In this document: in pieces, positions 1-64,000 of the stretch
How the letters are laid out: the number at the start of each line of letters is the position of its first letter
How positions within the stretch are numbered: position 1 is the first letter of the stretch
Assembly (NCBI GenBank): GCA_964358005.1
Contig: CAYHNH010000003.1
Coordinates: 16,334-80,333, forward strand
Reading direction: 5' to 3'
From: an uncultured Candidatus Saccharibacteria bacterium
Lineage (GTDB): Bacteria; Patescibacteriota; Minisyncoccia; Phycocordibacterales; PALSA-1337
Length of the DNA: 64,000 bases
Notes under the pieces: generated by a model
Told to the model about the DNA's origin: nothing
What the model saw: the letters and a program-made list of their open reading frames with translations, nothing else
Database searches by the model: none
Translations under genes and position numbers: made by a program

Positions 1-87
1 TTTGGAATATCTGAATCAGTTACAAATAGTGAATGGGCTACATACTACACGCCACTAAATATAACAGCCTACGTTGATGAAGAATGG

Positions 88-351
88 GTGGAAGATTTTA
101 AATCTTTGAGGGAGCATCGTAAAAAAGTTGATGAGGAGGTTAGGATAGAAAATGCTGAAAATCCTGAAAAAATAGCGAGATTGAAAAAAGAGTTTGGCAT
201 TACGGCTGTACCGACAAATGCAGATAAGACGCTGAGCGATAAAAGCGAAACATCTCAGTCTAAACCTGATAAGAAACAAATGAGTAGGAGAGTCAAAATA
301 ATAATAGGGGTAATTGTTATAGCCTTTATTTTAGCCGCTCTTTCTTCATAG
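88..351 (+). CDS. hypothetical small protein with C-terminal transmembrane segment
   Basis: 87-aa ORF; charged N-terminal half; hydrophobic C-terminus IIIGVIVIAFILAAL; no recognised domain. Confidence 0.3.
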   Translation: MEDFKSLREHRKKVDEEVRIENAENPEKIARLKKEFGITAVPTNADKTLSDKSETSQSKPDKKQMSRRVKIIIGVIVIAFILAALSS

Positions 352-370
352 ATCCTGACGATTTTCAATT

Positions 371-766
371 ATGACGAACTTTGCAAAAAATGTTCAAGAA
401 GCGACAGAAACTGAATTACTACTTTGGGTTAACACCCTTGATCCTAATTACACAAAGCTAGCATCGGATGAGTTGACTAGGCGCACCATAAAACGTCTTA
501 ATGAATCTGTTGATAAGAGCACGCTTCAAGCCAAAGAATCATCGGATGTCTCAGAAAGATTTACTGCCGCACTGTTCCTTCTCGCTGTTGCCCAACTACT
601 TGTAGCAGTTTTCCAACTGATCCTATCTTTTGTTTATCCAGACAATGAACAAGCTAGGGCGGCTTTGGGTATATTTATGGTAATTGCTACTGCCGTTATA
701 CTAACCTTCTTTGCCGGCAAGATATTCAAAGGGAAGCGGTCTAAAGCTAAATATGAAAAGAGTTAA
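371..766 (+). CDS. hypothetical membrane protein
   Basis: 131-aa ORF with two hydrophobic helices near the C-terminus; overlaps next gene start by 14 nt. Confidence 0.3.
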   Translation: MTNFAKNVQEATETELLLWVNTLDPNYTKLASDELTRRTIKRLNESVDKSTLQAKESSDVSERFTAALFLLAVAQLLVAVFQLILSFVYPDNEQARAALGIFMVIATAVILTFFAGKIFKGKRSKAKYEKS

Positions 767-1367
767 TAACCCCATAGAAACTGTAGATTTTGGAAAAACC
801 GTGATTCCAGAGAATCGCCTCAAATTTCTTGGCGATAAATGTGCTGAGGTGCTTAGTAAAGTCTCAGGGAATGTTATTGAAGTTGGTGTCTATAAAGGAG
901 GCACTCTCATTGAACTAGCTAAACAGGTAAGGGATGTCTGTCCGCAGTATAAGGTTTATGGAGTAGACACTTTTGAAGGTCATCCCTACGATGATGGCCA
1001 TCCAGTTCATCCTAAGGGTAAGTATGCGGATGTAAATATTACTGATCTTCAAGAGATAATCAAAAAGGAAGGCCTTAGTGAGTGGGTCGAGCTGATTCAA
1101 GGCAAGATCGAGGACGTTTTTGATTCCTTGCCGGCAAAAGAATTTGCGTTTGCCCACATCGATTGTGATCTCTACATACCAATAAAATTCTGTGCTACTC
1201 ACATTCCACCACATATTAAAAAAGGAGGAGTGATCTACTTTGATGATTATGGCCACGAGCATTGTCTTGGGGCTACAAAGGCTGTAGACGAGGTGTTTGC
1301 AAAGGCTGATATACATGAGGTATCGTTGAGTGACGGAACCTGTTGGTCAGGTTACATAAACCTCTAA
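753..1367 (+). CDS. TylF/MycF-family (macrocin-O-methyltransferase-like) class I SAM-dependent O-methyltransferase
   Basis: Start placed at ATG 753 because the ORF-track start at 711 is TTG. Motifs IEVGVYKGGTLIELAK and FAFAHIDCDLY with GGVIYFDDYGH match the TylF family. Confidence 0.6.
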   Translation: MKRVNNPIETVDFGKTVIPENRLKFLGDKCAEVLSKVSGNVIEVGVYKGGTLIELAKQVRDVCPQYKVYGVDTFEGHPYDDGHPVHPKGKYADVNITDLQEIIKKEGLSEWVELIQGKIEDVFDSLPAKEFAFAHIDCDLYIPIKFCATHIPPHIKKGGVIYFDDYGHEHCLGATKAVDEVFAKADIHEVSLSDGTCWSGYINL

Positions 1368-1369
1368 AT

Positions 1370-1852
1370 ATGGAACATAGTGCCATACTCACAAAAGAAC
1401 TTGTCCAAGAGGCGTATAAGCTGGTAGAAAAGGCTATTATCGACTTCCTTAAGGGTGATCATTCCAAGAAGGAATGGCTTCATGTGGTTGTTCTAGATCC
1501 GAGGGCTAAATTTGGCCAAGTTAAATATGAGGACGCCGTTCTCTTTGAGCATTCGATAAATCCTGATAAATGGGATTCCGATCTCAAGGATCGCGCACAC
1601 AAGAAGGCAATGGTTGCATGGGAACATGGAATGAATACCCACGATGTCCAGCAAAAACGCCCGTATCTTTTTAAGAAAGGTGATAACAAGTATGCCGGTG
1701 CTGTGGCTCATGAAGGCATCATCGTTTCTGTTGTAGCGATCCAATGGTACTTCGATGAACTTTTTGCAGAGTGGATCGCCGCCTCATGTCGCGCACTCGC
1801 GCTTGAAAAGATGGAGGCTATCATAAATGAGAAAGGAAGGCATTTTGTCTAA
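1370..1852 (+). CDS. hypothetical protein
   Basis: ORF-track start at 1343 is TTG; first ATG at 1370 lies directly after the upstream stop. No confident domain assignment. Confidence 0.4.
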   Translation: MEHSAILTKELVQEAYKLVEKAIIDFLKGDHSKKEWLHVVVLDPRAKFGQVKYEDAVLFEHSINPDKWDSDLKDRAHKKAMVAWEHGMNTHDVQQKRPYLFKKGDNKYAGAVAHEGIIVSVVAIQWYFDELFAEWIAASCRALALEKMEAIINEKGRHFV

Positions 1853-1855
1853 ATA

Positions 1856-3544
1856 ATGATCAAACTCGGACTTACATCCGGAATACATGATACTTCCGCA
1901 TCTCTTGTAATTGATGGGGTTATTGTTGCTGTTGGTGAGGAAGAGCGTTTCAATCGAAAGAAACATACGGGCGAATTTCCAGTAAATGCAATTCAGTTTT
2001 GTCTTGAGAGGGCTGGAATAAAGATAGGTGATGTAGATGAAGTGTGTGTTGGTATGAAATGGAGCGAGCGTGCCCAAGTGCGCTTGGATATGCGTATGAA
2101 ATTTGCCGATACCTCTGAGCTTAAAGAGCAAGTAAAAGCACAAGCAACCGAGGATATGAAAAGACACGACGAGGTTTCAAAGATCCTGACTGAGACGTTC
2201 GGCTATGCCGGCAAAATCACTTTTTATGACCATTATGATTGTCACGCCTCCTCTTGTTACTTTCCATCCGAATTTAACCATGCGGCTATCTTGATTCTCG
2301 ATGGAGCAGGTGAAAGAGCCTCTGCTCGGATATATAAAGCGACTGAAACAAAGCTAGAAAGCGTATTTCAGATCGATTACCCAAACTCCATAGGAAGATT
2401 TTACGGATGGATCACTGACTACTTGGGATTTCAAATAGATTGTGATGAGGGAAAGGTTATGGGTCTTGCATCATATGGCGACCTATCTCTGGTGGATCAG
2501 ATGAGTAAATTAGTTGCGATCAGTAAAGATGGGAGCTATCAACTGGACTATAGCTACTTCGGATTTATTCGTGACAATAGGCAAGGCTTCACCCCTAAAT
2601 TCTATGAAATGTTTGGGCCAAAACGAAACAAGAATGAAGAGATAACACAGCACCATATGAATGTCGCTCGTGCCGCTCAAGCAGCCTTGGAGGAGGTTGT
2701 GGTAGGTATGGTTAAGCTGGCAAAAGAGCTGACCGGAGAGGATAATCTATGCCTAAGCGGTGGCGTTGCTCTAAATAGCGTTGCAAATGGGAAGATCTTG
2801 GAATCTGGTCTATTCAAGAACATTTATATTTATCCGGCGGCCGGTGATGCCGGCACTGGTATAGGTGCGGCCTTATATGCCTATTACTCAGCTCAGAGTA
2901 ATAAAGTAACTCACCTTGAAAATCAGTCTGCCTATCTAGGATATGAATCGAATGATGGCGAGATCCTAAAAGCCTTAGCTAATAGCCAGCTAAAGTATTC
3001 AACCCCGACAAATCTTTATGAGGAAACAGCAAGTCTCCTTGTTCAAAACAAGGTTGTTGGTTGGTTTCAAGGTAGAGCAGAAGTCGGGCCAAGGGCGTTG
3101 GGTAACCGAAGCATACTTGCCAATCCTGCTCTTGCCGGCAATAAAGACAGAGTTAACAACAAGATTAAGTTCAGGGAATCATTCAGGCCGTTCGCTCCCA
3201 GCGTACTCAGTGAATATGCAAAGGAATATTTTGAGATGAGGGGTGCTGATTCGCCATACATGATTATGGCGTTCAACACTAAGGAAGATAAGAGAAATAA
3301 GATCCCAGCCGTTGTGCATGTGGATGGAAGCGCTAGAGTTCAGACTGTTACAAAAGAACAAAATGAGAAATACTTTGAGCTTATTGAAGAGTTTAATAGG
3401 CAATCGAGTATACCCATGCTTCTAAACACTTCGTTTAATAAAGCAGGCGAAGTGCTTGTGAACACCCCAGAACAGGCCATTGCCGCCTTTCTAGGATCAG
3501 AGTTGGACGTGCTTGTTATTGATAAATACCTAATACAAAAATGA
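1856..3544 (+). CDS. carbamoyltransferase, NodU/CmcH (NovN-like) family
   Basis: N-terminus MIKLGLTSGIHDTSASLVIDGVIVAVGEEERFNRKKHTGEFP is typical of the NodU/CmcH O-carbamoyltransferase family; 562 aa; ATG 4 nt after the upstream stop. Confidence 0.75.
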   Translation: MIKLGLTSGIHDTSASLVIDGVIVAVGEEERFNRKKHTGEFPVNAIQFCLERAGIKIGDVDEVCVGMKWSERAQVRLDMRMKFADTSELKEQVKAQATEDMKRHDEVSKILTETFGYAGKITFYDHYDCHASSCYFPSEFNHAAILILDGAGERASARIYKATETKLESVFQIDYPNSIGRFYGWITDYLGFQIDCDEGKVMGLASYGDLSLVDQMSKLVAISKDGSYQLDYSYFGFIRDNRQGFTPKFYEMFGPKRNKNEEITQHHMNVARAAQAALEEVVVGMVKLAKELTGEDNLCLSGGVALNSVANGKILESGLFKNIYIYPAAGDAGTGIGAALYAYYSAQSNKVTHLENQSAYLGYESNDGEILKALANSQLKYSTPTNLYEETASLLVQNKVVGWFQGRAEVGPRALGNRSILANPALAGNKDRVNNKIKFRESFRPFAPSVLSEYAKEYFEMRGADSPYMIMAFNTKEDKRNKIPAVVHVDGSARVQTVTKEQNEKYFELIEEFNRQSSIPMLLNTSFNKAGEVLVNTPEQAIAAFLGSELDVLVIDKYLIQK

Positions 3545-4155
3545 ATAAAAAGATTGTTATATTTGATTTTGACGGAGTGATCGTTGACTCGTTCTCGATG
3601 TGTCTCAAGATAGTTGATTCACGAGAATATATTACTGAACCAGAATACAGGCGTAGGTTTGAAGGTAATGTCTTTGATGCTAAAAGAAAATTCAAAGATC
3701 CGAATACGACTATGGAAAGCTTCGATCAACATTACGCTCCAGAGGTGATGAAGTGCGAGCCCTTTAAGGGCATGGCTGATGCAATCAAAGCACTATCTGA
3801 GAAATATATACTAGTGATAGTTTCATCTACGGAGACTGTTTCGATTGATTCGTATCTGAAGTCTGTAAACCTGAGGGATTACTTCAAAGAAATTCTAGGT
3901 AGTGATGTAGATAGGAGCAAGGTAAAGAAGATTCAGAGAGTTTTGAAGGATTACAAAGCTGAACCTACCGACGCCATTTTCATCACTGATACGCTAGGGG
4001 ACATCAATGAAGGCGATCATTGCGGCGTTAAATCTATTGCGGTTACTTGGGGTTATAACAATAAGGAGGTTCTGGAAAAAGGTAAACCGTATGCCATTGT
4101 GAAGGAGCCAGCAGAATTGACGCAGAAGGTTACGGAGTTCCTATCAAAGAAATAG
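3541..4155 (+). CDS. HAD-superfamily hydrolase
   Basis: N-terminal motif I VIFDFDGVIVDS; 204 aa; overlaps the carbamoyltransferase stop by 4 nt (ATGA coupling). Confidence 0.65.
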   Translation: MNKKIVIFDFDGVIVDSFSMCLKIVDSREYITEPEYRRRFEGNVFDAKRKFKDPNTTMESFDQHYAPEVMKCEPFKGMADAIKALSEKYILVIVSSTETVSIDSYLKSVNLRDYFKEILGSDVDRSKVKKIQRVLKDYKAEPTDAIFITDTLGDINEGDHCGVKSIAVTWGYNNKEVLEKGKPYAIVKEPAELTQKVTEFLSKK

Positions 4156-4256
4156 GCTCTTGTATGGCTCTAAACTGATGCCATTCCTGCATTTCCTTGA
4201 TTAATTGATTCCATTCAGCTCTAATTAGGGTCACATAATTTTAGCAACAAATAAAT

Positions 4257-4871
4257 ATGAATAAATACATTATAGGCGTATGTCTCGTTATTCTGGTTAT
4301 TGTCGGGGCGGTATACTTCTCGAAGAATAAAGATTTAAATGGTACCGGTAGCGACCCGCTTCTTGCGGGGGATGCAGTTTTAAAGGCGATCAAGGACGCA
4401 GATTACCAAAAACTTGAAAGTCTGACGAGCTCTGACGGGTTATCTTGGGATCACTACATAAACCTTGATCTTAAGGATTCGAAATATCATATTCCCAAAG
4501 ACCGGATTTCCTCAACTTTCACAAACTCTGAAAAACGTCTTTTTGGGTATGCGGATGGAAGCGGTGCCCCGATCGTGATAACGGGCAACGAGTACATGAA
4601 AAAATATGTGTATCGGCACGACTACCTGGACGCAACAAACACAAAGGTGACCATTATTAAGCCTTCTGTGGACATCACTAATGAGCAGGACAAATTTGTC
4701 ATGAGCCAAATGAATCTGTATGGTGGCATCGGCTCGAGAATCGTCACTGCGCACCACTATGCTGATCCCGCGGCCAACGATTTTGACTACAGCACCATTT
4801 ACCTCGTCTTTGATACCGAGAATGGGGAATATAAGCTAAGAGGGATTGCTCGCTACTACTGGACTATCTAG
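4257..4871 (+). CDS. hypothetical N-terminally membrane-anchored/secreted protein
   Basis: N-terminal hydrophobic helix IIGVCLVILVIVGAVYF followed by a soluble domain; no recognised family. Confidence 0.4.
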   Translation: MNKYIIGVCLVILVIVGAVYFSKNKDLNGTGSDPLLAGDAVLKAIKDADYQKLESLTSSDGLSWDHYINLDLKDSKYHIPKDRISSTFTNSEKRLFGYADGSGAPIVITGNEYMKKYVYRHDYLDATNTKVTIIKPSVDITNEQDKFVMSQMNLYGGIGSRIVTAHHYADPAANDFDYSTIYLVFDTENGEYKLRGIARYYWTI

Positions 4872-4882
4872 TACCCGCTGAC

Positions 4883-5257
4883 TCACTTCTTATAAACAGG
4901 CCCATGGCCTCTGATCTTCTTGAGCAGTTCGGCAGCTTCGTCATAGAGGGACATGCCTTGGAACATCTTACTGCCAGAGGAACTACATATCTCTAATAGC
5001 TCATCTATAGCTTCTCCGGTAAAGCCGGCCTCATGGAAGACGCTAGCCTTGCGCATAGTCCACCTGATACCGGCGACGGCGGCGGCTCGTGACCCTTCAG
5101 ATTCATATATAGCATCGATCTCAGACTGCGCCTGGAGCAGCCAACGCTCATAGACCTCCCTAGAATACGGGTCGGATTCGAGCTTGGGCAGTGCCTCGAC
5201 GGCTTCTTGGTCGGTTACCTGCCAATGCTCCGGGGCTGGCCCTGATTCGCCTTTCAT
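4883..5257 (-). CDS. hypothetical protein
   Basis: Track ORF starts at TTG 5296; first ATG gives MKGESGP... at 5257. No recognised domain. Confidence 0.3.
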   Translation of the reverse strand: MKGESGPAPEHWQVTDQEAVEALPKLESDPYSREVYERWLLQAQSEIDAIYESEGSRAAAVAGIRWTMRKASVFHEAGFTGEAIDELLEICSSSGSKMFQGMSLYDEAAELLKKIRGHGPVYKK

Positions 5258-5398
5258 AGTGCAAATATAGCATAATTTCGAAAAGTTGACACTCAAACCG
5301 TTTCATGTTACTTTATTTCCATATTAGCTGTTTTGAAAATGCAAAAATGGGCCTAGAAATACGCCTATCAAACTTCAACCCAAAGAGGAGATCCCTAT

Positions 5399-6358
5399 AT
5401 GGTCAGTGTAAGACTGCGCCGTAGATACGGTTTGCCTCTCGAAGGCGAAACCGGTCTCGATGCCCATCATGAAAGATTACTTTGTCATCTAGACGCCCGT
5501 CATACGGTCGAGGAAATGAGAGAGCTGGTCGCACAGTTTGAAGGGTTTAGATCGCTCGTTATGGCCGTTGATCAGTCGAATGGCAAGTCTGGAGTCCCAG
5601 CGTTAAGGCCTCAGGTGACGTCTGTCCAGAACGAGCAGCTCAATGGTCACTCCCACCGGATCGATGACTCCTATGTGCGCGAGAAATACAAACTGCCTCC
5701 TTCGGGGCCGTTAAGTCTGAATCGGGAGAGGATCGATAAGCTGATCTATTTGGAGCGAAACATCCAAGCTTACCAAAACGACCCCAAGATGGCCGGAGCG
5801 ATCAGAGACTGGCGTCAATTGATGCGGGGTATTCTGGCAGAACAGCGTTTCGTATCTGCCTGGACACACGATAATTTTTGTCAGCCCGGTGTAAAACTAG
5901 TCAGAGGAGCGACACTCCGTGAAGACACGGTCGACAAGGCTGATGCCATTATGGAACTTGTCGATGGCAGAATTTGGAAATTCCAGGTGAAGACTGGCCG
6001 TCAGGGCAGTTTTGAGGAGTTTGCCAGAATTGGGGTAGTGCTGGTTAGAACCAAGTATGATTATACTCCCGTCCAGATTCGGGCTGCCGCCATACGGGCC
6101 ATGTTTGATTATCTTGAGTTCAAGAAGAGCCTGATCCCGCTACCACTATATCTCGATGATGCCGAAACCGGAATCAAGATCGAACTTTCGTGGGCAGCAT
6201 TACAGCCGCAGTTTCGTAACCTGCCGCTATCTGATGTTTCCTTTGCCCACTTGAACGCACGCGCCCAGGAGGTCGTCCGATCCTACGGCAAGGCTACCCT
6301 TGCCTGCCAAGTCACAACGCCGCATGGAGCTACCCAGGTCATCCACGCCCCGAAATAG
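5399..6358 (+). CDS. hypothetical protein (319 aa)
   Basis: Long ORF with protein-like composition, divergent from the 4883-5257 gene; no recognised domain. Confidence 0.4.
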   Translation: MVSVRLRRRYGLPLEGETGLDAHHERLLCHLDARHTVEEMRELVAQFEGFRSLVMAVDQSNGKSGVPALRPQVTSVQNEQLNGHSHRIDDSYVREKYKLPPSGPLSLNRERIDKLIYLERNIQAYQNDPKMAGAIRDWRQLMRGILAEQRFVSAWTHDNFCQPGVKLVRGATLREDTVDKADAIMELVDGRIWKFQVKTGRQGSFEEFARIGVVLVRTKYDYTPVQIRAAAIRAMFDYLEFKKSLIPLPLYLDDAETGIKIELSWAALQPQFRNLPLSDVSFAHLNARAQEVVRSYGKATLACQVTTPHGATQVIHAPK

Positions 6359-6410
6359 TCGGGGCTTTTTTGTACGCAAAACCATTATACCAGGCCATAT
6401 CTGCAGGTAG

Positions 6411-6440
6411 TTGACAAACGCAGTCAAACTATGCTAGTAT
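6411..6440 (+). promoter_or_regulatory. candidate sigma70-type promoter of the cold-shock gene (TTGACA-N18-TGcTAGTAT extended -10)
   Basis: TTGACA at 6411-6416; TGc-TAGTAT at 6432-6440; about 58-nt leader before the csp ATG, consistent with long csp 5'UTRs. Confidence 0.4.
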
Positions 6441-6498
6441 GGACACTTCAAGAAGCGGAGTCGAATTCTTTGAAGTTAAAACTAAAGACAAAATCAAA

Positions 6499-6699
6499 AT
6501 GATGCAGGGAACGATCAAGACCCTTACGGATCGAGGATTCGGTTTCATCGCTCGCGAAGGCGAGACGAAGGACCTTTTCTTCCATTCGAAGGATCTGCAG
6601 GGTGTGGCTTTCGACAGCCTCCAGCAGGGTCAGGCAGTGTCATTCGAGGTTGTTGACGGTCCGAAGGGCCCTTCAGCCAAGAATGTTAAGCTCGCCTAA
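6499..6699 (+). CDS. cspA: cold-shock protein (CspA family)
   Basis: MMQGTIKTLTDRGFGFIAREGETKDLFFH...GQAVSFEVVDGPKGPSAKNV matches the CspA RNP1/RNP2 pattern; start taken at ATG 6499 rather than the upstream in-frame ATG 6439. Confidence 0.8.
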   Translation: MMQGTIKTLTDRGFGFIAREGETKDLFFHSKDLQGVAFDSLQQGQAVSFEVVDGPKGPSAKNVKLA

Positions 6700-6721
6700 C
6701 TAGTCAAGCTCGCAAGAGCGG

Positions 6722-6750
6722 AAAAAACACCCCGAAAGGGGTGTTTTTTC
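6722..6750. terminator. bidirectional rho-independent terminator
   Basis: aaaaaACACCCCgaaaGGGGTGTttttttc: 7-bp GC stem with GAAA tetraloop flanked by an A-tract and a T-tract, between convergent csp (+) and 6752-8281 (-). Confidence 0.6.
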
Positions 6751-6751
6751 T

Positions 6752-8281
6752 TTATCGCCCATAGACCGTTATGAAGCTCGGGGCGGAGTAGTATTTCCCT
6801 GAGGGTTTTTTGGCGAATACGCCGATATCTATCCTCTGCCTTGCTTCTTGTACCAAGAATCGGATGGTTGCAGTGGTTGGATCAGCTGGGTCGATAGTCA
6901 TCGCGACTGTGGAAGCATCGCTATTCAGGACTCTCCATTCGAATACATATCCCGCAGTCGAGCCGGTGATGTCTATGGCCTCCGCAGAGACTTTAATAGT
7001 CCTAGAGGCTGTCCCTGACTGAACGCTCCGTGCTATAGCCGCCGGCGTGGTAAAGAGCCTCTCGTCTCCGGTAAAATCTTCGCTCGCTATCCTGAGCCTG
7101 ACAAGCGGAGGGATGTCTGCGGCGGTAAGCTCATTGGCCAGGCGCACCAGCTTGGCCGAATCATAATTCGGCTGGGGCAGGCCGTTCAGTAGATAGTGCG
7201 CGCGCTCTGTATTCTCGTGAGCTATAGAGCCTAGATAGTCTGATTCACTGTTGATTGACCTATGCGCGTGGCGGATCGCCATCTGGAGAGTGGGCATCAG
7301 TAACTGACTATTCGTGAGGGCACGCTTCACGTCGGGTTTGAATGCTGCCAGGCCTGCCATCGCTATCTTCACGAATGGCAGATCGCTCCCGGAAGCGTCG
7401 TGTCTGTAGTAATTGCTGCCGTCCTTACCATAATCTTCGGAACTGATGACGTAGGGGGTGTTGGCTATGTTGTCATCAGTGGACTCGATGAGAGAAGGGT
7501 ATATGTAGAGATTGTTGCGCGTGTATTGCTCATATAGCGCGTCCGCACCGGCCTGCGTCTTGTAGATGGCATAGGCGATGCTGTGCTTCACGCTGCCGCT
7601 AGTCTCGCCTGCGTAGGATGCTTGGCCCACTGTTATACCCGGTCGCACCCCCGTGGCACGCCCGGCTCCTCCGGAAAGTTGCCACTGGTGCTGGGGGAAC
7701 AGCCTGTTGGCGGCGGGGCATTCGGGATTCGGTGTCCAGCCGTCGCATAGGTTCACATGGAGTCCATCACGGTTCTCATATGTATCGCTGGAATTACCAG
7801 CGGCTTTGCCCTGGGCGTAGAGGGTATTGAGCAAGTCGCAGGCTTCCTTCGAAATGACACGCGAGCTGTCGAGGCCGTCAGGGCCTATGAGAGCAGTGTT
7901 GCAGACAGTTCCTATTTGAGGTACTGGAGTAGGGGGAATAGGCTGAGAGATGGGGGGTATGTTTGGAGGTCCTGCAACGACGAGTGATGTTTGAGCCTGC
8001 ATCCTGGAAGCCAGCAGTGCCCGAGTGAGAGGTCCGACAACGCCTACCTGGGGCAGGCCATTTGCCCGTTGGAGCCGGGTGACTGCAGCTTTCGTCAGTA
8101 AACCGAAATAGCCTGTGACCAGGCCTTCGGGGTAGATATTAGCATCGCGTGCCAGGAATGACTGCAGGATGCGCACTTGGTCGCCTCGCGAGCCGAGCGA
8201 AAGGGGAGATGTGATTGACTGGGCACCAGCCATGCCGGTGAATGCCAGGAAAAGCGCCACGGTCAAAAAAAGAGTCTTCAT
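6752..8281 (-). CDS. secreted protein with N-terminal peptidoglycan-binding (PG_binding_1-like) domain
   Basis: Signal peptide MKTLFLTVALFLAFTGMAGA; RGDQVRILQSFLA...GYFGLLTKAAVTRLQRANGL resembles the PG-binding domain; 509 aa; rest unassigned. Confidence 0.5.
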   Translation of the reverse strand: MKTLFLTVALFLAFTGMAGAQSITSPLSLGSRGDQVRILQSFLARDANIYPEGLVTGYFGLLTKAAVTRLQRANGLPQVGVVGPLTRALLASRMQAQTSLVVAGPPNIPPISQPIPPTPVPQIGTVCNTALIGPDGLDSSRVISKEACDLLNTLYAQGKAAGNSSDTYENRDGLHVNLCDGWTPNPECPAANRLFPQHQWQLSGGAGRATGVRPGITVGQASYAGETSGSVKHSIAYAIYKTQAGADALYEQYTRNNLYIYPSLIESTDDNIANTPYVISSEDYGKDGSNYYRHDASGSDLPFVKIAMAGLAAFKPDVKRALTNSQLLMPTLQMAIRHAHRSINSESDYLGSIAHENTERAHYLLNGLPQPNYDSAKLVRLANELTAADIPPLVRLRIASEDFTGDERLFTTPAAIARSVQSGTASRTIKVSAEAIDITGSTAGYVFEWRVLNSDASTVAMTIDPADPTTATIRFLVQEARQRIDIGVFAKKPSGKYYSAPSFITVYGR

Positions 8282-8311
8282 ACATATATAGACGGATGTG
8301 GCGGCTTAATC

Positions 8312-8331
8312 TGTGCGCGATAAGGGACTCG
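8312..8331. repeat. 20-bp direct copy of the tRNA-Val 3' end (tgtgcgcgataagggactcg)
   Basis: Identical 20-mer at 8312-8331 and 8467-8486; the latter covers the 3' acceptor/T-arm end of tRNA-Val. Confidence 0.55.
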
Positions 8332-8467
8332 GTCACGGGTCCTCGCCTGCTGGCTCGGCCCGCGACCCCGCCTCGCTCGCCTTCGCGAGCTCCGGCCTTC
8401 TCGCCCCTTATCGCATCCCAATGATGCTCCATTCGGATAGCATTCCAGCTATCCTCATGGATCATTG

Positions 8468-8540
8468 TGCGCGATAAGGGACTCGAACCCCTGGCCTACC
8501 CCACGTCAAGGGGTCGCTCTACCAACTGAGCTAATCGCGC
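8468..8540 (-). tRNA. tRNA-Val (anticodon GAC)
   Basis: Manual cloverleaf: acceptor GCGCGAT/ATCGCGC, D-arm GCTC-AGTTGGTA-GAGC, anticodon loop TTGACGT, T-loop TTCGAGT; 73 nt, no encoded CCA. Confidence 0.85.
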
Positions 8541-8615
8541 GATTCACTTGCAGAACGACGATAACTCTAACAAAAAAATCCTGGAAAATCCACTTTTACC
8601 ACAAGCTTAAATTAG

Positions 8616-8687
8616 TAGCCCCACGGGGAATCGAACCCCGATTACTGCCTTGAAAAGGCAATGTCCTAACCGTTAGACGATGGGGCC
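8616..8687 (-). tRNA. tRNA-Glu (anticodon TTC)
   Basis: Manual cloverleaf: acceptor GGCCCCA with G1-U72, anticodon loop TTTTCAA, T-loop TTCGATT; 72 nt. Confidence 0.8.
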
Positions 8688-8773
8688 AGACCAGAAAACG
8701 ATAACATCTTTTTGTAAAATCCGCAAAAAATGCTAGAGTGTAGCGCATTCAGGGGCGCTAGGGCTCTTGATCA

Positions 8774-8860
8774 TGGAGAGGTGGCAGAGTGGTCTAATGC
8801 ACCACTTTCGAAAAGTGGCAGAGGCGCAAGCTTCTCGGGAGTTCGAATCTCCCCCTCTCC
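8774..8860 (+). tRNA. tRNA-Ser (anticodon CGA), long variable arm
   Basis: Acceptor GGAGAGG/CCTCTCC, anticodon stem-loop CCACT-TTCGAAA-AGTGG, long variable arm, T-loop TTCGAAT; 87 nt. Confidence 0.85.
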
Positions 8861-8868
8861 GCAAAAAA

Positions 8869-9306
8869 ATGAAGATATATCACTACAGCTCGCCCTGCAA
8901 TCTACCATTTAGCTTTGCTAGACACCATTGGTTCGTCATCGAGAAGGATGGCAGGCTCTCAAGATGGGAGATTCTCTTTAGGAATAATTCCCGTAAGGCA
9001 GGCTGGGGCCATCTGCATCTAGGCGCATTCAAGCCCTTTCAGGGCATTGAGGTGCTTCCTTTCAGTACCAAATACTCTTGGGGATCCAAGCTCATTGAAT
9101 CTGTCGTCGGTGACAGTCAGGAGATCAGGGACGCGGCTGAACTCATAGAAAATTCTGTCATCACCTACCCGCATAAGGAGAAATACGGGCTGCTCGGACC
9201 TAACAGCAATACGTATGCGCAATGGGTGCTCGATAATTGCCATCTCTTCAAGAAAAAATTGTCCTGGAATTCATTCGGCAAGGGATTCAAGTCAGATAGC
9301 CTGTAA
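8869..9306 (+). CDS. hypothetical protein (possibly DUF3750-like)
   Basis: The ORF-track N-terminus overlaps tRNA-Ser, so start taken at ATG 8869 (MKIYHYSS...). HHWFVIEKDG...GPNSNTYAQWVL motif; family assignment uncertain. Confidence 0.4.
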   Translation: MKIYHYSSPCNLPFSFARHHWFVIEKDGRLSRWEILFRNNSRKAGWGHLHLGAFKPFQGIEVLPFSTKYSWGSKLIESVVGDSQEIRDAAELIENSVITYPHKEKYGLLGPNSNTYAQWVLDNCHLFKKKLSWNSFGKGFKSDSL

Positions 9307-9387
9307 CTATTTTTAGTGTACGTCGTCTTATGACATGCGTGGTTTTTTGAGCGCATTATCAGATTATCAACTAACTAAAACAAACAT

Positions 9388-9564
9388 ATGGATATGCAAA
9401 AATATCTTAGCGGATTGGAGTACCCGGCGACGAAGCAGGACATCGTGGATAAGGCTAACGAGAACGATGCGCCCGATGAGGTCATGAAGAAGATAGACCT
9501 GCTGGATGATAAGGAGTATGCGAGTGCTGCCGACATAGGCAAAGCCAACGGCAAGATGAAATAA
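9388..9564 (+). CDS. small DUF2795-like protein (58 aa)
   Basis: MDMQKYLSGLEYPATKQDIVDKANENDAPDEVMKKIDLL... follows the DUF2795 pattern (YP.tK..lv..A...gA.d.v). Below the ORF-track length cutoff and found by eye. Confidence 0.5.
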   Translation: MDMQKYLSGLEYPATKQDIVDKANENDAPDEVMKKIDLLDDKEYASAADIGKANGKMK

Positions 9565-9616
9565 AAAGTGATACAATCCTCCGGTTGGGAGATCGCAGTG
9601 CACTGCCGCATTGCTT

Positions 9617-10120
9617 ATGAAGAAGATCATTCTCGCCGCGATCATAGGCGGCATATTCTTGTGCTTAGGAGTTGGTTATTTCGCGACGAGGCCCGAAGAG
9701 GTTAGGGAGGACAGATACTATAAGGTCGCCTATGTCATAGATGGCGATACTTTTGTCGCTGATGCAGACGGTCGCGATATTACCGTGCGCATGCTCGGCA
9801 TAGACACCCCGGAGACAGTGGATCCTAGCAAGCCGCCGGATTGCTTCGGCAGGGAGGCCTCAAATGCCACGAAAGCCCTATTGAAGGCCAGATCGGTCCA
9901 TTTTGGCATCAATAAGGGCAGGGAATTGAAGGACCGCTATGACAGGTACTTGTTGTATGTTTATCGGGATGATGGTTTGTTTGTGAATGAGTATCTTATC
10001 CGTGAAGGCTTTGCCAGGGAATACACCTTCGGCCGGCCTTATTCGATGCAGGCAGAATTTAGGAGCATGGAATCTAAAGCCAGGAAAGCTCATGTGGGAT
10101 TATGGGGTAAGTGCCAATGA
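9617..10120 (+). CDS. thermonuclease (staphylococcal-nuclease/SNase-like) family protein
   Basis: YKVAYVIDGDTFVADADGRDITVRMLGIDTPET...CFGREAS...RYLLYVYRDDGLFVNEYLIREGFA match the SNase fold motifs; N-terminal TM/signal; start at ATG 9617 (track start is TTG). Confidence 0.7.
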   Translation: MKKIILAAIIGGIFLCLGVGYFATRPEEVREDRYYKVAYVIDGDTFVADADGRDITVRMLGIDTPETVDPSKPPDCFGREASNATKALLKARSVHFGINKGRELKDRYDRYLLYVYRDDGLFVNEYLIREGFAREYTFGRPYSMQAEFRSMESKARKAHVGLWGKCQ

Positions 10121-11041
10121 TCACTTCGCGTGCAGATACAGATAGATGTCCTCTACGGCTTTGACAGCGTCGCCGGCGGCGATGTTGTTCTGGTGATAGA
10201 GGCCGTCAGTGCAGTCGCCAGCAGACCAGACTCCATCTAGAGATGCGCGTTGGGTCCTTGCGTCTATCGCTATGCGACCATATGCGTCGAGCTTGATGAT
10301 GTCCTTAGCAAATCCGGTGTTGGGTATCGAGCCTATCTCCACGAATATGCCTGTGACAGGTAGATCGACGTCCTTCTTTGTCTTGGTGTCTGTATAGATG
10401 AGATTCGTGACGAATTTGCCGCCTTTGACCTGCTTTGGCACGGCTCCAAGCACGGCTTTCATCTTGGGATGCTTCAAGACCTTGTCTATGGTCACTTGAT
10501 CGGCTCGGAAATCGCTACGGACCAGGAGGGTAACACTCTTGCAGTAGGCGAGGAGCTGGGCCGCAGCCTCTAGTGCCGCATTGCCTCCACCTATCACAGC
10601 CACATCCTGATCCGCGTAGAGTGGACCGTCGCAGGTGGCGCAGTAGGTGAGACCTTTGTTGTCATATTCCTCGGCTCCCGGTACTTCGAGCTTGCGCCTG
10701 CTCGAGCCTGTCGTGATGAGCACGGTCTTGGCTTCATATGATCCTTTGTCTGATGTCACCTTGAAATGTTCACCCGATCTCACTAGTCCAGTCACTGATT
10801 CGAGCTCCTTTACGTCGATGATGCCCTCGGCGTACGCCTTCAGGTGTTTCTCGAGCTTGTTAGAAAGCTCCAGTCCGGAGATCTTTATATCTCCAATCCA
10901 ATTCTCTATGCCCTCGGATACGGTCGACTGGCCATTCCAGTCCTTGGTTATGAAAACAGTCTTGAGGCGCTTCCTGGCGGCATAAACACCGGCTGCAACG
11001 CCGGCTGGTCCACCACCCAAGATTGCAAGGTCATAGAGCAT
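10121..11041 (-). CDS. trxB: thioredoxin-disulfide reductase
   Basis: LAILGGGPAGVAAGVYAARK FAD motif, redox-active CATCDG, GGGNAALEAA NADPH motif; 306 aa. Confidence 0.85.
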   Translation of the reverse strand: MLYDLAILGGGPAGVAAGVYAARKRLKTVFITKDWNGQSTVSEGIENWIGDIKISGLELSNKLEKHLKAYAEGIIDVKELESVTGLVRSGEHFKVTSDKGSYEAKTVLITTGSSRRKLEVPGAEEYDNKGLTYCATCDGPLYADQDVAVIGGGNAALEAAAQLLAYCKSVTLLVRSDFRADQVTIDKVLKHPKMKAVLGAVPKQVKGGKFVTNLIYTDTKTKKDVDLPVTGIFVEIGSIPNTGFAKDIIKLDAYGRIAIDARTQRASLDGVWSAGDCTDGLYHQNNIAAGDAVKAVEDIYLYLHAK

Positions 11042-11055
11042 TTAAAAAACGTAGG

Positions 11056-12270
11056 TTATTTGAGCCTGGATCTCCTCAAGAATGCCGGAACTGCACCCCA
11101 GTCGTCATCGTCATCGGTCTTAGCCTCCTTCTTGGCTTCGACTGTTGGGCGCTCTGTTTTAACTGCCACGGGTTCGCGTTTTGCATCAACGTTCAGTCCG
11201 TTGTAGATCTTGCCTTTTTCTGGCTTATCAGAGCCCCCCTTCATGATAGCTGCAACAGAAGGCTCAGCGGTGATAGGGGTAGGACGGGACTGTGCGGCTA
11301 TGGCTGCCGGATGGCCTTCGGGGAAGCCTGTGGCGATGACTGTGATCTTGATCTCATTCTTGCGCAGCTTGTCGTTCCTGACGGTACCGAAGATGATCTT
11401 GGCATCAGGGTCAATAGACTCTGTGATGACCTTGGCGGCATCCTGGATCTCGAACATTGTGAGGTCCTCGCCGCCAGCGATGGAGAAAAGGACTCCCTTG
11501 GCACCAGTGATGGAAACGTCGAGGAGTGGGGAATTGATGGCGGCCTTGGCTGCCTCGATAGCGCGATTCTCGCCGGTGGCAGTGCCGATGCCCATGAGCG
11601 CAGAGCCGGCGTTCTCCATGACAGTGCGGATGTCGGCGAAGTCGATATTGACGAGTCCAGGTGTGGTGATGAGGTCTGCTATGCCCTCGACTGCGTGACG
11701 GAGTATGTCATCGCACATGGCGAAAGCGGTCTTGACCGAAGTCGATTTGTCGATGTTTGCGAGAAGGCGGTCGTTCGGGATGACTATGATGGCGTCCACC
11801 TCCTTGCGGAGTTCCTCTAGGCCGGCGTCGGCGATGCGTGTACGCTGTCTGCCCTCAAAGAAGAAAGGCTTCGTAACTACGGCGACAGTGAGACAGCCGA
11901 GCTCCTTGGCGATGCGAGCGACGATGGGGCTAGCGCTCGAACCTGTGCCACCACCCTCGCCACAGGTGATGAAGACCATATCTGCCCCCTTTACCGTCTC
12001 TTGGATCTCGTCGCGAGTCTCTTCGGCGGCGCGTTTGCCCAGATCTGGATTCATGCCAGTGCCGAGGCCGCGAGTTATATTCTTGCCTATGTGTATGCGC
12101 TTCTTGGTGAGAGAACGGTGGAGATCCTGCGCATCGGTGTTGACTACGATGAAATCGACGCCCTTCACCTTGCAGTTGATCATATGATTCACTGCGTTGC
12201 CGCCGGAGCCGCCTACACCGAGGACTTTTATGCGTGCGAAGGCTTCGATGTCTGGCGTTATATTAGGCAT
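11056..12270 (-). CDS. ftsZ: cell division protein FtsZ
   Basis: VLGVGGSGGNAVNHM and GGGTGTGSSA tubulin signature; acidic C-terminal tail. Confidence 0.9.
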   Translation of the reverse strand: MPNITPDIEAFARIKVLGVGGSGGNAVNHMINCKVKGVDFIVVNTDAQDLHRSLTKKRIHIGKNITRGLGTGMNPDLGKRAAEETRDEIQETVKGADMVFITCGEGGGTGSSASPIVARIAKELGCLTVAVVTKPFFFEGRQRTRIADAGLEELRKEVDAIIVIPNDRLLANIDKSTSVKTAFAMCDDILRHAVEGIADLITTPGLVNIDFADIRTVMENAGSALMGIGTATGENRAIEAAKAAINSPLLDVSITGAKGVLFSIAGGEDLTMFEIQDAAKVITESIDPDAKIIFGTVRNDKLRKNEIKITVIATGFPEGHPAAIAAQSRPTPITAEPSVAAIMKGGSDKPEKGKIYNGLNVDAKREPVAVKTERPTVEAKKEAKTDDDDDWGAVPAFLRRSRLK

Positions 12271-12349
12271 GATGGGGATTAGGTCTGGGCAGGTTTATAG
12301 GGCTCAATCATATCAAGATATCGGTGAAATGCAACCGACGACCGGCGGG

Positions 12350-12898
12350 TCAGTCGGAGAATAGGACCCAGAGCGCTAGTAGTATGACGGCGATCTCGAG
12401 ATAGAAAGTCCACAGCCTTAGGTAGTATTTCCAGATGAATGTCCAGTAGTAGGCAAGCGTGCCTTTTCGTTCGTCTATATTTTCGACAGGGGCCGTATGA
12501 AGATAGAAAGGTTTTTTAGAAAATGGCCACAGCCACATGATGCCGTATTCTATGGAGTCAAATATGAAATGGCTCCAGGATCCGAACAATATGGTCCAGC
12601 CGATGTAGGAAGTGAACTGACTGCCGGCGATATAGCCAGCGAGGACAATGGTCAGGCTAGCCATAAGCCAGACTAGGGGAGCGTGGCTCCAGTACTTCCT
12701 GTGGCTGTCGGCCTTCTGTAGCTTCATCGATCTGTGCTCGAAAAAGAATTTGATGAGATCGAAGTCGGGTCCCTCCGATGCAATGAGTCCGATCACATAT
12801 AGCGCAGTCATCTGCGCTGGCGCGAAGACTGCTCCTCCTATGAATAAAAGAAGCTTCGTTGCCAGAAAGCCTCCTGCTAGGTGACCGGGTAAGACCAT
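12350..12898 (-). CDS. polytopic membrane protein (possible membrane-bound metal-dependent hydrolase, YdjM-like)
   Basis: Start chosen at ATG 12898 (MVLPGHLAGG...) to avoid overlapping ftsA; several hydrophobic helices with His/Asp/Trp-rich loops; assignment tentative. Confidence 0.35.
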   Translation of the reverse strand: MVLPGHLAGGFLATKLLLFIGGAVFAPAQMTALYVIGLIASEGPDFDLIKFFFEHRSMKLQKADSHRKYWSHAPLVWLMASLTIVLAGYIAGSQFTSYIGWTILFGSWSHFIFDSIEYGIMWLWPFSKKPFYLHTAPVENIDERKGTLAYYWTFIWKYYLRLWTFYLEIAVILLALWVLFSD

Positions 12899-12909
12899 GG
12901 CTCTTATCT

Positions 12910-14091
12910 CTAAGGCAAAAACTGCTTGAGCCAGCGGCTGGCGGCTCGCCAAGAATTCTTCATGAACTCCACTGAGGTGTCGATCTCGGGACCTTCCTCG
13001 GCGTGTATGCCCCAGATGCATAGTCCGTAGGCAACGGCCCAGGTGGCGTCTTTGAACGAGGACTTGCCGTCTATGGTGCCGATCGAACCTATGCGGGCGG
13101 GGAGCTTGAGGGCGACTTTCGCCATGGTGTCGAGGGCATTCAGGCTCGAGCCGCCGCCTGTGATGATGACACCGGCCGGCAGGAGGCCATTCCTGCCTAT
13201 CCTCTTCAGGTGTGCCTCTATGAGCTCGAATATGTCGGACATGCGCGCCGACACGATCTCCTCGAGCTTCTTTCTCGGGAAGGAACTGCCGGTTATGGCG
13301 CCGATCTTTATCTGCTCGGCTTCCTCTAGCGGTACGCGCAGGCCAAGGGCGATGTCATTGGTGATGTCGGTCGAACCTATAGGGAAGACCTCAAGCGAGG
13401 TCGGTATATTGTTCTCGAATACAGCGATCGAGACCGTCTCCGCGCCGATGTTCGTTAGCACGCAACCGGCGATCTTTTGGGTCTTGTTCAATGTGACGAA
13501 GCTCGCGGCTATGGGCGCGGCCATGATGTCCTCGACCTCTATACCGGCTTCGTTCACTGCGGCTATGAGGTCGGCGACATGGTGTTCGAGGCAGGTTATA
13601 AAAAGGGTCTTCTTCTCGACCTTGTTGCCCATGAGACCAAGAGGGCTGCCCAGGGATGAGTCTCCGTCGATCTTGAACTCGAGCGGTATGTCATAGATGA
13701 TCCTACGATTGGCTATGGCTGCGCGGGGGATGTCCTTTTCCGACTGTTCCTTGAGTTTTTCTATGTCGAGCGAGGTTATCTCTGCGTCGGCGCGGGAGGT
13801 GACGATCGAGCTCGAAACAACGGTGCTCGCCAAGCCGATGCCGCCGACGGCCACGAAGGCTTTCTTGATCTTGACGCCAGCCTTCTCCTCGGCGGCCGTA
13901 ACGGCCTTCCTGATGCTCTCCGAGACGTCTCTTACGTTGGTCACGTAGCCGTGGCGGAGGCCGCGGGATTCGGCCATGCCGGCGCCGATGACCTTGGGCA
14001 GGCCCCTCTCATTACGCTCACGCGTGTCTACTATGACCGCTTTTACGAAGTTGGTCCCTACGTCGATTCCTGTGATTATATTTCTTGCCAT
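12910..14091 (-). CDS. ftsA: cell division protein FtsA
   Basis: N-terminus IITGIDVGTNFVKAVI actin-like phosphate-1 motif; 393 aa; immediately upstream of ftsZ on the same strand. Confidence 0.85.
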   Translation of the reverse strand: MARNIITGIDVGTNFVKAVIVDTRERNERGLPKVIGAGMAESRGLRHGYVTNVRDVSESIRKAVTAAEEKAGVKIKKAFVAVGGIGLASTVVSSSIVTSRADAEITSLDIEKLKEQSEKDIPRAAIANRRIIYDIPLEFKIDGDSSLGSPLGLMGNKVEKKTLFITCLEHHVADLIAAVNEAGIEVEDIMAAPIAASFVTLNKTQKIAGCVLTNIGAETVSIAVFENNIPTSLEVFPIGSTDITNDIALGLRVPLEEAEQIKIGAITGSSFPRKKLEEIVSARMSDIFELIEAHLKRIGRNGLLPAGVIITGGGSSLNALDTMAKVALKLPARIGSIGTIDGKSSFKDATWAVAYGLCIWGIHAEEGPEIDTSVEFMKNSWRAASRWLKQFLP

Positions 14092-14433
14092 TTAAACCTT
14101 GAACTTACGACGAATCCTAGTCTCTATACGCTCCATTGTACCGCCATGGTCGTGTCCTTTCAAATGCACACAGCCGTGGATAAACAGGAACTTGATAAAA
14201 TTGTCGTACTGGCGGTCGAACTTGATAGCTTCCTTGCGCGCCTCGGAAGGGCAGATGTATATCTCACCTTCTTTCTTGTCGAGAGGGAAGCTCAAGATAT
14301 CTGTAGGCTTGTCCTTGTTGCGGTATATCTTGTTGAGCTTCCTGATCTCCCGTGAGGAAATAAAAGCGACGCTAAGCTCATAATCATGGCCGAGCGCCTC
14401 TTTCTTGATGTCTTTGAATATCCTGGGCACCAT
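14092..14433 (-). CDS. ybeY: rRNA maturation endoribonuclease YbeY
   Basis: HGCVHLKGHDH zinc-binding H-x-H-x5-H motif; 113 aa. Confidence 0.8.
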   Translation of the reverse strand: MVPRIFKDIKKEALGHDYELSVAFISSREIRKLNKIYRNKDKPTDILSFPLDKKEGEIYICPSEARKEAIKFDRQYDNFIKFLFIHGCVHLKGHDHGGTMERIETRIRRKFKV

Positions 14434-14438
14434 CGCCT

Positions 14439-14684
14439 CTACCTCCTACCGCGCACCTCAACTGCCGGTGCCTTGCCGAGCTTGATGAGCTCTGCCATGT
14501 CCTTGCGGCGCGTAAGATACTTCAGAGTCTTCATCTTGACCTTGTAGTGGGACTGGACGCGGGAATTGAAACGGAGGCTGCGGACGCGCGGTATGACGCC
14601 GGATGACTGGACTTTGCGGCTAAAACGGCGCAATACGCCGAGGGCGTTCTCGCCAGGATTCCTTGAGATTTCTACGTTTACCAT
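14439..14684 (-). CDS. rpsU: 30S ribosomal protein S21
   Basis: MVNVEISRNPGENALGVLRRFSRKVQSSGVIPRVRSLRF aligns with the S21 N-terminus ([21 protein letters not shown]...GVLAEVRRREFY); start at ATG 14684. Confidence 0.7.
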   Translation of the reverse strand: MVNVEISRNPGENALGVLRRFSRKVQSSGVIPRVRSLRFNSRVQSHYKVKMKTLKYLTRRKDMAELIKLGKAPAVEVRGRR

Positions 14685-14740
14685 GGGGAAAATAGTAGCA
14701 CGAGTGCGGATTCTGTGCAAATTAAGGGGCTATTTCGTGA

Positions 14741-16087
14741 CTACTTCGCCCAGAAGTCCCTCTCGGCCTTCTTCATATAATCGGACAGCTTTTCGATGGA
14801 AACAGTTTCCTGCGAATAAGTCTCTACATGGCGCACGATGGCAGTCTTGTCCATAGCCTCTTTCTTGCCGATGACGATGACGTAAGGCGTGTGGTATTTT
14901 TCGATGGTGGAGACCTGCGCACCCAGGCGGTCCTTGGCAAGCGATAGATACAGCGGAATTTTGGCCTGACGCAACTTCTCGACGATGTCGAGGGAGAGCA
15001 GTTTGGACTCTATACCGAGCTGTACGAATGAGGCTATGGGGCGCTTCATCCTCTTCACTATCTCGCGCATACCGTGACCGTTGCCCTTGATGGTGAGAGA
15101 CAGGCCGACACCTTGTATGTCCTTCTTCATACCTAGTCTCTTTGAGAGGCCGTTGTAGCGGACTCCTACGGCCAGAATGTGTTGGTCGGCCTTTGGGGCG
15201 GCTGTATCGGCGTTCACTATGACGAAGATAGTCTCGGTGCAATATGATCGGTTGCCTATGAGAGAATTGTTGATGCTATAGGGGACCTGGAGGGTTTCCA
15301 AGTACTCCAGGACTTCCTCGAGATGCCTGCGGCTCTCCTCGGAGAGGAAGTCCATGGAGCGAGGGGCGTGCTCATTCAGGGTCTTGGCGGCCGAATCGTG
15401 GGAGGTGAGCAACAGGAACGGGTCCTCCTTGAATAGCTGGCGGCACTCGGCTGTCATCTCGTTTATGTTCTTCCTGTAGAACGCCGTGAGCTCGCGGCTC
15501 CATCTAGTCATGGATTCGCGGTCGCCGACGCTGTTTATCTCGACGCGCGTGGTCGCATATCCTTCCTCAGACAGCATGGCGCGCCCTGCCTGGATGAGCG
15601 TAGCCTCGGCTATAGGTCCAGATGCTCCCAGTATCTCCAGGTCGGCATATCTGTGGCAGGTGTTCTTCTTGATCGCGCTCGCTTGCTTGCCGGCCGGCAG
15701 GCGACAAGGGTCCTTGAGATATATCATCACCGGCTGGGGCTTGGAGGCCCAATCGTCGGATTCGTATTTGCGGACCAGGGCGATCTTCTCCTCGACGCGC
15801 AAAGGAAGCCGTCCATGTCTCTCGGTCTCGTCATCGACGAAATCGTCCTCGATTATGTCCTTGGCTGCGTCTAAGTCGCTTTTTTCTATAGCCGGGCTTC
15901 TTGCGGGGGAGAATCCATAGTAGACCGCTGTTTCGCCAATCTTGTCCAGGAAGTCGATGTTCACATACTTGCTGTGGACCGGCGCCTTGATCTCGCGATA
16001 TACGCGCTTCGACTCCTTCAGAGCCTCCGCTTTCATCTCGGCTGGGGTTCTGACTATCTTCTTGTTATTTTGATGTGATTGCTTCAT
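14741..16087 (-). CDS. hisS: histidine--tRNA ligase-like class II aminoacyl-tRNA synthetase (divergent)
   Basis: Motif-3-like AVGVRYNGL (compare HisRS GGRYDGL) and a C-terminal HGPT-type anticodon-binding domain (YVIVIGKKEAMDKTAIVRHVETYSQETVSI). Confidence 0.55.
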   Translation of the reverse strand: MKQSHQNNKKIVRTPAEMKAEALKESKRVYREIKAPVHSKYVNIDFLDKIGETAVYYGFSPARSPAIEKSDLDAAKDIIEDDFVDDETERHGRLPLRVEEKIALVRKYESDDWASKPQPVMIYLKDPCRLPAGKQASAIKKNTCHRYADLEILGASGPIAEATLIQAGRAMLSEEGYATTRVEINSVGDRESMTRWSRELTAFYRKNINEMTAECRQLFKEDPFLLLTSHDSAAKTLNEHAPRSMDFLSEESRRHLEEVLEYLETLQVPYSINNSLIGNRSYCTETIFVIVNADTAAPKADQHILAVGVRYNGLSKRLGMKKDIQGVGLSLTIKGNGHGMREIVKRMKRPIASFVQLGIESKLLSLDIVEKLRQAKIPLYLSLAKDRLGAQVSTIEKYHTPYVIVIGKKEAMDKTAIVRHVETYSQETVSIEKLSDYMKKAERDFWAK

Positions 16088-16694
16088 GGTATTGTCCCGG
16101 CAATAATGAGATGGCTGTTAATGGCGTCAAACGTATGACTGGCTTGCCGATGATGAAATGCGCATCGAGCGACCCCCAATTGCGCGAATCAGAGCTCTCG
16201 GCGCGATTGTCTCCCATGACTATGTACTGGCCCGGGCCGAGAGGCTGTTTGTCCTCCGGAAAGACGCCAGTGTCGTGCGATCTGTGATATGCCTCCACGT
16301 AGGGTTCATCCAGAATGTGCTTGTCGGTGGATGAGGCGGACTCTATGGTCACCTTACCATCGGTCATACGGACCCTCTCCCCGGGGAGGCCGATGATGCG
16401 CTTTATGTAATACACGCTAGGGTTACCAGGATATTCGAAGACGATGACATCGCCTCTCTTGGGCGGGGCGAACCTGTAGGTCAGCCTGTCGACGATCAGG
16501 AATTGTCCTGTCGAGAAGGTGGGGTCCATGGATGGCCCATTCACTATGAATGGCTCGGCTACATAGAATCTTATGGGTATGGCGATGATGAAAGCGATCA
16601 CTATGACCCTGACCCATTCTCTGACGCCTTTCCAGAAGGCTTTGCGGTGAATCTCTAGGTCGGCATTAGGCTTTATGCTTTCCTCAGAATTCAT
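16065..16694 (-). CDS. lepB: signal peptidase I
   Basis: GPSMDPTF (catalytic Ser), GDVIVFEYPG, YIKRIIGLPGE, GDNRAESSDSR boxes; 209 aa. Confidence 0.8.
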   Translation of the reverse strand: MNSEESIKPNADLEIHRKAFWKGVREWVRVIVIAFIIAIPIRFYVAEPFIVNGPSMDPTFSTGQFLIVDRLTYRFAPPKRGDVIVFEYPGNPSVYYIKRIIGLPGERVRMTDGKVTIESASSTDKHILDEPYVEAYHRSHDTGVFPEDKQPLGPGQYIVMGDNRAESSDSRNWGSLDAHFIIGKPVIRLTPLTAISLLPGQYHEAITSK

Positions 16695-16773
16695 GTTAGG
16701 GCCTATTCTACTCGGTTTTTTGGCCTATTGCAAGCTTGTGCAGTTTGAGGGTTTTTTTTGCTATACTTCCGCC

Positions 16774-17370
16774 ATGAAATATATAATCGTCGGATTAGGC
16801 AACCCGGGAGAGGAGTATGCTCTTACCCGACATAACACCGGTAGGATCATCCTCGATCGCATCCGCGAGGAGCTCGAGGGTGATGATTTCGTCTTCGACA
16901 AGAAGCTGAACGCGGAGACTTCGGAGGTTAAGATCGGCAAGGAGAAGGTTTTGCTCGTAGCTCCGGACACATTCATGAATAATTCGGGCAAGGCCGTCGC
17001 ATCGCTGGTCAAGTCGAAGAAGGCCGCCGAAGGGATGCTGATCATATACGATGATTTTCAGTTACCGATAGGGAGGATGAAGATTTCATATGACAAGTCG
17101 AGTGGCGGGCACAACGGGCTCGAGTCCGTGATCAAGGCTGTGAAAACGGAGGCTTTCCCGAGGTTGCGTGTCGGCACGGCGCCGGCGACCGCGAAGGGTG
17201 CGGCGAAGATCCCTCACGGAGAAGAGAAGGTCTTGAAGCTCATACTGGGTAAGTTCAGGGATGAGGAGATGAAGGTCATAAAGAAGCTTGGAAAGCGGGC
17301 TGCCGAGGGTGTCGAGATTTTTGTTAAGGATGGCAGGGAGAAGGCGACTGGAGTGGTGAATGCAGGGTAG
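16774..17370 (+). CDS. pth: peptidyl-tRNA hydrolase
   Basis: MKYIIVGLGNPGEEYALTRHNTG N-terminal signature; start taken at the internal ATG 16774 of the track ORF. Confidence 0.85.
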   Translation: MKYIIVGLGNPGEEYALTRHNTGRIILDRIREELEGDDFVFDKKLNAETSEVKIGKEKVLLVAPDTFMNNSGKAVASLVKSKKAAEGMLIIYDDFQLPIGRMKISYDKSSGGHNGLESVIKAVKTEAFPRLRVGTAPATAKGAAKIPHGEEKVLKLILGKFRDEEMKVIKKLGKRAAEGVEIFVKDGREKATGVVNAG

Positions 17371-17568
17371 TGACGCTGGTGCGAAGTATTGTCTAGTTGA
17401 ATAGGCACCTCAAGGAGAAGAAGTAGTTCATCTTAGGTACCTATGCATTTTGGGACAGATTTTGTCTCAAAACCTATAGGTATGGTGGTACCGATGATAG
17501 TTCTCTAACAAAAAGGCCGGCACCTTGCCATGTCTGGCCGATGCCGGATCCCTCTTGTTTGTGAGTGA

Positions 17569-18825
17569 CTATTTCTTGCCCGTGAATGATAGCGCCATCT
17601 TCTGCTCCTTAGGATCGAAGAGAGTGATCTTGAATTCGTAGGTCTTGCCGAGCTCGAGAGTCTTCTTGAGCTTGTCCTCAGAACCGAACTCTGAGACGTG
17701 GACGAGACCGGCCACGCCTTCCTCTATGGAAGCGAGGGCGCCATGCTTGTTGAACTTGATGATGACTCCGGTGACCACCTGATCCTTCTTGTATTTCTTG
17801 CCTGCTTCGAGCCATGGGTTGGCCTTGAGCTGTTTCAATGACAGGGAGATCTTGCCATCCTTGATCTCTATGATCTTGGCCTTGATGCTCTGACCTGACT
17901 TCACGAAGTTGCGAGGATCATCGACGAGGCCCCAGTCGATCTCAGAGATATGAACGAGACCCTCGAGGCCTTCCTCGAGTTTGACGAATACTCCGAAGTC
18001 CACGACTCCAGTGACTGTGCCATCCACTTCATCACCGATCTCGTACTTGCTGACGATCTTCTCCTTTTCCTTATGCTCGCCGCCCTTCTCAGAGAATATG
18101 AGCTTGCCTTCCTTCGGGTCGGCTGTGATGATAGAGACCTGGATGCGCTGACCGACGAGCTTCTTCAGCTCATCAAGGATCTTGTCCTTGTCGCCGTCAG
18201 ATACGCGAGGGTAGTGTTCGGCCTTGAGCTGGGATGCCGGCAGGAATCCGACGATACCCTGCCATTCGATGAGCAATCCGCCCTTGTTGGCCTCTTTAAC
18301 CGGGAGTTCGAGGACCTTCTTTTCCTTGATAGCTACCTCGGCCTCGCTCCAGATGATGGCCTGACGAGCCTCCTTGAGAGACAGCTCGAGATAACCTTCC
18401 TTGTGCGCATTGTCTACGACCTTAGCCGCTATGACGTCGCCGATGTTTATCTTCTTGATAACGTCGCGGGCGATGATGAATTCGCGTCCATATATGATAC
18501 CTGTGCCGAAAGGCGCGAGGTCTACATAGACTGACGCCTTATCGAGCGCGATGACAGGTCCCTCCACGAGATCACCGATCTGCGGCGGGTTCTTCATGGC
18601 CAGGAACATTGGGGCCATGGAGTTGGCCTGCTGGGCCTCTGTGAGGACCTCAATGACAGGCTTCTTCACGCCTAGCGGCTTCTTATCGTCCCTCAGCTCT
18701 CCCTGCTTTATGGCTTCCTTGCCAGCCTCCTTTACTTCATTGGCTTTGGCCGCGGTAGTGCCCTCTGCAGGCTTGTCATCCTTGGGCTCGTCTTTACTAA
18801 AAGCACTCTTTAATTTATTGAACAT
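17569..18825 (-). CDS. rpsA: 30S ribosomal protein S1 (four S1 domains)
   Basis: Repeated S1/OB motifs (GDLVEGPVIALDKASVYVDL, GDVIAAKVVDNAHKEGYLELSL, GDEVDGTVTGVVDFGVFVKL, GVAGLVHVSEF); 418 aa. Confidence 0.85.
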   Translation of the reverse strand: MFNKLKSAFSKDEPKDDKPAEGTTAAKANEVKEAGKEAIKQGELRDDKKPLGVKKPVIEVLTEAQQANSMAPMFLAMKNPPQIGDLVEGPVIALDKASVYVDLAPFGTGIIYGREFIIARDVIKKINIGDVIAAKVVDNAHKEGYLELSLKEARQAIIWSEAEVAIKEKKVLELPVKEANKGGLLIEWQGIVGFLPASQLKAEHYPRVSDGDKDKILDELKKLVGQRIQVSIITADPKEGKLIFSEKGGEHKEKEKIVSKYEIGDEVDGTVTGVVDFGVFVKLEEGLEGLVHISEIDWGLVDDPRNFVKSGQSIKAKIIEIKDGKISLSLKQLKANPWLEAGKKYKKDQVVTGVIIKFNKHGALASIEEGVAGLVHVSEFGSEDKLKKTLELGKTYEFKITLFDPKEQKMALSFTGKK

Positions 18826-18939
18826 GTTTGTTTTCTATGCCCCGCGTCGAATTTATAATAAGCGCGCTACGGGATAACACAGATTGTTAATAGGGAACAA
18901 TGGAAAACTATCATATTCCATGCTAAATTACCATCCATC

Positions 18940-19572
18940 ATGGTTATCACATTTCTGGGCGGAGAATTCGTAAAGGTGCAGTTCGGCGACACTATTCTCG
19001 CCTTCAATCCTATCTCCAAGGACTCTACTCTGAAGACGGCGAAATTTGGCGCTGATATCGTCCTTTCGACCTTGAATCATCCGGACATGAATGGTGTCGA
19101 TCAGGTGTCATTTGGCGACAAAAAGGCCTTTGCAGTGAATAGCCCGGGAGAGTACGAGGTCAAAGGCGTCTTCATAAAGGGCCATGCTTCAGAGTCTGGC
19201 TACGGCGGCGAGAAAAGGATCAATACTATATATACGGTGGAGCTGGAAGGCATGAATATCTGTTTCCTCGGGGCGATCGATCAGTCAGAACTGCCAAAGG
19301 AAGCAGATGAGGCTATTGATAACGTGGATATATTGTTCGTGCCTGTGGGCGGCGACGGTGTGCTCAATGCCGAGAGGGCATACAAGCTCGCTATCTCCAT
19401 AGGTCCGAAGCTGATCATCCCGATGCATTATGGCGATATGGGTGGCAAGGATGCACTCAAAGCCTTCCTCAAGGAAGCAGGGGAATCCCCGAAAGCTGAG
19501 ACCAAGCTCACTCTCAAGAAGAAGGATCTCGAAGGCAAGGATGCCGATATCCTATTGCTAGAAAAGGAATAA
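18940..19572 (+). CDS. MBL-fold metallo-hydrolase (UPF0173-like)
   Basis: MVITFLGGEFVKVQFGDTILAFNP...LNHPDMNGVD... fits the metal-dependent hydrolase beta-lactamase fold family. Confidence 0.6.
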   Translation: MVITFLGGEFVKVQFGDTILAFNPISKDSTLKTAKFGADIVLSTLNHPDMNGVDQVSFGDKKAFAVNSPGEYEVKGVFIKGHASESGYGGEKRINTIYTVELEGMNICFLGAIDQSELPKEADEAIDNVDILFVPVGGDGVLNAERAYKLAISIGPKLIIPMHYGDMGGKDALKAFLKEAGESPKAETKLTLKKKDLEGKDADILLLEKE

Positions 19573-19592
19573 ACGTTGTACAATTCGCGTAC

Positions 19593-19904
19593 ATGAGCCT
19601 GTCTTCCTATATAGAAAATCTCAGAGAAAGGCCTGAACACATCAGGCGCCGGGCCGCGTTCTGGTGGTCATTCGGCTTCACTATCATAGTGTTCGCGTTC
19701 TGGGTGGCCTCTTTTACCTCTATAGGCATCGGATTTGGCAGTGGAGCACAGAGGGCAGTCAGCGTGACTGCCGAGAAGATCGTCACGCCAGGTCAGTCGC
19801 TGGTAGCTGGAGTGGGGGCCTTCGCTGGCGATGTCTGGAGCATGATCGTGGGACCGAAAACTGTCACATACCAAGAGGTAGAGGTTACGCCGGGGAAGAG
19901 GTAA
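19593..19904 (+). CDS. hypothetical membrane protein
   Basis: Two hydrophobic helices (FWWSFGFTIIVFAFWVASF; LVAGVGAFAGDVWSMIV); no known domain. Confidence 0.35.
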   Translation: MSLSSYIENLRERPEHIRRRAAFWWSFGFTIIVFAFWVASFTSIGIGFGSGAQRAVSVTAEKIVTPGQSLVAGVGAFAGDVWSMIVGPKTVTYQEVEVTPGKR

Positions 19905-19922
19905 AAATATCAAAATATCGGT

Positions 19923-19951
19923 TGTTAAATAGTCCCTTTTTTGCTATAATG
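19923..19951 (+). promoter_or_regulatory. candidate sigma70 promoter for gyrA (TTGTTA-N17-TATAAT with TGc extension)
   Basis: TTGTTA 19923-19928, 17-nt spacer, tgcTATAAT ending 19951, about 55 nt upstream of the gyrA ATG. Confidence 0.45.
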
Positions 19952-20006
19952 TATACACAAATCTATAGCTTTAATTGAAGCTTTTTTTGATTACAAAACC
20001 TGACAC

Positions 20007-22490
20007 ATGGCCAAGAAACACGAAGATCAACCCCTGAAGAAAGAATCAACCGGCGTTCCTAGAGTCGGACCCGGCATCGTCTCGCGCTCCATCACGACCG
20101 AGATGCGTGAGTCATTCCTCGACTATGCTATGTCGGTCATCACTGACCGCGCCCTCCCGGATGTGCGCGACGGTCTCAAGCCGGTGCACCGCCGCATACT
20201 GTATTCTATGCATGAGAAGGGTCTCACCGCCTCGGCCAAATTCCGCAAATCCGCAGTGCCGGTCTCCGACACTATGGGTAACTATCACCCTCACGGCGAC
20301 GCGGCTATCTACGAATCCCTAGTGAAGATGGCCCAGGATTTCACCATGCGCTACCCGCTCATCCAGGGGCAGGGTAACTTCGGTACTGTAGACGGCGACC
20401 CAGCTGCCGCCATGCGCTATACCGAAGCTCGCATGTCTCGCCTGTCAGCGGAGCTCCTGAAGGATATCGGCAAGGACACCGTCGAATTCCGCCCCAACTA
20501 TGACGGCACCAAGAAAGAGCCGTCAGTCCTACCGACCGCTGTACCGAACCTACTCCTGAATGGCACGCTCGGCATCGCTGTCGGTATGGCTACCAATATC
20601 GCTCCGCACAACCTCGGCGAGATCGTAGACGCCACGACGCACCTCGTAGATAACAAGGACGCGACCACCGAGGATGTGCTCAAGTTCATAAAGGGCCCTG
20701 ACTTTCCGCTCGGAGCAGTCGTCTACGGTGAGAAGGACATCCACCACGCCTACACTACCGGCCGCGGCGGCATGACCGTGCGCGGGGAAGCCGAGATCAC
20801 CGAGGACAAGAAGGGCCAATATCAGATCGTCATCACCTCGATACCATTCCGCGTGAACAAGAGCGAGCTCATCATCAGGATCGCCGACCTGGTGCGCGAC
20901 AAGATAGTCGAAGGCATCAAAGGTATCAGGGATGAATCGACCAAGGACATCCGCATCGTCATCGATCTGAAGCAAGGCTCGTATCCGGAAAAGGTTCTCA
21001 ATCTGCTCTACAAGCATACCCAGCTCGAGGAGATGTTCCACATGAATACCGTGGCGCTCGTAGGTGGTGTGCCACAGACCCTCGGCCTCAAGTCCATCCT
21101 CCAGGAATTCATCGCCCACCGCATAGAGGTCATACGACGCCGGACGAAATTCGACCTCGCTGCGGCCGAAGCGCGAGAGCATATCTTGCTCGGTCTTAAG
21201 AAGGCTCTCGACCACATAGACGAGATCATCACGCTCATCCGCGGCTCGAAGGATGCGCCAGAAGCCCATGCCGGCCTCATGAAGAAGTTCAAGTTCAGCG
21301 AGCTTCAGGCTACAGCTATCTTGGAGATGCGCCTGCAGAAGCTAGCCGGCCTCGAGCGCAAGAAGGTGCTCGACGAGCTCAAGGAAGTTCAGGCCCTCAT
21401 CGAAGATCTGAAGGGCATCCTAGGCAGTGAGAAGCGCGTCCGCACCATCATCAAGGATGAGCTCACCGACATCAAAGCTCGCTACGGCGACGAGCGCAGA
21501 ACCAAGATAGTGAAGCACGGCGTCAAAGAATTCAGCGTCGAAGATCTCATCGCTGACGAAGAGTCGGTGCTAGTCCTCACTAAGGGCGGCTATATCAAGC
21601 GCACTGATCCGTCGGAGTATCGCAAGCAGAGGCGCGGCGGCGTCGGTGTCGTCGATCTCGACACCAAGGAAGAGGATTTCATCTCGCATCTCGTGTATGC
21701 CACTACCCACAACGACCTGCTTTTCTTCACGGACAAGGGCAAAGCCTACCAGATAAAGATGCACGAAATACCAGAAGGCAAGCGTGCCACCAAGGGCAAG
21801 TCCATCATGAACTTCCTGTCGCTCTCGGACGGCGAGCGCGTGACCTCCATCCTGCCTATGCCGAAGAATAAGAAAGAGGCTGATGGTCTGACGCTCGTCA
21901 TGATAACCAAGAACGGCACTGGCAAGAAGTCATCAGCCAAGCATTTCAAGGACGTGCGCCGATCCGGTTTGATCGCCATATCGCTCGACAGCGGCGATGA
22001 GCTCATCTCTGTTTCATTCGCGTCCAAGTCGGATGAGATCGTCATCGCGACGAAGGAAGGCCAATCCATCCGTTTCAAGGAGGCTGACGTCCGAGAGATG
22101 GGCAGGAATGCAGCTGGTGTGCGCGTCATCCGTCTCGACAAGGATGATCACGTCATATCTGCCGATGTTGTATCGAAGGAGGCCAAGAATCCGATGCTTT
22201 TCGTACTAGGCGCCAATGGCTATGGCAAGAAGACCGAGCTTTCAGAATACAAAGTCCAGAAGCGCGGCGGCTCGGGCATCCTCACTATGAATGTAACGGC
22301 CAAGACTGGCCCGCTCATGGCCGCGCGCGTCGTCACTGATGAAGTAGAAGAGGTCGTCGCCATGTCGAAGAAGAGCCAGGTCATCCGCGTGGATTTGAAG
22401 GAGATACCGACATTGAGTCGTGCCACCCAGGGCGTGCGCGTCATGAAGCTGCGTGAGGGGGATTCACTGGCAAGCTTGATTTGTTTGTAG
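20007..22490 (+). CDS. gyrA: DNA gyrase subunit A
   Basis: [26 protein letters not shown] with the active-site Tyr region; C-terminal beta-pinwheel repeats; 827 aa. Confidence 0.95.
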
Positions 22491-22495
22491 AAAAA

Positions 22496-22608
22496 GCAGG
22501 GGAAAGCAAGTGGCATGAAGGGACATTGCGAGCGCGACTGGCGCGAGCACTAGGAATTTCGCAGCAGCGAAATATCCGTGTCCCTGGATGACACTTGCTT
22601 CCCCTTGC
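22496..22608. repeat. long-range imperfect inverted repeat (15/17 bp arms) forming an approximately 110-nt hairpin in the gyrA 3' intergenic region
   Basis: gcaggggaaagcaagtg (22496-22512) against cacttgcttccccttgc (22592-22608), with internal GC-rich palindromic segments (gcgcgactggcgcgagc). Confidence 0.4.
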
Positions 22609-22667
22609 TTGCTTTGTCCACACAGACAAGCCTGCCAATAGATGATCCATGCTAAAATTACGGGACC

Positions 22668-23186
22668 ATGTTCTCCGACCCTGGAGCAAATATCGCTAAA
22701 TTAGGCGTCGCTGACGGCATGAAAGTTGCCGACCTCGGTGCCGGGTCGGGCTTCTATTCTATAGAGTCAGCCAAGCGCGTAGGCGCTAGTGGCCGCATCT
22801 ACGCCATAGATGTCCAGAAGAACCTCCTGGAGAGGCTGCGTTCGGTGGCTCAAGCCCAAAGCCTCAATAACGTCGAGGTCATATGGGCCAACGCCGAGAA
22901 GATAGGCGGCACCAAGCTCAAGGATGCCTTAGTGGACAGAGCCATAGTCTCCAACATCCTCTTTCAGGTCGCCAAAATGGATGATTTTGCTCTGGAGGTC
23001 AAGCGGATCACGAAGTCCGGAGGCAAGCTCCTTATCATCGAATGGAATGAGACTACGCCGCTCGCCCCCAAGACCCAGGTGCCCCAGATAAAGGTCCAGA
23101 CGTTGTTCGAGAAGAGCGGCTTCAAGCTGGAGGAGACCTTCCCGGCGGGTGCTAGTCACTATGGCATGATATTTACGCGCATATGA
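22668..23186 (+). CDS. class I SAM-dependent methyltransferase
   Basis: VADLGAGSGFYS motif I, IYAIDV motif II; 172 aa. Confidence 0.6.
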   Translation: MFSDPGANIAKLGVADGMKVADLGAGSGFYSIESAKRVGASGRIYAIDVQKNLLERLRSVAQAQSLNNVEVIWANAEKIGGTKLKDALVDRAIVSNILFQVAKMDDFALEVKRITKSGGKLLIIEWNETTPLAPKTQVPQIKVQTLFEKSGFKLEETFPAGASHYGMIFTRI

Positions 23187-24484
23187 AAACCACTAAATTC
23201 CAGGTAATAACGCTCATAGTCTTCATCGTCTTCATCATCGCAGGCGTAACCATGTTCGCCACATATAAAGGCAGCCAATCAGAGCAGTCACTGCCACCAG
23301 TCACCATGTGGGGCACTTTTCCCAAGGATCAGTTCGATCAGTATGTTGTAAAAGTGAACAACGCTTTGCCCCAGCAATTCAACATCAGGTATGAGCAGGT
23401 GAGCGCACAGTCATTCTTGAACCGTTTCGTATCGGCGCTAGCTAAGGGCGCCGGTCCAGATGCCATACTCGTCGAGGCTGACATAATCCTGCCACTGCAG
23501 GACAAGCTCACGGCTATCCCATATGACCTCTACCCGCAGAGGGCCTTCATAGACCAGTTCATAGACGAGGCGCAGGTCTATCTCGGCAACGATGGTCTCA
23601 TCGGCATACCGTTCTCTGTAGATCCTATGGTCATGTATTGGAATAAAGACTCCTTCAACGCGGCCGGCATACCTCTGCCGCCGAAGTACTGGGATGAGCT
23701 CCGGGTCGTGAATAAAAAGCTCACGACGAAGGACGACAATGGCACTGTAACGCGGAGCGGCGCGGCTATGGGCGATTTTAGCAATGTCACAAATGCTCGC
23801 GAGCTCCTAGGCAGTCTCATACTGCAGTCGGGCAATGCGGTGACTGGGCCGAGCGAGCGTGGGGGATTGAAGAGCCTACTAAAGTCTACCGGAGAACGCA
23901 GTCCCGTGGCGGCTGTCACTTTCTTTACGCAATTTGTGGATCCCGGCAATGAGAATTATTCCTGGAACCATTCATGGCCAGACTCTAGGACGGCCTTCGT
24001 CTCGGGTAAGCTGGCCACATACTTCGGCATGGCCTCCGAGCTTTTTGCCCTGCGGAACAAGAATCCGAACCTGAATTTTGACGTGTCTCCCATACCGCAA
24101 TACAGGACCGGGGGAGTCGCGGCCACCTATGGCAAGATATATGGCTTCTCGATAGTGAAGCAATCGCAGGTGTCGAATGCCGCCTATCAGATGATATATA
24201 CCCTGACCGCCCCTCAATTCCTGTATGAGATATCCAATGGGATGTATCTGCCATCCGTAAGCCGGGCCATCATATCAGCCGGGTCGAAAGACCCATATGT
24301 CTCTAGGTTCAATGAAGCGGCTCTGATATCTAGGACCTGGAGGGACGCCGATTCGAGCGTCTCGTCGAGAATATTCGGGTCAATGGTGCAGACTATAACG
24401 ACAGGCCGCAAGTCTGTCGCGGAGGCACTAGATGAAGCATCGGAGGAATATGACGCGGCCCTCCTACAGGCAATCGGCGAATAA
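23183..24484 (+). CDS. extracellular solute-binding protein (ABC-transporter type), N-terminally membrane anchored
   Basis: N-terminal TM helix then about 400-aa periplasmic-binding-protein-like domain (WNKDSFNAAGIPLPPKYWDEL; sugar/oligopeptide SBP-like); overlaps upstream MT by 4 nt. Confidence 0.55.
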   Translation: MKTTKFQVITLIVFIVFIIAGVTMFATYKGSQSEQSLPPVTMWGTFPKDQFDQYVVKVNNALPQQFNIRYEQVSAQSFLNRFVSALAKGAGPDAILVEADIILPLQDKLTAIPYDLYPQRAFIDQFIDEAQVYLGNDGLIGIPFSVDPMVMYWNKDSFNAAGIPLPPKYWDELRVVNKKLTTKDDNGTVTRSGAAMGDFSNVTNARELLGSLILQSGNAVTGPSERGGLKSLLKSTGERSPVAAVTFFTQFVDPGNENYSWNHSWPDSRTAFVSGKLATYFGMASELFALRNKNPNLNFDVSPIPQYRTGGVAATYGKIYGFSIVKQSQVSNAAYQMIYTLTAPQFLYEISNGMYLPSVSRAIISAGSKDPYVSRFNEAALISRTWRDADSSVSSRIFGSMVQTITTGRKSVAEALDEASEEYDAALLQAIGE

Positions 24485-24487
24485 CAT

Positions 24488-25030
24488 ATGAAGGAAATAT
24501 CAAAAAAAGGCGTGATACTGGCGATACTAGGTGTGAGCTTTTTCAGCTTCGCTGGCATAGCAAGCGCGGTCAATCCCGCTGATGTGCCTCCGGTCAATCT
24601 CACCAAGACGCCTGACGCTGGCGGGCCATTTGGCGCTTTCAAGATACTGCAGTGCGATGGGCCGGCTAAATTGAACGATGTCTCAACGCACAGGGTCAAG
24701 AATACCGATGGCAATTGGCAGGTTGAAACTGTGAACGGAGTTCCGTGGACGCCAGATCCGAAATTCGTAGCCTGCGATTTCCGCGGCTTGATGATCCAGA
24801 TCCAGTTCCTCATCAATGCGGCAGTGGTCATCGGCGTCCTGGCGGCGCTCATCGGCTTTGCCTACGCCGGCTTCCTTTATATCACCGGCACCCAGGCCAA
24901 CCTCAAGAAGGCCCACACTATATTCCCGAAGATATTCTGGGGCTTTGTGATCATGCTCATGGCCTGGTTCATCGTTTATCAGATATTAGCTTGGCTAACG
25001 CCTGCGGCGTCGGCGTACTTGCCGCAATAA
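24488..25030 (+). CDS. paralog A of secreted two-TM-hairpin (VirB2/TrbC-pilin-like topology) family; about 85-aa Cys-containing ectodomain
   Basis: Signal peptide MKEISKKGVILAILGVSFFSFAGIASA; C-terminal TM1 (LINAAVVIGVLAALIGFAYAGFLYI), basic loop (KKAHTIFPK), TM2 (IFWGFVIMLMAWFIVYQILAWL). Confidence 0.5.
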   Translation: MKEISKKGVILAILGVSFFSFAGIASAVNPADVPPVNLTKTPDAGGPFGAFKILQCDGPAKLNDVSTHRVKNTDGNWQVETVNGVPWTPDPKFVACDFRGLMIQIQFLINAAVVIGVLAALIGFAYAGFLYITGTQANLKKAHTIFPKIFWGFVIMLMAWFIVYQILAWLTPAASAYLPQ

Positions 25031-25034
25031 CAAC

Positions 25035-25892
25035 ATGCATCCATTTAGAACAAAGGTCATCGTGGCACTGTCGCTCTCTCTGGCGTGTCTCTTTGCGGTT
25101 CTGCCGATATCTACAGCCAGCGCCCAGAGCTTTACGACGAATATCTCGGAGGTCACAGAGACCGGCTTCGACGTGAATTGGACGTTCGTGACTGGTGCAC
25201 AAAGGTACATGGTTTTTTGGAAAGCTAGATCCGAGGCGAGCTTCAGGCAGTCTAGCCCGATCTTAGCTTCGGCGGCGGCTACTCGCTATGCGCTCAGAAA
25301 CCTAACCCCAAGCACTCAATACGAGGTCTTTGTGGGAGTATCGATGGATGGCGCTTCATATGATGGGCAGACTGCGGTAAGCGCTCGCACACTGGGAGGG
25401 ACGGTTCCACCAACCCCTACGCCTGCTCCATCTCCCACCCCTGCGCCAACCCCTGCACCTACTCCAGCCCCCACACCGACGCCTGTCCCAGTACCAACAC
25501 TTGCACCAACACTTGCGCCGACACGTGCCCCAGGCACCGGTACTGGCAGTACTGGCACGCAAAACATGTTCTATATCCAGAACCCCCTCAATCCACAATT
25601 CAACAGCGTCGGGGGTCTAGTCAGCGGCTTTCTGGAGATATTCTCTTATCTGGTGATACTTTTCGCGGTTCTGATGCTCATCTGGGTAGGTCTGCAGTTC
25701 GTCCTGGCCCAGGGAAATGCCGAAAGGATGAAGGAGCTCAAGAAATGGCTACTGTGGATAGTGGTCGGCATAGCTCTCGTAATAGGTGCTAGAATTGTCG
25801 TTGCAGTAGTGATTAGTACCCTGGATGCGACTGGCGTAGTAAATCAAGGAGTCATCAGGGGCGCTCGTAATGCATTAGATGGCAGACCATAA
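25035..25892 (+). CDS. paralog B: signal peptide, fibronectin type III domain, Pro/Thr linker, C-terminal two-TM hairpin
   Basis: FN3 pattern (FDVNWTFVTGAQRYMVFWK...LTPSTQYEVFVGV); PTPTPAPSPTPAPTPAPTPAPTPTPVPVPT linker; TM1-AQGNAERMKELKK-TM2 hairpin. Confidence 0.55.
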   Translation: MHPFRTKVIVALSLSLACLFAVLPISTASAQSFTTNISEVTETGFDVNWTFVTGAQRYMVFWKARSEASFRQSSPILASAAATRYALRNLTPSTQYEVFVGVSMDGASYDGQTAVSARTLGGTVPPTPTPAPSPTPAPTPAPTPAPTPTPVPVPTLAPTLAPTRAPGTGTGSTGTQNMFYIQNPLNPQFNSVGGLVSGFLEIFSYLVILFAVLMLIWVGLQFVLAQGNAERMKELKKWLLWIVVGIALVIGARIVVAVVISTLDATGVVNQGVIRGARNALDGRP

Positions 25893-25896
25893 TAAG

Positions 25897-26271
25897 ATGA
25901 TAAAAAACATGTTGAATTCCAGAATCAAGATGGCGACTATGACAGGAGCGACGATACTGTTTCCATTGACCGCCTTCGCCGCTGACAAAAAGCTCTCCGA
26001 CATAATAAATACAATAGTTTCCTATCTCGGCGATATTCTCTTCCTGCTCATGGCCCTGGCTGTGGTCATATTCGTCTGGTATGTGATCAAGTATTTCATC
26101 ATGCCGAATGAGAGCCGCAAGGAGGCCGGTCAATATGTCATGTACAGCCTGATCGGATTCTTCGTTATACTCTCTATGTGGGGGATAGTTAGTGTGATCT
26201 CGAATACACTGGACATAGGAGGAGCTGGCCCCCAGACTTGGGATAATTTTAGGAACATATTTCCCCGTTAA
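25897..26271 (+). CDS. paralog C of two-TM-hairpin family
   Basis: Signal-like MATMTGATILFPLTAFAADKK; TM1 ILFLLMALAVVIFVWYVIKYFI, loop MPNESRKEAGQY, TM2 VMYSLIGFFVILSMWGIVSVI. Start ambiguous between ATG 25879, 25897 and 25909. Confidence 0.5.
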   Translation: MIKNMLNSRIKMATMTGATILFPLTAFAADKKLSDIINTIVSYLGDILFLLMALAVVIFVWYVIKYFIMPNESRKEAGQYVMYSLIGFFVILSMWGIVSVISNTLDIGGAGPQTWDNFRNIFPR

Positions 26272-26286
26272 TATATAAGAAAATCC

Positions 26287-26739
26287 ATGAATAGCGCAGC
26301 AGTCACAAATGCCGGCACTCTGATAAGCAAGTTCGATTACCTTTTCCGTTCGGCTGTATGGCTCATGGTGTCCCTGGCGATCGTTTTCATCGTATGGCAC
26401 GCATTGCAGTTCATAAGGGAAGCGGGAGGCGACGAGAGGAAGAAGCACCAGAACGCTATATTGTGGGGCATCGTCGGTCTTGCGGTTATCCTCTCGATCT
26501 GGGGACTTGTCGCCATATTGAGCAATACATTTAATGTCGGCAATGTCGAAGGCCAGAATGAAGCGGCGAGGAATATAAACAAGCTCATCATACCCAGGAG
26601 CTCGTTCCAGAGTGGTGGTGGATCTAATCCTACGCCTGCCCCCGGACCCGGCACTGGCACCGGATCCAACCCACCTGGACCTGGTACGGGCACTGGATCT
26701 AACCCCCCTGGCCCGGGTACTGGCACCGGATCGAATTGA
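26287..26739 (+). CDS. paralog D of two-TM-hairpin family, C-terminal GPGTGTGSNPP x3 repeat tail
   Basis: TM1 AVWLMVSLAIVFIVWHALQFI, loop REAGGDERKKHQNA, TM2 ILWGIVGLAVILSIWGLVAIL; no obvious signal peptide. Confidence 0.5.
   Translation: MNSAAVTNAGTLISKFDYLFRSAVWLMVSLAIVFIVWHALQFIREAGGDERKKHQNAILWGIVGLAVILSIWGLVAILSNTFNVGNVEGQNEAARNINKLIIPRSSFQSGGGSNPTPAPGPGTGTGSNPPGPGTGTGSNPPGPGTGTGSN
26641..26736 (+). repeat. three tandem 33-nt units encoding the identical peptide GPGTGTGSNPP with synonymous nucleotide differences
   Basis: Units at 26641-26673, 26674-26706 and 26707-26736; the peptide is conserved while third codon positions vary. Confidence 0.6.
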
Positions 26740-26840
26740 TAGTAATCCACAGCTAGGCTTAAATAAAACCGTAATACTGCTATAATTGCAGACAGCTAGA
26801 AATTGTCGTTTAGCATCCTTATTAAAATCATTAAATTAGT

Positions 26841-27215
26841 ATGAAAAAGCTTATAACAACACTCGCTTTCACCCTCGCGCCAGCCATAGCTTTCGCCCAG
26901 GTAAACGCCCCTGTCAGGGATTTCAATAGCCTGACCCAGAAGACCATAGGTATCGGCAACACCATCATCGGCGTGCTCATAGCTATCGCGGTCATATTCA
27001 TCGTCTATAACGTTCTGATGTTCATCGTCAAGGCCGGAACGGACGACAGGAAGACATATCAGAAGGCCATCCTTTGGGGCATCGTCGGTCTTGCTGTTAT
27101 CCTCTCGATCTGGGGTCTCGTCGCCATCCTTACGAACACCTTCGGCACAGCCGGCAACCCTGTAGGTCCTGCAACTCTCTACCCAGTCAATCCAGTACCG
27201 GTACCAGCTCAATAA
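26841..27215 (+). CDS. paralog E of two-TM-hairpin family
   Basis: Signal peptide MKKLITTLAFTLAPAIAFAQ; TM1-KAGTDDRKTYQKA-ILWGIVGLAVILSIWGLVAIL; shares a near-identical 60-nt stretch with paralog D (26461-26520 against 27067-27126). Confidence 0.55.
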   Translation: MKKLITTLAFTLAPAIAFAQVNAPVRDFNSLTQKTIGIGNTIIGVLIAIAVIFIVYNVLMFIVKAGTDDRKTYQKAILWGIVGLAVILSIWGLVAILTNTFGTAGNPVGPATLYPVNPVPVPAQ

Positions 27216-27218
27216 ATA

Positions 27219-27527
27219 ATGCGAGGATTGCTCCCATCACTGGTATCTGAAGCGCATGCCCAAGCCGCGACAAGCAACGTCGCGGCGTTTGGCAATGTCC
27301 TGAATCCGATAATCACTAATATCGTAAACCCCATCGTCAAGCTGGCCTTCGCGGTCGCAGTGGTGGTGTTCGTGTATGGGGTGATACAAATGATCTTGAA
27401 TAAGACAGACGCTGAATCTCACAAGAAAGCCAGGTGGAGCATGCTGGGAGGGCTCATCGGTATGGTCATAATGGTTTGCGCCTGGGGAATAGTGTATCTG
27501 GTGGCAAACACGGTAAAGGGTTTTTAG
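27219..27527 (+). CDS. paralog F of two-TM-hairpin family
   Basis: Signal-like MRGLLPSLVSEAHAQA; TM1 LAFAVAVVVFVYGVIQMIL, loop NKTDAESHKKARW, TM2 SMLGGLIGMVIMVCAWGIVYLV. Confidence 0.5.
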   Translation: MRGLLPSLVSEAHAQAATSNVAAFGNVLNPIITNIVNPIVKLAFAVAVVVFVYGVIQMILNKTDAESHKKARWSMLGGLIGMVIMVCAWGIVYLVANTVKGF

Positions 27528-27614
27528 GGTAAAAAAAGAGGCCGCGCAGTCTGTTTGAGTTTTGAATTCAAACGACGGCGCGGCCACTCGTGTGGTAGAG
27601 AATGTGCTGAACTC

Positions 27615-28250
27615 TCAATCCTCGGGGTTCGACAGGGCGAGCTGCCACCAGTTCCTGGGGAGTGCCCCCATGAAGACGATATAACCGAGGCGTGAACGGG
27701 TGATTGAGTCACCTGCCACGATCCGGAAACCCGCCTTATGGGTATGGGCGACCTTGAACTTCTGTTCGTTGTCGGGGTTATAACTGACCGTCCGCTTCGG
27801 GAAGGTGTGGACGGCCTGGCCATCCACACAATACTGGAAGGGGACATTGTCCACGATGCCGACCTCGATCGAGTAACCTGCCGGCACGTCGATCTCCTCG
27901 ATCGTGCGACCTGTGCTGACCGTGAAGCTACCATACTTCAGGATCGGCGGCCGAGATGGCATGGCCGGAGCAGCATACGCCTGCGGCGTTTGCTGCTGAT
28001 AGGCCATGGCCGGCGGGGGTTGGAACTGTCCGCCCCCCTGCAGTGCCCGCTGGGCCTGCTGCGCCGCGGCCGCTTGCCGCTTCGCCGCCGCCTCTTCGCG
28101 CCGGGCCGCCTTGGCTTCCTCGACCTCCGCGTAGTTCACGCGAAAGCCATTGATGAGGACTCCCAGGAGGACCAGTGCCACGGCCCCGATCAGGAGCCAT
28201 TTCAACGTTTTCGGGTTCTGAGTTTTGTTGTTTTTTTTGTCTGCGCTCAT
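27615..28250 (-). CDS. hypothetical N-terminally membrane-anchored protein with Ala/Gln-rich linker
   Basis: TM helix WLLIGAVALVLLGVLI, then AKAARREEAAAKRQAAAAQQAQRA low-complexity stretch and a 110-aa C-terminal domain; G+C-rich. Its ATG overlaps the upstream gene stop (TAATG). Confidence 0.45.
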   Translation of the reverse strand: MSADKKNNKTQNPKTLKWLLIGAVALVLLGVLINGFRVNYAEVEEAKAARREEAAAKRQAAAAQQAQRALQGGGQFQPPPAMAYQQQTPQAYAAPAMPSRPPILKYGSFTVSTGRTIEEIDVPAGYSIEVGIVDNVPFQYCVDGQAVHTFPKRTVSYNPDNEQKFKVAHTHKAGFRIVAGDSITRSRLGYIVFMGALPRNWWQLALSNPED

Positions 28251-29326
28251 TAGTTGCCTTTCTTGTTGTTGGATTTTTTGCCCAGCGTCGATGTGTCGGT
28301 CAACGCTATGTTACTGATGCCGCCCCTGCCACCCTCGATGCGGGTGACGCGCTGATCGCGCATGAGGCGGGCCTTCTGGAACTTTTCCCACATCTGTTCC
28401 CAGGTGCCGATCCTGGAGGCCTTCATATACATCTCGACGATCTCCAGATTCGTCTTGGTCTCGGCCACTTCGGCCAGACGGTCGAACACTTCGCGAGCTT
28501 GCGCTCTCATAGCCTCCAGGATGTCATCCGGCAGATCGAATTTGGCTTGTATCTGCCTGACTTCGATGCCAAACGTCTCACCCTCGAAGATGTGCTCAAG
28601 TTCAGCCTCCATCGGGCCTGCCAGGAATTGCTTCGGGTCGGTGACTACTTGATGACTGCTCAGTCCTACCGCCCGCGCCTTGGTGTCCTGGACCACGATG
28701 CCGTCGAGCAGGGGCTTGATGCCATCCCACTTTCCGGCCTGGACGAAGTCGACCGCATCGCTGAGGTCAACCTCGAACCGTCCATCGATCTCTCCATCCA
28801 AGGGAACCTGATCCACCCCGCAGATTATCTGCATGTGAAATTCGAGATTCTTGTCCGTGATGTCGATCGGGTCGGTATCGATGTGGAATGGCCAGATTGG
28901 TAAGACCAAGGTTCTTCCTCCTACTGTGATACCGCCGTTCTCTTGATCAATGTAGGCATCCCAGCATTTGAGGAGGCCGGCAGTCCGTGGATCGGATGGG
29001 TGAACCTTTTCACCTTTCCACCAGATCAGGATACCTAGCACCAATGGCGGAAGCCCGAAGGGATTTCCGAGAAGGGACAGGGTGATTCCTGACCCGACGA
29101 GTAATATGCAGACCATGAGGATGGAGAGCGTAATGCCGTTCGCAAATGGCTTCAGGCTCGGCGCAGACGTCTCGTGACGCTTTTTGCGCTTCGCCTTCTG
29201 ACCATCGTCTGTCACTTGCGGCTTCTCGGCTTTCGCCAGGGAAGCACGCGAGTTGATCATGAGCATGATTATGGCAACGACAGCCATTATCAGTCCGATC
29301 CCTATCAGTATGTTACCGATGTTCAT
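28250..29326 (-). CDS. SPFH/band-7 (stomatin/flotillin-like) domain membrane protein
   Basis: Two N-terminal TM helices then SPFH-like core (GITVGGRTLVLPIWPF...EAMRAQAREVFDRLAEVAETKTNLEIVEMYMKA). Start uncertain between ATG 29326 and upstream TTG 29389. Confidence 0.45.
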   Translation of the reverse strand: MNIGNILIGIGLIMAVVAIIMLMINSRASLAKAEKPQVTDDGQKAKRKKRHETSAPSLKPFANGITLSILMVCILLVGSGITLSLLGNPFGLPPLVLGILIWWKGEKVHPSDPRTAGLLKCWDAYIDQENGGITVGGRTLVLPIWPFHIDTDPIDITDKNLEFHMQIICGVDQVPLDGEIDGRFEVDLSDAVDFVQAGKWDGIKPLLDGIVVQDTKARAVGLSSHQVVTDPKQFLAGPMEAELEHIFEGETFGIEVRQIQAKFDLPDDILEAMRAQAREVFDRLAEVAETKTNLEIVEMYMKASRIGTWEQMWEKFQKARLMRDQRVTRIEGGRGGISNIALTDTSTLGKKSNNKKGN

Positions 29327-29604
29327 TTGGACGCTAGTTTCGAGCCGTCCCGGAATGGGAGGCTCATTGGTTGAGGATTGAGTTTTCAACGTGCTTTCGT
29401 ACGTTGGTATTGACTGGTGTTAATAGTAGCACTTTTGGGTATGTTTGTCAAGTAATAAAATGGCTCAAAATATGGGTTATTGGGCGTAGGCAGCTCAAAT
29501 TTGGGACAAAAAAGCGCCCCCGATGCAAGCATCAGGGGCGTTGTGTTCTTCGCTATGGATCCCTGCGGACCCTGGAGGAAGAACGTCACGAGTAGAGACC
29601 TTCG

Positions 29605-31347
29605 TCAGTAGCGGAAATGACCGCTGTAGACGACGGGATCGACTCGGGTGTGGCCTCGGAAGGCCGGGGGGAGCGGCAGCGGGTTCACGACCGGCACCAC
29701 ATACTGCATCCGTTCAACCGGTGCGCAGTAGGCGGGATTGTAGCTTTGGCCGTAATCGGCGTAGGCCACCTGCCCGTAGTTGGTCTGCTGCTGGGGCGCT
29801 CGGACGAGCGTCCCATTCTGCTCCGGCGGCGAGCGGTAAAGCTCTTCGCCGGGGTAGGGGTGCGGAACGATGGCACTTACAGGCTTCGCCCCCAGCTGCG
29901 GCCCTTGCGGAGCGGCCGACTCGGGTTGAACCCGCGGTCCTTCATCCGGCATCTCGCGACGCGAGCGACCGGACTGGACTGGGGCGGGCTGGAAGCCCTG
30001 ACCCTGGTGCGGCTGACCCTGGACGACCTGGGGCGCCGCGGGCTGCACGTAGATCACCTGCGGGGCAGGCGCTGCCGCTGCCGGTTGAGCCGGCTGCGAC
30101 GGAACGGGCGCCCAGGGTTGGTGGATCGCATGCATGCTGTAGGATTGCCAGGCCATGAAGGCCAGGCAGCCCAGGATCAGCACGATGACGAACACCAGCG
30201 CCCAGAGCCACGGGGACCCGGACTTCGACGACTTGGTCGTGCGCTCCGAGGTGGTCGTTGCCGACCTCCGCGAACCGCCGCGACGCTTGTCATCGTCGTC
30301 ATCCGAACTGCCACCACCGGAGCCACCACCACCGAACTTCGCGAGAAGCTCGGAGTGGCGCTTGTTCGCATCGGAATCCGAGCGAGCAAAACCGTCGTTG
30401 ACGGTGCCGGCGAGCTGCGTGACCTGGTTCTTCAGCGCTTCCAGCTCCGTGCGGAGCTTGGTGGCCTCATCCTTGGTCGCCGCGTTGCCGATCTTCGTGC
30501 GAAGCTCGGCCATCTCGCGCTCGATCGCGATGATACGGGCGTCGTTGTTGCCAGCAGGCTGGTTGCCGCCGCCGGTGTTGTCACCAGGCTTCGGCTTCTC
30601 AACGTGTTGCAACGCCAGGACGTGCTCGGGGAGGAGTTCGAACACACAGGTGCCCGGCTCGCTCTTGTTGCCGTCCTTGTCGAACGACACGACCGAGACC
30701 ACGAGCTCGTCGCCCGCGGGGTTCAGCTTCGGCTTGTTGCCGAGCAGGACCTCGAGATGACCGTGCGTCACCCCGTCCTTGTCGATCGCCTTGTCGGCCG
30801 CGTTGGCCGTCATGGGCCCGAAGCTGTCACCGGCCTTGTTCTTGGCCGAAATGACGTGCTTCACGACGGACGGTTCTTCCGTCGTGATCCGGAGGAAGAG
30901 CCCACCACGGGTCTCTTCCTTCCGCTTGTTCGTGCGCTTGACGTCCGGCTTCTTCACGGCTTTCTTGCCGGCGCTCGCGCCACTGCCGCCACCACTTGTG
31001 CCGGACGCATTGGCCATGACTTCCGTCACGGTCATCGCGTCGAGGGTGGTTTGGCCAGTGGCCATTTCGGCGGCGGGCGTGCTGTTGGCGTCCGTCACCT
31101 TGATCTCGACATCGATCGGCTCTCCGACCACGATGTCCGTGATCGGGTTCTTGGTTTGGAGTTGGAGTTTGGTGATGTCGAACTGCAGCTTGTCCGACAC
31201 CATGTCACTGCGAGCGATCGTTCCAAGCCAGAGCAGCGTGCCCTTGGCGTTGGTGACCGTAGCGGTGACGTGGGTGGTATCTGCAGAGAGGCTTTCCAAG
31301 TAGACTTGGGCACCCTCGATTTTGGTAACATTGGGCTTCGTTGGCAT
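29605..31347 (-). CDS. large bitopic membrane protein: about 390-aa cytoplasmic region with coiled coil, single TM, about 180-aa Pro/Gln-rich C-terminal tail
   Basis: Coiled-coil segment IAIEREMAELRTKIGNAATKDEATKLRTELEALKNQVTQLAG; TM WLWALVFVIVLILGCLAFMAW; tail PQVIYVQPAAPQVVQGQPHQGQGFQPAPVQ. Most G+C-rich gene in the window; the antisense ORF is judged a shadow. Confidence 0.5.
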   Translation of the reverse strand: MPTKPNVTKIEGAQVYLESLSADTTHVTATVTNAKGTLLWLGTIARSDMVSDKLQFDITKLQLQTKNPITDIVVGEPIDVEIKVTDANSTPAAEMATGQTTLDAMTVTEVMANASGTSGGGSGASAGKKAVKKPDVKRTNKRKEETRGGLFLRITTEEPSVVKHVISAKNKAGDSFGPMTANAADKAIDKDGVTHGHLEVLLGNKPKLNPAGDELVVSVVSFDKDGNKSEPGTCVFELLPEHVLALQHVEKPKPGDNTGGGNQPAGNNDARIIAIEREMAELRTKIGNAATKDEATKLRTELEALKNQVTQLAGTVNDGFARSDSDANKRHSELLAKFGGGGSGGGSSDDDDDKRRGGSRRSATTTSERTTKSSKSGSPWLWALVFVIVLILGCLAFMAWQSYSMHAIHQPWAPVPSQPAQPAAAAPAPQVIYVQPAAPQVVQGQPHQGQGFQPAPVQSGRSRREMPDEGPRVQPESAAPQGPQLGAKPVSAIVPHPYPGEELYRSPPEQNGTLVRAPQQQTNYGQVAYADYGQSYNPAYCAPVERMQYVVPVVNPLPLPPAFRGHTRVDPVVYSGHFRY

Positions 31348-31613
31348 GGTTCTGACTTCCGGTAATGACCGCGCTTTTTGAAGGCGCAGGTCGGGTTTAG
31401 TTGTTCATTTCAACCCACCTGCGCTTGCGCGAAAGGGGCCGAACTGATGCTTTCACAGACAAAAGTATTCGGCTGTCAACAGGATGCTTGATCCTGGGGC
31501 TACACAGCCCTGAACTATGAATTCTTGTACAATGATACTACATATAGAGGTAAAAGTCAAGGGCAGATGAAATATAACTATAATATCGAATAAAGGCTCA
31601 AGTTTGCTGTTTT

Positions 31614-31665
31614 CTAGAAAAAAAGAAGGCCCGCAGTCATAAATGACGGCTGGGCCCTCCTCGTA
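31614..31665 (-). terminator. candidate rho-independent terminator (minus strand) after the 31697-33181 gene
   Basis: On the minus strand GGGCCCAGCCGTCA-TTTA-TGACTGCGGGCC imperfect hairpin followed by TTCTTTTTTTC. Confidence 0.35.
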
Positions 31666-31696
31666 GAGGATTGAAACTAACTCTTTTTGATAAACA

Positions 31697-33181
31697 TTAT
31701 CTGAGGTTACGATCGCACCAGTTCCTGGCAGGAACCGGATGGAACGCTGACTGGAGCAGGCCGAGCGCGCCTGTCGTCGGATCCCTTCCGACCAGTTCTT
31801 CCCAGGGGATGTAGGTGGGGTGGCGGTCGATCGTGTTACTGCCATTCAGGAACATTTCACCTTTCTTGAAGTAGTACCACAGACCGTCGTCACCATCGCC
31901 TTCCTGACCGCACTGCTCGAACGAGGGAAGCAGTTTCCGTCCGAGCTTCTTCAGCTCGAATATACGGATCATGCGCACGGGATACTCGAGGATGCCGGCA
32001 TAGCGATAGGTGGCCTTCGAACCAGTCACGCACAGCTTGAGCTCCTCGTCAGAGAAGATCTGCACGTTACCGGTCTTCTTGGCCCGGACCACCGTGACGC
32101 CTGGCATCTTCTTGTCGTCGGGGATGTGCTTCTGAAGCAGATTCCGACAATGCCTGGCCGCCTTGTGCGCATTCCGGCTGTCCGTCGTCGTGGCGCTCAG
32201 CAGGATGATCCGCTCCTCGCCATCGAGAAGCGCCCGAACGAAGATGGGCGCCTCCTTGCTCTGCCTGTCGACCTCGGACCAGAAGTCCGCTTGGTCGATA
32301 TGCATCGCCACGAAGGCATACTCGAGCAGGTCTGCGATGTCCTGTTCCGTGGTCGCCACATCCTTGGCGCTGGTCCGCGCCATCGCTTCGACTCCGAAGG
32401 CCAGTTCCGTGACGTAAGTTCGGTCTGCGCCTTCTTTGTCGGGAACGAATGTCGCTTTGCGTTGCATGCTGCCATGCATGCGCTGGAACAGGCTGCTGCG
32501 GATGCGCGGTTCCATCGGGCCGTTGGCCTCCTCCCAATCGCCGAGCCACTTGCGGAAGTAGTCGACGAGGTTCTTCTCTCCGGGGGGACGCTCCAGCTTG
32601 ACCGAAGCCATGATCTGGCTCTCGCGAGTGATGATCGCAATGATCAGCGGCTCAATGAAGCTAAAGATCCTCTTGGCGGCGTCGACATTTCGACGATTGT
32701 CCACCTTGATGAGCTCAGCTAGCATCGTCGACCGACAACCACTCTCGGTGTCGCACCGCAGGACTTCTGCCAGAAGCCGCCGCAGCGCCGCCACGTCCTC
32801 CTTCTTAAGGTAGTTCGCGACGAGCCGAGTCGAACACCATCCGGGCATGCGGTCGCCACCTTCCTTCAGGTGCTCGTTGAAGCGACACTTGTCGCCAGTT
32901 CCGAACGGCAGGATGCCGTCCGCGTCGAACTGTTCCTCTGTGCCGGTCATGTCGCCGAAGACGATGTTCCGGTCCCGCAAGGCTTTGCGGATACCGGGGA
33001 ACACGTCTTCGCCGAACAGTGCCGCCACTATCGCTCCAGCGACTTCGTCAAGGTGTGGCGATGGATGCATCGCCAGTTTCTTGACTGGGATCACTGGTAC
33101 CGGGTATGCGAACCCGGTGAACGTCGGGTTTATGAACCCTGCTGACGCTATCATGGGAGTCCTTTGGTTGATGAGGCCCAT
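31697..33181 (-). CDS. hypothetical protein (494 aa), G+C-rich
   Basis: Long ORF with protein-like composition; possible metal-binding His-rich N-terminal motif (MHPSPHLDEV); no family recognised. The plus-strand overlapping ORFs are shadows. Confidence 0.45.
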   Translation of the reverse strand: MGLINQRTPMIASAGFINPTFTGFAYPVPVIPVKKLAMHPSPHLDEVAGAIVAALFGEDVFPGIRKALRDRNIVFGDMTGTEEQFDADGILPFGTGDKCRFNEHLKEGGDRMPGWCSTRLVANYLKKEDVAALRRLLAEVLRCDTESGCRSTMLAELIKVDNRRNVDAAKRIFSFIEPLIIAIITRESQIMASVKLERPPGEKNLVDYFRKWLGDWEEANGPMEPRIRSSLFQRMHGSMQRKATFVPDKEGADRTYVTELAFGVEAMARTSAKDVATTEQDIADLLEYAFVAMHIDQADFWSEVDRQSKEAPIFVRALLDGEERIILLSATTTDSRNAHKAARHCRNLLQKHIPDDKKMPGVTVVRAKKTGNVQIFSDEELKLCVTGSKATYRYAGILEYPVRMIRIFELKKLGRKLLPSFEQCGQEGDGDDGLWYYFKKGEMFLNGSNTIDRHPTYIPWEELVGRDPTTGALGLLQSAFHPVPARNWCDRNLR

Positions 33182-33311
33182 GCCTCGTTTTTGGTTTTGG
33201 GAAATAGCGCTGTTCTCTCAGATATGTTGTAAAGAACGGAGAAACCAGCTGAGGCGCATTATATCACATAATTAAGCTATAAGTCAATATACTCTGTAAA
33301 TGTCAATTTTG

Positions 33312-33393
33312 TGGGCACGGGGAGACTCGAACTCCCAAGTCTTGCGACACATGGTCCTAAGCCATGCGCGTATACCAATTCCGCCACGTGCCC
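33312..33393 (-). tRNA. tRNA-Leu (anticodon TAG), long variable arm
   Basis: Acceptor GGGCACG/CGTGCCC, anticodon stem-loop CATGG-CTTAGGA-CCATG, long variable arm, T-loop TTCGAGT; 82 nt. Confidence 0.85.
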
Positions 33394-33428
33394 ATGCCTC
33401 GATAATAATACACGAAACCTTTGCCTTT

Positions 33429-33502
33429 GTGCGCCCAGTAGGGATCGAACCTACGACCTTGTCCTTAAGAGGGACCTGCTCTACCAGCTGAGCTATGGGC
33501 GC
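33429..33502 (-). tRNA. tRNA-Lys (anticodon CTT)
   Basis: Acceptor GCGCCCA/TGGGCGC, D-arm GCTC-AGCTGGTA-GAGC, anticodon loop CTCTTAA (one 27-43 mismatch), T-loop TTCGATC; 74 nt. Confidence 0.8.
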
Positions 33503-33670
33503 GAGTGAGGACGAAAGCGAGCGTTCCAACGCTCAGCTTTAGTCCGAGCGACGCGCCTATATGTCCTCATATGGGCGCGAGTGAGAAAAAATATACCAGA
33601 AAATGAGCTTTTGGGCAATTGACGAGGCGTACCCTTGAAATCCCACCGCCCATATGTCATACTGCATTCC

Positions 33671-33898
33671 ATGGTAAATCGAATGCGCTCTACGCGCTCC
33701 CACCGCAATAACAGAAGGTCGCATCATTCGCTCGATGCGGCACGCGTCTCGAAGTGCAGCAATTGCGCCGCAGCTCACAAGAGCCACGCGATCTGCATGA
33801 ATTGCGGCTGGTACAACGGACGCAAGGTCATCGACTTCGCCGTGAAGGCGGCCAAGCAGTCGAAGAAGATAGAGGCCAAGAAGGCGGCAGCGAAGTAG
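33671..33898 (+). CDS. rpmF: 50S ribosomal protein L32
   Basis: MVNRMRSTRSHRNNRRSHHSL aligns with the L32 N-terminus (..TRSKRGMRRSHDAL); CxxC...CxxC zinc ribbon (CSNC...CMNC); GWYNGRKVI matches the L32 C-terminal motif. Confidence 0.75.
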   Translation: MVNRMRSTRSHRNNRRSHHSLDAARVSKCSNCAAAHKSHAICMNCGWYNGRKVIDFAVKAAKQSKKIEAKKAAAK

Positions 33899-33958
33899 GC
33901 AGGGCAGGTGGCGCGTTGCAAAATGGGCATGGTCTGGCAGTTTCAGAACTTTTAATAC

Positions 33959-34858
33959 ATGGCAAATCGACATCTCTCACGTTCAGTCGTACTGCAATCC
34001 CTCTTTGAATGGGATTTCTGTGGAGGGCACTCCGATCTGGAGCCGCTTATCGCCCGCAATATCAAGGAATTCGCACCAGGACTCACCGATCAGTCATTTG
34101 TAGATGATCTCATAAAAGGCGTCATCGCCAAGAAGAAAGAGCTCGATACTATCATCGAGAAGGCCGCTCCTGATTGGCCGATAGACAAGATATCGCCGGT
34201 AGACAGGAATGTCCTGCGCTTGGGGCTGTATGAGCTCCTGTTCGCTGACCGCGGTGAGGTGCCAGCCAAGGTCGCTATAAACGAGGCCATCGAGCTGGCC
34301 AAGACATTCGGGGGAGATACGAGCGGAAGATTCGTGAACGGCGTGCTCGGCGCGGTCTATAAGGAACTAGGCGAGCCGGGCAAAGAGGCGGCGCCGATGA
34401 AGAAAAAGAAGATACCAGATGTGCCGTTCGAGAGCATGCTCATCCAGCATCTCGGCGGGGCGGTGATATACGCGAAAAGCGGCAAAGACATATATCTCGC
34501 GTTCGTCCATGACATATTTGGGCATTGGACATTATCTAAGGGCAAGATAGCGGAGGGCATAGATCCGACCGAGGGCACAGTAGCGAAGGTCATGGAGGAA
34601 GTCGGTCTCGAGGTCAGGATAAAAGCCGACCTTGGCTCCAATGAATACGTGGCCAACGACCCGGAGCTCGGCAAGATCAGGAAGCAGGTGCACTATTATC
34701 TGGCCGAGTCGCCGTTCGTCGATCTCAAGCTGGCCAAGAAGCCCGGTCTAGATGACGCCAAATGGTTCAAGCTCTCCGACATCCTTGAGCTCAATTTTTA
34801 TAATGACATCCTGCCTATCGTCACTAAGGCGGTGACTATGCTTAGCGAACAAAAATGA
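33959..34858 (+). CDS. nusB: NusB transcription antitermination factor fused to a C-terminal Nudix-like domain
   Basis: Residues 1-138 match NusB (RHLSRSVVLQSLFEWDF...VDRNVLRLGLYELLF...AINEAIELAKTFGGD..GRFVNGVLG); the C-terminal about 160 aa carry a Nudix-fold signature (WTLSKGKIAEGIDPTEGTVAKVMEEVGLEV) with a degenerate Nudix box. Confidence 0.7.
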   Translation: MANRHLSRSVVLQSLFEWDFCGGHSDLEPLIARNIKEFAPGLTDQSFVDDLIKGVIAKKKELDTIIEKAAPDWPIDKISPVDRNVLRLGLYELLFADRGEVPAKVAINEAIELAKTFGGDTSGRFVNGVLGAVYKELGEPGKEAAPMKKKKIPDVPFESMLIQHLGGAVIYAKSGKDIYLAFVHDIFGHWTLSKGKIAEGIDPTEGTVAKVMEEVGLEVRIKADLGSNEYVANDPELGKIRKQVHYYLAESPFVDLKLAKKPGLDDAKWFKLSDILELNFYNDILPIVTKAVTMLSEQK

Positions 34859-35556
34859 CGACCATAAATTTCGAATCTCTGGCGGAGCATATCGGCGTGG
34901 CTTTTTCTGATATATCCATATTGCGGACGGCCTGCACGCACCGGTCGTATCTGAATGAGAACCGCGGCTCGGGCATGGAGCATAATGAGCGCCTTGAATT
35001 CCTGGGCGATGCGGTCCTCGAGCTGGTGGTGACCAGCTTTTTATACAGAAAATATCCGAAGAGGCAGGAAGGGGATCTGACGGCCTATCGGTCGGCTATC
35101 GTGAATACCGTGAGCCTGACGAAGGTCGCGGAGAGGATCGGCTTGGGCGACTACATGCTTTTGTCCCGTGGCGAATCCAAGGATACCGGCCGCGCGAGGT
35201 CGGTCATAATAGCGAACGCTGTCGAAGCCACGATCGGCGCTATCTATATAGACCAGGGCTATGACGCGGCGGGGCAGTTCGTAGCGGATCATATCCTGAA
35301 TGTCATAGATATAGAGAACATAGTCGAGAATAAATCTTGGATGGACGCCAAGAGCCGATTCCAGGAGATGGCGCAGGAGAAGACTGGTGTCACGCCGACT
35401 TACAGAACGCTGAAGGAGGCGGGACCGGATCATGACAAACAGTTCACTCTGGCGGTATTTCTAGGCGATGTGCAGGTTGCCATAGGCAGTGGGCCGTCTA
35501 AGCAGGAGGCGGAACAGCGCGCGGCTGAGAAGGGGCTTGAGGTGAAGGGGTGGTAA
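34855..35556 (+). CDS. rnc: ribonuclease III
   Basis: ERLEFLGDAVLELVV catalytic signature plus C-terminal dsRBD; ATGA overlap with the nusB stop. Confidence 0.9.
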   Translation: MTTINFESLAEHIGVAFSDISILRTACTHRSYLNENRGSGMEHNERLEFLGDAVLELVVTSFLYRKYPKRQEGDLTAYRSAIVNTVSLTKVAERIGLGDYMLLSRGESKDTGRARSVIIANAVEATIGAIYIDQGYDAAGQFVADHILNVIDIENIVENKSWMDAKSRFQEMAQEKTGVTPTYRTLKEAGPDHDKQFTLAVFLGDVQVAIGSGPSKQEAEQRAAEKGLEVKGW

Positions 35557-35595
35557 TTATTCTCATCTATCAACAACCGTAGCAGGACCTGAGTT

Positions 35596-35940
35596 TTATT
35601 CCATATAACCCTCGTAATCGCCGTTGTCGTATTTAGCCGGCTCAAACTTTATCTTCACACCTAGCGCTTTTGTCAGCTTTATCAACTGATAGAGAGTCGG
35701 GTTAGTGCGTCCTGATTCGATGCGCGCGATGTTTGACTGTGGTATGCCACAATGCTTCGATAGGTCATTCTGGCTCCATCCTTTTTCTTCGCGGTGACGC
35801 GCGAGATCTTTAAAAATCTCGAACATAAGGCTAAGGTAGCCGAATGATCCGCCGTCCTTAGAATTTTTAAGGTCGGTGAAGATGAATTCGGTGTATTTTT
35901 TAGGTGGTGGAACAAATGGTACGTATGACATCGCGGGCAT
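35596..35940 (-). CDS. XRE-family helix-turn-helix transcriptional regulator
   Basis: C-terminal HTH_XRE segment GWSQNDLSKHCGIPQSNIARIESGRTNPTLYQLIKLTKALG; start tentatively at ATG 35940. Confidence 0.55.
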   Translation of the reverse strand: MPAMSYVPFVPPPKKYTEFIFTDLKNSKDGGSFGYLSLMFEIFKDLARHREEKGWSQNDLSKHCGIPQSNIARIESGRTNPTLYQLIKLTKALGVKIKFEPAKYDNGDYEGYME

Positions 35941-36045
35941 TTTATCAGTTCTGTTGAGATTGTGCATCAAAAAATAACTGGGAGCAAAAAATGCAGATAG
36001 GTGGAACAAGGGCAGGCGGGGGGTAAGGGTGTTCCAGTACAGGCC

Positions 36046-36113
36046 CTATATCATCTTTGATATAGGTTTTTCGCGTAAAACGACGAGAATTCCCTATATC
36101 ATATATGATATAG
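36046..36113. promoter_or_regulatory. two operator-like 8-4-8 inverted repeats CTATATCA-N4-TGATATAG spaced 48 bp apart
   Basis: ctatatcaTCTTtgatatag at 36046-36065 and ctatatcaTATAtgatatag at 36094-36113, in the divergent region between the XRE regulator (-) and the smc-like gene (+). Confidence 0.5.
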
Positions 36114-36232
36114 CCCACGGGAATGAGAACGTGTGCCCCCTGCCAGAAGCGCACACAACCAAACGCGGTGCTCCACATATTCACGCCCAATTTTCGACTT
36201 TTTACGCTACAATTAGGCGACATCCCAATAGA

Positions 36233-38536
36233 ATGTATCTAAAGTCCCTGGAATTATCGGGTTTCAAATCATTCGCCAAAAAGGCGAACCTTTCGTTTAC
36301 CTCGCCGATCACCGGCATCGTGGGACCAAACGGCTCTGGAAAGTCCAACATAGCCGAGGCCTTCAAGTTCGTCCTCGGCGAGCAGTCGATCAAATCCCTG
36401 CGCGGCAAGCGCGGCGAGGACATGATCTGGAACGGCGGCGGAGGCGACAGTGGACTGGCTAGTGGGAGCGGCGGTAGTGGTGGCGGCAGTGGCGGCGGAT
36501 CGCGAGCCAACCGCGCCAACATAAGGCTGACATTCGATAATTCACGCAGGATATTCCCGACCATAGATTTCGATGAAGTTACTCTCGAGCGCGTGGTGAA
36601 CCGCGATAACTCCAACGAATATCTCCTGAATGGCACGCAAGTTCGCCTGAAAGACATCATCGAGCTTTTGGCTGGTGCGCATATCGGTGCGACGGGCCAC
36701 CACATCATTTCCCAGGGCGAGGCTGACCGCATACTTACAGCCTCCATACGCGAGCGTCGCGAGATGATCGAGGATGCGCTCGGTCTCAAGATCTACCAGT
36801 GGAAGAAGCTCGAGAGCACCCGCAAACTGGAGCGGACCGAAGAGAATATGAAACAGGTTGAGTCGCTCCGCCGCGAGATCGCGCCTCACATAAAGTTTCT
36901 GAAGAAGCAGGTTGAAAAGATAGAGAAGTCGCGCGAGATGCGAGTAGAGCTGGTAAATCTGTATAAGGAGTATTTCGCCATAGAGGAAGCATATCTCGGA
37001 TCCGAAAAGAAGCGCCTGACAGACGAGCTCTCCGGTCCGAAAAAAGAACTGGGCGAACTCGAACGCGAGCTAGAGCGCGCCAAAGCCGTGCTCACAGCGG
37101 CCAAAGGCAAAGACGAGAAAAGCCATGAGGTCATAGAGATAGAGAGCCGTTTGGCCGCCATACGCGGAGAGAAGGATGACATCATGCGCGAGCTCGGTCG
37201 CATCGAGGGTGAGATCAACGCTGACCGCCGCGCCGTAGAGAAGGAGAAAGACAAGCTCAAGAAGGATGAATTCAAGACGGTCTACCTGAAGGACCTGGAG
37301 GACGTGGTGAAGACCGTTGAATCACTGAAGAGCATCGGCGACATCCTAGAGCTCCTGCGGACGTTCATAAAGAAGCACAGGGTAGCCAGCGATTCTAGCC
37401 TGATCGGTGAAGCCGAGAGGGAGATTGAAGGCCTGCTCAAGGATAAATCAAAGCATGACGACAAGCTCAGGGCATTGACGAGCTCCGAGCACAAGTTGCG
37501 CGCCGACTACGAGGCGCTCAAGAAGAACATAGAGAAGGAAAAGGACACCAACCGGGACGCCGAGAAGGATGTCTTCAGGATCATCGCCCGTCAGAATGAG
37601 ATACGCGGGGTCATCGCCGGGCTGACTTCAGCCATGAGTGTCGTCCAACATGACGAAGACAATTTCAAGAGAGAACTGGGAGAGGCCGGGAGCATAGCCG
37701 GCAGGGAGGCTGTCGAGTACGGCGGAGTTGAGGGGCTGGCGCTCGGAGCGGCTCTCATGAATGAGTCCAGTCGCCTTGCCCAGGAGGATCGCCGCAAGAA
37801 AATAGAGAGGATCAAGATCCGCCTCGAGGATTCCGGCCTTGGCGGCAGTGCCGAGGTGCTCAAGGAGTATAAGGAGACCGAGGAGCGCGATGCATTCTTG
37901 GCACGCGAGCTCGAGGATCTGGCTAAAGCCAAGGGCGAGCTCCACAAGCTCATAGCCGAGCTCGATGTCCGCATAGATGTAGAGTTCAAACAGGGCATCC
38001 TGAAGATCAACAATGAGTTCCACAAGTTCTTTACGCTGATGTTCGGCGGCGGTAAGGCGGAGCTTACGGTGGTCAGGGAGGTCAGACGCAAGAAGAAGTC
38101 AGACACCCTCGATCTGGCCGAAGTGCTTTCTGACTCCGAGATCGAGAATCCGGCAGACAAGGACGACCAGGAGGAAGGTCCGGAGGGTCTGGAGGTGAAC
38201 GTCAGTTTGCCGCGCAAGAAGGTGAAAGGTCTCATGATGCTCTCTGGCGGCGAGCGCGCGCTGACCTCGATCGCATTGCTGTTTGCGATCTCTCAGGTCA
38301 ATCCGCCGCCCTTCATCATTCTGGACGAGACTGACGCCGCGCTTGATGAGGCCAACTCACGCAAATATGGAGATATGATCGAAAGCCTTTCCAGGAATTC
38401 ACAGCTGATACTGATAACTCATAACCGCGAGACGATGTCACGCGCCGGAGTGCTTTACGGTGTAACAATGGGGGGTGATGGTGCGTCAAAGCTATTGTCC
38501 ATCGCATTCGAGGAGGCAGTAAAAGTGGCAAAGTAG
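36233..38536 (+). CDS. smc: SMC-family chromosome-segregation ATPase, shortened (about 767 aa) with Gly-rich insertion
   Basis: N-terminal Walker A (MYLKSLELSGFKSF...IVGPNGSGKSNI); long coiled-coil region; C-terminal signature and Walker B (LSGGERALTSIALLFAISQVNPPPFIILDETDAALD); GGGGDSGLASGSGGSGGGSGGGS insertion near the N-terminus. Confidence 0.7.
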   Translation: MYLKSLELSGFKSFAKKANLSFTSPITGIVGPNGSGKSNIAEAFKFVLGEQSIKSLRGKRGEDMIWNGGGGDSGLASGSGGSGGGSGGGSRANRANIRLTFDNSRRIFPTIDFDEVTLERVVNRDNSNEYLLNGTQVRLKDIIELLAGAHIGATGHHIISQGEADRILTASIRERREMIEDALGLKIYQWKKLESTRKLERTEENMKQVESLRREIAPHIKFLKKQVEKIEKSREMRVELVNLYKEYFAIEEAYLGSEKKRLTDELSGPKKELGELERELERAKAVLTAAKGKDEKSHEVIEIESRLAAIRGEKDDIMRELGRIEGEINADRRAVEKEKDKLKKDEFKTVYLKDLEDVVKTVESLKSIGDILELLRTFIKKHRVASDSSLIGEAEREIEGLLKDKSKHDDKLRALTSSEHKLRADYEALKKNIEKEKDTNRDAEKDVFRIIARQNEIRGVIAGLTSAMSVVQHDEDNFKRELGEAGSIAGREAVEYGGVEGLALGAALMNESSRLAQEDRRKKIERIKIRLEDSGLGGSAEVLKEYKETEERDAFLARELEDLAKAKGELHKLIAELDVRIDVEFKQGILKINNEFHKFFTLMFGGGKAELTVVREVRRKKKSDTLDLAEVLSDSEIENPADKDDQEEGPEGLEVNVSLPRKKVKGLMMLSGGERALTSIALLFAISQVNPPPFIILDETDAALDEANSRKYGDMIESLSRNSQLILITHNRETMSRAGVLYGVTMGGDGASKLLSIAFEEAVKVAK

Positions 38537-38619
38537 GGGCATTCCCAAGGGAACCCAAGGGGGATGGTCAGCTCTTGATTTTAGTCAGATTTCATCGTAC
38601 AATGCTCTAGCATAAACAT

Positions 38620-41379
38620 ATGCCTCCCATCCAAAAACTCACAACCAAGGCCCGAGAAGCCCTGAAGCGCGCCCACGAGCTCGCTATAGAGCGCGGCCAG
38701 AATCATGTGAACCCGGTTCACCTGCTTTGTGCGCTCATACTGCAGGAGGAGAGCATGGTGGCCTCCATCCTCGACAAGCTCGAGGTAGATACGCCGATGC
38801 TCACGGACATCGTGCTCGAGCATATCGAGGCTCCTGAGGGCTCGAATGTGCTTTCGCCTTCATATCAGATATATCTCACTCCGGATCTGGCCCAGATCCT
38901 GGATAATTCTCTGCGCGTGGCTGGCCTCATCAAGGATGAGTTCATTTCGACTGAGCATCTATTCCTGTCCATATTCGATATACCGTGCACTGCCCGCGAC
39001 ATCCTCGGCCGCTTCAAGATAGAGCGCGATGCCGTCATGAAGATCGTCGAAGAGCTCAAGTCTAACCCGCCGACCAAGGAGTCAGAGCCCAAGAAATTCA
39101 GAACTCTATATAAATACGCCCGTTCACTCACCAAGCTCGCCCGCGAGAACCGACTCGACCCAGTCATCGGCCGCGACAATGAGATCATGCGCATCATCCA
39201 GATACTCTCGCGTCGCACCAAGAACAACCCGATACTCATCGGCGAGGCCGGCGTCGGAAAGACTGCTATTGTCGAGGGCTTGGCTCTGCGCATGTCGCAG
39301 GGCGACGTCCCAGAATCTCTGAAGGACAAGGAGCTCGTGTCGCTCGACCTAGGTCAGCTCATCGCCGGCACCAAATATCGCGGCGAGTTCGAGGAGAGGC
39401 TGAAGAACATACTAAAGGAAGTGGAGCGCGCCGATGGCAAGATAATACTTTTCATAGATGAGATACATACCATTGTCGGCGCTGGAGCCTCCGAAGGCTC
39501 GATGGACGCATCGAACATGCTGAAACCGGCTCTCGCGCGCGGCGAGCTCCGTGCTATCGGTGCGACCACGATCAAGGAATATCAGAAATATATAGAGAAG
39601 GACCCGGCTCTCACTCGGCGCTTCCAGCCCGTGCATGTGAATGAGCCTTCGATCGAGGATGCAGTAGCCATCCTTCGTGGGCTCAAGGACAAGTATGAGA
39701 TGTATCACGGCGTCAGGATCACTGACGATGCCATCGTGGCCGCGGTTACTCTAGCCAGCCGCTATATCTCCGACCGATTCCTGCCTGACAAGGTGGTAGA
39801 TCTCATAGATGAGGCTTCTTCCTCGTTGCGCATATCGCTCGAGAACATGCCGCCTGAGCTAGAGGAGACACGCCGCAAGATCATGCGCCTAGAGATAGAG
39901 CGCGAGGCGCTAAAGAAAGAGGCTGATCAGCCCGAACGGCAGTCAGGCAAGACCGCCAAGCTACGCATGACCAAGATAGAGCAGGAGATAGCCGATCTCA
40001 AGGAGTCTACCTCGGAGCTCGAGCTCAAGTGGAAGAATGAAAAGGAGACCATCACCGACATGAAGCGCATGAAAAAGGAGCTGGAGGCTCTACGCATCGA
40101 GGCTGATATGGCTGAGGCGCGCGCAGATCTAGCAAAGGCCGCAGAGATGCGCTACGGCCGCATACCGGCTCTCGAGAAGGACCTAGAAGCCAGGAGCAAG
40201 CGTCTCAAAAAGCTTCAGGCCTCTCGCCGCATACTCAAGGAGGAGATCACTGCCGAAGATATCGCTGGCGTTGTTTCGCGCTGGACAGGCATACCTGTCT
40301 CGAGGATGCTCGAGTCCGAGGCCGCGAAGCTCATGCGCATGGAGATGGATCTCAGGAATAGGATAGTGGGCCAGGATGAGGCTGTTACGAAGATAGCCGA
40401 TACGATCCGACGCTCTCGCGCCGGCATCGCCGACCAGAATCGTCCGATCGGCTCATTTATATTCCTCGGTCCGACTGGTGTAGGTAAGACCGAGCTCACC
40501 AAGGCTCTGGCTGAATTCATGTTCAATGACGAGAAAGCTCTCATCCGCGTAGATATGTCGGAGTTCATGGAGAAGCACTCTGTCTCGAAGCTCATCGGCG
40601 CTCCTCCTGGCTACGTAGGTCATGACGAATCTGGCGGGCTTACAGAGACCGTGCGCCATCGCCCGTACTCCGTGATCCTGTTCGATGAGATAGAGAAGGC
40701 CCATCCGGAAGTTTTCAACATACTCCTCCAGGTGCTCGACAATGGTCGCCTGACGGATGCTAAGGGCCGCGTAGTCAATTTCAGGAATACAGTCATCATC
40801 ATGACTTCTAACATCGGCGCTCAGCACATCGAGCGCATGGAGAAGCTCGGCTTCGCCAAGAGCATCGGCACAGATAGCCGGAGTCGCGATATCGAGAATT
40901 ATGCCGAAGCCAAGAACAAGATCAATTCTGCCCTCAAGGATTATTTCCGCCCGGAATTCCTGAACCGCATCGACGATATCATCATATTCGATATCCTTAC
41001 GCCGGCAGCCATCAAGGAGATCGTCACTATCCAGGTCGCCGAGGTGGTGAAGAGGCTCACAGACAAGAATATAGAGCTGGTGATGTCATCGGCCGTCCTC
41101 GACTATCTCGCCAAGGAGGGCTACAACCCGCAGTATGGTGCGCGTCCCCTGCGCCGTTTGATCCAGAATAGGATACTGACTCCTGTGGCCAATCTGCTCA
41201 TCAGCCAGTCAGTGTCGAAGGGAGGCGTGATCATGGTGGGTCTGAAGCCTGCGATGGGAACTGGTAAGGAAGGCCAGATGGAATTCACTTTTGATGTCAA
41301 AAAGAAGCATGTGCCTGCGGGTAGGCAAGGCAAAGGAGAGAGCCCGATAATCATGAGGGAGGCTGTGGCGCAGAAATAA
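38620..41379 (+). CDS. clpB: ATP-dependent chaperone ClpB (Hsp100 family)
   Basis: Clp N-domain repeats; two AAA+ modules with Walker A GEAGVGKT and GPTGVGKT; long coiled-coil middle domain; 919 aa. Confidence 0.9.
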
Positions 41380-41758
41380 TCACTCATAGCGGTATTTTTT
41401 GATTGTCGGCAAGTGGGGGGGCGTCAGCCTTCCTTCAGCTCAACTTTTTTCATTTACAATAATAGACAGACGTGGTGCTATCAGAGGATATTACACCGTC
41501 ACGAATATTTACTAACGCAGCATCCTTGCTTGTTTGGCTGATAATTTCAAAAAGTGTTTTACTGCATAACAGTTACTCCTTCTTGTAAATAAAATTTTCT
41601 GTCTGGAACAAGAAGGTAGTCCGCCAGGCAAGCGCGATAATCATTTGGCACCGTATATCCTCTTTTAGGCGGATGGCGCTCATCGGCTCCGAGATCTCAA
41701 AAGCGACTGGAAAAGGCTGAATCATATGGTACACTCTTAAGCGTTCGCATTTTGAATC

Positions 41759-41842
41759 GCGCCGGTGGTGGAGTGGTCAATCACATCACGCTGTAAACGT
41801 GACGACCTTTGGTCTTCGGGGGTTCGAATCCCTCCCGGCGCA
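41759..41842 (+). tRNA. tRNA-Tyr (anticodon GTA), long variable arm
   Basis: Acceptor GCGCCGG/CCGGCGC, anticodon stem-loop TCACG-CTGTAAA-CGTGA, long variable arm, T-loop TTCGAAT; 84 nt. Confidence 0.8.
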
Positions 41843-41889
41843 CAGTAGTATCAGTGGTATGTGGACACAGATTTTATCTAGGAGTCTGA

Positions 41890-43083
41890 TTATTTGACGA
41901 TGACCCTCTTTAGTTGCTGAGGGATTTTCACTGCTATCTCATAAGCAATAGTCCCACAATTCTTGGCATGGGCTAATATGGAGTTAGGGTCATCCTTGCT
42001 ATCGCTCACCACAGTCACTGACATGCCGAGCTTCAGGCCGCAGACTCCTGGGACAGTGGAGGCATCTATAGTTGTTATGTTCATGCTGACCCGGCCGATG
42101 ATGGGGCAGATCACTTCGCTCCCGCCGCTCGCATCAAGCTTTGCATGATTTTGGATAATCACTTGAACGGCCCCTTTATTCGAGAGCCTGCGGTCGAGGC
42201 CCTCATAGTATCCGACGGGTATAGTAGCTATGCACATCTCGCGATCAGCCTTGAATGTATTGCCGTAACCGACAGTCTCGCCTGGTAGGAGAGTCTTCAA
42301 GCCTGTGATGATAGTCGTCATTTTGAGGACCGGTCGAAGGTCAAGCTTTTTATTCAGCACCGGATTTTCTGAGAGGCCGTAGAGGCCGATGCCGAGCCTG
42401 ATCACGTTGCCGCGTATGTCATCGCTAAACCTAGAGCCATCGGTCGCGGCCGCGTGGATGTACCATATGTTCGGAAAGGCAGTCTTGAATTCAGCTACCA
42501 CATCATTCCAATGCACGACCTGGGCTTCGGTGAACGACTCGTCGGCATTGTCGGCGTCGCTAAAATGAGTGCATATGCCCTCGAGTCTGATGCAGGGATT
42601 CTTCTCGAGCAGCTCTATCGCGTATCGGACCTCATCCATGAGGATGCCCTGGCGATGCATTCCAGTGTCTATCTTTATGTGCACATGCACGACCGATGCG
42701 ATATTCTTTATGGCCCTCAAGGTGTCAATGTTCGTTATGGTAAAGGAGGTGCGCTTGATGCTCGATTCCATGATCGTGCGCGGTCTGGTATAGCCGATGA
42801 TGAGCAGAGGGGTCTTGATGCCTCGGGCTCGCAGAGCCACAGCCTCGAAGTACGAATCGACGGCGATAAATGGGATTCGCTTGTCATGCCTTAGGATGTC
42901 GGCCACCTCGAATAGCCCGTGGCCGTAAGCGTTGCTCTTCAGCACTGGAGCGACGTAGCCATGGGGGATGAGTTTGCGGAATTCCTGTAGATTATGGAGC
43001 AGGCGCTCCCTGGAAATGGAAACAGCGATGAGGGGCTCATAGGGGAAGCGCTTCCTGGAGAGCCAGTTGAGGAGTCGTCTCAT
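41890..43083 (-). CDS. alr: alanine racemase
   Basis: PLP-lysine motif VAPVLKSNAYGHG near the N-terminus; TIM-barrel plus C-terminal beta domain; 397 aa. Confidence 0.8.
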   Translation of the reverse strand: MRRLLNWLSRKRFPYEPLIAVSISRERLLHNLQEFRKLIPHGYVAPVLKSNAYGHGLFEVADILRHDKRIPFIAVDSYFEAVALRARGIKTPLLIIGYTRPRTIMESSIKRTSFTITNIDTLRAIKNIASVVHVHIKIDTGMHRQGILMDEVRYAIELLEKNPCIRLEGICTHFSDADNADESFTEAQVVHWNDVVAEFKTAFPNIWYIHAAATDGSRFSDDIRGNVIRLGIGLYGLSENPVLNKKLDLRPVLKMTTIITGLKTLLPGETVGYGNTFKADREMCIATIPVGYYEGLDRRLSNKGAVQVIIQNHAKLDASGGSEVICPIIGRVSMNITTIDASTVPGVCGLKLGMSVTVVSDSKDDPNSILAHAKNCGTIAYEIAVKIPQQLKRVIVK

Positions 43084-43140
43084 ATTTGCATTATGTCCCG
43101 AAATCCGCTATATTACAACCTCGATAAATAAGATAAAAAC

Positions 43141-43296
43141 ATGTCCCAGGACCAGCTAATACAGATCAGAAACAAGGAGACCGGCGAGGTCTATTTTACG
43201 CGCAAGAACAAGAAGAAAGTCGAGCGCAAGATCGAGCTCAAGAAATACAGTGCCAAGCTCCGTAAGCATATTACTTTCAAGGAAGCGAAGAAATAA
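43141..43296 (+). CDS. rpmG: 50S ribosomal protein L33
   Basis: 51-aa product MSQDQLIQIRNKETGEVYFTRKNKKKVERKIELKKYSAKLRKHITFKEAKK matches the L33 pattern (YTT.KNKRN.P.RLELKKY.P..RKH..H.E.K). Below the ORF-track cutoff and found by eye. Confidence 0.7.
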   Translation: MSQDQLIQIRNKETGEVYFTRKNKKKVERKIELKKYSAKLRKHITFKEAKK

Positions 43297-43461
43297 ACAA
43301 TAGGTACAAGGGAATATCCGTGTTTCTGAGAGAACTTACTCTTCGGGACACGGATATTTTCCTGCTGGAAAATTCCTCGTGCTCGCCTACCCGGCTCGCA
43401 AGGTCCCTCAGAATAAGTTCTCTCACAAACACTTCTTTGCTATACTCACAAAGTTCCTTAA

Positions 43462-43532
43462 GGGCGATTAGTTTAATGGTAGAACAGTTCTCTCCAAAAG
43501 AACTGGTGGGGGTTCGATTCCTCCATCGCCCG
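43462..43532 (+). tRNA. tRNA-Trp (anticodon CCA)
   Basis: Acceptor GGGCGAT/ATCGCCC, anticodon stem-loop GTTCT-CTCCAAA-AGAAC, T-loop TTCGATT; 71 nt. Confidence 0.85.
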
Positions 43533-43575
43533 CAGATTTTGGCCTAAATATGTTATCCCCAGGGATCTCTTGCCA

Positions 43576-43593
43576 GGTGAACGATAGTTCACC
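43576..43593. promoter_or_regulatory. perfect 18-bp palindrome GGTGAAC-GATA-GTTCACC (Cheo-box-type SOS operator, GAAC-N4-GTTC)
   Basis: Seen directly at 43576-43593, about 250 bp upstream of lexA and about 40 bp upstream of a small ORF; matches the Gram-positive/Cheo-type LexA box core. Confidence 0.55.
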
Positions 43594-43630
43594 TATACTA
43601 TATCCATTAGAGGTTAACTATCAAATACCC

Positions 43631-43837
43631 ATGAGCAAGCATCAATTAGTCAGGTCCCTTCGTTCGGAGATCAAGAAGCTTAATAGGATCATAGACCGCA
43701 AGATCATGCTCGGTCTGCCATATAGCGATGACAGTCGCCGCCACAAATTCCTGGTGTTACAGCTCAAACGTCTGACACCAGCGAGGATTGGCTGGTTCAG
43801 CAGATCCATGAGCTTCGTTTCGATATTCATGCTCTAA
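43631..43837 (+). CDS. small basic hypothetical protein (68 aa) between the SOS box and lexA
   Basis: ATG 43631, MSKHQLVRSLRSEIKKLNRIIDRK...; could be spurious, but it lies between an SOS-like operator and lexA in the same orientation. Confidence 0.25.
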   Translation: MSKHQLVRSLRSEIKKLNRIIDRKIMLGLPYSDDSRRHKFLVLQLKRLTPARIGWFSRSMSFVSIFML

Positions 43838-43844
43838 TAGACCC

Positions 43845-44408
43845 ATGGATTCATACAAGGATAAGATCTTGGGCTTCTACTCATCACGCAAGCGCATGCC
43901 GAGCTATGCGGAGATTATGAAGCTAGTGGGCTTCAAGTCAAAGAATGCCGTCTACAAGCTCATAGAGAATCTGGTGGAGCAGGGCGTAGTGATCAAGGAT
44001 GCCACTGGCCGTCTCATACCGACCAAGCTTATGGATGAAGTCCCTCTCCTCGGCCTCGTGGAAGCAGGATTTCCTTCGGAAGCAGATGCACAGACGCTCG
44101 ATACCATAGACGTCAATGAATATCTCTTCGAACACAAGGAGTCATCGTATCTATTGCGCGTGAAAGGCGACTCCATGATCGAGGCTGGCATACATGAGGG
44201 CGATATGGTCATAGCGGAACGCGGCCGCGCTGCCAAGCCGGGTGACATAGTCATAGCGTGCGTGGATGGGGCCTGGACCATGAAATATCTGCGCACAAAA
44301 GCCGGCAAGAATTACCTCGAGCCAGCCAATAAGAGGTATAAGCCTATCTATCCCGAGACGGCATTGGAAATAGCGGCTGTGGTGAAGGGTGTGGTGAGGA
44401 AGTATTGA
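43845..44408 (+). CDS. lexA: LexA repressor (S24 peptidase)
   Basis: N-terminal LexA-type winged HTH (MPSYAEIMKLVGFKSKNAVYKLIENLVEQGVV); cleavage-site/peptidase segment VKGDSMIEAGIHEGDMVIAERG with the catalytic Ser in GDSM and the catalytic Lys. Confidence 0.85.
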   Translation: MDSYKDKILGFYSSRKRMPSYAEIMKLVGFKSKNAVYKLIENLVEQGVVIKDATGRLIPTKLMDEVPLLGLVEAGFPSEADAQTLDTIDVNEYLFEHKESSYLLRVKGDSMIEAGIHEGDMVIAERGRAAKPGDIVIACVDGAWTMKYLRTKAGKNYLEPANKRYKPIYPETALEIAAVVKGVVRKY

Positions 44409-44501
44409 GCGCCTTGCCTTTTGTCGTGGTAATAGTAATATGCGGCCAGATAATTGAAATAGTCACAGCATCAACAACCCCGCTAGGGAGGAGTTCATCT
44501 C

Positions 44502-45791
44502 ATGATCTACATAGGTACCCCCGTAGCCATGAAGGAGCTCCTTCATGGCACCAGTTGCTATATAACCGAGGTGACGATCACCTCTCGCGATTCGAACAAG
44601 TTCAGTGGCCGCCTCACGCTAGAGGACAGCTCTACTGCCAGCGACGAGAGCCATATCTGGATGGCGACCTACGCTCAAGGGACTGGTTGGATGGTTACAG
44701 GGGACGGCGTCAAGCTGTCCAATGGCGAACGAATCAGATCTACAAAAACCTACCCGTTCTCCCTCAAGTCTGCTATCAATGATGGCGTGAGGGGATTCCT
44801 CTCCGAGTGGTTGGCCAAGAACAGGAGCATTATCCACGAGCGCAAAGGGCCGGAAGCGGCAGAAACGCCTGCTCCGCCCCCGCCTCCTCCAGCTCCATCA
44901 AGCAACGGCTCGTCGCCCAAGGGCATCGAGATCGTCGAGGTCCTGCTCGCTGAGGTCATCCCGTTCGAGGGCCAACCTCGGTTAGAGTGGTCGGAATCCG
45001 ATCATCTCGACATGGTCAATGGCTTGAAGCAGGACGGCCAGAAGCAGCTCATAATCGTCACTCCCATCACCGGTATTCCAGGCAAGCGCTGGAAGCTCGT
45101 GGATGGAGAGCGGCGTTTCCGCGGCGGCCTCGCTGCAGGAAAGCAGAAGATGTTCGCCATTGTCCGGCGCTACGCTTCTGAAAAGGAGATGTTCTGGGAC
45201 TCTCTGACGATGAACATGCATCGCCGCGGGCACACTCCTTACGAATGTGTGCGCGATATCGGCAGGGCCATGCGCGACGGCAAGACGGTGCAGGAGATCT
45301 GCATCGGCACCGGGCTCTCCGACTGTGCGGTCTACCAATTCCTCCAGATGCAAAGGCTCGAGCCGTCGCTCTTGGAGCTACTGCGTCTGTCTGTCCCGAA
45401 GAAGGACCGACTGAGCGTGGAGTCTGCCAAGAAGCTCTCCCGTGTGCCTGACCAGAAGGAGCAGCTGCGCATCTGGGGCATCGCCAAGAAGGAGAGCACC
45501 CCGAGCCTTCGGAAGCTCAAGGTGGATGAGCTGACTGCGCCGATACTGCATAGCCTCCCGGTAAAAGGTCGCGTCCGCAAGCCTAGCGATAATGCGGTTC
45601 GGCTGTTGAGGGTCCTACAGAACCTCGAGGCTGGCGTCGCGTTCATCGAGAGGGCTACGGATGCCGATCTCAGGGCCTTTGCGACCTGCGCAAGGTCGAC
45701 GACGGTCAATACCAGCGACCTCCTGAAGCGGTTGAATGTTGCAACGAGAGGCTGGAACTCATTCAGGGACAAGGTGGTCAAGGTGGCTTGA
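44502..45791 (+). CDS. ParB/Srx-like N-terminal (nuclease) domain protein, 429 aa, G+C-rich
   Basis: Central ParB-N motif LIIVTPITGIPGKRWKLVDGERRFRG; unknown N-terminal 150 aa and a Pro-rich linker (PAPPPPPPAPSS); GGGAGGAG RBS 7 nt upstream of the ATG; 94 bp downstream of lexA. Confidence 0.55.
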   Translation: MIYIGTPVAMKELLHGTSCYITEVTITSRDSNKFSGRLTLEDSSTASDESHIWMATYAQGTGWMVTGDGVKLSNGERIRSTKTYPFSLKSAINDGVRGFLSEWLAKNRSIIHERKGPEAAETPAPPPPPPAPSSNGSSPKGIEIVEVLLAEVIPFEGQPRLEWSESDHLDMVNGLKQDGQKQLIIVTPITGIPGKRWKLVDGERRFRGGLAAGKQKMFAIVRRYASEKEMFWDSLTMNMHRRGHTPYECVRDIGRAMRDGKTVQEICIGTGLSDCAVYQFLQMQRLEPSLLELLRLSVPKKDRLSVESAKKLSRVPDQKEQLRIWGIAKKESTPSLRKLKVDELTAPILHSLPVKGRVRKPSDNAVRLLRVLQNLEAGVAFIERATDADLRAFATCARSTTVNTSDLLKRLNVATRGWNSFRDKVVKVA

Positions 45792-45934
45792 AGACCTCCA
45801 TGATCGCCACGGGGCGGAAGCAATTCCGCCCTTTTTTGATTCATGTCTGGGAATAGCAAATATCAATACAACAAAAATCGCAGGTGAGGGCCTGCGATCG
45901 ACGGATGGAGCACCGGTCGGTGCTGTAAGGGGAG

Positions 45935-46204
45935 TCATGATTCCGTGCCCCGTGGATTTAGGAGCAGTTCGACCTCGTAGGCACGGGCCGGTTCGAACCG
46001 GACGCTCCCCGGCTGTAGTGTTTCGATGCTGTCGCGATGAATGAGGAGATCGAGCACTTGGGCATCAGTCATCGCCTCTCCGTTGGCCCGGTTTACGAAA
46101 CCATCGGCGCCGAAGGACAATTCCATTCTCGGCAGAAACTCGAGGATATATCCCCGGCCTGCGACAGTGAAGATACGCTCTGGGACATTCGTTGGATTAG
46201 CCAT
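45935..46204 (-). CDS. hypothetical small protein (low confidence)
   Basis: ORF with ATG at 46204 (MANPTNVPERIF...); no domain; may be non-coding. Confidence 0.2.
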   Translation of the reverse strand: MANPTNVPERIFTVAGRGYILEFLPRMELSFGADGFVNRANGEAMTDAQVLDLLIHRDSIETLQPGSVRFEPARAYEVELLLNPRGTES

Positions 46205-46759
46205 AAATTGATCTGTACACAATGCTACATATTGCCAATCGTCTCGTCAATGCGTAGGAATTTTCAATATAAATAAAAGAGCGCGTAACCAACCCATGTC
46301 GGTTACGCGCCCACAACTCAACCCCTTAGAGGCAGAGACCGGACCCCCGAAGGGCGACCGGGCTTTCGTGATGGTGACCACCAACGTCGACGCCTTGCGT
46401 CGCGGTCGGTGGATAGCATCCTTATTACTCCAGTGCGACTGATGACTAACCGTCAAACCGTCTGACGGCTCGCGCTTCATGTGGAGCACCGACTGTCCTT
46501 CCCGTGGTCACGGGATCCAGTACCGAGAAGCATCGGTACCCTTATCGGAAACGCGGTTCCAGCGGGGCCAATCGAGTGGTCCCAACGCGCGTTCCATGCT
46601 GGCCTCGATCTGGCAGAATGCCGTGAATACAAGGCCAATATGGAACGCGCGATACACGTGGAGTGACTCAATGAACGTTATGTGGGTAGTATACCACGCA
46701 GGAATGATTTGTCAAGTCCGTGTGTGGGGCATAAATTCGTTGTACGATAAGGCAACTCT

Positions 46760-47365
46760 ATGCCAACTGAATTAACAGCAATTTTTGGAGTTCTATCTGG
46801 AATCGCAGTCCTAATCGGTGGCATCCCATATCTCCGAGACATTCACCTAAATAGAGCACAGCCTCATATATTGAGCTGGTTGGGCTGGACCTTTATCACT
46901 GCTCTCGGTGCCAGCGCGATGCAGGCTGAAGGCAGCACTTGGGTGGTCGGAATACTGTGGGCGAATGCGCTCAATTCCTTCCTGATAGCGGCGTACTCGG
47001 CTATTAAGAAAACTGGTGTCTGGTCGACTGGTATCTATGATTATATTTTTTTCGGGCTAGGCGTCATGGGACTAGTCCTGTGGCAGGTTTTGGATATGCC
47101 TGTCCTGGCGATTATCTGTGCCATTGCAGCTGACTTGTCGTTTGGCATTCCGACGATCATAAAATCATACAAGAATCCGGGATCAGAAACATTCTTTGTG
47201 TGGCTAATGTCCTCTGTTTCTGGTTTTCTTAGCTTGCTTGCTATCCAGCAATTCGTTTTCCATGAGGTGGCATATCCACTATATTTGTTTATTTATGACA
47301 CTATAGTCATGCTACTAGTATTGAAAATAATTCACAGACCAGGCCGTGGTCTCGTTCAGAAATAA
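46760..47365 (+). CDS. polytopic membrane protein (6 predicted helices), low-G+C
   Basis: 201 aa, highly hydrophobic (IFGVLSGIAVLIGGIPYL; VVGILWANALNSFLIAAYSAI; ...); no family recognised. Confidence 0.45.
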   Translation: MPTELTAIFGVLSGIAVLIGGIPYLRDIHLNRAQPHILSWLGWTFITALGASAMQAEGSTWVVGILWANALNSFLIAAYSAIKKTGVWSTGIYDYIFFGLGVMGLVLWQVLDMPVLAIICAIAADLSFGIPTIIKSYKNPGSETFFVWLMSSVSGFLSLLAIQQFVFHEVAYPLYLFIYDTIVMLLVLKIIHRPGRGLVQK

Positions 47366-47369
47366 TTTC

Positions 47370-48683
47370 ATGCCTGACATCGACCTATACAACAAATCTC
47401 CCGAATCATACGATGATCTCCAACACATGCGCCCGGACTATGTCGGTGCGCAAAAGGCGTTTATAGATCTGGCGGTACAACATTTGAACGGCAAACAGAA
47501 TATCTCTGTCGCTGATTTCTGCTGCGGCACAGGTCAAGACACCAAAACGCTCGCCGGACATGTGAAGATTGATAAGGCCACGCTCATAGACATAAACAAG
47601 GACTTTTTGAGAATTGCTAAGGAGAAGGACATTGGAGTTCACAATATCGTGACGATTTGCTCTGACATTCTGGAGGCTGACGTGTCAGCGAATAATGATC
47701 TAGTCATCTCGATGTTCGCCTATCACCATGTTCCAAATAATAGGAAGGCTGATTATCTAAAGAAGGCGAAGGAGGCTCTTAAGCCTGGCGGCCTGCTTCT
47801 TCTAGGTGAGATATTCATGCAGAGTAAGGCGGATACGTTGAAGTACTATGAGGATTTGATCGCTTCGATTCCCGGATCGAAGGATAATCCTGCTTTGGTC
47901 AGTTTTCTAAGGCAGACTGCGCAAAGCGATGATTTTGAATTTAAAGTCTCCAAGGAGTATGCCTACAATCAACTAAAAGAGGCAGGTTTTTCTCTGGTTG
48001 AGTCGAAAAAGATATGGCCCCTCGATGGCAGTTTGTCGGCTGATGATGGGACATTTGTGGAGGTTTGGAAATCAAATATTACGAAATTGTTTCTAACATC
48101 TGCAGGTTTTACTAACTCTGAAACTACAGATATTTTGATGGAAGAGATCCCAAAGCAGGCCGAATTGTGTAAGGTTTTGATGATTAGCTGCACCCAGGAT
48201 GAGACTGAGGAATCCTATGTGAATGAGTCCAAGAATGAGCTTCGATCACTCGGTTTCAAGGACATAAAGGTTCTTGATCTGCACAAACCGATGAAGCCTG
48301 ATCCTGCCGACATTGTGTATGTCTGTGGCGGCAATACTTTTGCGATCCTGCAGAAAATGAAAGAAACGGGTGTCGATAAATTTATAATTGATTCAGTGAA
48401 TAAGGGTGCCTTGTACATAGGCGTTTCCGCGGGAAGCATTATGGCTGGCAAGACCATCGAGATTGCCGGATGGGGCTCGACCGGAGACAAGAATGAGGTC
48501 GGCCTCAAGGATCTCACTGGCTTCGGTTTTACTGACGTAGCAGTTTTTCCTCATTATCAGACTTCACAAAAAGATGAGGTCGCGGAATTCAAGAAGAGGG
48601 CCACTTATCCGGTTATTGAAATTACCGACAATCAGATGGTGTTTGTGAGGGATAATAAAGCAAAAAAGATAGGGAGATTTTAA
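47370..48683 (+). CDS. fusion protein: class I SAM-dependent methyltransferase (N-terminal) plus peptidase S51/dipeptidase-E-like domain (C-terminal)
   Basis: N-terminal VADFCCGTGQDTKTLAGH (motif I) ...LLLGEIFMQS; C-terminal IVYVCGGNTFAILQKMKETG...IGVSAGSIMAG (GGNTF plus nucleophile-elbow serine typical of the S51 family). Start at ATG 47370 (track start is GTG 47346). Confidence 0.5.
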   Translation: MPDIDLYNKSPESYDDLQHMRPDYVGAQKAFIDLAVQHLNGKQNISVADFCCGTGQDTKTLAGHVKIDKATLIDINKDFLRIAKEKDIGVHNIVTICSDILEADVSANNDLVISMFAYHHVPNNRKADYLKKAKEALKPGGLLLLGEIFMQSKADTLKYYEDLIASIPGSKDNPALVSFLRQTAQSDDFEFKVSKEYAYNQLKEAGFSLVESKKIWPLDGSLSADDGTFVEVWKSNITKLFLTSAGFTNSETTDILMEEIPKQAELCKVLMISCTQDETEESYVNESKNELRSLGFKDIKVLDLHKPMKPDPADIVYVCGGNTFAILQKMKETGVDKFIIDSVNKGALYIGVSAGSIMAGKTIEIAGWGSTGDKNEVGLKDLTGFGFTDVAVFPHYQTSQKDEVAEFKKRATYPVIEITDNQMVFVRDNKAKKIGRF

Positions 48684-48720
48684 AGTGGACATAAATCCGA
48701 TTTGGAGTAATATTTAAGCC

Positions 48721-49251
48721 ATGTCCGTCACCCTCATCTTCGAAGCTCACGGCACGACATTCGACAACGAAGCTCATCTCTCGTCGGGCTGGAATGACGT
48801 GGCTCTGTCGCCATTGGGCGAGCGGCAATCGCGAGAGATGGGCGAGCGCTACAAGGACGACCATTTCGACGCCATATTCTGCTCGGACCTACAGCGCGCC
48901 TACAAGAGCGCCGAGATCGGATTTGGGGACAAATGGCCGATCATCCGCGACGCCCGATTACGAGAATGCAACTACGGCGACTTGACCCAGAGCCCGAGCG
49001 AAATAGTCGACAGGGAAAAGCCGCAGAGGATACATACGCCATTCCCGAACGGGGAGAGCTATATGCAGACCAATGTCCGTATGAAGTCATTCCTGGATGA
49101 TTTGAAGCGCGATTACAATGGCAAGCGCGTCATGGTCATCGGTCATCGCGCGACCCAGTATGGCATCCAGAACATCGTCGAAGGCACGCCGTACGAGAAG
49201 CTCACCACCACGCATTTCAAATGGCAGCCAGGGTGGGGGTATGAGGTGTAA
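48721..49251 (+). CDS. histidine phosphatase (phosphoglycerate-mutase-like) family protein
   Basis: N-terminal LIFEAHGTTFDNEA (RHG-type catalytic His motif variant) ...GWNDVALSPLGERQSREMGERY; 176 aa. Confidence 0.55.
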   Translation: MSVTLIFEAHGTTFDNEAHLSSGWNDVALSPLGERQSREMGERYKDDHFDAIFCSDLQRAYKSAEIGFGDKWPIIRDARLRECNYGDLTQSPSEIVDREKPQRIHTPFPNGESYMQTNVRMKSFLDDLKRDYNGKRVMVIGHRATQYGIQNIVEGTPYEKLTTTHFKWQPGWGYEV

Positions 49252-49263
49252 AGCATAATTTTC

Positions 49264-49950
49264 ATGGAAAATATAAAAGAAGACGGAACAATTAATAAAG
49301 AAAGGAAAGTGCCTTGTTCAGAATGTGCATCCAAAACTTATCACAAGGTCTTAAAATCGATTAATTATCTTGAATCTGGGGACTGGGGAATTACATGGGG
49401 TAATTATGAAATAATTATATGTCAGGGATGTAGATATATTTCCTTTAGAAAAGTTTTAGGGACTGATGATGTAATTGGACAAGATGAGGAGGGAAATTTC
49501 ATATACGAGGAGGAAGAGGAGTTGTTCCCTCCAAGATTGAGTGGAAGGAAAGAGCTTGAGGATAATAGGTTTTTGCCCTTGGATGTCGGAAGAGTATATC
49601 GTGAGACCTATCGTGCTATTAATGGCGAACAACCGATTCTCGCCGGAATGGGAATCAGGGCGTTGGTTGAAGCTGTATGTGTTGAAGAAAAAATAAAGGG
49701 TAGAAACTTGGAGAAAAGGATTGATAACCTAGTTGAAGCTGATTTACTTACCAAGAAAGGCGCTGAAATTCTTCAGCAAATTAGGCTTTATGGTAATGAT
49801 GCGGCTCACGAAGCAAAAGCGGCAAAGATTGAGGATCTGGGGGTCCTAATGGATATAGCCGAAAACCTTCTACACAATACATACCTACTTAAGATAGGGG
49901 TAGCAAAGCTAGAAAAAGTAAAAAGTAAGCCTAAAGAGGCTAAGAAATAG
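49264..49950 (+). CDS. DUF4145-domain protein with N-terminal Cys4 zinc-ribbon-like region
   Basis: CSEC...CQGC N-terminal pairs; C-terminal DUF4145 signature (KRIDNLVEADLLTKKGAEILQQIRLYGNDAAHEAKAAKIEDLGVLMDIAENLL). Confidence 0.5.
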   Translation: MENIKEDGTINKERKVPCSECASKTYHKVLKSINYLESGDWGITWGNYEIIICQGCRYISFRKVLGTDDVIGQDEEGNFIYEEEEELFPPRLSGRKELEDNRFLPLDVGRVYRETYRAINGEQPILAGMGIRALVEAVCVEEKIKGRNLEKRIDNLVEADLLTKKGAEILQQIRLYGNDAAHEAKAAKIEDLGVLMDIAENLLHNTYLLKIGVAKLEKVKSKPKEAKK

Positions 49951-49999
49951 AACCCTGGTTTGCCTGGTATTGACTTTAAAATTAGGCTACAATTAGTCT

Positions 50000-50602
50000 A
50001 TGGACATACAGAGGGCACAGCAAGCAGCTTTGTATTTTGCATCTAGCGTAAGCGATCTATATCTGGTTAAGCTTATGAAGCTTTTCTATTATCTAGATTT
50101 CATTTCTGTAAGAGAGACAGGTAAATCTGTCACAAATGATACTTATTTTCATTTGCCATACGGACCAATACCGAGCTTTATAAAGGATAATATTGATTCT
50201 CTAGATTCTGGTATTAAGGCGGAGGAGGTAAAAATACTTGATCCAAATCAAACCGGTACCCCGGTGTGGTTAAAGATTTCTAGTATATTTGACGGGGTTC
50301 TCGAGTTAAACACTAGGGGGAAAGGTAAAATTGCCAAAGTGGTTAATGGTCAGGCTTTTGATAGTAATAAAATTTCTGAATATGAAAAGAATCTCTTGGC
50401 CGATATTGTCAGAGATCTTGGAAATAAAACAGTGCAGGAAATTGTTAATATGACGCACTCTGAACCACCTTATGCACAAACCTCACCTAGTCAGGCAATT
50501 CCATATGATCTTGCATTTCAATTAGATGTAAGGCAGATATTGCCAAGTAGGACTGTAGTTTTCGATAAGGAAATTGCCTTCTCAAGATTTGTTTCATCCT
50601 AA
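50000..50602 (+). CDS. Panacea (DUF4065/SocA-like) domain protein, candidate type II antitoxin
   Basis: KLMKLFYYLDFISVRETGKSVTNDTYFHLPYGPIPSF matches the DUF4065/Panacea core (KLqKLLYyaDf....G..itg..y.a...GPV). Confidence 0.6.
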   Translation: MDIQRAQQAALYFASSVSDLYLVKLMKLFYYLDFISVRETGKSVTNDTYFHLPYGPIPSFIKDNIDSLDSGIKAEEVKILDPNQTGTPVWLKISSIFDGVLELNTRGKGKIAKVVNGQAFDSNKISEYEKNLLADIVRDLGNKTVQEIVNMTHSEPPYAQTSPSQAIPYDLAFQLDVRQILPSRTVVFDKEIAFSRFVSS

Positions 50603-50608
50603 TATGTT

Positions 50609-51058
50609 ATGCCTCCAGTAAAGTTTGGTGAAATTTATTTTAAAAGAGGCCAACTCAAAAACAAGCTTAGTGGATCTTCCGATGGTCACTACGTGGTTGT
50701 GCTAGGAGTCGATACAAAAGCAAACTCAATTTTGTATCAGACTCTGGAATCGGGCCTTAATAAAGTATTTTTATATCCAAACTCGCCCAAGGCCCCGTTC
50801 ATTGATGTTGATACAGTTTCCTTTATTAACTATAGAAAATATTTAAATTTATTACATAAAGACACATGTATTATGATGCATTATGGAGTAGATACAGAGT
50901 CCTTGCCAGTGTTTCTATCTCCTAAATATGTTAAGAAGGGTATATTGAGTGATCATAATAAAAAAGCATTAATGATTAGTATAATTCCGGCTAGAGGATA
51001 TAGATTATCTGTACAAGAGTCATTACTGATAAATTATGCTTACCAAAATTATAAATGA
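50609..51058 (+). CDS. candidate toxin partner of the Panacea-domain gene (possible PemK/MazF-like fold)
   Basis: Starts 7 nt after the Panacea gene stop. N-terminal GEIYFKRGQL...DGHYVVVLGVD resembles the G(D/E)I(W/Y).V.....G.E....RP.vVv pattern of PemK/MazF/CcdB-fold toxins; weak. Confidence 0.35.
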   Translation: MPPVKFGEIYFKRGQLKNKLSGSSDGHYVVVLGVDTKANSILYQTLESGLNKVFLYPNSPKAPFIDVDTVSFINYRKYLNLLHKDTCIMMHYGVDTESLPVFLSPKYVKKGILSDHNKKALMISIIPARGYRLSVQESLLINYAYQNYK

Positions 51059-51070
51059 TGTTTTAAGGCC

Positions 51071-51652
51071 ATGAACAATAAACTTATTGGTACTATCATT
51101 ATAGTCGCCATTGCATTGATTGGGGCATATTATATTGGCCAAAATTCAAAGGGTCCTGTTCAGGAGCCTCTTCCTATTAAGACTGAAGCGAATTATATTG
51201 TGCCGACTCCAGTTGCCAAAAAAAATCCCGCCAATCAATCCGCTAAGACGAGTATTGAGTTATCGGAGAACCCAGAGTATTTGTTTAGTAAGAATTTTGA
51301 TCCCAGCCTTGTAAAGGTGTATGGAGTAGGAGTTGGAGATTATCAGAGTAAAATCGACCCTTCATCAGTTGTAGAAGGCGTGGAATATTTTGGTTGGATT
51401 CATACTACAAATAAAATTGGATATCGAATTGCCGACAATAAAGTTGTGGAGATTTCATTAAACAGTTCTGTGCTCGCCCGGATGGGTATTTTTCGTCAGG
51501 ATGAGATTATTATTAGATTTGGTAAGCCAGATCAGACCAACGAGTCTGGAAATTCACCATACAAGACATTTAAATACTACTATATCAATAAAGGCTTGGT
51601 TGTTTCCTACTACGAAACTGGTGGTTTGGCGGTAAATATAATTGATAATTAA
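51071..51652 (+). CDS. hypothetical N-terminally membrane-anchored protein
   Basis: TM helix LIGTIIIVAIALIGAYYI then a 165-aa soluble domain; low G+C. Confidence 0.35.
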   Translation: MNNKLIGTIIIVAIALIGAYYIGQNSKGPVQEPLPIKTEANYIVPTPVAKKNPANQSAKTSIELSENPEYLFSKNFDPSLVKVYGVGVGDYQSKIDPSSVVEGVEYFGWIHTTNKIGYRIADNKVVEISLNSSVLARMGIFRQDEIIIRFGKPDQTNESGNSPYKTFKYYYINKGLVVSYYETGGLAVNIIDN

Positions 51653-51663
51653 TTTTAAAATAT

Positions 51664-51906
51664 ATGCCAACCCCACAAGTGCTGAACTTGCTCGGTTTAA
51701 TACTAAATACGGCTGCTGCCATCGTATTAATTGTTCCAAATCTTAGCCCAACAAAGAGTTTAAATGATGATCAGGTCATTTCTGGAAAACCAGGGTCACC
51801 AGAGTATATTCAGGTTAAGGACTTAAAGGAAAGCTGTATAAATAAAATAGGACTAATTCTATTAGCCTTGGGATTTATCTTACAGATAATATCTATCTTC
51901 TATTAA
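51664..51906 (+). CDS. small two-TM membrane protein (80 aa)
   Basis: VLNLLGLILNTAAAIVLIV and IGLILLALGFILQIISIFY hydrophobic helices. Confidence 0.3.
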   Translation: MPTPQVLNLLGLILNTAAAIVLIVPNLSPTKSLNDDQVISGKPGSPEYIQVKDLKESCINKIGLILLALGFILQIISIFY

Positions 51907-51960
51907 GTGCGTGCACGCCGTTAGATTTTAGTGTTTTGTGAAAAGGCGTATACTGTTTGC

Positions 51961-53136
51961 ATGGAACCCCTAGCCAACAAAATACGACCCCAAAACCTGA
52001 AGGAGTTCGTGGGGCAGGAGCATCTGGTGGGCCCGGGGAAACCTTTGCGCAAAGCCATAGAGGACAAGCACCTGTTCTCATTCGTGCTCTGGGGACCTCC
52101 GGGGACGGGCAAGACGACGATAGCGCGCATATATGCGAACGCCCTGGATGCGCGGCTGTATGAATTGTCGGCCGTGTCCGCGGGCAAAGACGACATCAGG
52201 AAGATCATCGACGATCCCGAGATGCTCGATCAGCGACCGAAGCTGCTATTCCTGGATGAAATCCACCGCTTCAATAAAGCCCAGCAGGATTTCCTCCTGC
52301 CTCATGTGGAGAGTGGCAAGCTCACATTGATCGGCGCCACCACCGAGAATCCCAGCTTCGAGGTCATACCGGCACTTTTGTCGCGCTGCCGTGTATTCGT
52401 GCTCAAGTCACTGACCGAAGATGACCTCCGCGCTATCGTGAAGCGCACGAAGCTGAAGGTGCCCAAGGCCGCCGAGGACTGGCTCGTCGGTCTGGCCAAT
52501 GGCGACGCCCGCATAGCCATCACGGCGATCGAGAACTGCAAGCGCCTCTATGGAGCCATCACCCTCGAGAATCTCAAGAATACATTCGAGCACGCCTTCA
52601 TCAGGTTCGATAAGAAAGGGGAGGAGCACTACGATACTATTTCCGCATACATAAAGAGCATGCGTGCCGGTGATGCTGACGCGGCTTTGTATTACCTCGC
52701 GCGTATGGTGGAGGGAGGGGAGGATCCCAAATTCATTGCGAGAAGGATGGTCATATTTGCTTCAGAGGATATCGGACTAGCTCAGCCGACCGCGCTCGTC
52801 GTGGCCAATGCGGTGTTTGAGGCTGTAGATACGATAGGGATGCCGGAGGCTGGTATCAACCTCGCGCACGGAACGGCGTATCTGGCTCTGGCCGCTAAGG
52901 ATCGTTCAGCTCATGACGGCTATTTCGAGGCTCTCGGCGACGTGAAGAAAACGGGCAATCTGCCTATACCTATGAAGGTCAGGAATGCACCAACCAAGAT
53001 GATGAAGGAGATGGGCTATGGCGCCGGCTATGAGAAGTATGACAAGGAGAGCTATCTGCCGGAGAAGCTGAAGGGGAAGAAGTATATAAAAAGGCCGGAT
53101 AAGGGCTTGGGGAAAAACGAGGGAGGGGAAAGGTGA
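51961..53136 (+). CDS. rarA: replication-associated recombination protein A (AAA+ ATPase RarA/MgsA)
   Basis: Walker A WGPPGTGKTT, Walker B LLFLDEIHRFNKAQQD, and the C-terminal MgsA helical domain (GYGAGYEKYDKESYLP). Confidence 0.85.
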   Translation: MEPLANKIRPQNLKEFVGQEHLVGPGKPLRKAIEDKHLFSFVLWGPPGTGKTTIARIYANALDARLYELSAVSAGKDDIRKIIDDPEMLDQRPKLLFLDEIHRFNKAQQDFLLPHVESGKLTLIGATTENPSFEVIPALLSRCRVFVLKSLTEDDLRAIVKRTKLKVPKAAEDWLVGLANGDARIAITAIENCKRLYGAITLENLKNTFEHAFIRFDKKGEEHYDTISAYIKSMRAGDADAALYYLARMVEGGEDPKFIARRMVIFASEDIGLAQPTALVVANAVFEAVDTIGMPEAGINLAHGTAYLALAAKDRSAHDGYFEALGDVKKTGNLPIPMKVRNAPTKMMKEMGYGAGYEKYDKESYLPEKLKGKKYIKRPDKGLGKNEGGER

Positions 53137-53181
53137 TAGAGTATGGGTATTAGGATTAATCAATAACATCTTTCATTTAAC

Positions 53182-53598
53182 ATGAAACAAGTACTTGCTA
53201 GGGTGTATCACAACAGAAACATAGACACGGGCGCTCTCATCATCCGCCTCGCCATCGGTATCATATTCGTATCAGCCGCCTGGATGAAGATGTCCGACAT
53301 GACCGCGACCGTCGGATTCTTCGCTCAGATGGGCTTCTCGGCTTCGCAGGCGTATCTCGTAGCCTGGGTCGAGATGATCGGCGGCGTGCTGCTCATCCTC
53401 GGATTGTTCATCAAACCGGCCTCGGTAGCTCTCGCAGTCATCATGGCAGTCGTTGTCTGGGGTACTCCCGGCAGTAAGTATGACGTATTCTTCGGGCATA
53501 ACTACCAGTTCATCCTCTTGGTCACTCTCATCGCCCTGTACTTCATAGGCGCTGGCAGATTCTCGGCCCTATTCCTCCGAAAGAAAGGCTCGAACTAG
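53182..53598 (+). CDS. DoxX-family membrane protein
   Basis: Four hydrophobic helices; IIRLAIGIIFVSAAWMKM and VEMIGGVLLILG match DoxX. Confidence 0.65.
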   Translation: MKQVLARVYHNRNIDTGALIIRLAIGIIFVSAAWMKMSDMTATVGFFAQMGFSASQAYLVAWVEMIGGVLLILGLFIKPASVALAVIMAVVVWGTPGSKYDVFFGHNYQFILLVTLIALYFIGAGRFSALFLRKKGSN

Positions 53599-54498
53599 TT
53601 TTTCCGCTTCGGCATTCTCGCCGGGCCTGAACCACCTGATGGCCGTATTCTTGCGCCACCAGGTTTTTTGGCGTCGGGCATATTGCCAGATCTTCGTTGT
53701 GAGGGTCACCTGGAGCTCCTCGAGGGTGAGGTTGTTCTGCAGATATTCAGCCAGGTATCTATATTCGAGGCCGAGCTCCTTCATGCGGGCATAGCTTAGG
53801 CTGTATCCCTCGGGACCTGGGGCATGGAGCTTGTGGGCCTCTTCTATCATGCCGCCCTGCAGACGTGCGGAGAGGCGGTTCACGATCCTTGTCCGTATCT
53901 CATCGTCGGCCGGCATAATGCCGATCATGAGCGGGTCGTATTTGGCGTGCGATACCAACATGGGGACTTGCCCGAGATTTTGGGCGATGAGAAGGGCACG
54001 AATGACGCGGCGCTTATTGCTATAGCTTCCGTTCGACTTCATCTCCTCGGCGCGGCGTGGATCGAGGAAGTGGAGCTCCTTGTAGAGGGCCTCTAGGGGC
54101 TGTAGTTCCAGGGATTGCTGGACCTCATGGTCGGTCTCGATTTCAGGTAATTTTGTGTCGTTGATCAGCGCATCGATATAGAAACCAGTGCCACCGCAAA
54201 TGATAGGCAGTCTTCGGCGATGGAGGATGTCCGCTACGGCATCTTCGGCGAGGTGCTTCCATTGGGAAACGGTGTATCTCTCGTGGGGATCGGCGATGCT
54301 TAGTCCATAGTGCTTGACTCCTTTTGTCTCTGTTGGGGTTATCTTGCCGGTGCCTATGTCGAGACCCTTGTAGACCTGGCGCGAGTCAGCGGATATGACT
54401 TCGCCATCGAATTTGAGGGCCAGCTCCACAGCCAGGTCGCTCTTACCTGAGGCTGTCGGGCCAACTACTACGAGGATCTTGGGTCTCTCTGTTTTCAT
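53569..54498 (-). CDS. miaA: tRNA dimethylallyltransferase
   Basis: ILVVVGPTASGKSDLAVELA P-loop and ISADSRQVYKGLDIGTGK motif; start at ATG 54498 (MKTERPK...), 4 nt from the tRNA-Leu 3' end. The longer track ORF runs through the tRNA. Confidence 0.85.
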   Translation of the reverse strand: MKTERPKILVVVGPTASGKSDLAVELALKFDGEVISADSRQVYKGLDIGTGKITPTETKGVKHYGLSIADPHERYTVSQWKHLAEDAVADILHRRRLPIICGGTGFYIDALINDTKLPEIETDHEVQQSLELQPLEALYKELHFLDPRRAEEMKSNGSYSNKRRVIRALLIAQNLGQVPMLVSHAKYDPLMIGIMPADDEIRTRIVNRLSARLQGGMIEEAHKLHAPGPEGYSLSYARMKELGLEYRYLAEYLQNNLTLEELQVTLTTKIWQYARRQKTWWRKNTAIRWFRPGENAEAEKLVRAFLSEE

Positions 54499-54502
54499 TC
54501 TG

Positions 54503-54584
54503 TGCCGGGAGGGAGAATCGAACTCCCATGGATTACTCCGCACGATTTTGAGTCGTGTGCGTCTACCAATTCCGCCATCCCGGC
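54503..54584 (-). tRNA. tRNA-Leu (anticodon CAA), long variable arm
   Basis: Acceptor GCCGGGA/TCCCGGC, anticodon stem-loop CACGA-CTCAAAA-TCGTG, long variable arm, T-loop TTCGATT; 82 nt. Confidence 0.85.
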
Positions 54585-54627
54585 TTGTGTGGCAAAGTCT
54601 ACAATATTTTTGTGTTAAAATACATCC

Positions 54628-55587
54628 ATGTCTACCGGCTACGTAAATAACGCTGTCTTCTGGGTGGAGATCGAAAAGATCGCGCCCAACCCGTACCAGC
54701 CGCGCCGTGAATTCGATGTCGACAAATTGCGTGACCTCGCTGACTCCATAAAGATGTACGGGGTGTTGCAGCCCCTTACTGTGAGCCGCAAAGAGGTATA
54801 TCGCGCGGACGGTGGCATGAATGTCGAGTATGAGCTCATCTCCGGTGAGCGTCGTTTGCGCGCTTCGAAGCTCGCCGGCCTGTCGCAGGTGCCTGTGCTC
54901 ATCAGAACTGGCGAGGATGATGGCCGGGTCAAGCTCGAACTCGCCATCATCGAGAATCTCCAACGCGAGGATCTAAACCCGATCGACCGAGCACGCTCGT
55001 TTGAGCGTTTGGCTAAGGAATTTAAACTCAAGCAGATCGAGATTGCCGAGAAGGTCGGCAAAAGCAGGGAGTATGTCTCCAATTCTGTCCGCATTCTTTC
55101 ATTGCCTGATGAGATGATCACTGCTCTCGAGGAAGGTAAGATATCCGAGGGACATACGAGACCCCTCCTCATGCTCATCGACCGGCCGGAGGAGCAGATC
55201 GTCCTATTCAAGGAGATCATGATGAAGAAGCTCACAGTGCGTGAAGCAGAGTCGTTGTCGCGCCGGGTAGCAACGGAGAAGATACGCAACAAAACGAAAT
55301 ATCTCGATCCGGCTATCATTGAAATGGAAAAGAACTTTACGGAATCGCTTGGCACACGAGTCCGTATCGAAAAGAACAAGGAAGGAGGCACTGTGACGAT
55401 CGACTTCTTCAGCCCTGATGACCTGCGGGCGCTGCTCGAGAAGCTCAATAAGACTGAGGCAGTGGTAGCGGCCATGCCGGCAGTCGCAGTTAGCGAAGAC
55501 CAAAAGCCCATGGATGACCGAGCGCCTGCGGATGTAGTCAAGGAAGACAATACGGAGCTGTATTCTCTGAAGAATTTTTCACTGTAA
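54628..55587 (+). CDS. parB: chromosome partitioning protein ParB/Spo0J
   Basis: ParB-N box (YELISGERRLRASKLAGLSQVPVLIR), HTH and C-terminal dimerisation region; no parA adjacent in this window. Confidence 0.85.
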   Translation: MSTGYVNNAVFWVEIEKIAPNPYQPRREFDVDKLRDLADSIKMYGVLQPLTVSRKEVYRADGGMNVEYELISGERRLRASKLAGLSQVPVLIRTGEDDGRVKLELAIIENLQREDLNPIDRARSFERLAKEFKLKQIEIAEKVGKSREYVSNSVRILSLPDEMITALEEGKISEGHTRPLLMLIDRPEEQIVLFKEIMMKKLTVREAESLSRRVATEKIRNKTKYLDPAIIEMEKNFTESLGTRVRIEKNKEGGTVTIDFFSPDDLRALLEKLNKTEAVVAAMPAVAVSEDQKPMDDRAPADVVKEDNTELYSLKNFSL

Positions 55588-55671
55588 GGAGGAGCTCGGT
55601 CTGAGAGCGCTGGACAAAAAATCACGCCCCAGGTGGAGCGTGATCGAGGAGAATGTCTGGATAGATTCGAA

Positions 55672-56049
55672 CTAGTTCACCGGAGCCATGTCGGCGAGAA
55701 GATCGCTGATCAGCGACCTGACCTGCTCGATCGTGAAGGGCTTATTCAGCATGTGCGGGCTGAATTTGGCCATCCGATCAGCTGTGCTTCGGCTCAAGGC
55801 ACCGGAGACAAAGACGATAGGGAAGGTGTGGCCAAGCCTTCTGATATCCTCCGCCATGATGATGCCATCCATTCGGGGCATCTGATAATCGGTGATAACG
55901 AGGTCAGGTGGAAAGGCTTTTATCGCCTTCAGGCCTTCGATCCCATCGGAAGCCTCAAGCACATTGTAGCCGGCTTGTCTGCATACCGCTGCTACGACAC
56001 CCCGCAGGGGCAGATCGTCATCAACGATGATGATGGTTTTCGTACGCAT
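55672..56049 (-). CDS. single-domain response regulator (CheY-like receiver)
   Basis: MRTKTIIIVDDDLPLR...LVITDYQMPRMDG... receiver signature with phospho-acceptor Asp and conserved Lys region; 125 aa. Confidence 0.7.
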   Translation of the reverse strand: MRTKTIIIVDDDLPLRGVVAAVCRQAGYNVLEASDGIEGLKAIKAFPPDLVITDYQMPRMDGIIMAEDIRRLGHTFPIVFVSGALSRSTADRMAKFSPHMLNKPFTIEQVRSLISDLLADMAPVN

Positions 56050-56173
56050 TTTCTTTAAAAGGGCTGATTGTTACTGGAAATGACGGGCGGAGTGCCTGTC
56101 ATTACGAGATGCATTTTCGCACACAAATTATATAAAGTCAATAGGCTATCCCTGAATTCTAGCCTAGCCTGAA

Positions 56174-58378
56174 CTAAGCCTTGACCTTCTTCTGGAAGCC
56201 GCGCTTGGCTTTGGGCTTGGCGAGCATCTCGAGCGCGCGCGAGAGAGTGATGGTGTAGACGTCGTCGGGCGCCTTTATGGATCTAAAATCCTTGTCGCGG
56301 ACTACATAAGGGCCGAAGCGTCCTATCGATGCCGTCACCTCCAAGCTGGTAGCTGGATCTATGCCGAGCTTACGTGGCACGCTCAAGTATTTAAGAGCTT
56401 CCTCCATAGTGATTTTCGATGGGTCGGTTGTTTTTGGAATGGATGCCATTCTTGGTTTTACAGCACCCTTGGTCTTCTTCTCTGGCTTGAATCCGAGCTG
56501 GACATATGGACCAAAGCGGCCATTCAATACAAAGATCGGCAGACCTGTCGTGGGGTCAGTGCCTATGGGCTCGTCTTTCTTGAATTCCATGCCTTCCAAA
56601 GTGAGCGCTCCGTCGCAGTCAGGATATTTCTCACATGACAGGAATTTGCCGTTGCGGCCGAGCTTGATCTCCATGGGTGAGGCGCACTTAGGGCATTTGA
56701 ACTTCGGGTCAGCCTTGCCGAGGTTGGTGGCCTTGGCCAGCTTCTCTTTGGATTTGACGTCCTTGTGGAATGGTCCATAGAAATCCGAGAGGGTCTTTAA
56801 GTAGGTGCGTTCGCCGCTCGCTATCTCGTCGAGCTGATTCTCCATGTCGGCAGTGAACGAGTCGCTGATGTATGACGGGAAATATTCCTCCAGGAATGAG
56901 GAGACGACATCGCCGGTGTCGGTCGGCTTGAGCGAGCGGTTGTCGCGCTCGACATATCCGCGGTCCTCGATGGTCTTGCAGATAGATGCATACGTAGAAG
57001 GTCTGCCTATGCCGCGCTTCTCCAGTTCCTTGATGAGGCCGGCCTCTGTGTATCTGGAAGGCGGCTGAGTCTGCTTCTCCTCAGCGGCGATGGAGACAAG
57101 CGCGATAGCCTCGCCCTTCTTGCACTTAGGCAGGGTCATCTCCTCGCCGACTGATTCTGGGTCGGCTTTGAGCCAGCCATCGAAGAGGACTCGGGAGCCG
57201 TTTGCCTCGAAGACAGGCAGCTTATCACCGGACACGTTCGCGGAGATCTTGGTCCTGGCCATGATGGCGTCGCTCATCTGTGAAGCGACGGCCCTCTGCC
57301 ATATGAGACGGTAGAGCTTCTTCTGCTCGTCATTGGCGCCCGCGGATTCTTTTTTAAATACGCTGGGGCGTATGGCCTCGTGAGCCTCTTGGGCATTCTT
57401 GCTCTTTGTGGTGAATTTCCTGAATGAGAGATATTGTTTGCCGTAATTTTTCTCTATGGTCGCGCCAATCTGGTCGAGTGCCTGCTGGCCGAGATTGGTC
57501 GAATCCGTGCGCATATAGGTGATGTGGCCGGCCTCGTAAAGCTTCTGGGCTATGCCCATGGTGCGGGAAGGCGTAAACCCGAGGCGGGTGCTGGCCGTCT
57601 GTTGGAGCGTAGAGGTGATGAAAGGCGCCTTGGGCGAGCGCTTGACCTCGCTCTCCTCAATATCTGTGATCGTCCACTTCTCTTTTTTTGCAGTCGCTAG
57701 AATGGAGTCTACCTCCTTTTTGTCGCGGGGCTCCTTGGAGCAGGTGAGTGCTAGCGGTTGCTCGCTATCTGTATTCCACATGCCAGCGATGGCCCAATAC
57801 GTCTCTGGCACGAATGCACGGATCTCTCGCTCGCGCTCCATTATGATGCGCAGGGCTGGTGACTGGACGCGGCCGGCCGAGAGGCCATAGCGGACTTTCT
57901 TCCAAACTAGGCCGGAGAGGTCATAGCCTACGATGCGGTCGAGGACACGACGGGCCTCCTGGGCCTGGCGTAGATTCTGGTCTATCTCGCGTGGATGTTG
58001 GAGCGCCTCATTCACTGCCTCCTTGGTGATCTCATAGAAGGCGGCTCGCTCTATTTTTTGTGCCACGCTGGGGCCGAGGCGCTCTTTCAGTATCTCGGCT
58101 ATATGCCAGGCTATGGCTTCGCCTTCGCGGTCGGGGTCTGTCGCTAGTATTATCTCATCGGCTTTGGCAGCTTGGGTGGATATGTCGTCTAGAACATCCA
58201 TCTTCTTGGCGACGATCTCATAGTGGGGAACGAAGCCGCCCTCGATGTCGACAGCCTTCTTGTTTGATTTGGGCAGGTCACGGACGTGGCCGACGGAGGC
58301 GCGGACGATGAAATCATCGCCAAGATATTTGGAGATGGTCTTAGATTTCGATGGCGATTCGACGATGACTAATTTCAT
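56174..58378 (-). CDS. topA: DNA topoisomerase I
   Basis: N-terminal Toprim MKLVIVESPSKSKTISKYLG, active-site Tyr region, C-terminal Cys4 zinc ribbons (CPKCASPM...CEKYPDCDG); 734 aa. Confidence 0.9.
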   Translation of the reverse strand: MKLVIVESPSKSKTISKYLGDDFIVRASVGHVRDLPKSNKKAVDIEGGFVPHYEIVAKKMDVLDDISTQAAKADEIILATDPDREGEAIAWHIAEILKERLGPSVAQKIERAAFYEITKEAVNEALQHPREIDQNLRQAQEARRVLDRIVGYDLSGLVWKKVRYGLSAGRVQSPALRIIMEREREIRAFVPETYWAIAGMWNTDSEQPLALTCSKEPRDKKEVDSILATAKKEKWTITDIEESEVKRSPKAPFITSTLQQTASTRLGFTPSRTMGIAQKLYEAGHITYMRTDSTNLGQQALDQIGATIEKNYGKQYLSFRKFTTKSKNAQEAHEAIRPSVFKKESAGANDEQKKLYRLIWQRAVASQMSDAIMARTKISANVSGDKLPVFEANGSRVLFDGWLKADPESVGEEMTLPKCKKGEAIALVSIAAEEKQTQPPSRYTEAGLIKELEKRGIGRPSTYASICKTIEDRGYVERDNRSLKPTDTGDVVSSFLEEYFPSYISDSFTADMENQLDEIASGERTYLKTLSDFYGPFHKDVKSKEKLAKATNLGKADPKFKCPKCASPMEIKLGRNGKFLSCEKYPDCDGALTLEGMEFKKDEPIGTDPTTGLPIFVLNGRFGPYVQLGFKPEKKTKGAVKPRMASIPKTTDPSKITMEEALKYLSVPRKLGIDPATSLEVTASIGRFGPYVVRDKDFRSIKAPDDVYTITLSRALEMLAKPKAKRGFQKKVKA

Positions 58379-58438
58379 GGGTGCGTTCAGTATTACATTA
58401 TAATTTCATGCAAGGCAAATATGGTGGCGGATTTTACG

Positions 58439-59308
58439 CTATATACATCTGACGGTATCGTCCGAAATGCTGACCAATCCCTCTAGCTCAAGATAGGCAA
58501 GTTTCTCATTCAGTTTAGTGGGTGACATCCGTAATTTTTCGGAAAGGTGATCGATAGTGTATTCAGAGATTTTGAGCACCTCGATGATGCTCCGAGAGTC
58601 TTGGTCCAGCTTCTCTACAATAGATAGGGTTTCGGAGGATAGCTTGTTGGCCTCAAAACCGAAGTTTTCAAGCACATCTCTGGCTGAGCTCACCATCAAC
58701 GCACCATTTTTGATGAGCATGTGCGGTCCATATGAGTGTGAATTTGATATCGGCCCAGGTATCGCCATAATGTCTCTGTCATATTCCTCGGCGTGTTTTG
58801 CGGTCATTAGAGAACCAGACCCCTTGCCGGCTTCAACTATGAGGGTCGCATGCGATAGTCCGGCCATGAGCTTGTTTCTTGCAGGAAATGCCCATTTGCC
58901 TGTGTCGTAGCCGACCCTCCATTGCGAGACGAGAGCCCCTCCCTTATCCACGATCTCTCGAGCGAGCCTGGTATGCGCAGGCGGGTATATAGCCTTCCAT
59001 TCTAGGGTCGAACCTGGAAAAGCGATGCAGTGGAGGCCGGCATCCAGAGCTGCCATATGGGCTATGCTGTCTATTCCCAGGGCGAGACCGGAGACTATGG
59101 AGATAGGGTATCCTCGGAGTCCGCTCAAAATTTTATTGACGGAATCTCTTCCGTATGTCGTCCAATCACGCGAACCGACGACACATAGGTATTTTCTGTC
59201 TTCATCAACAGGAAAATGGCCTCTTATATAGAGTTTTCTGGGAGACCCAGGCATATTTTTTAGAGTATTTGGATAATCGCTCTTATTCAGAATATTTATT
59301 TCATTCAT
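58439..59308 (-). CDS. dprA: DNA-processing protein DprA (Smf)
   Basis: Rossmann-like DprA core (IVSGLALGIDSIAHMAALDAG...MAIPG) plus C-terminal wHTH. Confidence 0.8.
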   Translation of the reverse strand: MNEINILNKSDYPNTLKNMPGSPRKLYIRGHFPVDEDRKYLCVVGSRDWTTYGRDSVNKILSGLRGYPISIVSGLALGIDSIAHMAALDAGLHCIAFPGSTLEWKAIYPPAHTRLAREIVDKGGALVSQWRVGYDTGKWAFPARNKLMAGLSHATLIVEAGKGSGSLMTAKHAEEYDRDIMAIPGPISNSHSYGPHMLIKNGALMVSSARDVLENFGFEANKLSSETLSIVEKLDQDSRSIIEVLKISEYTIDHLSEKLRMSPTKLNEKLAYLELEGLVSISDDTVRCI

Positions 59309-59484
59309 GTCAATAAAAATTATTGGTTAATAAGACAACACAATGATTCCCGCGAGGCAGCCGGCGTGTGGAAATCGAAAGCCCAAAAGCGCAGCCACGC
59401 AAAAAATCGCGCACAGGCGCGGCAGTGGGCACCATTATAACACTTTTTTTATTGTCCATATATTGCTATTATTACCGCACTGAC

Positions 59485-60747
59485 ATGCTAGACATCAGAT
59501 TCATCCGCGAAAACAAGGACATAGTGGCGGCTGCGGCCAAAAAGAAGCATATAGCCTTCGATGTGGACGAGCTCATCGCTCTCGATGAAAAGCGGCGAGC
59601 GCTTATGGCGGCCTCCGAAGCAAAAAGGGCTGAGCAGAATGCCGCTAACAGCAGCATAGCCAGCGCCATTTCTGCCGATGACCGCGCCAGACTCATCTCG
59701 TCGATGAAGACCGTCAAGACCGACCTCGAAAAGGCCGAAACAGAGCTCAAGGAGATCATGAAAGCCTGGCAAGATCTCATGCTCCGAGTGCCCAACATTC
59801 CAGACATGTCCGTCCCGGAGGGTGACAGCGATGCCGACAATAAGGAGGTAAAAGTCTGGGGAGAAAAGACCGCATTTTCATTTGAGGCCAAAGACCATAT
59901 AGAGCTCATGACCAACCTAAAGATGGTGGATTTCGAGAGAGCGGCGAAGGTCCACGGGTTCAGAGGCTATTATCTGACTGGGGATGGCGCCAGGCTCTGC
60001 TTCGCTATCTGGAGCTACGCCATGGATTTCTTCTCTGGCAAGGGCTTCACCCCGATCATGCCCCCGGCGATAGTGAGAAAGATATTTTTGTACGGCACCG
60101 GCTATCTCCCAGGCGACGCGAATGATTTCTATACGATTCAAGACGGCGATGTGCTCGCTGGCACTGCGGAGGTCCCGCTTATGGCCATGCATAGCGAGGA
60201 GATCCTAGATCTAGCCGAATTGCCCAAGAGATACCTCGGATTCTCTCCGAGCTATAGGAGGGAGATAGGCGCCCACGGCAAGGACGTCAAGGGTCTAATT
60301 CGTGTCCATGAGTTTCAGAAATTCGAGCAGGTCGTCATATGCGAGGCCAACCACGAGACTTCGGTGAGGACTCATGAGGAGCTCAATCGCAACACGGAGG
60401 AATTCATTGAATCGTTGGGTATCCCGTATCACACTGTCATCAATTGTGGTGGAGACTTGGGTATCGGGCAGGTCAAAAAATATGATATAGAGCTCTGGGT
60501 TCCTAAGGAAGGCAAGTATAGAGAGATTTCGTCTGCTTCGTATTTCCACGATTTCCAATGCCGCCGCCTCAATATCCGCTACAAGGACGCCGCGGGTAAG
60601 ATGAACTACTGCCATTCATTGAATTCCACCGCCATCCCGACGCCGCGCATACTTGTGTCGCTCGTGGAGAACTTCCAGCAGGCTGATGGCACCATCAGAG
60701 TACCGGAGGCGCTCGTTAAATATCTAGGCAAGAATGCGATCCAATAA
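59485..60747 (+). CDS. serS: serine--tRNA ligase
   Basis: MLDIRFIRENKD N-terminal coiled-coil arm; class II motifs (GFSPSYRREIG, HEFQKFEQV, MNYCHSLNSTAIPTPR); start at ATG 59485 inside the longer track ORF. Confidence 0.85.
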   Translation: MLDIRFIRENKDIVAAAAKKKHIAFDVDELIALDEKRRALMAASEAKRAEQNAANSSIASAISADDRARLISSMKTVKTDLEKAETELKEIMKAWQDLMLRVPNIPDMSVPEGDSDADNKEVKVWGEKTAFSFEAKDHIELMTNLKMVDFERAAKVHGFRGYYLTGDGARLCFAIWSYAMDFFSGKGFTPIMPPAIVRKIFLYGTGYLPGDANDFYTIQDGDVLAGTAEVPLMAMHSEEILDLAELPKRYLGFSPSYRREIGAHGKDVKGLIRVHEFQKFEQVVICEANHETSVRTHEELNRNTEEFIESLGIPYHTVINCGGDLGIGQVKKYDIELWVPKEGKYREISSASYFHDFQCRRLNIRYKDAAGKMNYCHSLNSTAIPTPRILVSLVENFQQADGTIRVPEALVKYLGKNAIQ

Positions 60748-61618
60748 CTCACGCCAGTCGAAGCCCTTCGCGGAGAGGCGTCGCAGGCGCGCGATCATAG
60801 GCACGATCGCCGGTGTGTTGGCAGTCGCATCCTGGCTGTTCTCACTCTCCAGGCTCTCATTCATATCGGCTCTGGCGATCGAGGATGTAGAGGTGTATGG
60901 CGTCGAAGCCGACCTTGCCCCAGTCATGCGATCCGCTGCGCTCGAGGCTATGAGTGGCGCCTACCTGGGCATATTCTCCAAAGGCAACGCATTCACATAC
61001 CCAGAAGCCAGGATTGTTGCATGGGTAGCTTCGTCGTCGCCTCGTGTGATGAACGTCAGCGTGAGGAGATCCGGCCTGCACAAGCTGGTGGTGTCAGTGT
61101 CAGAAAAGGCCACGGCCGCCATCATCTGTGCCGATCTGCCCGATCTCTCGGATGGTTCTCTCGACCGGAATGAGAACTGCTACGAAGCCGACGCTACCGG
61201 CTACGTATTCAAGCCCGTGGGCGGTTCGCCTTCAGCCGATTTGTTTAGATATTACATTCCCGACCTGGCTGGCAAGAAGCTGGATGGATCATTCGCGACG
61301 AGCACGGAGAAATTCCGGACTATCTTCGAACTGCTCTCGTCAGTGAAAGAGGCCGGCATAGGTGTCCATGGCATCCTACTTGAGAATGGTCATGACTACG
61401 AGCTGTATGCCGACAATCCCGCCGGTGGGTCTCTGGTCGTCATCACCATGAATGAGGATGCGGGGCTTGAAGTACAAAAAGAGAACCTCATCGCCTACTG
61501 GAACCGCATGGTCGCCCTGGCAAAAACCAAAAGCGTCAACCTGGCCTGGGATGAGATAAAACTGCAATACCCTCCGAATGTCTACTCGCGCCCAGATTTC
61601 GGACTCGAATCAAAATGA
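60734..61618 (+). CDS. cell division protein FtsQ/DivIB-like (TM plus POTRA)
   Basis: Basic N-terminus, TM helix AIIGTIAGVLAVASWLF, then POTRA-like IEDVEVYGVE...RVMNVSVRRSGLHKLVVSVSEKATAAII pattern. Confidence 0.45.
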   Translation: MRSNNSRQSKPFAERRRRRAIIGTIAGVLAVASWLFSLSRLSFISALAIEDVEVYGVEADLAPVMRSAALEAMSGAYLGIFSKGNAFTYPEARIVAWVASSSPRVMNVSVRRSGLHKLVVSVSEKATAAIICADLPDLSDGSLDRNENCYEADATGYVFKPVGGSPSADLFRYYIPDLAGKKLDGSFATSTEKFRTIFELLSSVKEAGIGVHGILLENGHDYELYADNPAGGSLVVITMNEDAGLEVQKENLIAYWNRMVALAKTKSVNLAWDEIKLQYPPNVYSRPDFGLESK

Positions 61619-62526
61619 GGAGTTTTTTTATGGTCCTGTTCTATGGTCTGGCGCTGGTCTTCGGAGGTATCCTGATCATGTGGGGGCTGGATCGTATCTC
61701 AGAGCGTGAGCCCTCGGTGGCAAATACCGATGGCACCGTGAATGATGGGCTGAGCCGCCTCATACGCTACACTGCTAATGAGGAGGAGGACGTGATAAAT
61801 TCCGCGCTTGGCAGTTTGCCACAAGGTGAGGATCGTATAACCGCATCGTCATATATAGTCAAGAATCTAACCAAGAACAGCGTGTGGACTGAATACGACT
61901 CGGACAGGATCAGGCCCATAGCCTCGGTCGCCAAGCTGGTGACTGCGGTGATAGCGCGCAAGCTCATTCCCGAAGATGCCGAGATCAGCATCTCAGCGGC
62001 TATCGTCAATACTTTCGGCAACACTGCGGGCTTCAGAGAGGGCGAAACATTTTCTGCATCTGACCTCATGTACCCGCTTCTCATGGTCTCATCGAATGAC
62101 GCAGCCGAAGCCTTCGCCAGGAAATTTGGCCGCAAGCTATTCGTGAGGGCCATGAATGACTTCGTGCAATCCATAGGGGCATACAAGACATATTTTTCGG
62201 ATCCTTCCGGCCTGTCGAAGAACGATGTTTCCTCCGCTGGTGATTTGGCACTGATCCTGGGTTGGATACGCCAGAATGAACCCAGCATACTCGATATCAC
62301 GCTGACGAAGACCAAGACTGTGCGCAATCATACTTGGGTGAACCCCACGCATTTCCTCTCGTGGTCGTACTATATTGGTGGCAAGAATGGGTTCATCGAC
62401 GAGGCTGGCAGGACTGCCGCGGCGCTCTTCCGGTTGGGCTATGAAAAAGACATATACGCCATAGTAGTACTTGGCAGCGAGAACAGAGATGCTGATGTGG
62501 TGCGTTTGATAAACAAGGTCAAATAA
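61615..62526 (+). CDS. D-alanyl-D-alanine carboxypeptidase (serine peptidase S11/PBP5-like)
   Basis: SxxK (ASVAKLVTA), SxN (VSSNDAAE), KTG-like (GGKNG) motifs; N-terminal TM; ATGA overlap with the upstream gene. Confidence 0.6.
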   Translation: MRSFFMVLFYGLALVFGGILIMWGLDRISEREPSVANTDGTVNDGLSRLIRYTANEEEDVINSALGSLPQGEDRITASSYIVKNLTKNSVWTEYDSDRIRPIASVAKLVTAVIARKLIPEDAEISISAAIVNTFGNTAGFREGETFSASDLMYPLLMVSSNDAAEAFARKFGRKLFVRAMNDFVQSIGAYKTYFSDPSGLSKNDVSSAGDLALILGWIRQNEPSILDITLTKTKTVRNHTWVNPTHFLSWSYYIGGKNGFIDEAGRTAAALFRLGYEKDIYAIVVLGSENRDADVVRLINKVK

Positions 62527-62540
62527 TATACATTAGGCCG

Positions 62541-63524
62541 ATGAACTTCTGGAATAGTTTGAGGAAGGCAGGCAAGCCGCTTTTTGTCATGGCTCCGATG
62601 GCGAACGTGACAGACGTTGTTTTTCGCGGCCTGTTCGCCAAATACGGCAAGCCGGATGTGACCTGGACCGAATTTGTGTCTGCCGACGGGCTCATATCTC
62701 CAGGCAGGAAGAAGCTGATGATAGATCTGAAGTTCTCGCCGAAGGAGAGGCCGATTGTGGCCCAGCTTTTTACCGGTCATCCCGAAGCCATGAAGAAGGC
62801 CGCGGCGCTTGCGGCAAAGCTGCGATTCGATGGCATAGATATCAATATGGGCTGTCCCGATCGTGCTGTCGAGAAGCAGGGCGGTGGTGCGGCACATATA
62901 AAGAACCCGAAGCTGGCGATAGAGGTCCTGGAGGCGGCGCGCGCAGGTGCAAAAGGCCTGCCCGTGAGCGTGAAGACTCGCATCGGCTATAACTCGTATG
63001 ATATTGGATGGACAAGACTGCTCCTAGAGCAGAAACTGCCGGCGCTCACGGTCCATCTGAGGACACGCAAGGAGATGTCAGATGTGCCGGCGCATTGGGA
63101 GCACATGGGAGAGATAGTCAGGCTTCGAGATGAGATCAGCCCGGAGACGATCATTCTGGGTAACGGCGATGTCGAGTCGATAGAGGACGGCCGTGCCAAG
63201 ATAAGGAAATACGGTTGTGATGGTGTGATGATAGGTCGCGGAATATTCGGTAAGCCATGGCTCTTCGAGAAGAAGGCTTTGCACGATTTTGGAGAATCGG
63301 CCCGTGAGCGTACGCCGGAGGAGCGTTTGAAGATCCTGGTTGAACACGCCAAGCTTTTCGAGAAGACATTCAAGGGCGTAAAAAGTTTCGCCGTAATGAG
63401 GAAGCATTTCAAGGCCTATGTGAACGGCTGGGACGGGGCTAAGGAGCTAAGGGCCGAGCTCATGACTGCCGAGGATGCGAAAGGGGTGGCGACTATCGTT
63501 AAGGCCTATTTGAAATCATGCTAA
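62541..63524 (+). CDS. dus: tRNA-dihydrouridine synthase
   Basis: MAPMANVTDVVFR, FDGIDINMGCP (catalytic Cys), TIM-barrel Dus family pattern. Confidence 0.8.
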   Translation: MNFWNSLRKAGKPLFVMAPMANVTDVVFRGLFAKYGKPDVTWTEFVSADGLISPGRKKLMIDLKFSPKERPIVAQLFTGHPEAMKKAAALAAKLRFDGIDINMGCPDRAVEKQGGGAAHIKNPKLAIEVLEAARAGAKGLPVSVKTRIGYNSYDIGWTRLLLEQKLPALTVHLRTRKEMSDVPAHWEHMGEIVRLRDEISPETIILGNGDVESIEDGRAKIRKYGCDGVMIGRGIFGKPWLFEKKALHDFGESARERTPEERLKILVEHAKLFEKTFKGVKSFAVMRKHFKAYVNGWDGAKELRAELMTAEDAKGVATIVKAYLKSC

Positions 63525-63533
63525 AATAACCTC

Positions 63534-64000
63534 ATGGCAGTCCTATACCGCACATATCGCCCCCAAAAATGGCCCGAAGTCATGGGCCAGGAGCACATAA
63601 TAGACGCGCTCAAGGATGCGATAGCAAACGAGAGAATTGCTCATGCCTATCTTTTTTCTGGATCGCGTGGCACCGGCAAGACGACCGTGGCTCGTATCCT
63701 CGCTAGAGAAGTCAAAACAGCGACAGATGACATCTATGAGATAGATGCGGCTTCGAACCGCGGCATCGATGACATCCGACAATTGCGCGAGCATGTCTCC
63801 GTTCTGCCGTTCTCCTCGGCCTACAAGGTGTATATCGTCGACGAAGTCCACATGCTATCCAAAGACGCTTGGAATGCGCTTTTGAAGACTCTCGAGGAAC
63901 CGCCCAAGCATGTCATTTTCATATTGGCGACCACGGAGCTGGACAAAGTTCCAGAGACGATAGTCTCGCGCTGTCAGACCTTCGCCTTCAGGAAGCCCTC
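63534..64000 (+). CDS. dnaX: DNA polymerase III subunit gamma/tau (3'-truncated by the window end)
   Basis: [57 protein letters not shown] (Walker A) ...IVDEVHML (Walker B); the ORF runs off the window and so is absent from the ORF track. Confidence 0.8.

Follow-up and report, generated by a model that had tools for sequence, protein, structure and literature searches.

We describe here a protein in which NusB is fused to a Nudix domain, encoded between rpmF and rnc on a 64-kb stretch of DNA (hereafter the window) from a small bacterium of groundwater that belongs to the Parcubacteria/Paceibacteria. The NusB-Nudix fusion is real, widespread and uncharacterised; it is old, it is common across Parcubacteria/Paceibacteria and it is found between these two genes. 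Within the Nudix domain, the ligand pocket is shown by family-wide alignments to be under stronger selection than the catalytic centre. The reading that we favour, with moderate confidence, is that binding of an adenosine-5'-polyphosphate is the selected common property of the family and that hydrolysis is impaired in the lineage of the present protein.

NusB is a core factor of ribosomal RNA transcription, normally a single-domain protein, and acts as the partner of S10/NusE on the boxA RNA of nascent pre-rRNA. Both NusB and Nudix domains are well known, and there are precedents for Nudix domains as non-catalytic sensors (TRPM2, NrtR). No description of a NusB-Nudix fusion was found in the literature on NusB in combination with Nudix or Patescibacteria and on Nudix in combination with antitermination or Parcubacteria, and a review of the Nudix clan does not mention NusB. 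The database records say only 'NusB', and the additional domain is thus overlooked at present.

Architecture, neighbourhood and spread of the fusion

The fusion gene (33959..34858, + strand) is one uninterrupted open reading frame (ORF) of 299 amino acids plus stop. A NusB domain of seven helices (aa 1-138; 33959..34372, +) is followed by a linker (aa 139-159; 34373..34435, +) with a conserved G-E-P-G-K hinge, a KKKK run and a disordered stretch, and by a Nudix domain of the NUDT2/Ap4A-hydrolase type that starts at about residue 160 (aa 160-299; 34436..34855, +). The preliminary description had called the first 138 residues an unmistakable NusB, and this part is indeed a genuine NusB of full length. 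It matches Pfam NusB (PF01029) over aa 7-135 (E = 1.3e-33) and reaches 125.8 bits with the NCBIfam equivalog model for nusB (TIGR01951; cut-off 88.35; model positions 2-130 of 131), the all-helical NusB fold is present, and the 138 residues can be aligned over their whole length with solved NusB proteins. The latter comprise 139-156 residues and their alignments stop at query residue ~131-136, indicating that the Nudix part was truly added at the C-terminus; unlike the solved proteins, the fusion protein continues with the GEPGK hinge and, after a flexible linker, with a Nudix domain of 140 aa. A NusB-like domain also occurs in the 16S rRNA methyltransferase RsmB/Sun/Fmu, but there the C-terminal domain is a SAM methyltransferase. 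Membership of RsmB/Sun was rejected, with RsmB models reaching 16-65 bits against cut-offs of 269-540 (in one pairing, 65 bits against 319) and matching the NusB part only. No second nusB and no second Nudix gene were found in the 64-kb window.

The fusion gene is preceded by rpmF for ribosomal protein L32 (33671..33898, +; Pfam Ribosomal_L32p, E = 1.2e-15), a 75-aa gene in the gene calls of L001, and followed by rnc for RNase III (34855..35556, +; Pfam Ribonucleas_3_3, 3.5e-39, plus dsrm). As the preliminary description had pointed out, the gene overlaps with rnc: the TGA stop of nusB-nudix and the ATG start of rnc share 4 nt (ATGA, 34855..34858). No terminator-like sites were found on the + strand between rpmF, nusB and rnc. 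Downstream of rnc comes an XRE-type HTH gene in the opposite orientation, and then smc, clpB and alr. This HTH gene (35596..36009, -) separates rnc and smc in the present genome; in the divergent relatives L086 and L087, smc comes directly after rnc and is followed by a SET-domain gene. The mechanical ORF of smc (36029..38536, +) opens at GTG and spans 835 aa, while the gene call on the source contig has 767 aa with a start equivalent to 36233; the upstream 68 codons of the mechanical ORF are probably not translated.

Immediately upstream of rpmF, tRNA-Leu(tag) and tRNA-Lys(ctt) are located on the minus strand (33311..33502). These tRNAs are closely followed, on their downstream side, by a strong match to a sigma-70-like promoter (11/12; 33287..33258, -), which is oriented away from them, towards the ORF at 31697..33181. 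The latter belongs to three consecutive long minus-strand ORFs just upstream of the cluster (28250..29389, 29605..31347 and 31697..33181; 378, 579 and about 493 aa, respectively), none of which has a Pfam match at E <= 1e-3. Those at 29605..31347 and 31697..33181 (-) are gene calls on the source contig too, again with no Pfam matches. Two small proteins match the T4SS pilin / TrbC-VirB2 model (25035..25892, +, E = 7e-8; 26287..26739, +, E = 1.4e-8), the first of which has an additional weak fibronectin type III match. Neither an rRNA operon nor a boxA was found in the window, where Rfam matches are confined to tRNAs.

The fusion is by no means limited to this genome. A search of a protein database of 5.8 billion clusters gave at least 8000 matches, the best 120 of which are all about 300 aa long and 77-87% identical to the query, each with both Pfam domains. 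Where these 120 proteins are named, the name is 'NusB' and the source Paceibacterota, Parcubacteria or Patescibacteria. When the C-terminal 155 aa alone were searched against 1.84 billion 50%-identity representatives, 541 matches were obtained at E <= 1e-3; among the best 150 of these, NusB and Nudix occur together in 55, with identities down to ~30%, and the others are fragments or small stand-alone Nudix proteins. Genuine stand-alone Nudix relatives, with identities of ~37% or lower, have canonical boxes. One such protein, P0163 (L084, 4001..4453; 150 aa, canonical box, 37% identity), is flanked by an integrase, a DNA methylase and a phage Rep-O-like gene, a mobile-element-like neighbourhood suggesting that this Nudix subfamily also travels on mobile elements.

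In a genome scan with a 10-sequence domain alignment and one genome per GTDB species, at least 592 species-representative genomes were found to encode the domain. Of the loci found, the best 80 were examined more closely: a single ORF encodes NusB and Nudix and rnc lies directly 3' in every case (80/80 each), and rpmF lies directly 5' in 75, the other five starting at contig edges. The order rpmF, nusB-nudix, rnc, smc is kept in two very divergent members (loci L086 and L087). One of them, P0256, is only 34% identical to the query overall, and a homologue search starting from it gave labels of Paceibacterota, Pacebacteria or Patescibacteria only. In the other, P0190 (L087, 3785..4672), the Nudix part is beyond Pfam detection and the key box positions read S/A-E-T-D-E; the domain and the order rpmF, nusB, rnc, smc are still retained. 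The identical protein is recorded from Hainich groundwater metagenome contigs. Many fusion-carrying TPA assemblies (loci L003-L082) bear the title 'uncultured Candidatus Saccharibacteria bacterium', yet the proteins they encode group with proteins from Taylor-, Nomura- and Kaiserbacteria, and the titles therefore look generic or wrong.

The recurrence of the single ORF in 80 of 80 independent species genomes and the kept gene order in divergent members exclude a frameshift or a missed stop, for which the preliminary description had advised a check near 34.37 kb along with a survey of lengths in related genomes. An assembly or sequencing artefact joining nusB to a separate Nudix gene can be dismissed with near certainty, the more so as the 120 best protein matches have the same length and domains and as P0129, the one apparent stand-alone close relative, is a contig-edge fragment with rnc after it.

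Type of the Nudix domain and state of its catalytic box

Pfam NUDIX (PF00293) covers aa 169-282 with 31.8 bits against a gathering score of 21.1 (E = 1.6e-7) and the alpha/beta/alpha Nudix fold is present, in line with the earlier proposal of a Nudix-like domain in one ORF with NusB. The domain sequence alone has its best match in CT771 (1.5e-5). A profile of 36 diverse fused domains, compared with the PDB, retrieved the Aquifex Ap4A hydrolase aq_158 (E = 1.2e-17), CT771 (1.1e-14), Ndx1 (1.8e-13), the C. elegans Ap4A hydrolase (1.4e-10), human NUDT2 (4.5e-10), the Dcp2 catalytic domain (1e-9) and BdRppH (5e-4). The nearest relatives are ApnA hydrolases of the NUDT2/aq_158/CT771/Ndx1 type, followed by Dcp2. 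The RppH model (NCBIfam PRK00714) reaches only 15.0 bits against a cut-off of 118. Taken together, the profile ranking and this low score indicate a dinucleoside-polyphosphate/cap-type Nudix domain, the likeness to RppH being not specific. The RppH-type link drawn in the preliminary description thus needs to be corrected, as ApnA hydrolases and Dcp2 are nearer.

Among known systems, the animal/archaeal-type Ap4A (ApnA) hydrolases (human NUDT2, the C. elegans enzyme, aq_158, Chlamydia CT771 and Thermus Ndx1) provide the best sequence and fold matches, with a Foldseek TM of 0.86 to the Aquifex Ap4A hydrolase 3i7u. The fused domain shares with the NUDT2 type the HWTxxKG loop, the P1-phosphate Lys and Tyr, the adenine-stacking aromatics and an adenine-binding acid, whereas in its box the positions of the E, R and Mg-binding E are taken by I201, A209 and K210, and the domain is fused to NusB. 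RppH and Dcp2 are Nudix enzymes acting on RNA 5' ends or caps, and Dcp2 is fairly close to the fused domain. The Nudix-related regulators NrtR, AraR and NadQ are promoter-acting proteins with a DNA-binding winged-helix domain, whereas the partner in the fusion is an RNA-binding antitermination factor. An NrtR-like architecture was accordingly rejected: no winged helix follows the Nudix domain, the protein ends with it and the partner domain is NusB. The Nudix domain is acidic, with a family median pI of 5.26, which speaks against an extended RNA body as the bound partner and would suit a small ligand or a cap.

The catalytic region consists of a HWTxxK phosphate-binding loop, delineated by hhalign to NUDT2 (H189-W190-T191-L192-S193-K194; 34523..34540, +), and a degenerate Nudix box (aa 195-217, GKIAEG-I-DPTEGTV-AK-VM-EE-V-G-L; 34541..34609, +). 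The motif singled out in the preliminary description (WTLSKGKIAEG...AKVMEEVGLEV) is present, and the partial replacement of its catalytic residues was confirmed by alignment of the box. Compared to the consensus GX5EX7REUXEEXGU, the box is incomplete (G195 x5 I201 x7 A209 K210 V M E213 E214 V G216 L217): three specified residues are replaced (E by I201, R by A209 and the E of 'RE' by K210), and E213, E214, G195 and G216 are kept. For the mapping onto human NUDT2 we used what we take to be its sequence. The numbering agrees with the residues discussed in PMC4734340 (Tyr82, Lys89, Phe128, Glu130) and with the E58A entry, PDB 4ijx, in which that mutant of human NUDT2 was crystallised with diphosphate. 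By hhalign, I201 corresponds to E49, A209 to R57, K210 to E58, E213 to E61 and E214 to E62, and the Mg-binding Glu of 'RE' (NUDT2 E58) is consequently a lysine in the present protein.

The overall arrangement of the protein was modelled in two AlphaFold2 (AF2) runs, one with 120 close homologues and one with 150 more diverse homologues, which gave a mean pLDDT of 83 and 87 and a pTM of 0.51 and 0.50, respectively. Residues 140-153 have pLDDT values below 50 and are predicted to be disordered. A fixed packing of the two domains was rejected on the basis of the low pTM of both runs and the disordered linker, and no rigid arrangement can be claimed; the models rather suggest two independently folded domains joined by a flexible tether. 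The hinge residues G138, E139, P140 and K142 (G138-E139-P140-x-K142) are at least 90% conserved and family-specific, and the linker varies from 9 to 41 residues across the fused family, with ~20 in this protein.

Selection on the ligand pocket and the catalytic box

Across the 80 species loci, the five key box positions show the canonical state EREEE in 34, ERAEE in nine, ERKEE in eight, a query-like state (V/I/gap)-(A/N/F/S/D)-K-E-E in 18 and other states in 11. In a non-redundant set of 53 fused proteins with less than 60% identity, 12 have a fully canonical box and 17 keep the 'RE' Glu, which is replaced by K in 12, V in 11, I in six and A in five. The degenerate box of the preliminary description thus stands for this protein, not as a trait of the family as a whole. 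In neighbour-joining trees the canonical box is scattered and non-canonical states arise many times, pointing to multiple losses. Since the stand-alone relatives are canonical as well, the ancestor of the fusion was presumably an active enzyme, and the fusion members with a canonical box are probably active enzymes today.

The pocket shows a different picture. In the hhalign mapping, H189-W190-T191-L192-S193-K194 correspond to H37-W38-T39-P40-P41-K42 of NUDT2, and Y230, K242, Y281 and D283 to Y82, K89, F128 and E130, for which roles in binding the P1-phosphate and the adenine have been described (PMC4734340). The NUDT2-type P1-phosphate ligands (His, Lys, Tyr, Lys) and the adenine-stacking aromatics are all present in the fusion protein. 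Among the 53 non-redundant members, W190 is kept in all 53, K194 in 51, Y281 in 49, Y230 in 48 (with F in three more), D283 in 44 and K242 in 41 (with R in six more); H189, equivalent to NUDT2 H37, is variable (Y in 22, K in 16, H in seven). When the 137 domain sites are ranked by column entropy, W190 comes first, K194 third, Y281 ninth and Y230 tenth, compared to rank 75 for K210. The decay of the box is not accompanied by a relaxed constraint on the domain as a whole: pairwise identity in Nudix divided by that in NusB gives 0.97 for the group devoid of the Arg and 0.94 for the RxEE group, close to the 1.01 of canonical members. In the query's own clade, the two domains have the same mean column conservation (0.86).

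With a pocket that is nearly invariant and box residues that have been lost repeatedly, binding rather than hydrolysis is favoured for this lineage, as the preliminary description had suggested. The ligand itself is inferred only from homology of the pocket residues; candidates would be Ap4A or other ApnA, nucleotides similar to ATP, or RNA 5' ends with an Np4A-type cap. Hydrolysis would then be an add-on that some lineages kept and others lost repeatedly. Given the replacements I201, A209 and K210, the domain of the present genome would bind its ligand and hydrolyse it poorly or not at all.

A comparable history is known from the NUDT9-H domain of TRPM2, likewise a fused Nudix domain that some lineages have in a canonical, active form and others in a vestigial form that still binds the ligand, with a substitution at the same 'RE' Glu (PMC6461439). 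It differs in belonging to the ADP-ribose Nudix subfamily and in being part of a eukaryotic ion channel. The vertebrate versions of NUDT9-H are inactive binders, and the double mutation E1443I/F1444L, which includes this Glu, leaves a kcat of ~1% with a KM within twofold (PMC6461439). A NUDT9-H box with the Arg changed to Ala (AEFGEE) is still active (PMC6461439).

An active hydrolase with a non-canonical box, delivered by NusB to pre-rRNA for RNA 5'-end/Np4A decapping or for ApnA hydrolysis, appears unlikely to us, but it accounts for several observations. The EE pair, which holds the inferred catalytic base of the C. elegans Ap4A hydrolase and of E. coli RppH (PMC5526541), is at least 97% conserved in 78 close relatives, and residual or altered activity is therefore possible; K210 or the acidic E229, D265 and D266 might compensate for the lost residues. 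The canonical box in 34 of the 80 close species implies that hydrolysis is selected somewhere in the family, the activity of Ap4A hydrolases such as E. coli RppH extends to the removal of Np4 caps (PMC13010140), and RsmB/Fmu sets a precedent for a NusB-like domain delivering an enzyme to rRNA. Weighing against activity in the present protein are the three missing box residues, the Mg-binding Glu among them; in NUDT9-H, a mutation that includes this Glu lowered kcat ~100-fold (PMC6461439). Moreover, in the wider family the EE pair itself is replaced in several lineages (EK, QK, KE, SE) that nevertheless retain the domain.

The dispensability of the catalytic box in most lineages, combined with the continued constraint on the whole domain, would also suit a pure protein-protein or RNP scaffold that binds no small ligand and is part of a Paceibacteria-specific rRNA antitermination complex. 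Such a role would be comparable to that of SuhB, an enzyme-fold protein of the E. coli rrnTAC, or of the Nudix-fold protein mL46 in mitoribosomes. We regard a scaffold as improbable, since it leaves unexplained why the most conserved residues are those with which NUDT2-type enzymes hold the first phosphate and the adenine, and since AF2 predicts no fixed contact with NusB.

Possible role beside the rRNA antitermination complex

If binding of an adenosine-5'-polyphosphate is the selected property, the known function of NusB suggests where it would be exerted. NusB, together with S10 on the boxA of nascent pre-rRNA, would carry the tethered domain to this site, where the domain may act as a nucleotide or 5'-end reader beside the rRNA antitermination complex and the co-expressed RNase III, the latter being presumably translationally coupled to nusB-nudix. 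In lineages with a canonical box, the module would also remove the ligand at the antitermination complex. Pre-rRNA antitermination and RNase III processing would thereby plausibly be linked to the ligand, much as the preliminary description had hinted at a link between antitermination and RNA 5'-end/nucleotide sensing. A 5' cap as the target is conceivable, because Np4 caps are added when transcription starts and Np4A hydrolases, the Nudix enzyme RppH among them, take them off again (PMC13010140).

A more far-reaching proposal, to which we attach a low probability, is that the fusion protein is a co-transcriptional reader of Np4A-type caps or of the free ApnA alarmone (and an eraser in canonical lineages) within a Paceibacteria rRNA antitermination complex, so that the 5'-end or alarmone status would directly gate pre-rRNA antitermination and RNase III processing. 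If true, RNA capping or Ap4A signalling in bacteria would be connected to the function of Nus factors in a way not known before.

The family constitutes a natural series from canonical to decayed boxes, by which binding and hydrolysis can be separated experimentally. In summary, a predicted nucleotide-binding Nudix domain has been retained on NusB throughout a class of bacteria whose genomes are very small, in a gene that always adjoins that for RNase III, which suggests that rRNA synthesis or processing in these bacteria is tied to an adenine-nucleotide or cap-like signal.

Follow-up and report, generated by a model that had tools for sequence, protein, structure and literature searches.

A small-protein gene directly upstream of lexA under a candidate LexA operator in a Patescibacteria locus

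The locus described here lies in a 64,000-nucleotide stretch of genomic DNA (the window) and comprises a tRNA-Trp gene (43462-43533), a promoter region with a long inverted repeat, an ORF for a 68-aa basic protein (43631-43837), lexA (43845-44408) and a gene for a protein with a ParB_N domain. The first two genes and lexA are situated as the original prediction had described them. The inverted repeat, GGTGAACGATAGTTCACC at 43576-43593, reads GGTGAAC-GATA-GTTCACC and is a candidate LexA operator (SOS box), annotated without strand; its 7-bp arms are fully complementary. It had initially been taken for an 18-bp perfect palindrome, of which the position and the perfect arms stand; the central GATA, however, is not self-complementary, and the site is therefore a 7-4-7 inverted repeat and not a strict palindrome.

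A promoter scan placed this box in a sigma-70-like promoter, of which it occupies the 18-bp spacer exactly; the -35 hexamer TTGCCA (43570-43575) and the -10 hexamer TATACT (43594-43599), both on the + strand, together match the consensus at 10 of 12 positions. The aligned -35 position in relatives is occupied by TTGACA or TTGCAG, and the -10 by TATACT or TATAAT. Transcription is predicted to start near 43606, and 252 nt separate the end of the box from the lexA ATG. The leader RNA matched no Rfam family, and its predicted structure is no more stable than that of shuffled sequence (z = +1.3).

The bare core GAAC-N4-GTTC is not significant on its own, since it occurs twice in the window (43579 and 27756) against 0.63 expected; it is the extended site and its conservation that are significant. 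Nowhere else in the 64-kb window do the 14 specified bases of the box occur exactly; analytically, about 64000/4^14 = 2e-4 such matches are expected. The other core site, at 27756, falls within unannotated ORFs, has no extended arms and was rejected as chance; a site with two mismatches at 38194, inside smc, was treated in the same way.

In a survey of lexA loci that was seeded on the LexA protein and not on the motif, an exact GAAC-N4-GTTC was present upstream of lexA in 39 of 45 Patescibacteria loci, with about 0.009 expected per locus, and of 66 box-bearing lexA promoters from several phyla, 56 had the box between the -35 and the -10. From these two counts it follows that the site is an ordinary and ancient autoregulatory LexA operator. 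In the footprint alignment of the promoters GTGAAC and GTTCAC are invariant, and conservation covers the promoter block but not its flanks. Comparison thereby supports 43576-43593 as an operator of the LexA type, to which LexA is predicted to bind. The distance from box to lexA is 27-76 nt where there is no small ORF and 250-440 nt where there is one, the box in that case preceding the small ORF as well. Box and promoter therefore shift together, and the transcription unit includes the small ORF.

The suggestion that this operator defines the LexA motif of the lineage has to be abandoned, as the same GAAC-N4-GTTC-in-spacer design is common to the lexA promoters of Nitrospirota, Syntrophales and others. 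The Cheo/DinR box of Firmicutes likewise has a GAAC-N4-GTTC core in the lexA promoter, overlapping RNA polymerase contacts; unlike that box, the single site found here, gGTGAAC...GTTCACc, makes up the entire -35/-10 spacer and has conserved outer bases. A Gram-positive-like LexA motif was reportedly described in Patescibacteria by Sanchez-Osuna and colleagues in 2017, and it would fit the operator seen here. The type of operator and the autoregulation of lexA are already known and, being textbook matter, add little; the new leads are a promoter element resembling a DnaA box and the small protein. A paper dedicated to the SOS network of Patescibacteria already exists (Sanchez-Osuna, Barbe, Erill 2017, Environ Microbiol 19:3465, as cited in PMC8565304 and PMC7739468).

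The gene at 43845-44408 (+ strand) encodes, as judged from its sequence, a canonical LexA. The full-length protein scores 112.6 bits against TIGR00498, above the equivalog cutoff of 110.95, and matches Peptidase_S24 (2.3e-26); Pfam LexA_DNA_bind alone yields 19.8, under its threshold of 23.7, so that the N-terminal DNA-binding domain, a winged helix-turn-helix of the LexA type, must be considered divergent. Both the Ala-Gly cleavage site (VEA74-G75FP) and the Ser/Lys dyad, formed by Ser110 (GDSM) and Lys147, are invariant in six aligned orthologues, and the protein is predicted to cleave itself and to bind the operator. The autoregulated lexA of the Firmicutes type likewise encodes a repressor with an Ala-Gly site and a Ser/Lys dyad; unlike at the autoregulated lexA promoters of Firmicutes, the first gene of the operon here is not lexA.

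That first gene (43631-43837, + strand) belongs to an uncharacterised family. Between the orthologues of one pair of loci (L006 and L007) there are 23 nucleotide differences, 22 of them at codon position 3 and none changing an amino acid, and because of this third-position pattern the small ORF can be said to be under purifying selection. Its conservation, raised as a point to check in the original prediction, is borne out in the relatives that keep homologues, and the ORF is a real gene. Its product has 28 close homologues and a wider family of about 345 cluster representatives at 50% identity, and gave no match in Pfam, NCBIfam or PHROG. Thirteen residues are invariant (M1, K3, N18, I21, D22, I25, G28, Y31, R36, R37, H38, K39 and F40).

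Of the 45 Patescibacteria lexA loci, 29 have the small gene, each time directly upstream of lexA; the gene stands directly 5' of lexA in more than 40 loci, whatever the flanking genes, and was not found away from lexA in the fetched loci (about 0.9 Mb in all). The order of promoter, box, small ORF and lexA recurs in all relatives examined, in agreement with the earlier proposal of an operator in front of an operon of the small-protein gene and lexA. The gene is absent from the remaining 16 of the 45 loci, and LexA in general therefore does not need it. The gap between the two genes has a median of 9.5 nt (range -8 to 210), some pairs overlapping; here lexA begins 7 nt past the stop codon of the small ORF. 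Neither the small ORF nor lexA is preceded by a Shine-Dalgarno sequence, which is uninformative because most genes of the window lack one.

The gene for the ParB_N-domain protein (44502-45791, + strand; ParB_N 1e-09) begins 93 nt downstream of lexA, with no terminator-like site detected on the + strand in the intervening DNA. It stands apart from most genes of the window by its strong Shine-Dalgarno sequence, GGGAGGAG, and is possibly a third member of the operon, specific to this organism; relatives have dinB, PIF1, reverse transcriptase or RND/ABC genes at its position. Across the surveyed loci the commonest gene after lexA is dinB, but it follows lexA in only 3 loci with the small ORF. A gene for a Y-family polymerase (IMS) comes right after lexA in 15 of 37 relatives, and in 56 of 69 metagenome loci the gene immediately after lexA is dinB of the Patescibacteria type; elsewhere lexA is followed by PIF1 helicases, a methylpurine glycosylase, or a Cho-like nuclease and then a second S24 gene. 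It is these predicted repair-type genes behind lexA in relatives that give the operon its SOS character. The window holds no recA, uvrA or dinB, and no recA occurred among the fetched Patescibacteria loci. Stand-alone dinB loci have no box of their own, and the dinB of relatives lies under the box only as a member of the lexA operon. As neither the window nor the stand-alone dinB loci contain an independent second box-bearing promoter, a regulon reaching beyond the lexA operon is undemonstrated.

We consider it likely that the locus as a whole is an autoregulated lexA operon of an uncultured groundwater Patescibacterium of the class Paceibacteria, with the small protein as a partner in the LexA circuit. 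From what is established for LexA in general, the operator in the promoter spacer would be occupied by a LexA dimer that shuts out RNA polymerase, and DNA damage would free the promoter through RecA-stimulated self-cleavage of LexA at Ala74-Gly75. A single transcript would then give first the 68-aa basic protein and, from a start codon 7 nt further on, LexA; the same transcript possibly extends into the downstream ParB_N gene. We read the small protein as a functional partner in the circuit because its gene is genuine, lineage-restricted and found at lexA only.

The protein contains 15 K+R versus 4 D+E and has a net charge of +11 (family median +8). Its AlphaFold2 model (pLDDT 82.7) consists of a confidently predicted helical hairpin, with helices at residues 3-27 and 32-48, and a short aromatic C-terminal tail in the form of a 10-residue low-confidence helix. 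A Foldseek search with this model returned no PDB match at E <= 0.001, the family profile has no significant match to any PDB sequence, and the predicted helical-hairpin fold carries no functional information. Weak matches linked the family profile to the C-terminal hairpin of E. coli bS20 (E = 0.5 in a PDB HMM search) and E. coli S20 to one family member (E = 0.07). This relationship was rejected as chance, hhalign against a profile of 28 S20 sequences giving a probability of 0.2%; Pfam likewise found no Ribosomal_S20p match in the small protein.

By analogy with DdrR and gp7, we tentatively favour the reading that the small protein modulates LexA or the operator complex, either as a co-repressor or as a regulator of cleavage or DNA binding. 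DdrR of Acinetobacter, a protein of about 80 aa that is confined to one lineage and has no homologues elsewhere, is a co-repressor with UmuDAb; ddrR always adjoins the gene of this LexA-like S24 repressor and lies under that repressor's operator (PMC7273328). The likeness is one of description: here, too, a small lineage-restricted gene is linked to a repressor gene and placed under its predicted operator. It differs in that ddrR is divergent while the small gene lies upstream on the lexA strand, and in that the repressor is a canonical LexA, not UmuDAb. When the gp7 protein of phage GIL01 attaches to LexA, the repressor binds DNA more strongly and its RecA-mediated cleavage is blocked (PMC4551915). 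This protein can serve as a model for a small LexA partner, although it is encoded by a phage and acts on phage promoters whereas the small gene is chromosomal, and it was not among the 50 Foldseek matches listed for the small protein. Partners of the DdrR/gp7 type form a functional class and not a homologous family. Only three LexA columns (K16, E65 and P67) separate loci with the small gene from those without it, a difference that may simply be one of phylogeny.

The foremost alternative, close to the division inhibitor suggested in the original prediction, makes the small protein a checkpoint effector induced in the SOS response, such as a division inhibitor like YneA, SosA, ChiZ or SidA; we regard this as rather unlikely. 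YneA, SosA, ChiZ/Rv2719c and DivS, together with SidA/DidA, are small, poorly conserved, LexA-controlled neighbours of lexA. The small protein shares with such inhibitors its size, its restriction to one lineage and the predicted LexA operator of its gene, and the genome has ftsZ and ftsA. Moreover, a basic linker leads into the conserved C-terminal tail of the family, which is hydrophobic and aromatic, its hydrophobic moment having a median of 0.34; this moderately amphipathic tail could be a membrane-targeting helix, which would favour an effector, brought by its tail to the membrane or divisome and perhaps cleared quickly on account of it. The known inhibitors, however, are membrane proteins with a transmembrane segment, some also with LysM, and those adjacent to lexA are divergent from it, with promoters of their own. 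The small protein, unlike YneA, SosA, ChiZ and SidA, has no transmembrane segment (the longest uncharged C-terminal run in the family is 12 residues, the median 7), carries a very high positive charge and is encoded on what appears to be the lexA transcript itself; neither LysM nor any other Pfam or NCBIfam domain was found in it, and it resembles none of the known inhibitors in sequence or fold. Because it is presumably co-transcribed with the repressor, 5' of lexA, it would also be made at basal lexA expression, that is, whenever lexA is expressed. Its gene is moreover never found away from lexA in the fetched loci, a linkage that effectors would not require. With a net charge of +11 and no hydrophobic run of transmembrane length, its features fit a LexA-associated partner somewhat better than a YneA/SidA-type inhibitor, and neither is proven.

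It is very improbable that the locus instead belongs to a mobile element or prophage inserted at tRNA-Trp, in which case the S24 protein would be a CI/ImmR-type repressor accompanied by a small accessory gene and the palindrome would be the operator of the element rather than a host SOS box. The locus does lie only 42 nt past the tRNA-Trp gene, the ParB_N gene with its atypical strong Shine-Dalgarno matches phage ParB-like PHROGs, and a reverse transcriptase follows lexA in one close relative. Nevertheless, no att-like repeat of the tRNA 3' end was found in the 12.6 kb from 43400 to 56000, no integrase was detected among the neighbouring ORFs scanned against Pfam, and the S24 protein passes the LexA equivalog cutoff. 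The pair of small ORF and lexA recurs with the same promoter in many different chromosomal contexts, lexA in other phyla uses the same operator design, and dinB, the commonest gene after lexA for all its rarity at small-ORF loci, is a DNA repair gene. We deem it extremely unlikely that the palindrome is a chance repeat, a tRNA-Trp terminator or the site of another regulator, with the small ORF non-functional or purely a regulatory uORF: LexA binding at the box is predicted from sequence and the bare core is not rare in the window, yet a 14-base site this seldom expected is kept at the lexA promoters of several phyla despite variation in its spacer and flanks, is followed by no T-run or called + strand terminator, persists at loci without an upstream tRNA, and precedes an ORF with 13 invariant residues and third-position substitutions.

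The second lead concerns the DNA upstream of the -35 hexamer, where TTATCCCCA at 43553-43561 (+ strand; at about -53 to -45 from the predicted start of transcription) matches the DnaA-box consensus TTATCCACA at 8 of 9 positions. Such an element, on the same strand and with at most one mismatch, is present in 27 of 28 small-ORF promoters, phased to the GAAC core: in these 27 it starts 24-27 nt upstream of the core, or one helical turn more or less, against a background rate of 1.4% per 52-nt window. The exact consensus occurs at a fixed distance in 20 of 28 promoters of relatives. A conserved element around -50 suggests a second input to the promoter, possibly from DnaA and replication status, and a phased consensus DnaA box at a lexA promoter would tie the damage response to replication control. 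In E. coli, joint control of uvrB by DnaA and LexA has been reported. The DnaA-box-controlled stress gene sda of B. subtilis has a consensus DnaA box beside its stress promoter, as do the relatives here, and Sda is a small helical-hairpin checkpoint protein; the small protein is also predicted to be a helical hairpin. The present locus differs from sda in its imperfect copy of the box, the small protein has no homology to Sda and, in contrast to B. subtilis, Patescibacteria are not known to sporulate. The genes 3' of extra consensus sites were uninformative.

An unannotated family of about 345 clusters, seen at lexA only, is a candidate new SOS component in a large, little-studied, uncultured radiation. 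The SOS regulon in these small genomes may be hardly more than the lexA operon, consisting of lexA and dinB or of lexA and the small gene. It is conceivable, if doubtful, that all this amounts to an undescribed Paceibacteria family in the LexA circuit, a replication input through the DnaA box and an SOS response approximating to one dual-input operon. If so, members of the family would adjust the binding or cleavage of LexA as chromosomal co-regulators, or else act as SOS checkpoint factors of a new, non-membrane kind, and the SOS response of the lineage would be essentially a single self-contained operon that receives replication status via a positioned DnaA box. The family also includes divergent members of 50 and 89 aa, whose genes stand in the same arrangement before lexA.

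The operator proposed between tRNA-Trp (43462-43533) and lexA (43845-44408; TIGR00498 at 112.6 bits, cutoff 110.95; Peptidase_S24 at 2e-26) is present at 43576-43593 as GGTGAACGATAGTTCACC, with perfectly complementary 7-bp arms flanking a non-palindromic GATA, and the intervening 68-aa ORF (43631-43837) and both neighbours were found as described. Absent from the original prediction is the sigma-70-like promoter in which this LexA-type operator is embedded: the palindrome coincides exactly with the 18-bp spacer between a -35 element, TTGCCA (starting at 43570), and a -10 element, TATACT (ending at 43599), so that a bound repressor would be flanked on either side by a contact point of RNA polymerase. 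Combining established LexA biology with this sequence anatomy, LexA in the spacer would block the promoter, and DNA damage would derepress it through RecA*-stimulated cleavage of LexA at Ala74-Gly75 by Ser110/Lys147; a single mRNA from near 43606 would then yield the small protein followed by LexA, and new LexA would re-close the loop. Ala74-Gly75 and the Ser110/Lys147 dyad are all conserved in the alignment of LexA orthologues. Another -10-like TATACT lies upstream of tRNA-Trp.

Comparative analysis shows the small ORF to be a genuine gene. Its 28 close homologues (65-71 aa, 42-100% identity) share 13 invariant residues (M1, K3, N18, I21, D22, I25, G28, Y31, R36, R37, H38, K39 and F40), and 345 relatives were found at E ≤ 1e-3, 152 of them at E ≤ 1e-10, when 1.84 billion cluster representatives were searched with a family profile. 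Between two related loci (L006 and L007) the ORF differs at 23 nucleotides, 22 of them third codon positions, with zero amino-acid changes; over all pairs, pS is 0.82 versus a pN of 0.44. An identical 68-aa protein with the same adjoining genes is encoded on contigs from Hainich groundwater 0.1-µm filtrates (ENA ERZ1292624 and others), and homologues carry the labels Paceibacterota/Patescibacteria. We surveyed lexA loci in one genome per GTDB species, seeding the search by LexA protein alignment, independently of the DNA motif; of the 45 best loci (L012-L056; Patescibacteria with few exceptions, LexA identity 49-78%), 29 contain the small gene, versus 0 of 35 loci from other phyla. Conservation of the ORF in relatives, which had been suggested as a check, is borne out by the close homologues, the third-position pattern and the survey.

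In every occurrence with context, the small gene lies directly 5' of, and co-directional with, an S24/LexA gene, with a median of 9.5 nt between its stop and the lexA ATG (range -8 to 210; 7 nt in the window), and no copy away from lexA was found in the fetched survey and metagenome loci (~0.9 Mb in all). The flanks of the pair differ: rpmG, tRNA and ParB_N in the window; elsewhere an ABC transporter and reverse transcriptase, a helicase and RND/ABC, dUTPase and dinB, UDG, or a Cho-like nuclease followed by a second S24 gene. Where the small ORF precedes lexA, the box (GAAC-N4-GTTC) is found 250-440 nt from lexA, i.e. upstream of the small ORF, versus 27-76 nt where the ORF is missing; the box thus keeps its place at the promoter, and the transcription unit includes the small ORF. 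Co-expression of the small protein with lexA in one operon, as originally predicted, is strongly supported by this position of the box and by the constant adjacency to lexA. The missing Shine-Dalgarno motif at the small ORF is uninformative, because most genes of this organism, judged by 46 gene starts in the window, are without one; at several of these starts a -10-like element precedes the ATG by only ~15-25 nt. In one relative (L094) the small ORF begins 7 nt 3' of the -10, and its transcript is therefore likely leaderless.

Modelled by AlphaFold2 with a 28-sequence alignment (pLDDT 82.7), the small protein is predicted to form a helical hairpin with antiparallel arms (residues 3-27 and 32-48, pLDDT > 90), which a disordered basic linker joins to a short C-terminal helix (57-67) of low confidence. 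Linker length varies, from 50-aa tail-less forms up to forms of 90-130 aa. The net charge is +11 (family median +8), and the C-terminal 14 residues combine a hydrophobic, aromatic character (median 3 F/W/Y) with moderate amphipathicity; uncharged C-terminal runs in the family span at most 12 residues, and a transmembrane segment is therefore absent. Fold searches with the model returned generic hairpins only, and the protein has no family in Pfam, NCBIfam or PHROG. A likeness to the C-terminal hairpin of bS20 ("IDRK..G....ARRHK.L..QL..L"; E = 0.5) was rejected at a profile-profile probability of 0.2%; the motif in question, ID-R/K..G....A-RHK..L..Q...L in comparison with E. coli bS20, covers residues 16-48.

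As to function, we tentatively favour a partner of the LexA circuit, given the obligate, tight linkage to lexA, its production alongside the repressor also under basal expression, the strong positive charge and the lack of a membrane anchor. Precedents are DdrR, a co-repressor of ~80 aa confined to one genus and always adjoining umuDAb (PMC7273328), and GIL01 gp7, by which LexA binding is enhanced and LexA cleavage blocked (PMC4551915). The division inhibitor or checkpoint factor originally envisaged is a less likely role and fits less well: the aromatic tail may act as a degron or as a helix that targets the membrane, but the protein lacks the structural features that mark inhibitors of the YneA/SosA/SidA type.

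A DnaA-box-like element, TTATCCCCA (43553-43561), precedes the -35; relatives have TTATCCACA, the consensus DnaA box, at this position. Counted at ≤1 mismatch on the same strand (promoters of L014-L056 among those scanned), the element occurs in 27 of 28 small-gene promoters (20 exact), starting 24-27 nt before the GAAC core, with accepted offsets including 18-19 or 36-37 nt, one helical turn less or more. It was detected in 7 of 12 Patescibacteria promoters without the small gene (1 exact) and in 2 of 26 lexA promoters from other phyla, against a background of 1.4% per 52-nt window; for exact sites in promoters with versus without the small gene, Fisher's test without correction for phylogeny gives p = 3e-4. 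Located at about -53 to -45, the element occupies a typical activator or UP-element position, and its binder could be DnaA, the small basic protein or another factor. This phased element and an uncharacterised small-protein family found only at lexA constitute new leads.

A Y-family polymerase gene immediately follows lexA in 15 of 37 relatives (12 of the 16 without the small gene, 3 with it), and in a metagenome search with Patescibacteria DinB, dinB was directly 3' of lexA in 56 of 69 loci with enough upstream sequence; small-gene loci mostly have no dinB there. Other genes after lexA encode PIF1 helicases (3 loci), a methylpurine glycosylase and an RNase_T exonuclease. Such DNA-repair functions under the lexA promoter support its SOS nature. 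The 64-kb window contains no recA, uvrA or dinB, and no independent second promoter carrying the box was found there, in the lexA loci or at stand-alone dinB loci, the few copies at the latter, probably from other phyla, being without it. In one relative (L092, 3376-5261) the operon extends beyond lexA with an RNase_T, GIY-YIG, UvrC_M and Cho_C fusion protein and then a second, short S24 (UmuD-like) gene.

In the window, lexA is followed by a gene for a ParB_N-domain protein with a proline-rich linker (44502-45791); no + strand terminator was called between the two, and the gene has a strong Shine-Dalgarno motif, GGGAGGAG, which is atypical, as ~80% of inspected genes lack one. Relatives differ in the gene they have after lexA (dinB, PIF1, reverse transcriptase, RND/ABC), suggesting that the ParB_N gene was recently acquired. 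The window also has ordinary chromosomal genes (ftsZ, ftsA, gyrA, smc, clpB, alr, rpmG, topA, rarA, serS). A mobile element is an unlikely explanation of the locus.

An exact GAAC-N4-GTTC occurs ≤600 nt upstream of lexA in 39 of the 45 surveyed loci, and with one mismatch in 2 more, the chance expectation being ~0.009 per locus. TTG (-35) and TAnnnT (-10) flank the box in 56 of 66 box-bearing lexA promoters, and the footprint alignment has invariant GTGAAC and GTTCAC with a variable 4-nt spacer and flanks. Conservation of the operator thus follows lexA rather than the surrounding genes, and a box in the spacer is an old, widespread design of autoregulated lexA promoter, the operator being ordinary and of a known type. 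That it defines the LexA motif of this lineage, as had been suggested, is not supported: lexA promoters of Nitrospirota, Syntrophales, Kiritimatiellia and others have the same design. The Patescibacteria SOS network has been the subject of a dedicated study (Sanchez-Osuna et al. 2017, as cited in PMC8565304 and PMC7739468). Two copies of the bare core GAAC-N4-GTTC are present in the window versus 0.63 expected, so the significance of the operator derives from its extended arms and conservation, not from the core; its 14 specified bases (analytic expectation ~2e-4 per 64 kb) have no second exact match in the 64-kb window, and a chance occurrence is improbable. The other core, at 27756, lies inside ORFs and is without the extended arms.

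LexA proteins with and without the small gene differ in only three columns (K16 versus R, E65 versus G, P67 versus R/K), two of them just before the cleavage-site strand; the difference may reflect phylogeny only. Just 3' of rpmG, a long hairpin, GAATATCCGTGT ... ACACGGATATT (43312-43359), followed by TTTTCC, is probably the rpmG terminator, overlooked by the terminator scan because its loop is ~24 nt. GC content falls to 0.36-0.45 at 48000-52000 (~0.53 elsewhere), a stretch that may be foreign DNA and in which a gene for a DUF4145 protein (49264-49950) occurs along with several family-less short ORFs. Several long ORFs (379-582 aa) without a Pfam family occupy 27615-33181; two of them on opposite strands, 29605-31347 (-) and 29617-31365 (+), overlap almost completely in a region of 58-59% GC.

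Follow-up and report, generated by a model that had tools for sequence, protein, structure and literature searches.

What a second ParB-type protein is doing immediately downstream of lexA, in the genome of a groundwater CPR bacterium that also encodes a canonical ParB, is the question raised by this locus. It could be another partition protein, a damage-inducible member of a lexA operon, a nuclease or defence protein of a mobile element, or a ParB-related switch with another role. The gene was analysed within a window of 64,000 nucleotides (the whole stretch of DNA studied) and across the homologous loci with gene context (n=10, the window among them). Features of the locus are listed in Table 1.

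The ORF reported in the preliminary description is real, as is the strong ribosome binding site placed before it. LexA is encoded directly upstream as described, with a spacer that measures 93 bp and not 94 bp. The start codon at 44502 is favoured over the ATG at position 44529 that one public annotation takes as the start, as the first nine residues of the longer product are kept in homologs. The G+C content of the gene is higher than that of lexA (0.585 versus 0.518; window 0.518), again as first described; among 1290-bp windows this value ranks at the 96th percentile, and 0.66 is reached elsewhere in the window. Its codon usage is native, with a correlation of 0.89 to host genes.

Table 1. 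Features identified at and around the ParB-like gene (window positions; aa, amino acid positions of the ParB-like protein)
Feature	Position	Strand	Basis or remarks
tRNA-Trp(CCA)	43462-43533	+	ARAGORN; Rfam tRNA 67.5 bits; synteny anchor
lexA-operon promoter, TTGCCA-18-TATACT	43570-43599	+	Promoter scan
LexA operator, AGGTGAAC-GATA-GTTCACCT	43575-43594		Between -35 and -10 of the lexA-operon promoter
Conserved 68-aa ORF, first gene of the lexA unit	43631-43837	+	53-62% identity in L001 and L004
lexA, S24 autopeptidase repressor	43845-44408	+	TIGR00498 112.6 bits (cutoff 110.95); Peptidase_S24 E 2.3e-26
Promoter-like element of the ParB-like gene, TTGCCT-N16-TAATAT	44414-44441	+	Starts 6 nt past the lexA stop codon
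Shine-Dalgarno, GGGAGGAG	44486-44493	+	8 nt 5' of the ATG; AGGAG block kept in homolog alignment
ParB-like ORF, 429 aa	44502-45791	+	ORF call; AlphaFold2 mean pLDDT 82.3
N-terminal domain, aa 1-112	44502-44837	+	Five-stranded beta-meander and long helix; confident AlphaFold2 models
Perfect 24-bp palindrome, halves GCCATGAAGGAG and CTCCTTCATGGC	44526-44549	.	Within codons 9-16 of the ParB-like ORF
Disordered Pro-rich linker, aa 113-142	44838-44927	+	pLDDT <50 for residues 112-140
ParB-CTPase fold, aa 143-240	44928-45221	+	Pfam ParB_N; Box I-III
ParB-type HTH DNA-binding domain, aa 241-351	45222-45554	+	TIGR00180, profile matches, Foldseek
Basic helical C-terminal region, aa 352-429	45555-45788	+	pI about 11; starts with conserved GR-x-RKPSD motif
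Intrinsic terminator, stem GGGCGGAA, GNRA loop GCAA, T-run	45811-45840	+	3' of the ParB-like gene
Canonical ParB	54628-55587		ParB_N, HTH_ParB and ParB_C (PF23552)

Architecture of the ParB-like protein

A complete core of the ParB/Noc/KorB type occupies approximately aa 143-350 of the protein, comprising the CTPase fold with all three of its boxes followed by an HTH domain. Pfam ParB_N matches aa 147-239 (E 1e-9, 38.8 bits, cutoff 26.3), a span that includes DGERRFRGG, and the boxes read GQPR (Box I, 157-160), GERR (Box II, 202-205) and MNMHR (Box III, 237-241). Residues Q158, P159, R160, G202, E203, R204, R205, N238 and R241 are invariant in the close family, and most of them are also invariant in a wider set of homologs. 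The Glu of Box III (ENLQR) is replaced in this family by Met, Ala or Gln, because of which NTP hydrolysis by the protein may be slow or absent; E-to-Q mutants of ParB are the basis for this expectation.

The HTH domain was identified by several means. TIGR00180 aligns to aa 145-305, running from the CTPase fold into the HTH, and the family profile matches Spo0J (1vz0, E 2.4e-27), Noc (7nfu, 5.4e-23) and KorB (8qa8, 1.1e-15), with alignments that extend through the HTH, as well as the ParB of M. xanthus. Foldseek ranks 1-29 are taken by ParB, Noc and KorB structures over 200-235 aligned columns, with TM scores of 0.64-0.68 to Noc 7nfu and KorB 8qa9. Pfam HTH_ParB found no match in the protein itself and is matched in family members P0017 and P0027. 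The preliminary description of a ParB N-terminal domain between unrelated flanks is thus correct as to the domain and its GERRFRG motif, but the stretch at aa ~241-350 is the HTH of a ParB and no unrelated region.

For the N-terminal (aa 1-112) and C-terminal (~352-429) flanks, for which an HHpred comparison had been suggested, neither a PDB profile search nor Pfam gave relatives from outside the family. The N-terminal domain is specific to the ParB-like family, with W53, A55, W63, P85 and F86 conserved, and is predicted by the structural models to fold separately on a flexible Pro-rich tether, the length of which differs between homologs (variable alignment columns). In the models it is reminiscent of the TULIP/BPI-like lipid-binding domains (Der p 7, Mdm12/Mmm1 SMP, CETP, BPI, OrfX and YceB); this appears to be resemblance only, the domain being about 60% of TULIP size with 5-14% identity, with no significant Foldseek match to TULIP domains and no sequence-level relation to them. 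Three helices, conserved and basic, are predicted at aa 361-428 of the C-terminal region, which is presumed to be a dimerisation region. This region has no ParB_C, PDB or Pfam match, was aligned to the canonical ParB C-terminus by hhalign with a probability of 6.9%, and is common to relatives of ~300 aa that have no N-terminal domain.

The lexA unit and transcription of the ParB-like gene

Upstream of the ParB-like gene lies a lexA unit with a well conserved operator. The LexA operator (GAAC-N4-GTTC) is identical in L001, L004 and the duplicate loci of both, its block is invariant across three lineages, and it is the sole exact 16-mer match within the window. A further GAAC-N4-GTTC at 27756 lies among ORFs without a Pfam match and is within chance expectation. 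The 68-aa ORF that opens the unit, also called independently in public annotations, has no Pfam, PHROG or PADLOC match; it is part of the lexA unit and separate from the ParB-like gene. LexA orthologs are 71-79% identical, with the cleavage site (A74-G75) and catalytic residues S110 and K147 invariant. An Rfam scan of 43000-47000 returned nothing besides the tRNA.

Signals flanking the ParB-like gene suggest that it is transcribed as a separate unit, from a promoter-like element to a GNRA-capped terminator, both of them conserved. The element TTGCCT-N16-TAATAT, which is inferred from its conservation to act as the promoter of the gene, is matched once in the window (0.07 expected) and kept in seven loci (the window, L012, L007, L001, L004, L017 and L018), even where lexA is absent. 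At the other end, all ten loci have a terminator 3' of the gene; the hairpin seen here is single-copy in the window. Its 18-nt core (45813-45830) recurs in L001, L004 and L007, 17-21 nt past the stop codon; another copy precedes the gene in L001, and L017 has a compensated variant. The stem is 100% paired with three covarying pairs, and was matched by none of 500 shuffles. The hairpin is conserved and tied specifically to the ParB-like gene.

According to the preliminary description, location in a lexA operon would suggest that the gene is damage-inducible. In its fuller form this explanation holds that the gene is SOS-regulated and co-transcribed with the 68-aa ORF and lexA, and that its product comes into play once DNA is damaged, perhaps as a checkpoint of the Noc type or by organising the nucleoid. 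The two genes share a strand, the operator at the operon promoter is bona fide, lexA lies about 0.1-0.7 kb upstream in three lineages (the window, L001 and L004), and the spacer contains no terminator and no unusual RNA structure (z = -0.15). Since the spacer is terminator-free, transcripts begun at the LexA-repressed promoter may extend into the ParB-like gene, which in this genome could thereby gain a degree of damage-inducible expression. Against operon membership, no LexA box (GAAC-N4-GTTC, with up to two mismatches) was found in 44280-44540 or 5' of the homologs at any locus, and the gene carries the promoter-like element described above. A NUDIX gene and a terminator separate lexA from the ParB-like gene in L001, while in L004 lexA is followed by 474 bp containing an antisense ORF and a hairpin. 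No lexA is present beside the gene in the other seven of the ten loci (L007, L012, L017, L018, L015, L008 and L011); in L007 and L012 the gene directly follows tRNA-Trp. The adjacency of the two genes reflects local synteny confined to one subclade, and membership of an SOS operon is considered unlikely.

Inheritance and the mobile element question

The orthologs and neighbourhoods, which it had been proposed to check for phage, plasmid or chromosomal setting, proved to be chromosomal. The upstream flank alr-L33-tRNA-Trp is syntenic in related genomes, and the gene holds the same position after it in at least five lineages in which the proteins are 40-56% identical, so that vertical descent is indicated. 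A conserved downstream partner gene was not found: a gene common to L001 and L007 (50% identity) is lacking in the window and L017. The full architecture is common to more than 20 clusters at 50% identity, known so far solely from metagenomic assemblies, and all taxonomically labelled members are Parcubacteria/Paceibacterota (CPR) bacteria.

This history bears on the proposal that the gene belongs to a mobile element inserted at tRNA-Trp, and that its product is either a nuclease of the ParB/Srx-like kind or acts in defence or anti-defence. Such an origin could be suggested by the adjoining tRNA gene, by a gene G+C above the window mean, by the frequent link of ParB-CTPase folds to mobile elements (PMC12704722), and by a low-G+C island which starts about 1 kb downstream and includes a Panacea-type antitoxin domain. 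A convergent ORF and terminators lie, however, between that island and the gene, and neither an integrase nor an att-like repeat of tRNA-Trp was found. The gene and its neighbours have no PADLOC match, and PHROG matches are limited to 'ParB-like partition protein'. The nuclease label given at first is not borne out, the fold being joined to a ParB-type HTH with no nuclease, HNH or other enzymatic domain detected in the protein by Pfam. The mobile or defence context proposed with it is not supported either, given the absence of PADLOC matches and of an att repeat, native codon usage and the syntenic flank. The reading was rejected on these grounds together with the restricted PHROG matches, and is regarded as extremely improbable.

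Sulfiredoxin and stand-alone enzymes of the ParB/Srx fold ('ParB-like nuclease domain' proteins, SerK, SbnI) share with the protein a nucleotide-binding fold of ~90 residues (Foldseek ranks 39-50). The sulfiredoxin match is marginal, covering only 82-90 residues at E 3e-3 or worse with a TMq of 0.16. Stand-alone ParB/Srx-fold proteins are ATP-dependent enzymes without HTH and dimerisation regions (PMC12704722), whereas the ParB-like protein possesses an HTH.

Relation to partition proteins and ParB-CTPase switches

The canonical ParB at 54628, also recognised in the preliminary description, was verified by its ParB_N, HTH_ParB and ParB_C domains. The ParB-like protein is only 20% identical to it and is not paired with ParA, in agreement with the initial view that it is non-canonical and distinct from the housekeeping protein. 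With canonical ParB/Spo0J (PDB 1vz0, 6sdk and 7bm8) it shares the CTPase and HTH core with Box I-III, 1vz0 being its best profile match. It differs in having an extra N-terminal domain and a distinct helical C-terminus, and in lacking ParB_C (no match to PF23552), the ParA-binding motif LG[RK]GL and a parAB operon.

A second partition ParB, serving chromosome or plasmid and working with a ParA encoded elsewhere, would be compatible with this full core and with the product name 'ParB/RepB/Spo0J family partition protein' in one public source. No ORF for a ParA with a deviant Walker A was found in the window, which thus holds no parA for either ParB, and any ParA must be encoded elsewhere. Such a role is nevertheless judged very unlikely. 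Besides the missing ParA-binding motif, a folded domain of 112 aa occupies the usual place of ParA-binding peptides; the TIGR00180 score is below the cutoff (52.6 versus 58.45) and scores for the Noc, RepB and PRTRC equivalogs fall far short of their cutoffs; none of the ten homologous loci has parA among the neighbouring genes; the window contains no canonical parS (up to three mismatches); and a canonical ParB with ParB_C is already present in the genome.

Orphan ParBs with lineage-specific fusions are common, numerous and mostly unstudied (PMC12704722), and Noc and KorB are described as CTP switches with non-partition roles (PMC12704722, PMC8429893, PMC11790492). Noc of Bacillus/Geobacillus (PDB 7nfu, 7ng0 and 7ol9) is, like the ParB-like protein, a chromosomal orphan paralog beside a canonical ParB, with a CTPase fold and HTH (profile E 5.4e-23; Foldseek TM 0.64) and an N-terminal effector element ahead of the CTPase fold. 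In Noc this element binds the membrane under CTP control (PMC8429893). The effector of Noc is a short amphipathic helix, whereas that of the ParB-like protein is a folded, beta-rich domain of 112 aa on a 30-aa linker. C-terminus and phylum also differ, a score of 31.4 against the TIGR04285 cutoff of 315 shows that the protein is not a Noc ortholog, and no repeated NBS-like site of the Noc type was found in the window.

KorB of plasmid RK2 (PDB 8qa8, 8qa9 and 1r71) likewise has the ParB-CTPase fold and HTH (profile E 1.1e-15), and the KorB-KorA complex gave the best Foldseek TM score, 0.68. KorB partners with the ParA-type IncC and has an SH3-like C-terminal domain. It is plasmid-borne and works with KorA, while the ParB-like gene is chromosomal and without a conserved partner gene; the N-terminal domains differ and Pfam KorB has no match in the ParB-like protein. 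KorB is a CTP-dependent sliding clamp and repressor, the role of which is regulatory and not purely segregational (PMC11790492).

Proposed function and significance

The explanation regarded as reasonably probable when taken as a whole is that the product is an orphan ParB paralog, encoded on the chromosome and passed on by vertical descent. Its most likely function is that of an NTP-gated DNA clamp or a regulator resembling Noc and KorB, equipped with a novel effector domain. The protein would work in the manner of Noc or KorB, and not as a partition protein or nuclease: a dimer would load through the HTH at a specific palindromic DNA site, binding of nucleotide (probably CTP) would close the N-terminal gate to form a DNA clamp, and the tethered N-terminal domain would be the output module, engaging a partner that may be a protein or the membrane/lipid. 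For some ParB-CTPase folds the nucleotide bound is ATP or GTP, and specificity is not reliably predicted by sequence analysis or AlphaFold3 (PMC12704722).

Two palindromes were considered as the DNA site. That at 44526-44549 is unique and exceeds every palindrome from 200 shuffles; it was rejected as a conserved parS-like site, with just its outer 8+8 arms retained in L012 and the whole missing from L001, L004 and L007. For the 18-nt palindrome at 45813-45830, the GNRA-capped RNA terminator is a better explanation than a loading site. No recurring palindrome family was found in the window.

A more far-reaching version of the clamp model would make the protein a CPR-specific functional analogue of Noc. 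Here the TULIP-like N-terminal domain of the NTP-gated clamp would bind lipid or a division/envelope protein and so couple the nucleoid to the envelope, read-through after damage in the lexA-linked subclade would give damage-responsive nucleoid occlusion, and the palindromes at the gene ends would be the loading sites. This version is offered as speculation of low probability.

To our knowledge, few non-partition ParB-CTPase switches have been characterised, namely Noc, KorB, VirB and PadC. The present family adds to the orphan ParBs a well-defined architecture spread over its many sequence clusters, with a confidently folded, presumed output domain at the N-terminus that has no described relative, and the protein is a tractable target for study in vitro. 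The gene has no present bearing on SOS biology or phage defence. CPR genomes are minimal, and the organisms are uncultured; that such a genome should retain a ParB-type switch beside its canonical ParB points tentatively to an important function in organising the nucleoid or in regulation. Were the Noc analogue reading true, the ParB-like protein would link the nucleoid to the envelope in these ultra-small bacteria.

Domain architecture of the ParB-like protein

The gene 3' of lexA encodes a ParB-like protein, and the ORF and ribosome binding site (RBS) of the preliminary description are both present (see table). Homolog alignment favours the start at 44502 over the ATG at 44529 of one public gene call. 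The Pfam ParB_N match (aa 147-239, E 1e-9) covers DGERRFRGG, in agreement with the ParB N-terminal domain with GERRxRG described earlier. The C-terminal flank, which had been called unrelated, proved to continue the ParB pattern, as a ParB-type HTH follows the CTPase fold: the TIGR00180 alignment spans aa 145-305, and matches of the family profile to the structures of Thermus Spo0J (E 2.4e-27), Noc (5.4e-23) and KorB (1.1e-15), as well as to M. xanthus and B. subtilis ParB, cover the CTPase and HTH domains together. The AlphaFold2 model (mean pLDDT 82.3) superposes on ParB, Noc and KorB structures over 200-235 columns, with top TM scores of 0.68 (KorB-KorA complex, 8qa9) and 0.64 (apo Noc, 7nfu). 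The protein has a complete ParB/Noc/KorB-type core and a tethered, independently folding N-terminal domain (N-domain). Its C-terminal region, where dimerisation may take place, has no relative in Pfam or PDB and no detectable relation to the C-terminus of the canonical ParB of the window (hhalign probability 6.9%).

Invariant in the close family are Box I (Q158-P159-R160), Box II (G202-E203-R204-R205) and, in Box III, N238 and R241; most of these residues stay invariant among 21 divergent members. The Box III glutamate (ENLQR) is Met in the ParB-like protein and is kept as Glu in the canonical ParB. ParB E-to-Q mutants are the basis for linking this glutamate to hydrolysis, and hydrolysis by the ParB-like protein could be slow or absent.

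Features of the ParB-like gene, its product and the surrounding DNA (window positions unless a locus is named)
Feature	Position	Description
LexA operator	43575-43594	20-bp palindrome AGGTGAAC-GATA-GTTCACCT, between -35 TTGCCA and -10 TATACT
68-aa ORF	43631-43837	first gene of lexA unit, directly 3' of operator (region 43570-43837)
lexA	43845-44408	TIGR00498 112.6 bits (cutoff 110.95); Peptidase_S24 E 2.3e-26
RBS	44486-44493 (+)	GGGAGGAG, 5' of ParB-like ORF
ParB-like ORF	44502-45791 (+)	429 aa
N-domain	aa 1-112	beta-meander and long helix (AlphaFold2 model)
Linker	aa 113-142	disordered, Pro-rich, pLDDT <50; length differs in homologs
CTPase fold	aa 143-240	AlphaFold2 model
Helical DNA-binding domain	aa 241-351	AlphaFold2 model
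C-terminal region	aa 352-429	basic (pI ~11), helical; opens with conserved GR-x-RKPSD
Terminator hairpin	45811-45840	window
	5871-5900, 7359-7390	L001
	5982-6010	L004
	2468-2498	L007
	~1819-1845	L017
201-aa membrane protein		within low-G+C stretch 46760-51650
Methyltransferase-Peptidase_S51 fusion	47346-48683	within low-G+C stretch
DUF4145 protein	49264-49950	within low-G+C stretch
SocA/Panacea antitoxin-domain protein	50000-50602	within low-G+C stretch

Transcription signals and the lexA unit

The ParB-like gene has conserved 5' and 3' signals of its own. A promoter-like element, TTGC(C/T)T-N16/17-TA(A/G)TAT, was identified at 44414-44441, 6 nt past the lexA stop codon; the window contains a single instance of the pattern (0.07 expected). 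It is kept in the homologous loci L001, L004, L017 and L018, and also, at equal distance to the start codon, in L012 and L007, both of which are without lexA and where the gene comes after tRNA-Trp or an antisense gene. An intrinsic terminator lies directly 3' of the gene in every locus. Its hairpin, GGCGGAA-G(C)(A/G)A-TTCCGCC, is common to the window, L001, L004 and L007 (17-21 nt past the stop), with a compensated variant, GGTGGGA-GTAA-TTCCACC, in L017; in L001 it is also found 5' of the gene, and thus on both sides. The stem is 100% paired with three covarying pairs, a score reached in 0 of 500 shuffles, and the hairpin is single-copy in the 64-kb window and was seen across loci only at ParB-like gene ends. 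Selection at the RNA level is favoured, since each loop variant (GCAA, GCGA, GUAA) conforms to GNRA; the hairpin may also serve as a DNA site. It is near-identical though the adjacent proteins are only ~45% identical, an unusual conservation for a terminator.

The upstream lexA is genuine, as had been described: besides its profile matches, it has a cleavage site, Ala74-Gly75, and residues Ser110 and Lys147 that orthologs keep without exception. The promoter with the LexA operator, a block invariant in three lineages, precedes the conserved 68-aa ORF (MSKHQLVRSLRSEIKK...GWFSRSMSFVSIFML) and then lexA. Its GAAC-N4-GTTC core is of the Gram-positive ('Cheo box') type; the SOS network of Patescibacteria was reportedly the subject of a comparative study by Sanchez-Osuna et al. 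in 2017 (cited in PMC8565304). Counterparts of the 68-aa ORF (L001 4470-4757, L004 3315-3598) share 53-62% identity among lineages. Its product carries a hydrophobic tail at the C-terminus, and Pfam, PHROG and PADLOC gave no match to it; speculatively, this could be a small protein induced in the SOS response, such as an inhibitor of cell division like YneA or SosA.

Damage-inducible expression of the ParB-like gene within a lexA operon, as suggested initially, is a weak reading. The 93-bp spacer in the window contains no terminator or unusual structure, so read-through from the lexA promoter is possible. Against this, no LexA box with up to two mismatches was found 5' of the gene in any locus, the gene has its own promoter-like element, and lexA is nearby in three of ten distinct loci with context (window, L001, L004). 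The two genes are separated by a NUDIX gene plus a terminator in L001, and in L004 by 474 bp that contain an antisense ORF as well as a hairpin. For the closest homolog, P0002, the upstream neighbour is a partial ORF of 100 aa at a distance of 87 bp.

Considered as a possible loading site of the protein, a perfect palindrome of 24 bp (GCCATGAAGGAG and CTCCTTCATGGC) at 44526-44549, codons 9-16 of the gene, is the longest in the window, unique, and exceeds all in 200 shuffles. An SD-like AAGGAG and the sequence complementary to it lie within the palindrome, whose CUCCUUC half pairs with the gene's RBS in the MFE fold. The outer 8+8 arms alone are kept in L012; the palindrome is missing from the other loci. 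A perfect 20-bp AT-rich palindrome (CTATATCATATATGATATAG) at 36094-36113 lies just within the listed GTG start of ORF 36029-38536, and would be upstream of it only if the true start were further downstream.

Chromosomal setting and distribution of the family

The ParB-like gene is native and chromosomal. In the window, L001, L004, L007 and L012 it comes after ClpB, alr, L33 and tRNA-Trp, so that the ortholog neighbourhood is a syntenic chromosomal one on the upstream side. The gene is richer in G+C than lexA, as first noted (0.585 vs 0.518), and than the window (0.518; 96th percentile among same-size windows); values reach 0.66 elsewhere in the window, and ClpB, a host gene, is likewise over the mean (0.551). 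Its codon usage correlates with that of pooled host genes at 0.89 (canonical parB 0.87, topA 0.92). The nuclease and mobile/defence reading is not supported: the HTH is joined to the CTPase fold, PADLOC gave no match, no att-like repeat of tRNA-Trp was found and codon usage is host-like.

Further downstream, the stretch 46760-51650 has low G+C (0.36-0.45) and codon usage unlike host genes (r = 0.10-0.24), and is probably a horizontally acquired island. Directly 3' of the ParB-like gene, two lineages carry a homologous gene missing from the window (L001 7500-8219, 239 aa; L007 2671-3354, 227 aa); the two products share 50% identity and have no Pfam match.

A word-index search returned only about eight full-length homologs, one labelled Candidatus Paceibacterota. 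One conserved peptide pattern had two matches in 185,579 species-representative genomes, both groundwater Parcubacteria/Paceibacterota MAGs, and a Hainich groundwater metagenome contig matches the window. An exhaustive HMM search gave 518 representatives at E 1e-30 or better in three groups: at least 15 further 50%-identity clusters that keep the entire architecture along with the N-domain motifs W-x-A-x-Y...G-x-W and YPFS-x-D..VN-x-G-x-R...WLN; ~300-aa proteins with core and C-terminus and without the N-domain; and proteins with other N-termini, among them one SNF2/ResIII helicase fusion. In P0090 (925 aa), an SNF2/ResIII helicase is joined to a ParB_N and HTH_ParB core close to that of the family.

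Relation to known ParB-type proteins and proposed role

The ParB-like protein has the fold and HTH features of the ParB-CTPase/HTH superfamily, and the preliminary observation is largely correct. That its homologs are partition proteins paired with ParA, an alternative raised at the outset, is disfavoured: the window has no ParA or parS, and the protein, which has no ParA-binding motif, falls below the TIGR00180 cutoff and lacks ParB_C, is not a canonical partition ParB. It is likewise not a Noc ortholog (31 vs 315 bits), it has no KorB-domain match, and it is not a stand-alone enzyme of the Srx type; sulfiredoxins align with the model over only ~85 residues (E 3e-3 or worse). The canonical parB noted earlier was confirmed at 54628-55587 with ParB_N, HTH_ParB and ParB_C, between a tRNA-Leu/miaA pair and an ORF of no assigned function. 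It too is without the LG(R/K)GL ParA-binding motif and an adjacent parA, and a parS, even with up to three mismatches allowed, is absent from the 64-kb window.

Orphan ParBs that carry fusions specific to a lineage have been reported as common (PMC12704722). LexA, SOS and Patescibacteria are not named in that survey, which, being Pfam-based, would miss the N-domain, as this has no Pfam model. The N-domain occupies the place of ParB's ParA-binding peptide (PMC12704722) and of the membrane-targeting helix of Noc (PMC8429893).

The ParB-like protein would be a DNA clamp or regulator that is gated by an NTP and loads at a specific site, with the N-domain as its output module. The nucleotide is probably CTP; it is not assertable, as ATP or GTP is the ligand of some ParB-CTPase folds and specificity prediction is unreliable (PMC12704722). 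It is conceivable, at a low probability, that in CPR bacteria the protein acts as a Noc-like, possibly lipid-binding, damage-boosted coupler of nucleoid and envelope.

Follow-up and report, generated by a model that had tools for sequence, protein, structure and literature searches.

A Panacea gene and its predicted MazF/CcdB-fold partner form a probable PanA-PanT cassette within a G+C-poor islet of a Patescibacteria genome

Do a Panacea gene, the small open reading frame (ORF) that follows it and the DUF4145 gene that precedes it form one system, and could the small ORF encode a toxin? A sequence-only reading of this locus had proposed a three-gene toxin-antitoxin (TA) or defence module with an uncharacterised PanT toxin at its end. 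The three ORFs were found at the coordinates given for them, all on the + strand, and the quoted motifs KLMKLFYYLDF...YFHLPYGPIP and FGEIY...GHYVVVL are present in the translations. The low-G+C islet said to hold them was also confirmed, since region 49252-51920 has 36.8% G+C compared to 51.8% for the window (the whole 64,000-nt stretch of DNA that was analysed). The islet (2.7 kb) is slightly larger than the block that had been flagged, and two further ORFs lie inside it. Its features are as follows.

49264-49950, + strand: ORF of the DUF4145 protein, 228 aa
49965-49997, + strand: conserved non-coding block TGGTATTGACTTTAAAATTAGGCTACAATTAGT (TGGTATTGACTTTAAAATTnAGnTACAATT, about 30 nt), directly 5' of the PanA start
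50000-50602, + strand: PanA (Panacea) ORF, 200 aa
50603-50608, + strand: gap separating the PanA stop codon from the ATG of the PanT candidate, 6 nt
50609-51058, + strand: PanT candidate (ORF3), 149 aa, predicted MazF/Kid/CcdB fold, rare new sequence family
51071-51652, + strand: passenger ORF with no assigned function, 193 aa, GC3 0.345, N-terminal hydrophobic segment IGTIIIVAIALIGAYYI
51664-51906, + strand: passenger ORF with no assigned function, 80 aa, GC3 0.333, two hydrophobic stretches

The assignment of the 50000-50602 product to Panacea/SocA stands, as its Pfam score lies above the curated cut-off (SocA_Panacea, PF13274; E 6.8e-16, 59.6 bits, cut-off 25.7). The Panacea (DUF4065/SocA-like) domain occupies residues 25-158 of PanA and is followed by a conserved C-terminal extension of about 40 aa (AFQLD..ILPSR..FDKEIAFSRF). 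Core and C-terminal tail are both conserved among the 23 PanA homologues found, and pN is 0.11-0.14 compared to a pS of about 0.83. The next gene starts 7 nt past the last base of the PanA stop codon, which agrees with the earlier statement that it lies 7 nt downstream. Translational coupling of the two genes may be inferred from this arrangement.

The product of this second gene had been described as not otherwise assignable, and indeed all sequence routes to a family name failed, with no family found in Pfam, PADLOC, NCBIfam, or PHROGs. A word-indexed search of 5.8 billion proteins returned 8 relatives at 55-76% identity, and an exhaustive search with an HMMER profile, over 1.84 billion cluster representatives, returned 18 matches, all of this toxin type. 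The family alignment contains 24 sequences, from which the repetitive match P0024 was left out. They fall into a short subgroup of about 145 aa and a long subgroup of 162-175 aa, the latter with an insert of about 25 residues carrying a CxxC motif. Residues G7, H27, L32, Q44, S48, K52, F54, D66, D68, K77, Y78, and T86 are conserved across the 24 sequences. Comparison with its relatives gave the toxin gene a pN of 0.17-0.23 and a pS of 0.90-0.99, and this low pN with saturated synonymous sites indicates purifying selection. To judge from its relatives, the 149-aa ORF is a genuine gene, and a rare one. In a close-homologue alignment search, the only species-representative genome with the family was a Candidatus Taylorbacteria metagenome-assembled genome (MAG). 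The two taxonomically assignable loci both belong to Patescibacteria. The family has so far been seen mainly in Patescibacteria-like genomes. A tblastn comparison of the toxin and the DUF4145 protein with 50,697 phage records gave no match, and a scan of viral contigs found no relative of the toxin.

Ten distinct loci were fetched, from both toxin homologues and Panacea homologues. The toxin-family HMM recognized the ORF directly after the Panacea gene in every one of the ten, with a gap of 1-7 nt, over a range of identities from 41 to 83% for PanA and from about 25 to 74% for the toxin. The neighbours of the Panacea gene in related genomes had been named as a check on the original proposal; they are always of the same ORF family, in near and distant loci. 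As four of the ten are close relatives with shared synteny, the count represents fewer independent observations than ten. In loci L008 and L009 the toxin gene has a GTG start and was overlooked by gene callers. In locus L001 a frameshift divides the Panacea gene, probably through an assembly error, because several housekeeping genes on that contig are split as well. Moreover, PanA and toxin identities vary together (r 0.94; the 21 locus pairs compared overlap and are not mutually independent), which indicates that the two genes diverged together without partner swapping.

The surroundings of the pair differ between loci. The rarA gene lies 3' of the pair in the window and in three close relatives, while the pair is flanked by DNA ligase (ligA) and gatCA in L008, by an N6/N4 methyltransferase and a ResIII helicase in L010, and by other methyltransferases in L012. 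The pair is poorer in G+C than the remainder of its contig in all loci but L002, in which pair and remainder have the same value. That the pair reached this genome recently by horizontal transfer was considered and rejected, as both DNA and protein identities to the syntenic relatives are similar for rarA and the pair (at the protein level, RarA 80-87%, PanA 76-83%, toxin 66-76%). From this, the pair has seemingly been at the locus since the common ancestor and has retained its low G+C. These identities would fit a pair long resident at a variable spot rather than a very recent arrival, and the distant loci show mobility of the pair over longer times.

The conserved unit appears to begin shortly before PanA. 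The non-coding block directly 5' of its start is kept in the window and in loci L002, L007, and L001, and the sequence further upstream is unrelated among the four. It begins 35 nt before PanA and contains TTGACT and a TACAAT -10 element, the latter ending 8 nt before the ATG. This block would represent the cassette's own promoter, producing a near-leaderless mRNA. The 12-nt spacing between TTGACT and TACAAT is atypical for sigma-70. A scan for consensus promoters and terminators inside the module gave nothing above shuffled expectation and did not call the block.

Because sequence searches gave the toxin family no name, the structure of the 149-aa protein was predicted. With the 24-sequence alignment AlphaFold reached a pLDDT of 84.5 and a pTM of 0.79; with the 9 close homologues alone the pLDDT was 34, and the remote members from the profile search were therefore needed for a confident model. 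The model contains a β-barrel followed by two C-terminal helices. Disorder is confined to a low-confidence loop, residues 17-24, at a position that we take as that of the flexible β1-β2 loop of MazF. Against the PDB, Foldseek matched Staphylococcus aureus MazF with an E-value of 1.4e-5, a probability of 1.0, and a TM-score of 0.65-0.72 on the target. Against viral models, entries named "PemK-like protein" ranked first. The predicted protein thus has the SH3-like barrel and C-terminal helix of the MazF/CcdB fold. The weak resemblance to PemK/MazF/CcdB-fold toxins noticed in the N-terminal pattern was well founded, and structure prediction, for which a housekeeping fold had been named as the adverse outcome, gave a toxin fold instead. 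The assignment rests on one predicted model.

No member of the family, out of 24, matched Pfam PemK (PF02452) at E<=5, and the family profile found no match among PDB sequences. An hhalign comparison with a small MazF/Kid alignment, four of whose members were entered by hand, gave a probability of 4.3%. When that MazF/Kid alignment was itself used as a profile, MazF, EndoA, and Kid in the PDB were matched at E-values of 1e-40 to 1e-51. A fold match without a sequence match places the toxin in the MazF/CcdB fold and outside the Pfam-defined PemK sequence family.

The hhalign register, although of low confidence, is informative. It sets FGEIY on GDLIW, aligns H27 with R29, a catalytic residue in E. 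coli MazF, and E47/S48 with T52/T53, and puts D68 at D76, where Kid has its catalytic D75. This mapping onto MazF could be off by one residue. In the same low-confidence alignment, the Arg position at the start of β2 is occupied by a near-invariant His (H27; Tyr in one member), and the invariant S48 falls at or beside the MazF Thr after β3. H27 (for R29), S48 (for T52/T53), and the near-invariant D68 (for Kid D75) are put forward as candidate catalytic positions. The conserved His/Ser/Asp pattern suggests a nuclease.

Criteria for recognizing PanAT systems in silico were set out by Kurata et al. [quoted passage not shown] All four apply to the 50000-51058 pair; for the conservation criteria, the pair occurs in 10 distinct loci with unrelated flanks, and neither the DUF4145 gene nor the downstream ORFs are conserved with it. 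Its closest counterparts in kind are the PanAT systems of Pseudomonas moraviensis and Bifidobacterium ruminantium. Their validated PanTs have no CDD match, were found to be EndoA/PemK/MazF-like by HHpred, and inhibit translation (PMC8832971). As in those systems, the putative Panacea antitoxin is encoded first and the small toxin candidate directly downstream, which is the commoner PanAT order (PMC8832971). The present toxin likewise lacks a standard domain match (in Pfam here, in CDD there) and has a predicted EndoA/PemK/MazF-like structure, and the two-gene unit is again kept across species. MazF-like PanTs were thus validated in 2022, and the present pair adds another example, distinct in sequence, to a kind already described.

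Differences from known toxins are also evident. Unlike the known MazF-like PanTs, the 149-aa protein belongs to a separate sequence family with 18 representatives. It exceeds MazF in length by about 40 aa; one additional helix follows β3, and the C-terminus has two helices instead of one. The protein differs from the MazF/PemK/Kid family (PF02452; e.g. S. aureus MazF, 4mzm) in lacking a Pfam match and in having His in place of the catalytic Arg. Moreover, its partner is a Panacea protein, whereas the antitoxins MazE and PemI are of the AbrB or RHH type.

Taken together, 49965-51058 is probably a bicistronic type II PanA-PanT cassette with its own promoter and a toxin that is likely to be a MazF-like endoribonuclease. 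In the proposed mechanism, PanA would bind the toxin directly and keep it inactive, as in other type II systems. Loss or titration of PanA would free the toxin. The free toxin would then act as a sequence-specific endoribonuclease, cleaving RNA and thereby stopping translation; neutralisation by binding, RNase activity, and toxicity are all predicted. Its sequence would have diverged past recognition by PemK models, with the MazF/Kid/CcdB fold retained. The earlier guess of an uncharacterised PanT is thus strengthened by the strict pairing with PanA and by the predicted MazF/CcdB fold, while the three-gene module into which it had been fitted did not hold.

A bolder reading, which we consider doubtful but worth stating, is that the toxin represents a separate branch of the MazF/CcdB fold whose active site has been rebuilt on His27/Ser48/Asp66/Asp68 instead of the Arg/Thr pair of MazF and which has acquired a new target or chemistry. 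If this is true, one particular tRNA or rRNA could be the target, for instance, or the activity could be other than that of a nuclease. The C-terminal tail of the PanA clade would then be a toxin-binding element, and the CxxC insert of the sister subgroup could add metal or nucleic-acid binding.

Other explanations of the pair were weighed against the PanA-PanT cassette with a MazF-like toxin. The pair could be a conserved operon unrelated to TA function, in which the SH3-like barrel binds nucleic acid or protein, or has another task that is not toxic, and its Panacea partner serves some other function. Such an operon is rated unlikely. Two points count against the TA reading: PanA has no recognisable DNA-binding domain that would explain autoregulation, and about half of Panacea proteins lie outside TA-like loci (PMC8832971). 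Alternatively, the module could be a PanA-PanT system whose toxin acts in the manner of CcdB, by poisoning DNA gyrase, rather than by cleaving RNA. The fold is indeed common to CcdB and the toxin, but CcdB ranked below all MazF matches in the fold comparison, no conserved C-terminal tail of the CcdB kind was evident in the toxin family, and the His/Ser/Asp conservation suggests a nuclease. A gyrase poison is rated improbable, at around one chance in ten. SocA gave the Pfam family its name, and PanA might instead act as SocA does, as an adaptor for proteolysis that hands the toxin over to a protease (type VI) without sequestering it. PanA lacks a DNA-binding domain and, unlike many labile type II antitoxins, is more conserved than its toxin (83% compared to 74%), both of which would suit an adaptor. 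The SocB toxin, however, is of another kind. Stable complexes were obtained in pull-downs for every PanAT pair that Kurata et al. tested, which fits type II (PMC8832971). An adaptor is rated very unlikely.

The last alternative is the three-component defence system formed by the DUF4145 protein, PanA, and the 149-aa ORF, which is scarcely credible. The three genes follow one another on one strand, 49 nt separate the first two, and all have low G+C. Conversely, the eight further PanA-ORF3 loci in which the region 5' of PanA is present have no DUF4145 gene there (L003 and L004 were left out of this count, as their contigs begin inside PanA). Three DUF4145 homologues located elsewhere (one Nomurabacteria assembly; 53-68% identity) have neither PanA nor the toxin nearby and no conserved partner, two of the three lying directly after gyrA. 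Moreover, the conserved putative promoter block starts just 35 nt 5' of PanA, and RAZR, the system that the DUF4145 protein most resembles, functions as a single gene (PMC13017515). The absence of DUF4145 beside PanA in other loci, along with its solitary homologues, indicates two adjacent independent elements in the islet.

The DUF4145 gene therefore calls for a separate description. Its product matches Pfam DUF4145 (PF13643) with an E-value of 4.1e-19 (68.9 bits, cut-off 23.1), and CxxC motifs at residues 18 and 53 bear out the N-terminal zinc ribbon that had been read from the sequence. The suggested PADLOC search yielded a match of this protein to the PD-T7-4 model (PDLC04109; E 2.7e-7, profile positions 14-157 of 211), and phrog_1305 matched across its full length (E 1.2e-28). 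Among 14 homologues (35-68% identity), the zinc-ribbon residues C18, C21, C53, and C56 are invariant, as is the HEPN motif R174-x3-N178-x3-H182 (R-x7-H). A comparison of the protein with the sequences of solved structures gave no match.

PD-T7-4 is RAZR, a ring-activated zinc-finger RNase that acts as a single-gene abortive-infection system (Nature 2026, PMC13017515). RAZR has a Cys4 zinc ribbon at its N-terminus and, at its C-terminus, a DUF4145 HEPN domain in which R146 and H154 are essential; it assembles around phage portal-like rings, and RNA cleavage follows (PMC13017515). The present protein is similar in having a Cys4 zinc ribbon, a linker, and a DUF4145 HEPN domain encoded by a single gene, and in the distance of 8 residues between Arg and His (R174/H182 here, R146/H154 in E. 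coli RAZR). It differs in being distant in sequence, borne by Patescibacteria, and longer (228 aa), with an acidic insert in the linker. By these sequence features, 49264-49950 is a separate, single-gene candidate for an abortive-infection RNase of the RAZR/PD-T7-4 type.

A system of the PanAT kind has been described and validated before, so the gain is incremental. A rare family of candidate toxins invisible to sequence methods nonetheless joins the toxins paired with the promiscuous Panacea antitoxin domain, and its case indicates that fold prediction with a modestly diverse alignment can assign orphan TA partners. The apparent Arg-to-His change at a catalytic position raises the question of how flexible the MazF active site is. 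In addition, a probable PanAT cassette and a candidate RAZR-type RNase gene adjoin in a reduced Patescibacteria (CPR) genome; little work has been done on defence and addiction modules in such bacteria, which are not culturable for direct tests.

The DUF4145 gene, the TA pair, and the two small ORFs make up a small, variable islet of low G+C on the upstream side of rarA. GC3 is 0.28-0.35 in its five consecutive genes compared to 0.75 and 0.69 in the flanking genes for a His phosphatase and RarA. The passenger ORFs at 51071-51652 and 51664-51906 lie outside the TA pair. They gave no family match in Pfam, PADLOC, or NCBIfam (nor, for the first, in PHROGs) and have no counterpart in any related locus; by eye, both apparently contain transmembrane segments. 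A tRNA beside the islet was looked for as a mobile-element boundary, and none was found. Repeats around the islet are limited to weak AT-rich direct and inverted copies, the best of which (I1) is 31 nt at 71%, and we regard them as chance. A protein identical to the DUF4145 product is recorded at NCBI, from a MAG labelled "Patescibacteria group bacterium".

The PanAT pair, comprising the Panacea-domain putative antitoxin PanA and its candidate MazF-fold toxin, is also carried at other loci, where its surroundings vary. In L002, a close relative, a gene matching the Pfam PemK_toxin family is found about 540 nt upstream of PanA. The locus therefore encodes two toxins of the MazF fold: a canonical one and a member of the new family. 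At L008/L009, the toxin homologue was either overlooked by gene callers or cut to 70 aa. In automated neighbourhood surveys the PanA gene of L008/L009 would thus be a false orphan, as its GTG-start partner is missed.

L002 4981-5496, strand opposite to PanA: PemK_toxin gene
L008/L009 5627-6088: toxin homologue with a GTG start, 5 nt after PanA
Window 47346-48683: fusion of a SAM-methyltransferase and a peptidase S51, upstream of the PanAT pair

In two relatives (L007 4273-5046 and L001 10344-10949), homologues of this fusion protein are found on the other, downstream side of the pair, and this switch of side indicates that the region between lexA and rarA has been rearranged among close relatives. 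In L001 (ENA contig_53267), frameshifts split many genes, including those for PanA, a tRNA synthetase, and RarA; these look like long-read assembly error and not biology.

In a long subgroup of the toxin family (P0015-P0023 and P0025), the helix at residues 50-55 is followed by about 25 inserted residues (columns 62-90 of the family alignment). A CxxC motif is usually present in the insert, often with a His close by, and from this pattern it may form a small metal-binding knuckle.

Two further ORFs complete the low-G+C islet that houses the pair.

Window 51071-51652: 193-aa ORF, low G+C, with hydrophobic stretches
Window 51664-51906: 80-aa ORF, low G+C, with hydrophobic stretches

Read by eye, these stretches appear to be transmembrane. 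Neither ORF had a family match, nor a homologue across the related loci.

Homologues of the RAZR-like DUF4145 gene were found in two different genomes, one of them a Ca. Nomurabacteria assembly, 3-4 nt after gyrA.

L014 4001-4693: RAZR-like DUF4145 homologue
L015 4001-4678: RAZR-like DUF4145 homologue

An ASCH-domain gene comes next in both. The order gyrA, RAZR-like DUF4145, ASCH is a recurrent context, unrelated to that in the window.

Three other features of the window were noted.

Window 43845-44408: LexA-like gene, adjoining the ParB_N gene
Window 44502-45791: 429-aa protein in which a proline-rich linker precedes a ParB_N domain (E 1e-9)
Window 54502-54584, minus strand: tRNA-Leu(CAA)

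The ParB_N protein is distinct from the chromosomal ParB (54628-55587). It may belong to a mobile or defence element, as a nuclease or NTPase of the ParB/Srx type. Since the tRNA falls inside a mechanically listed 464-aa ORF (53569-54963), the true miaA gene must be the shorter of the two.
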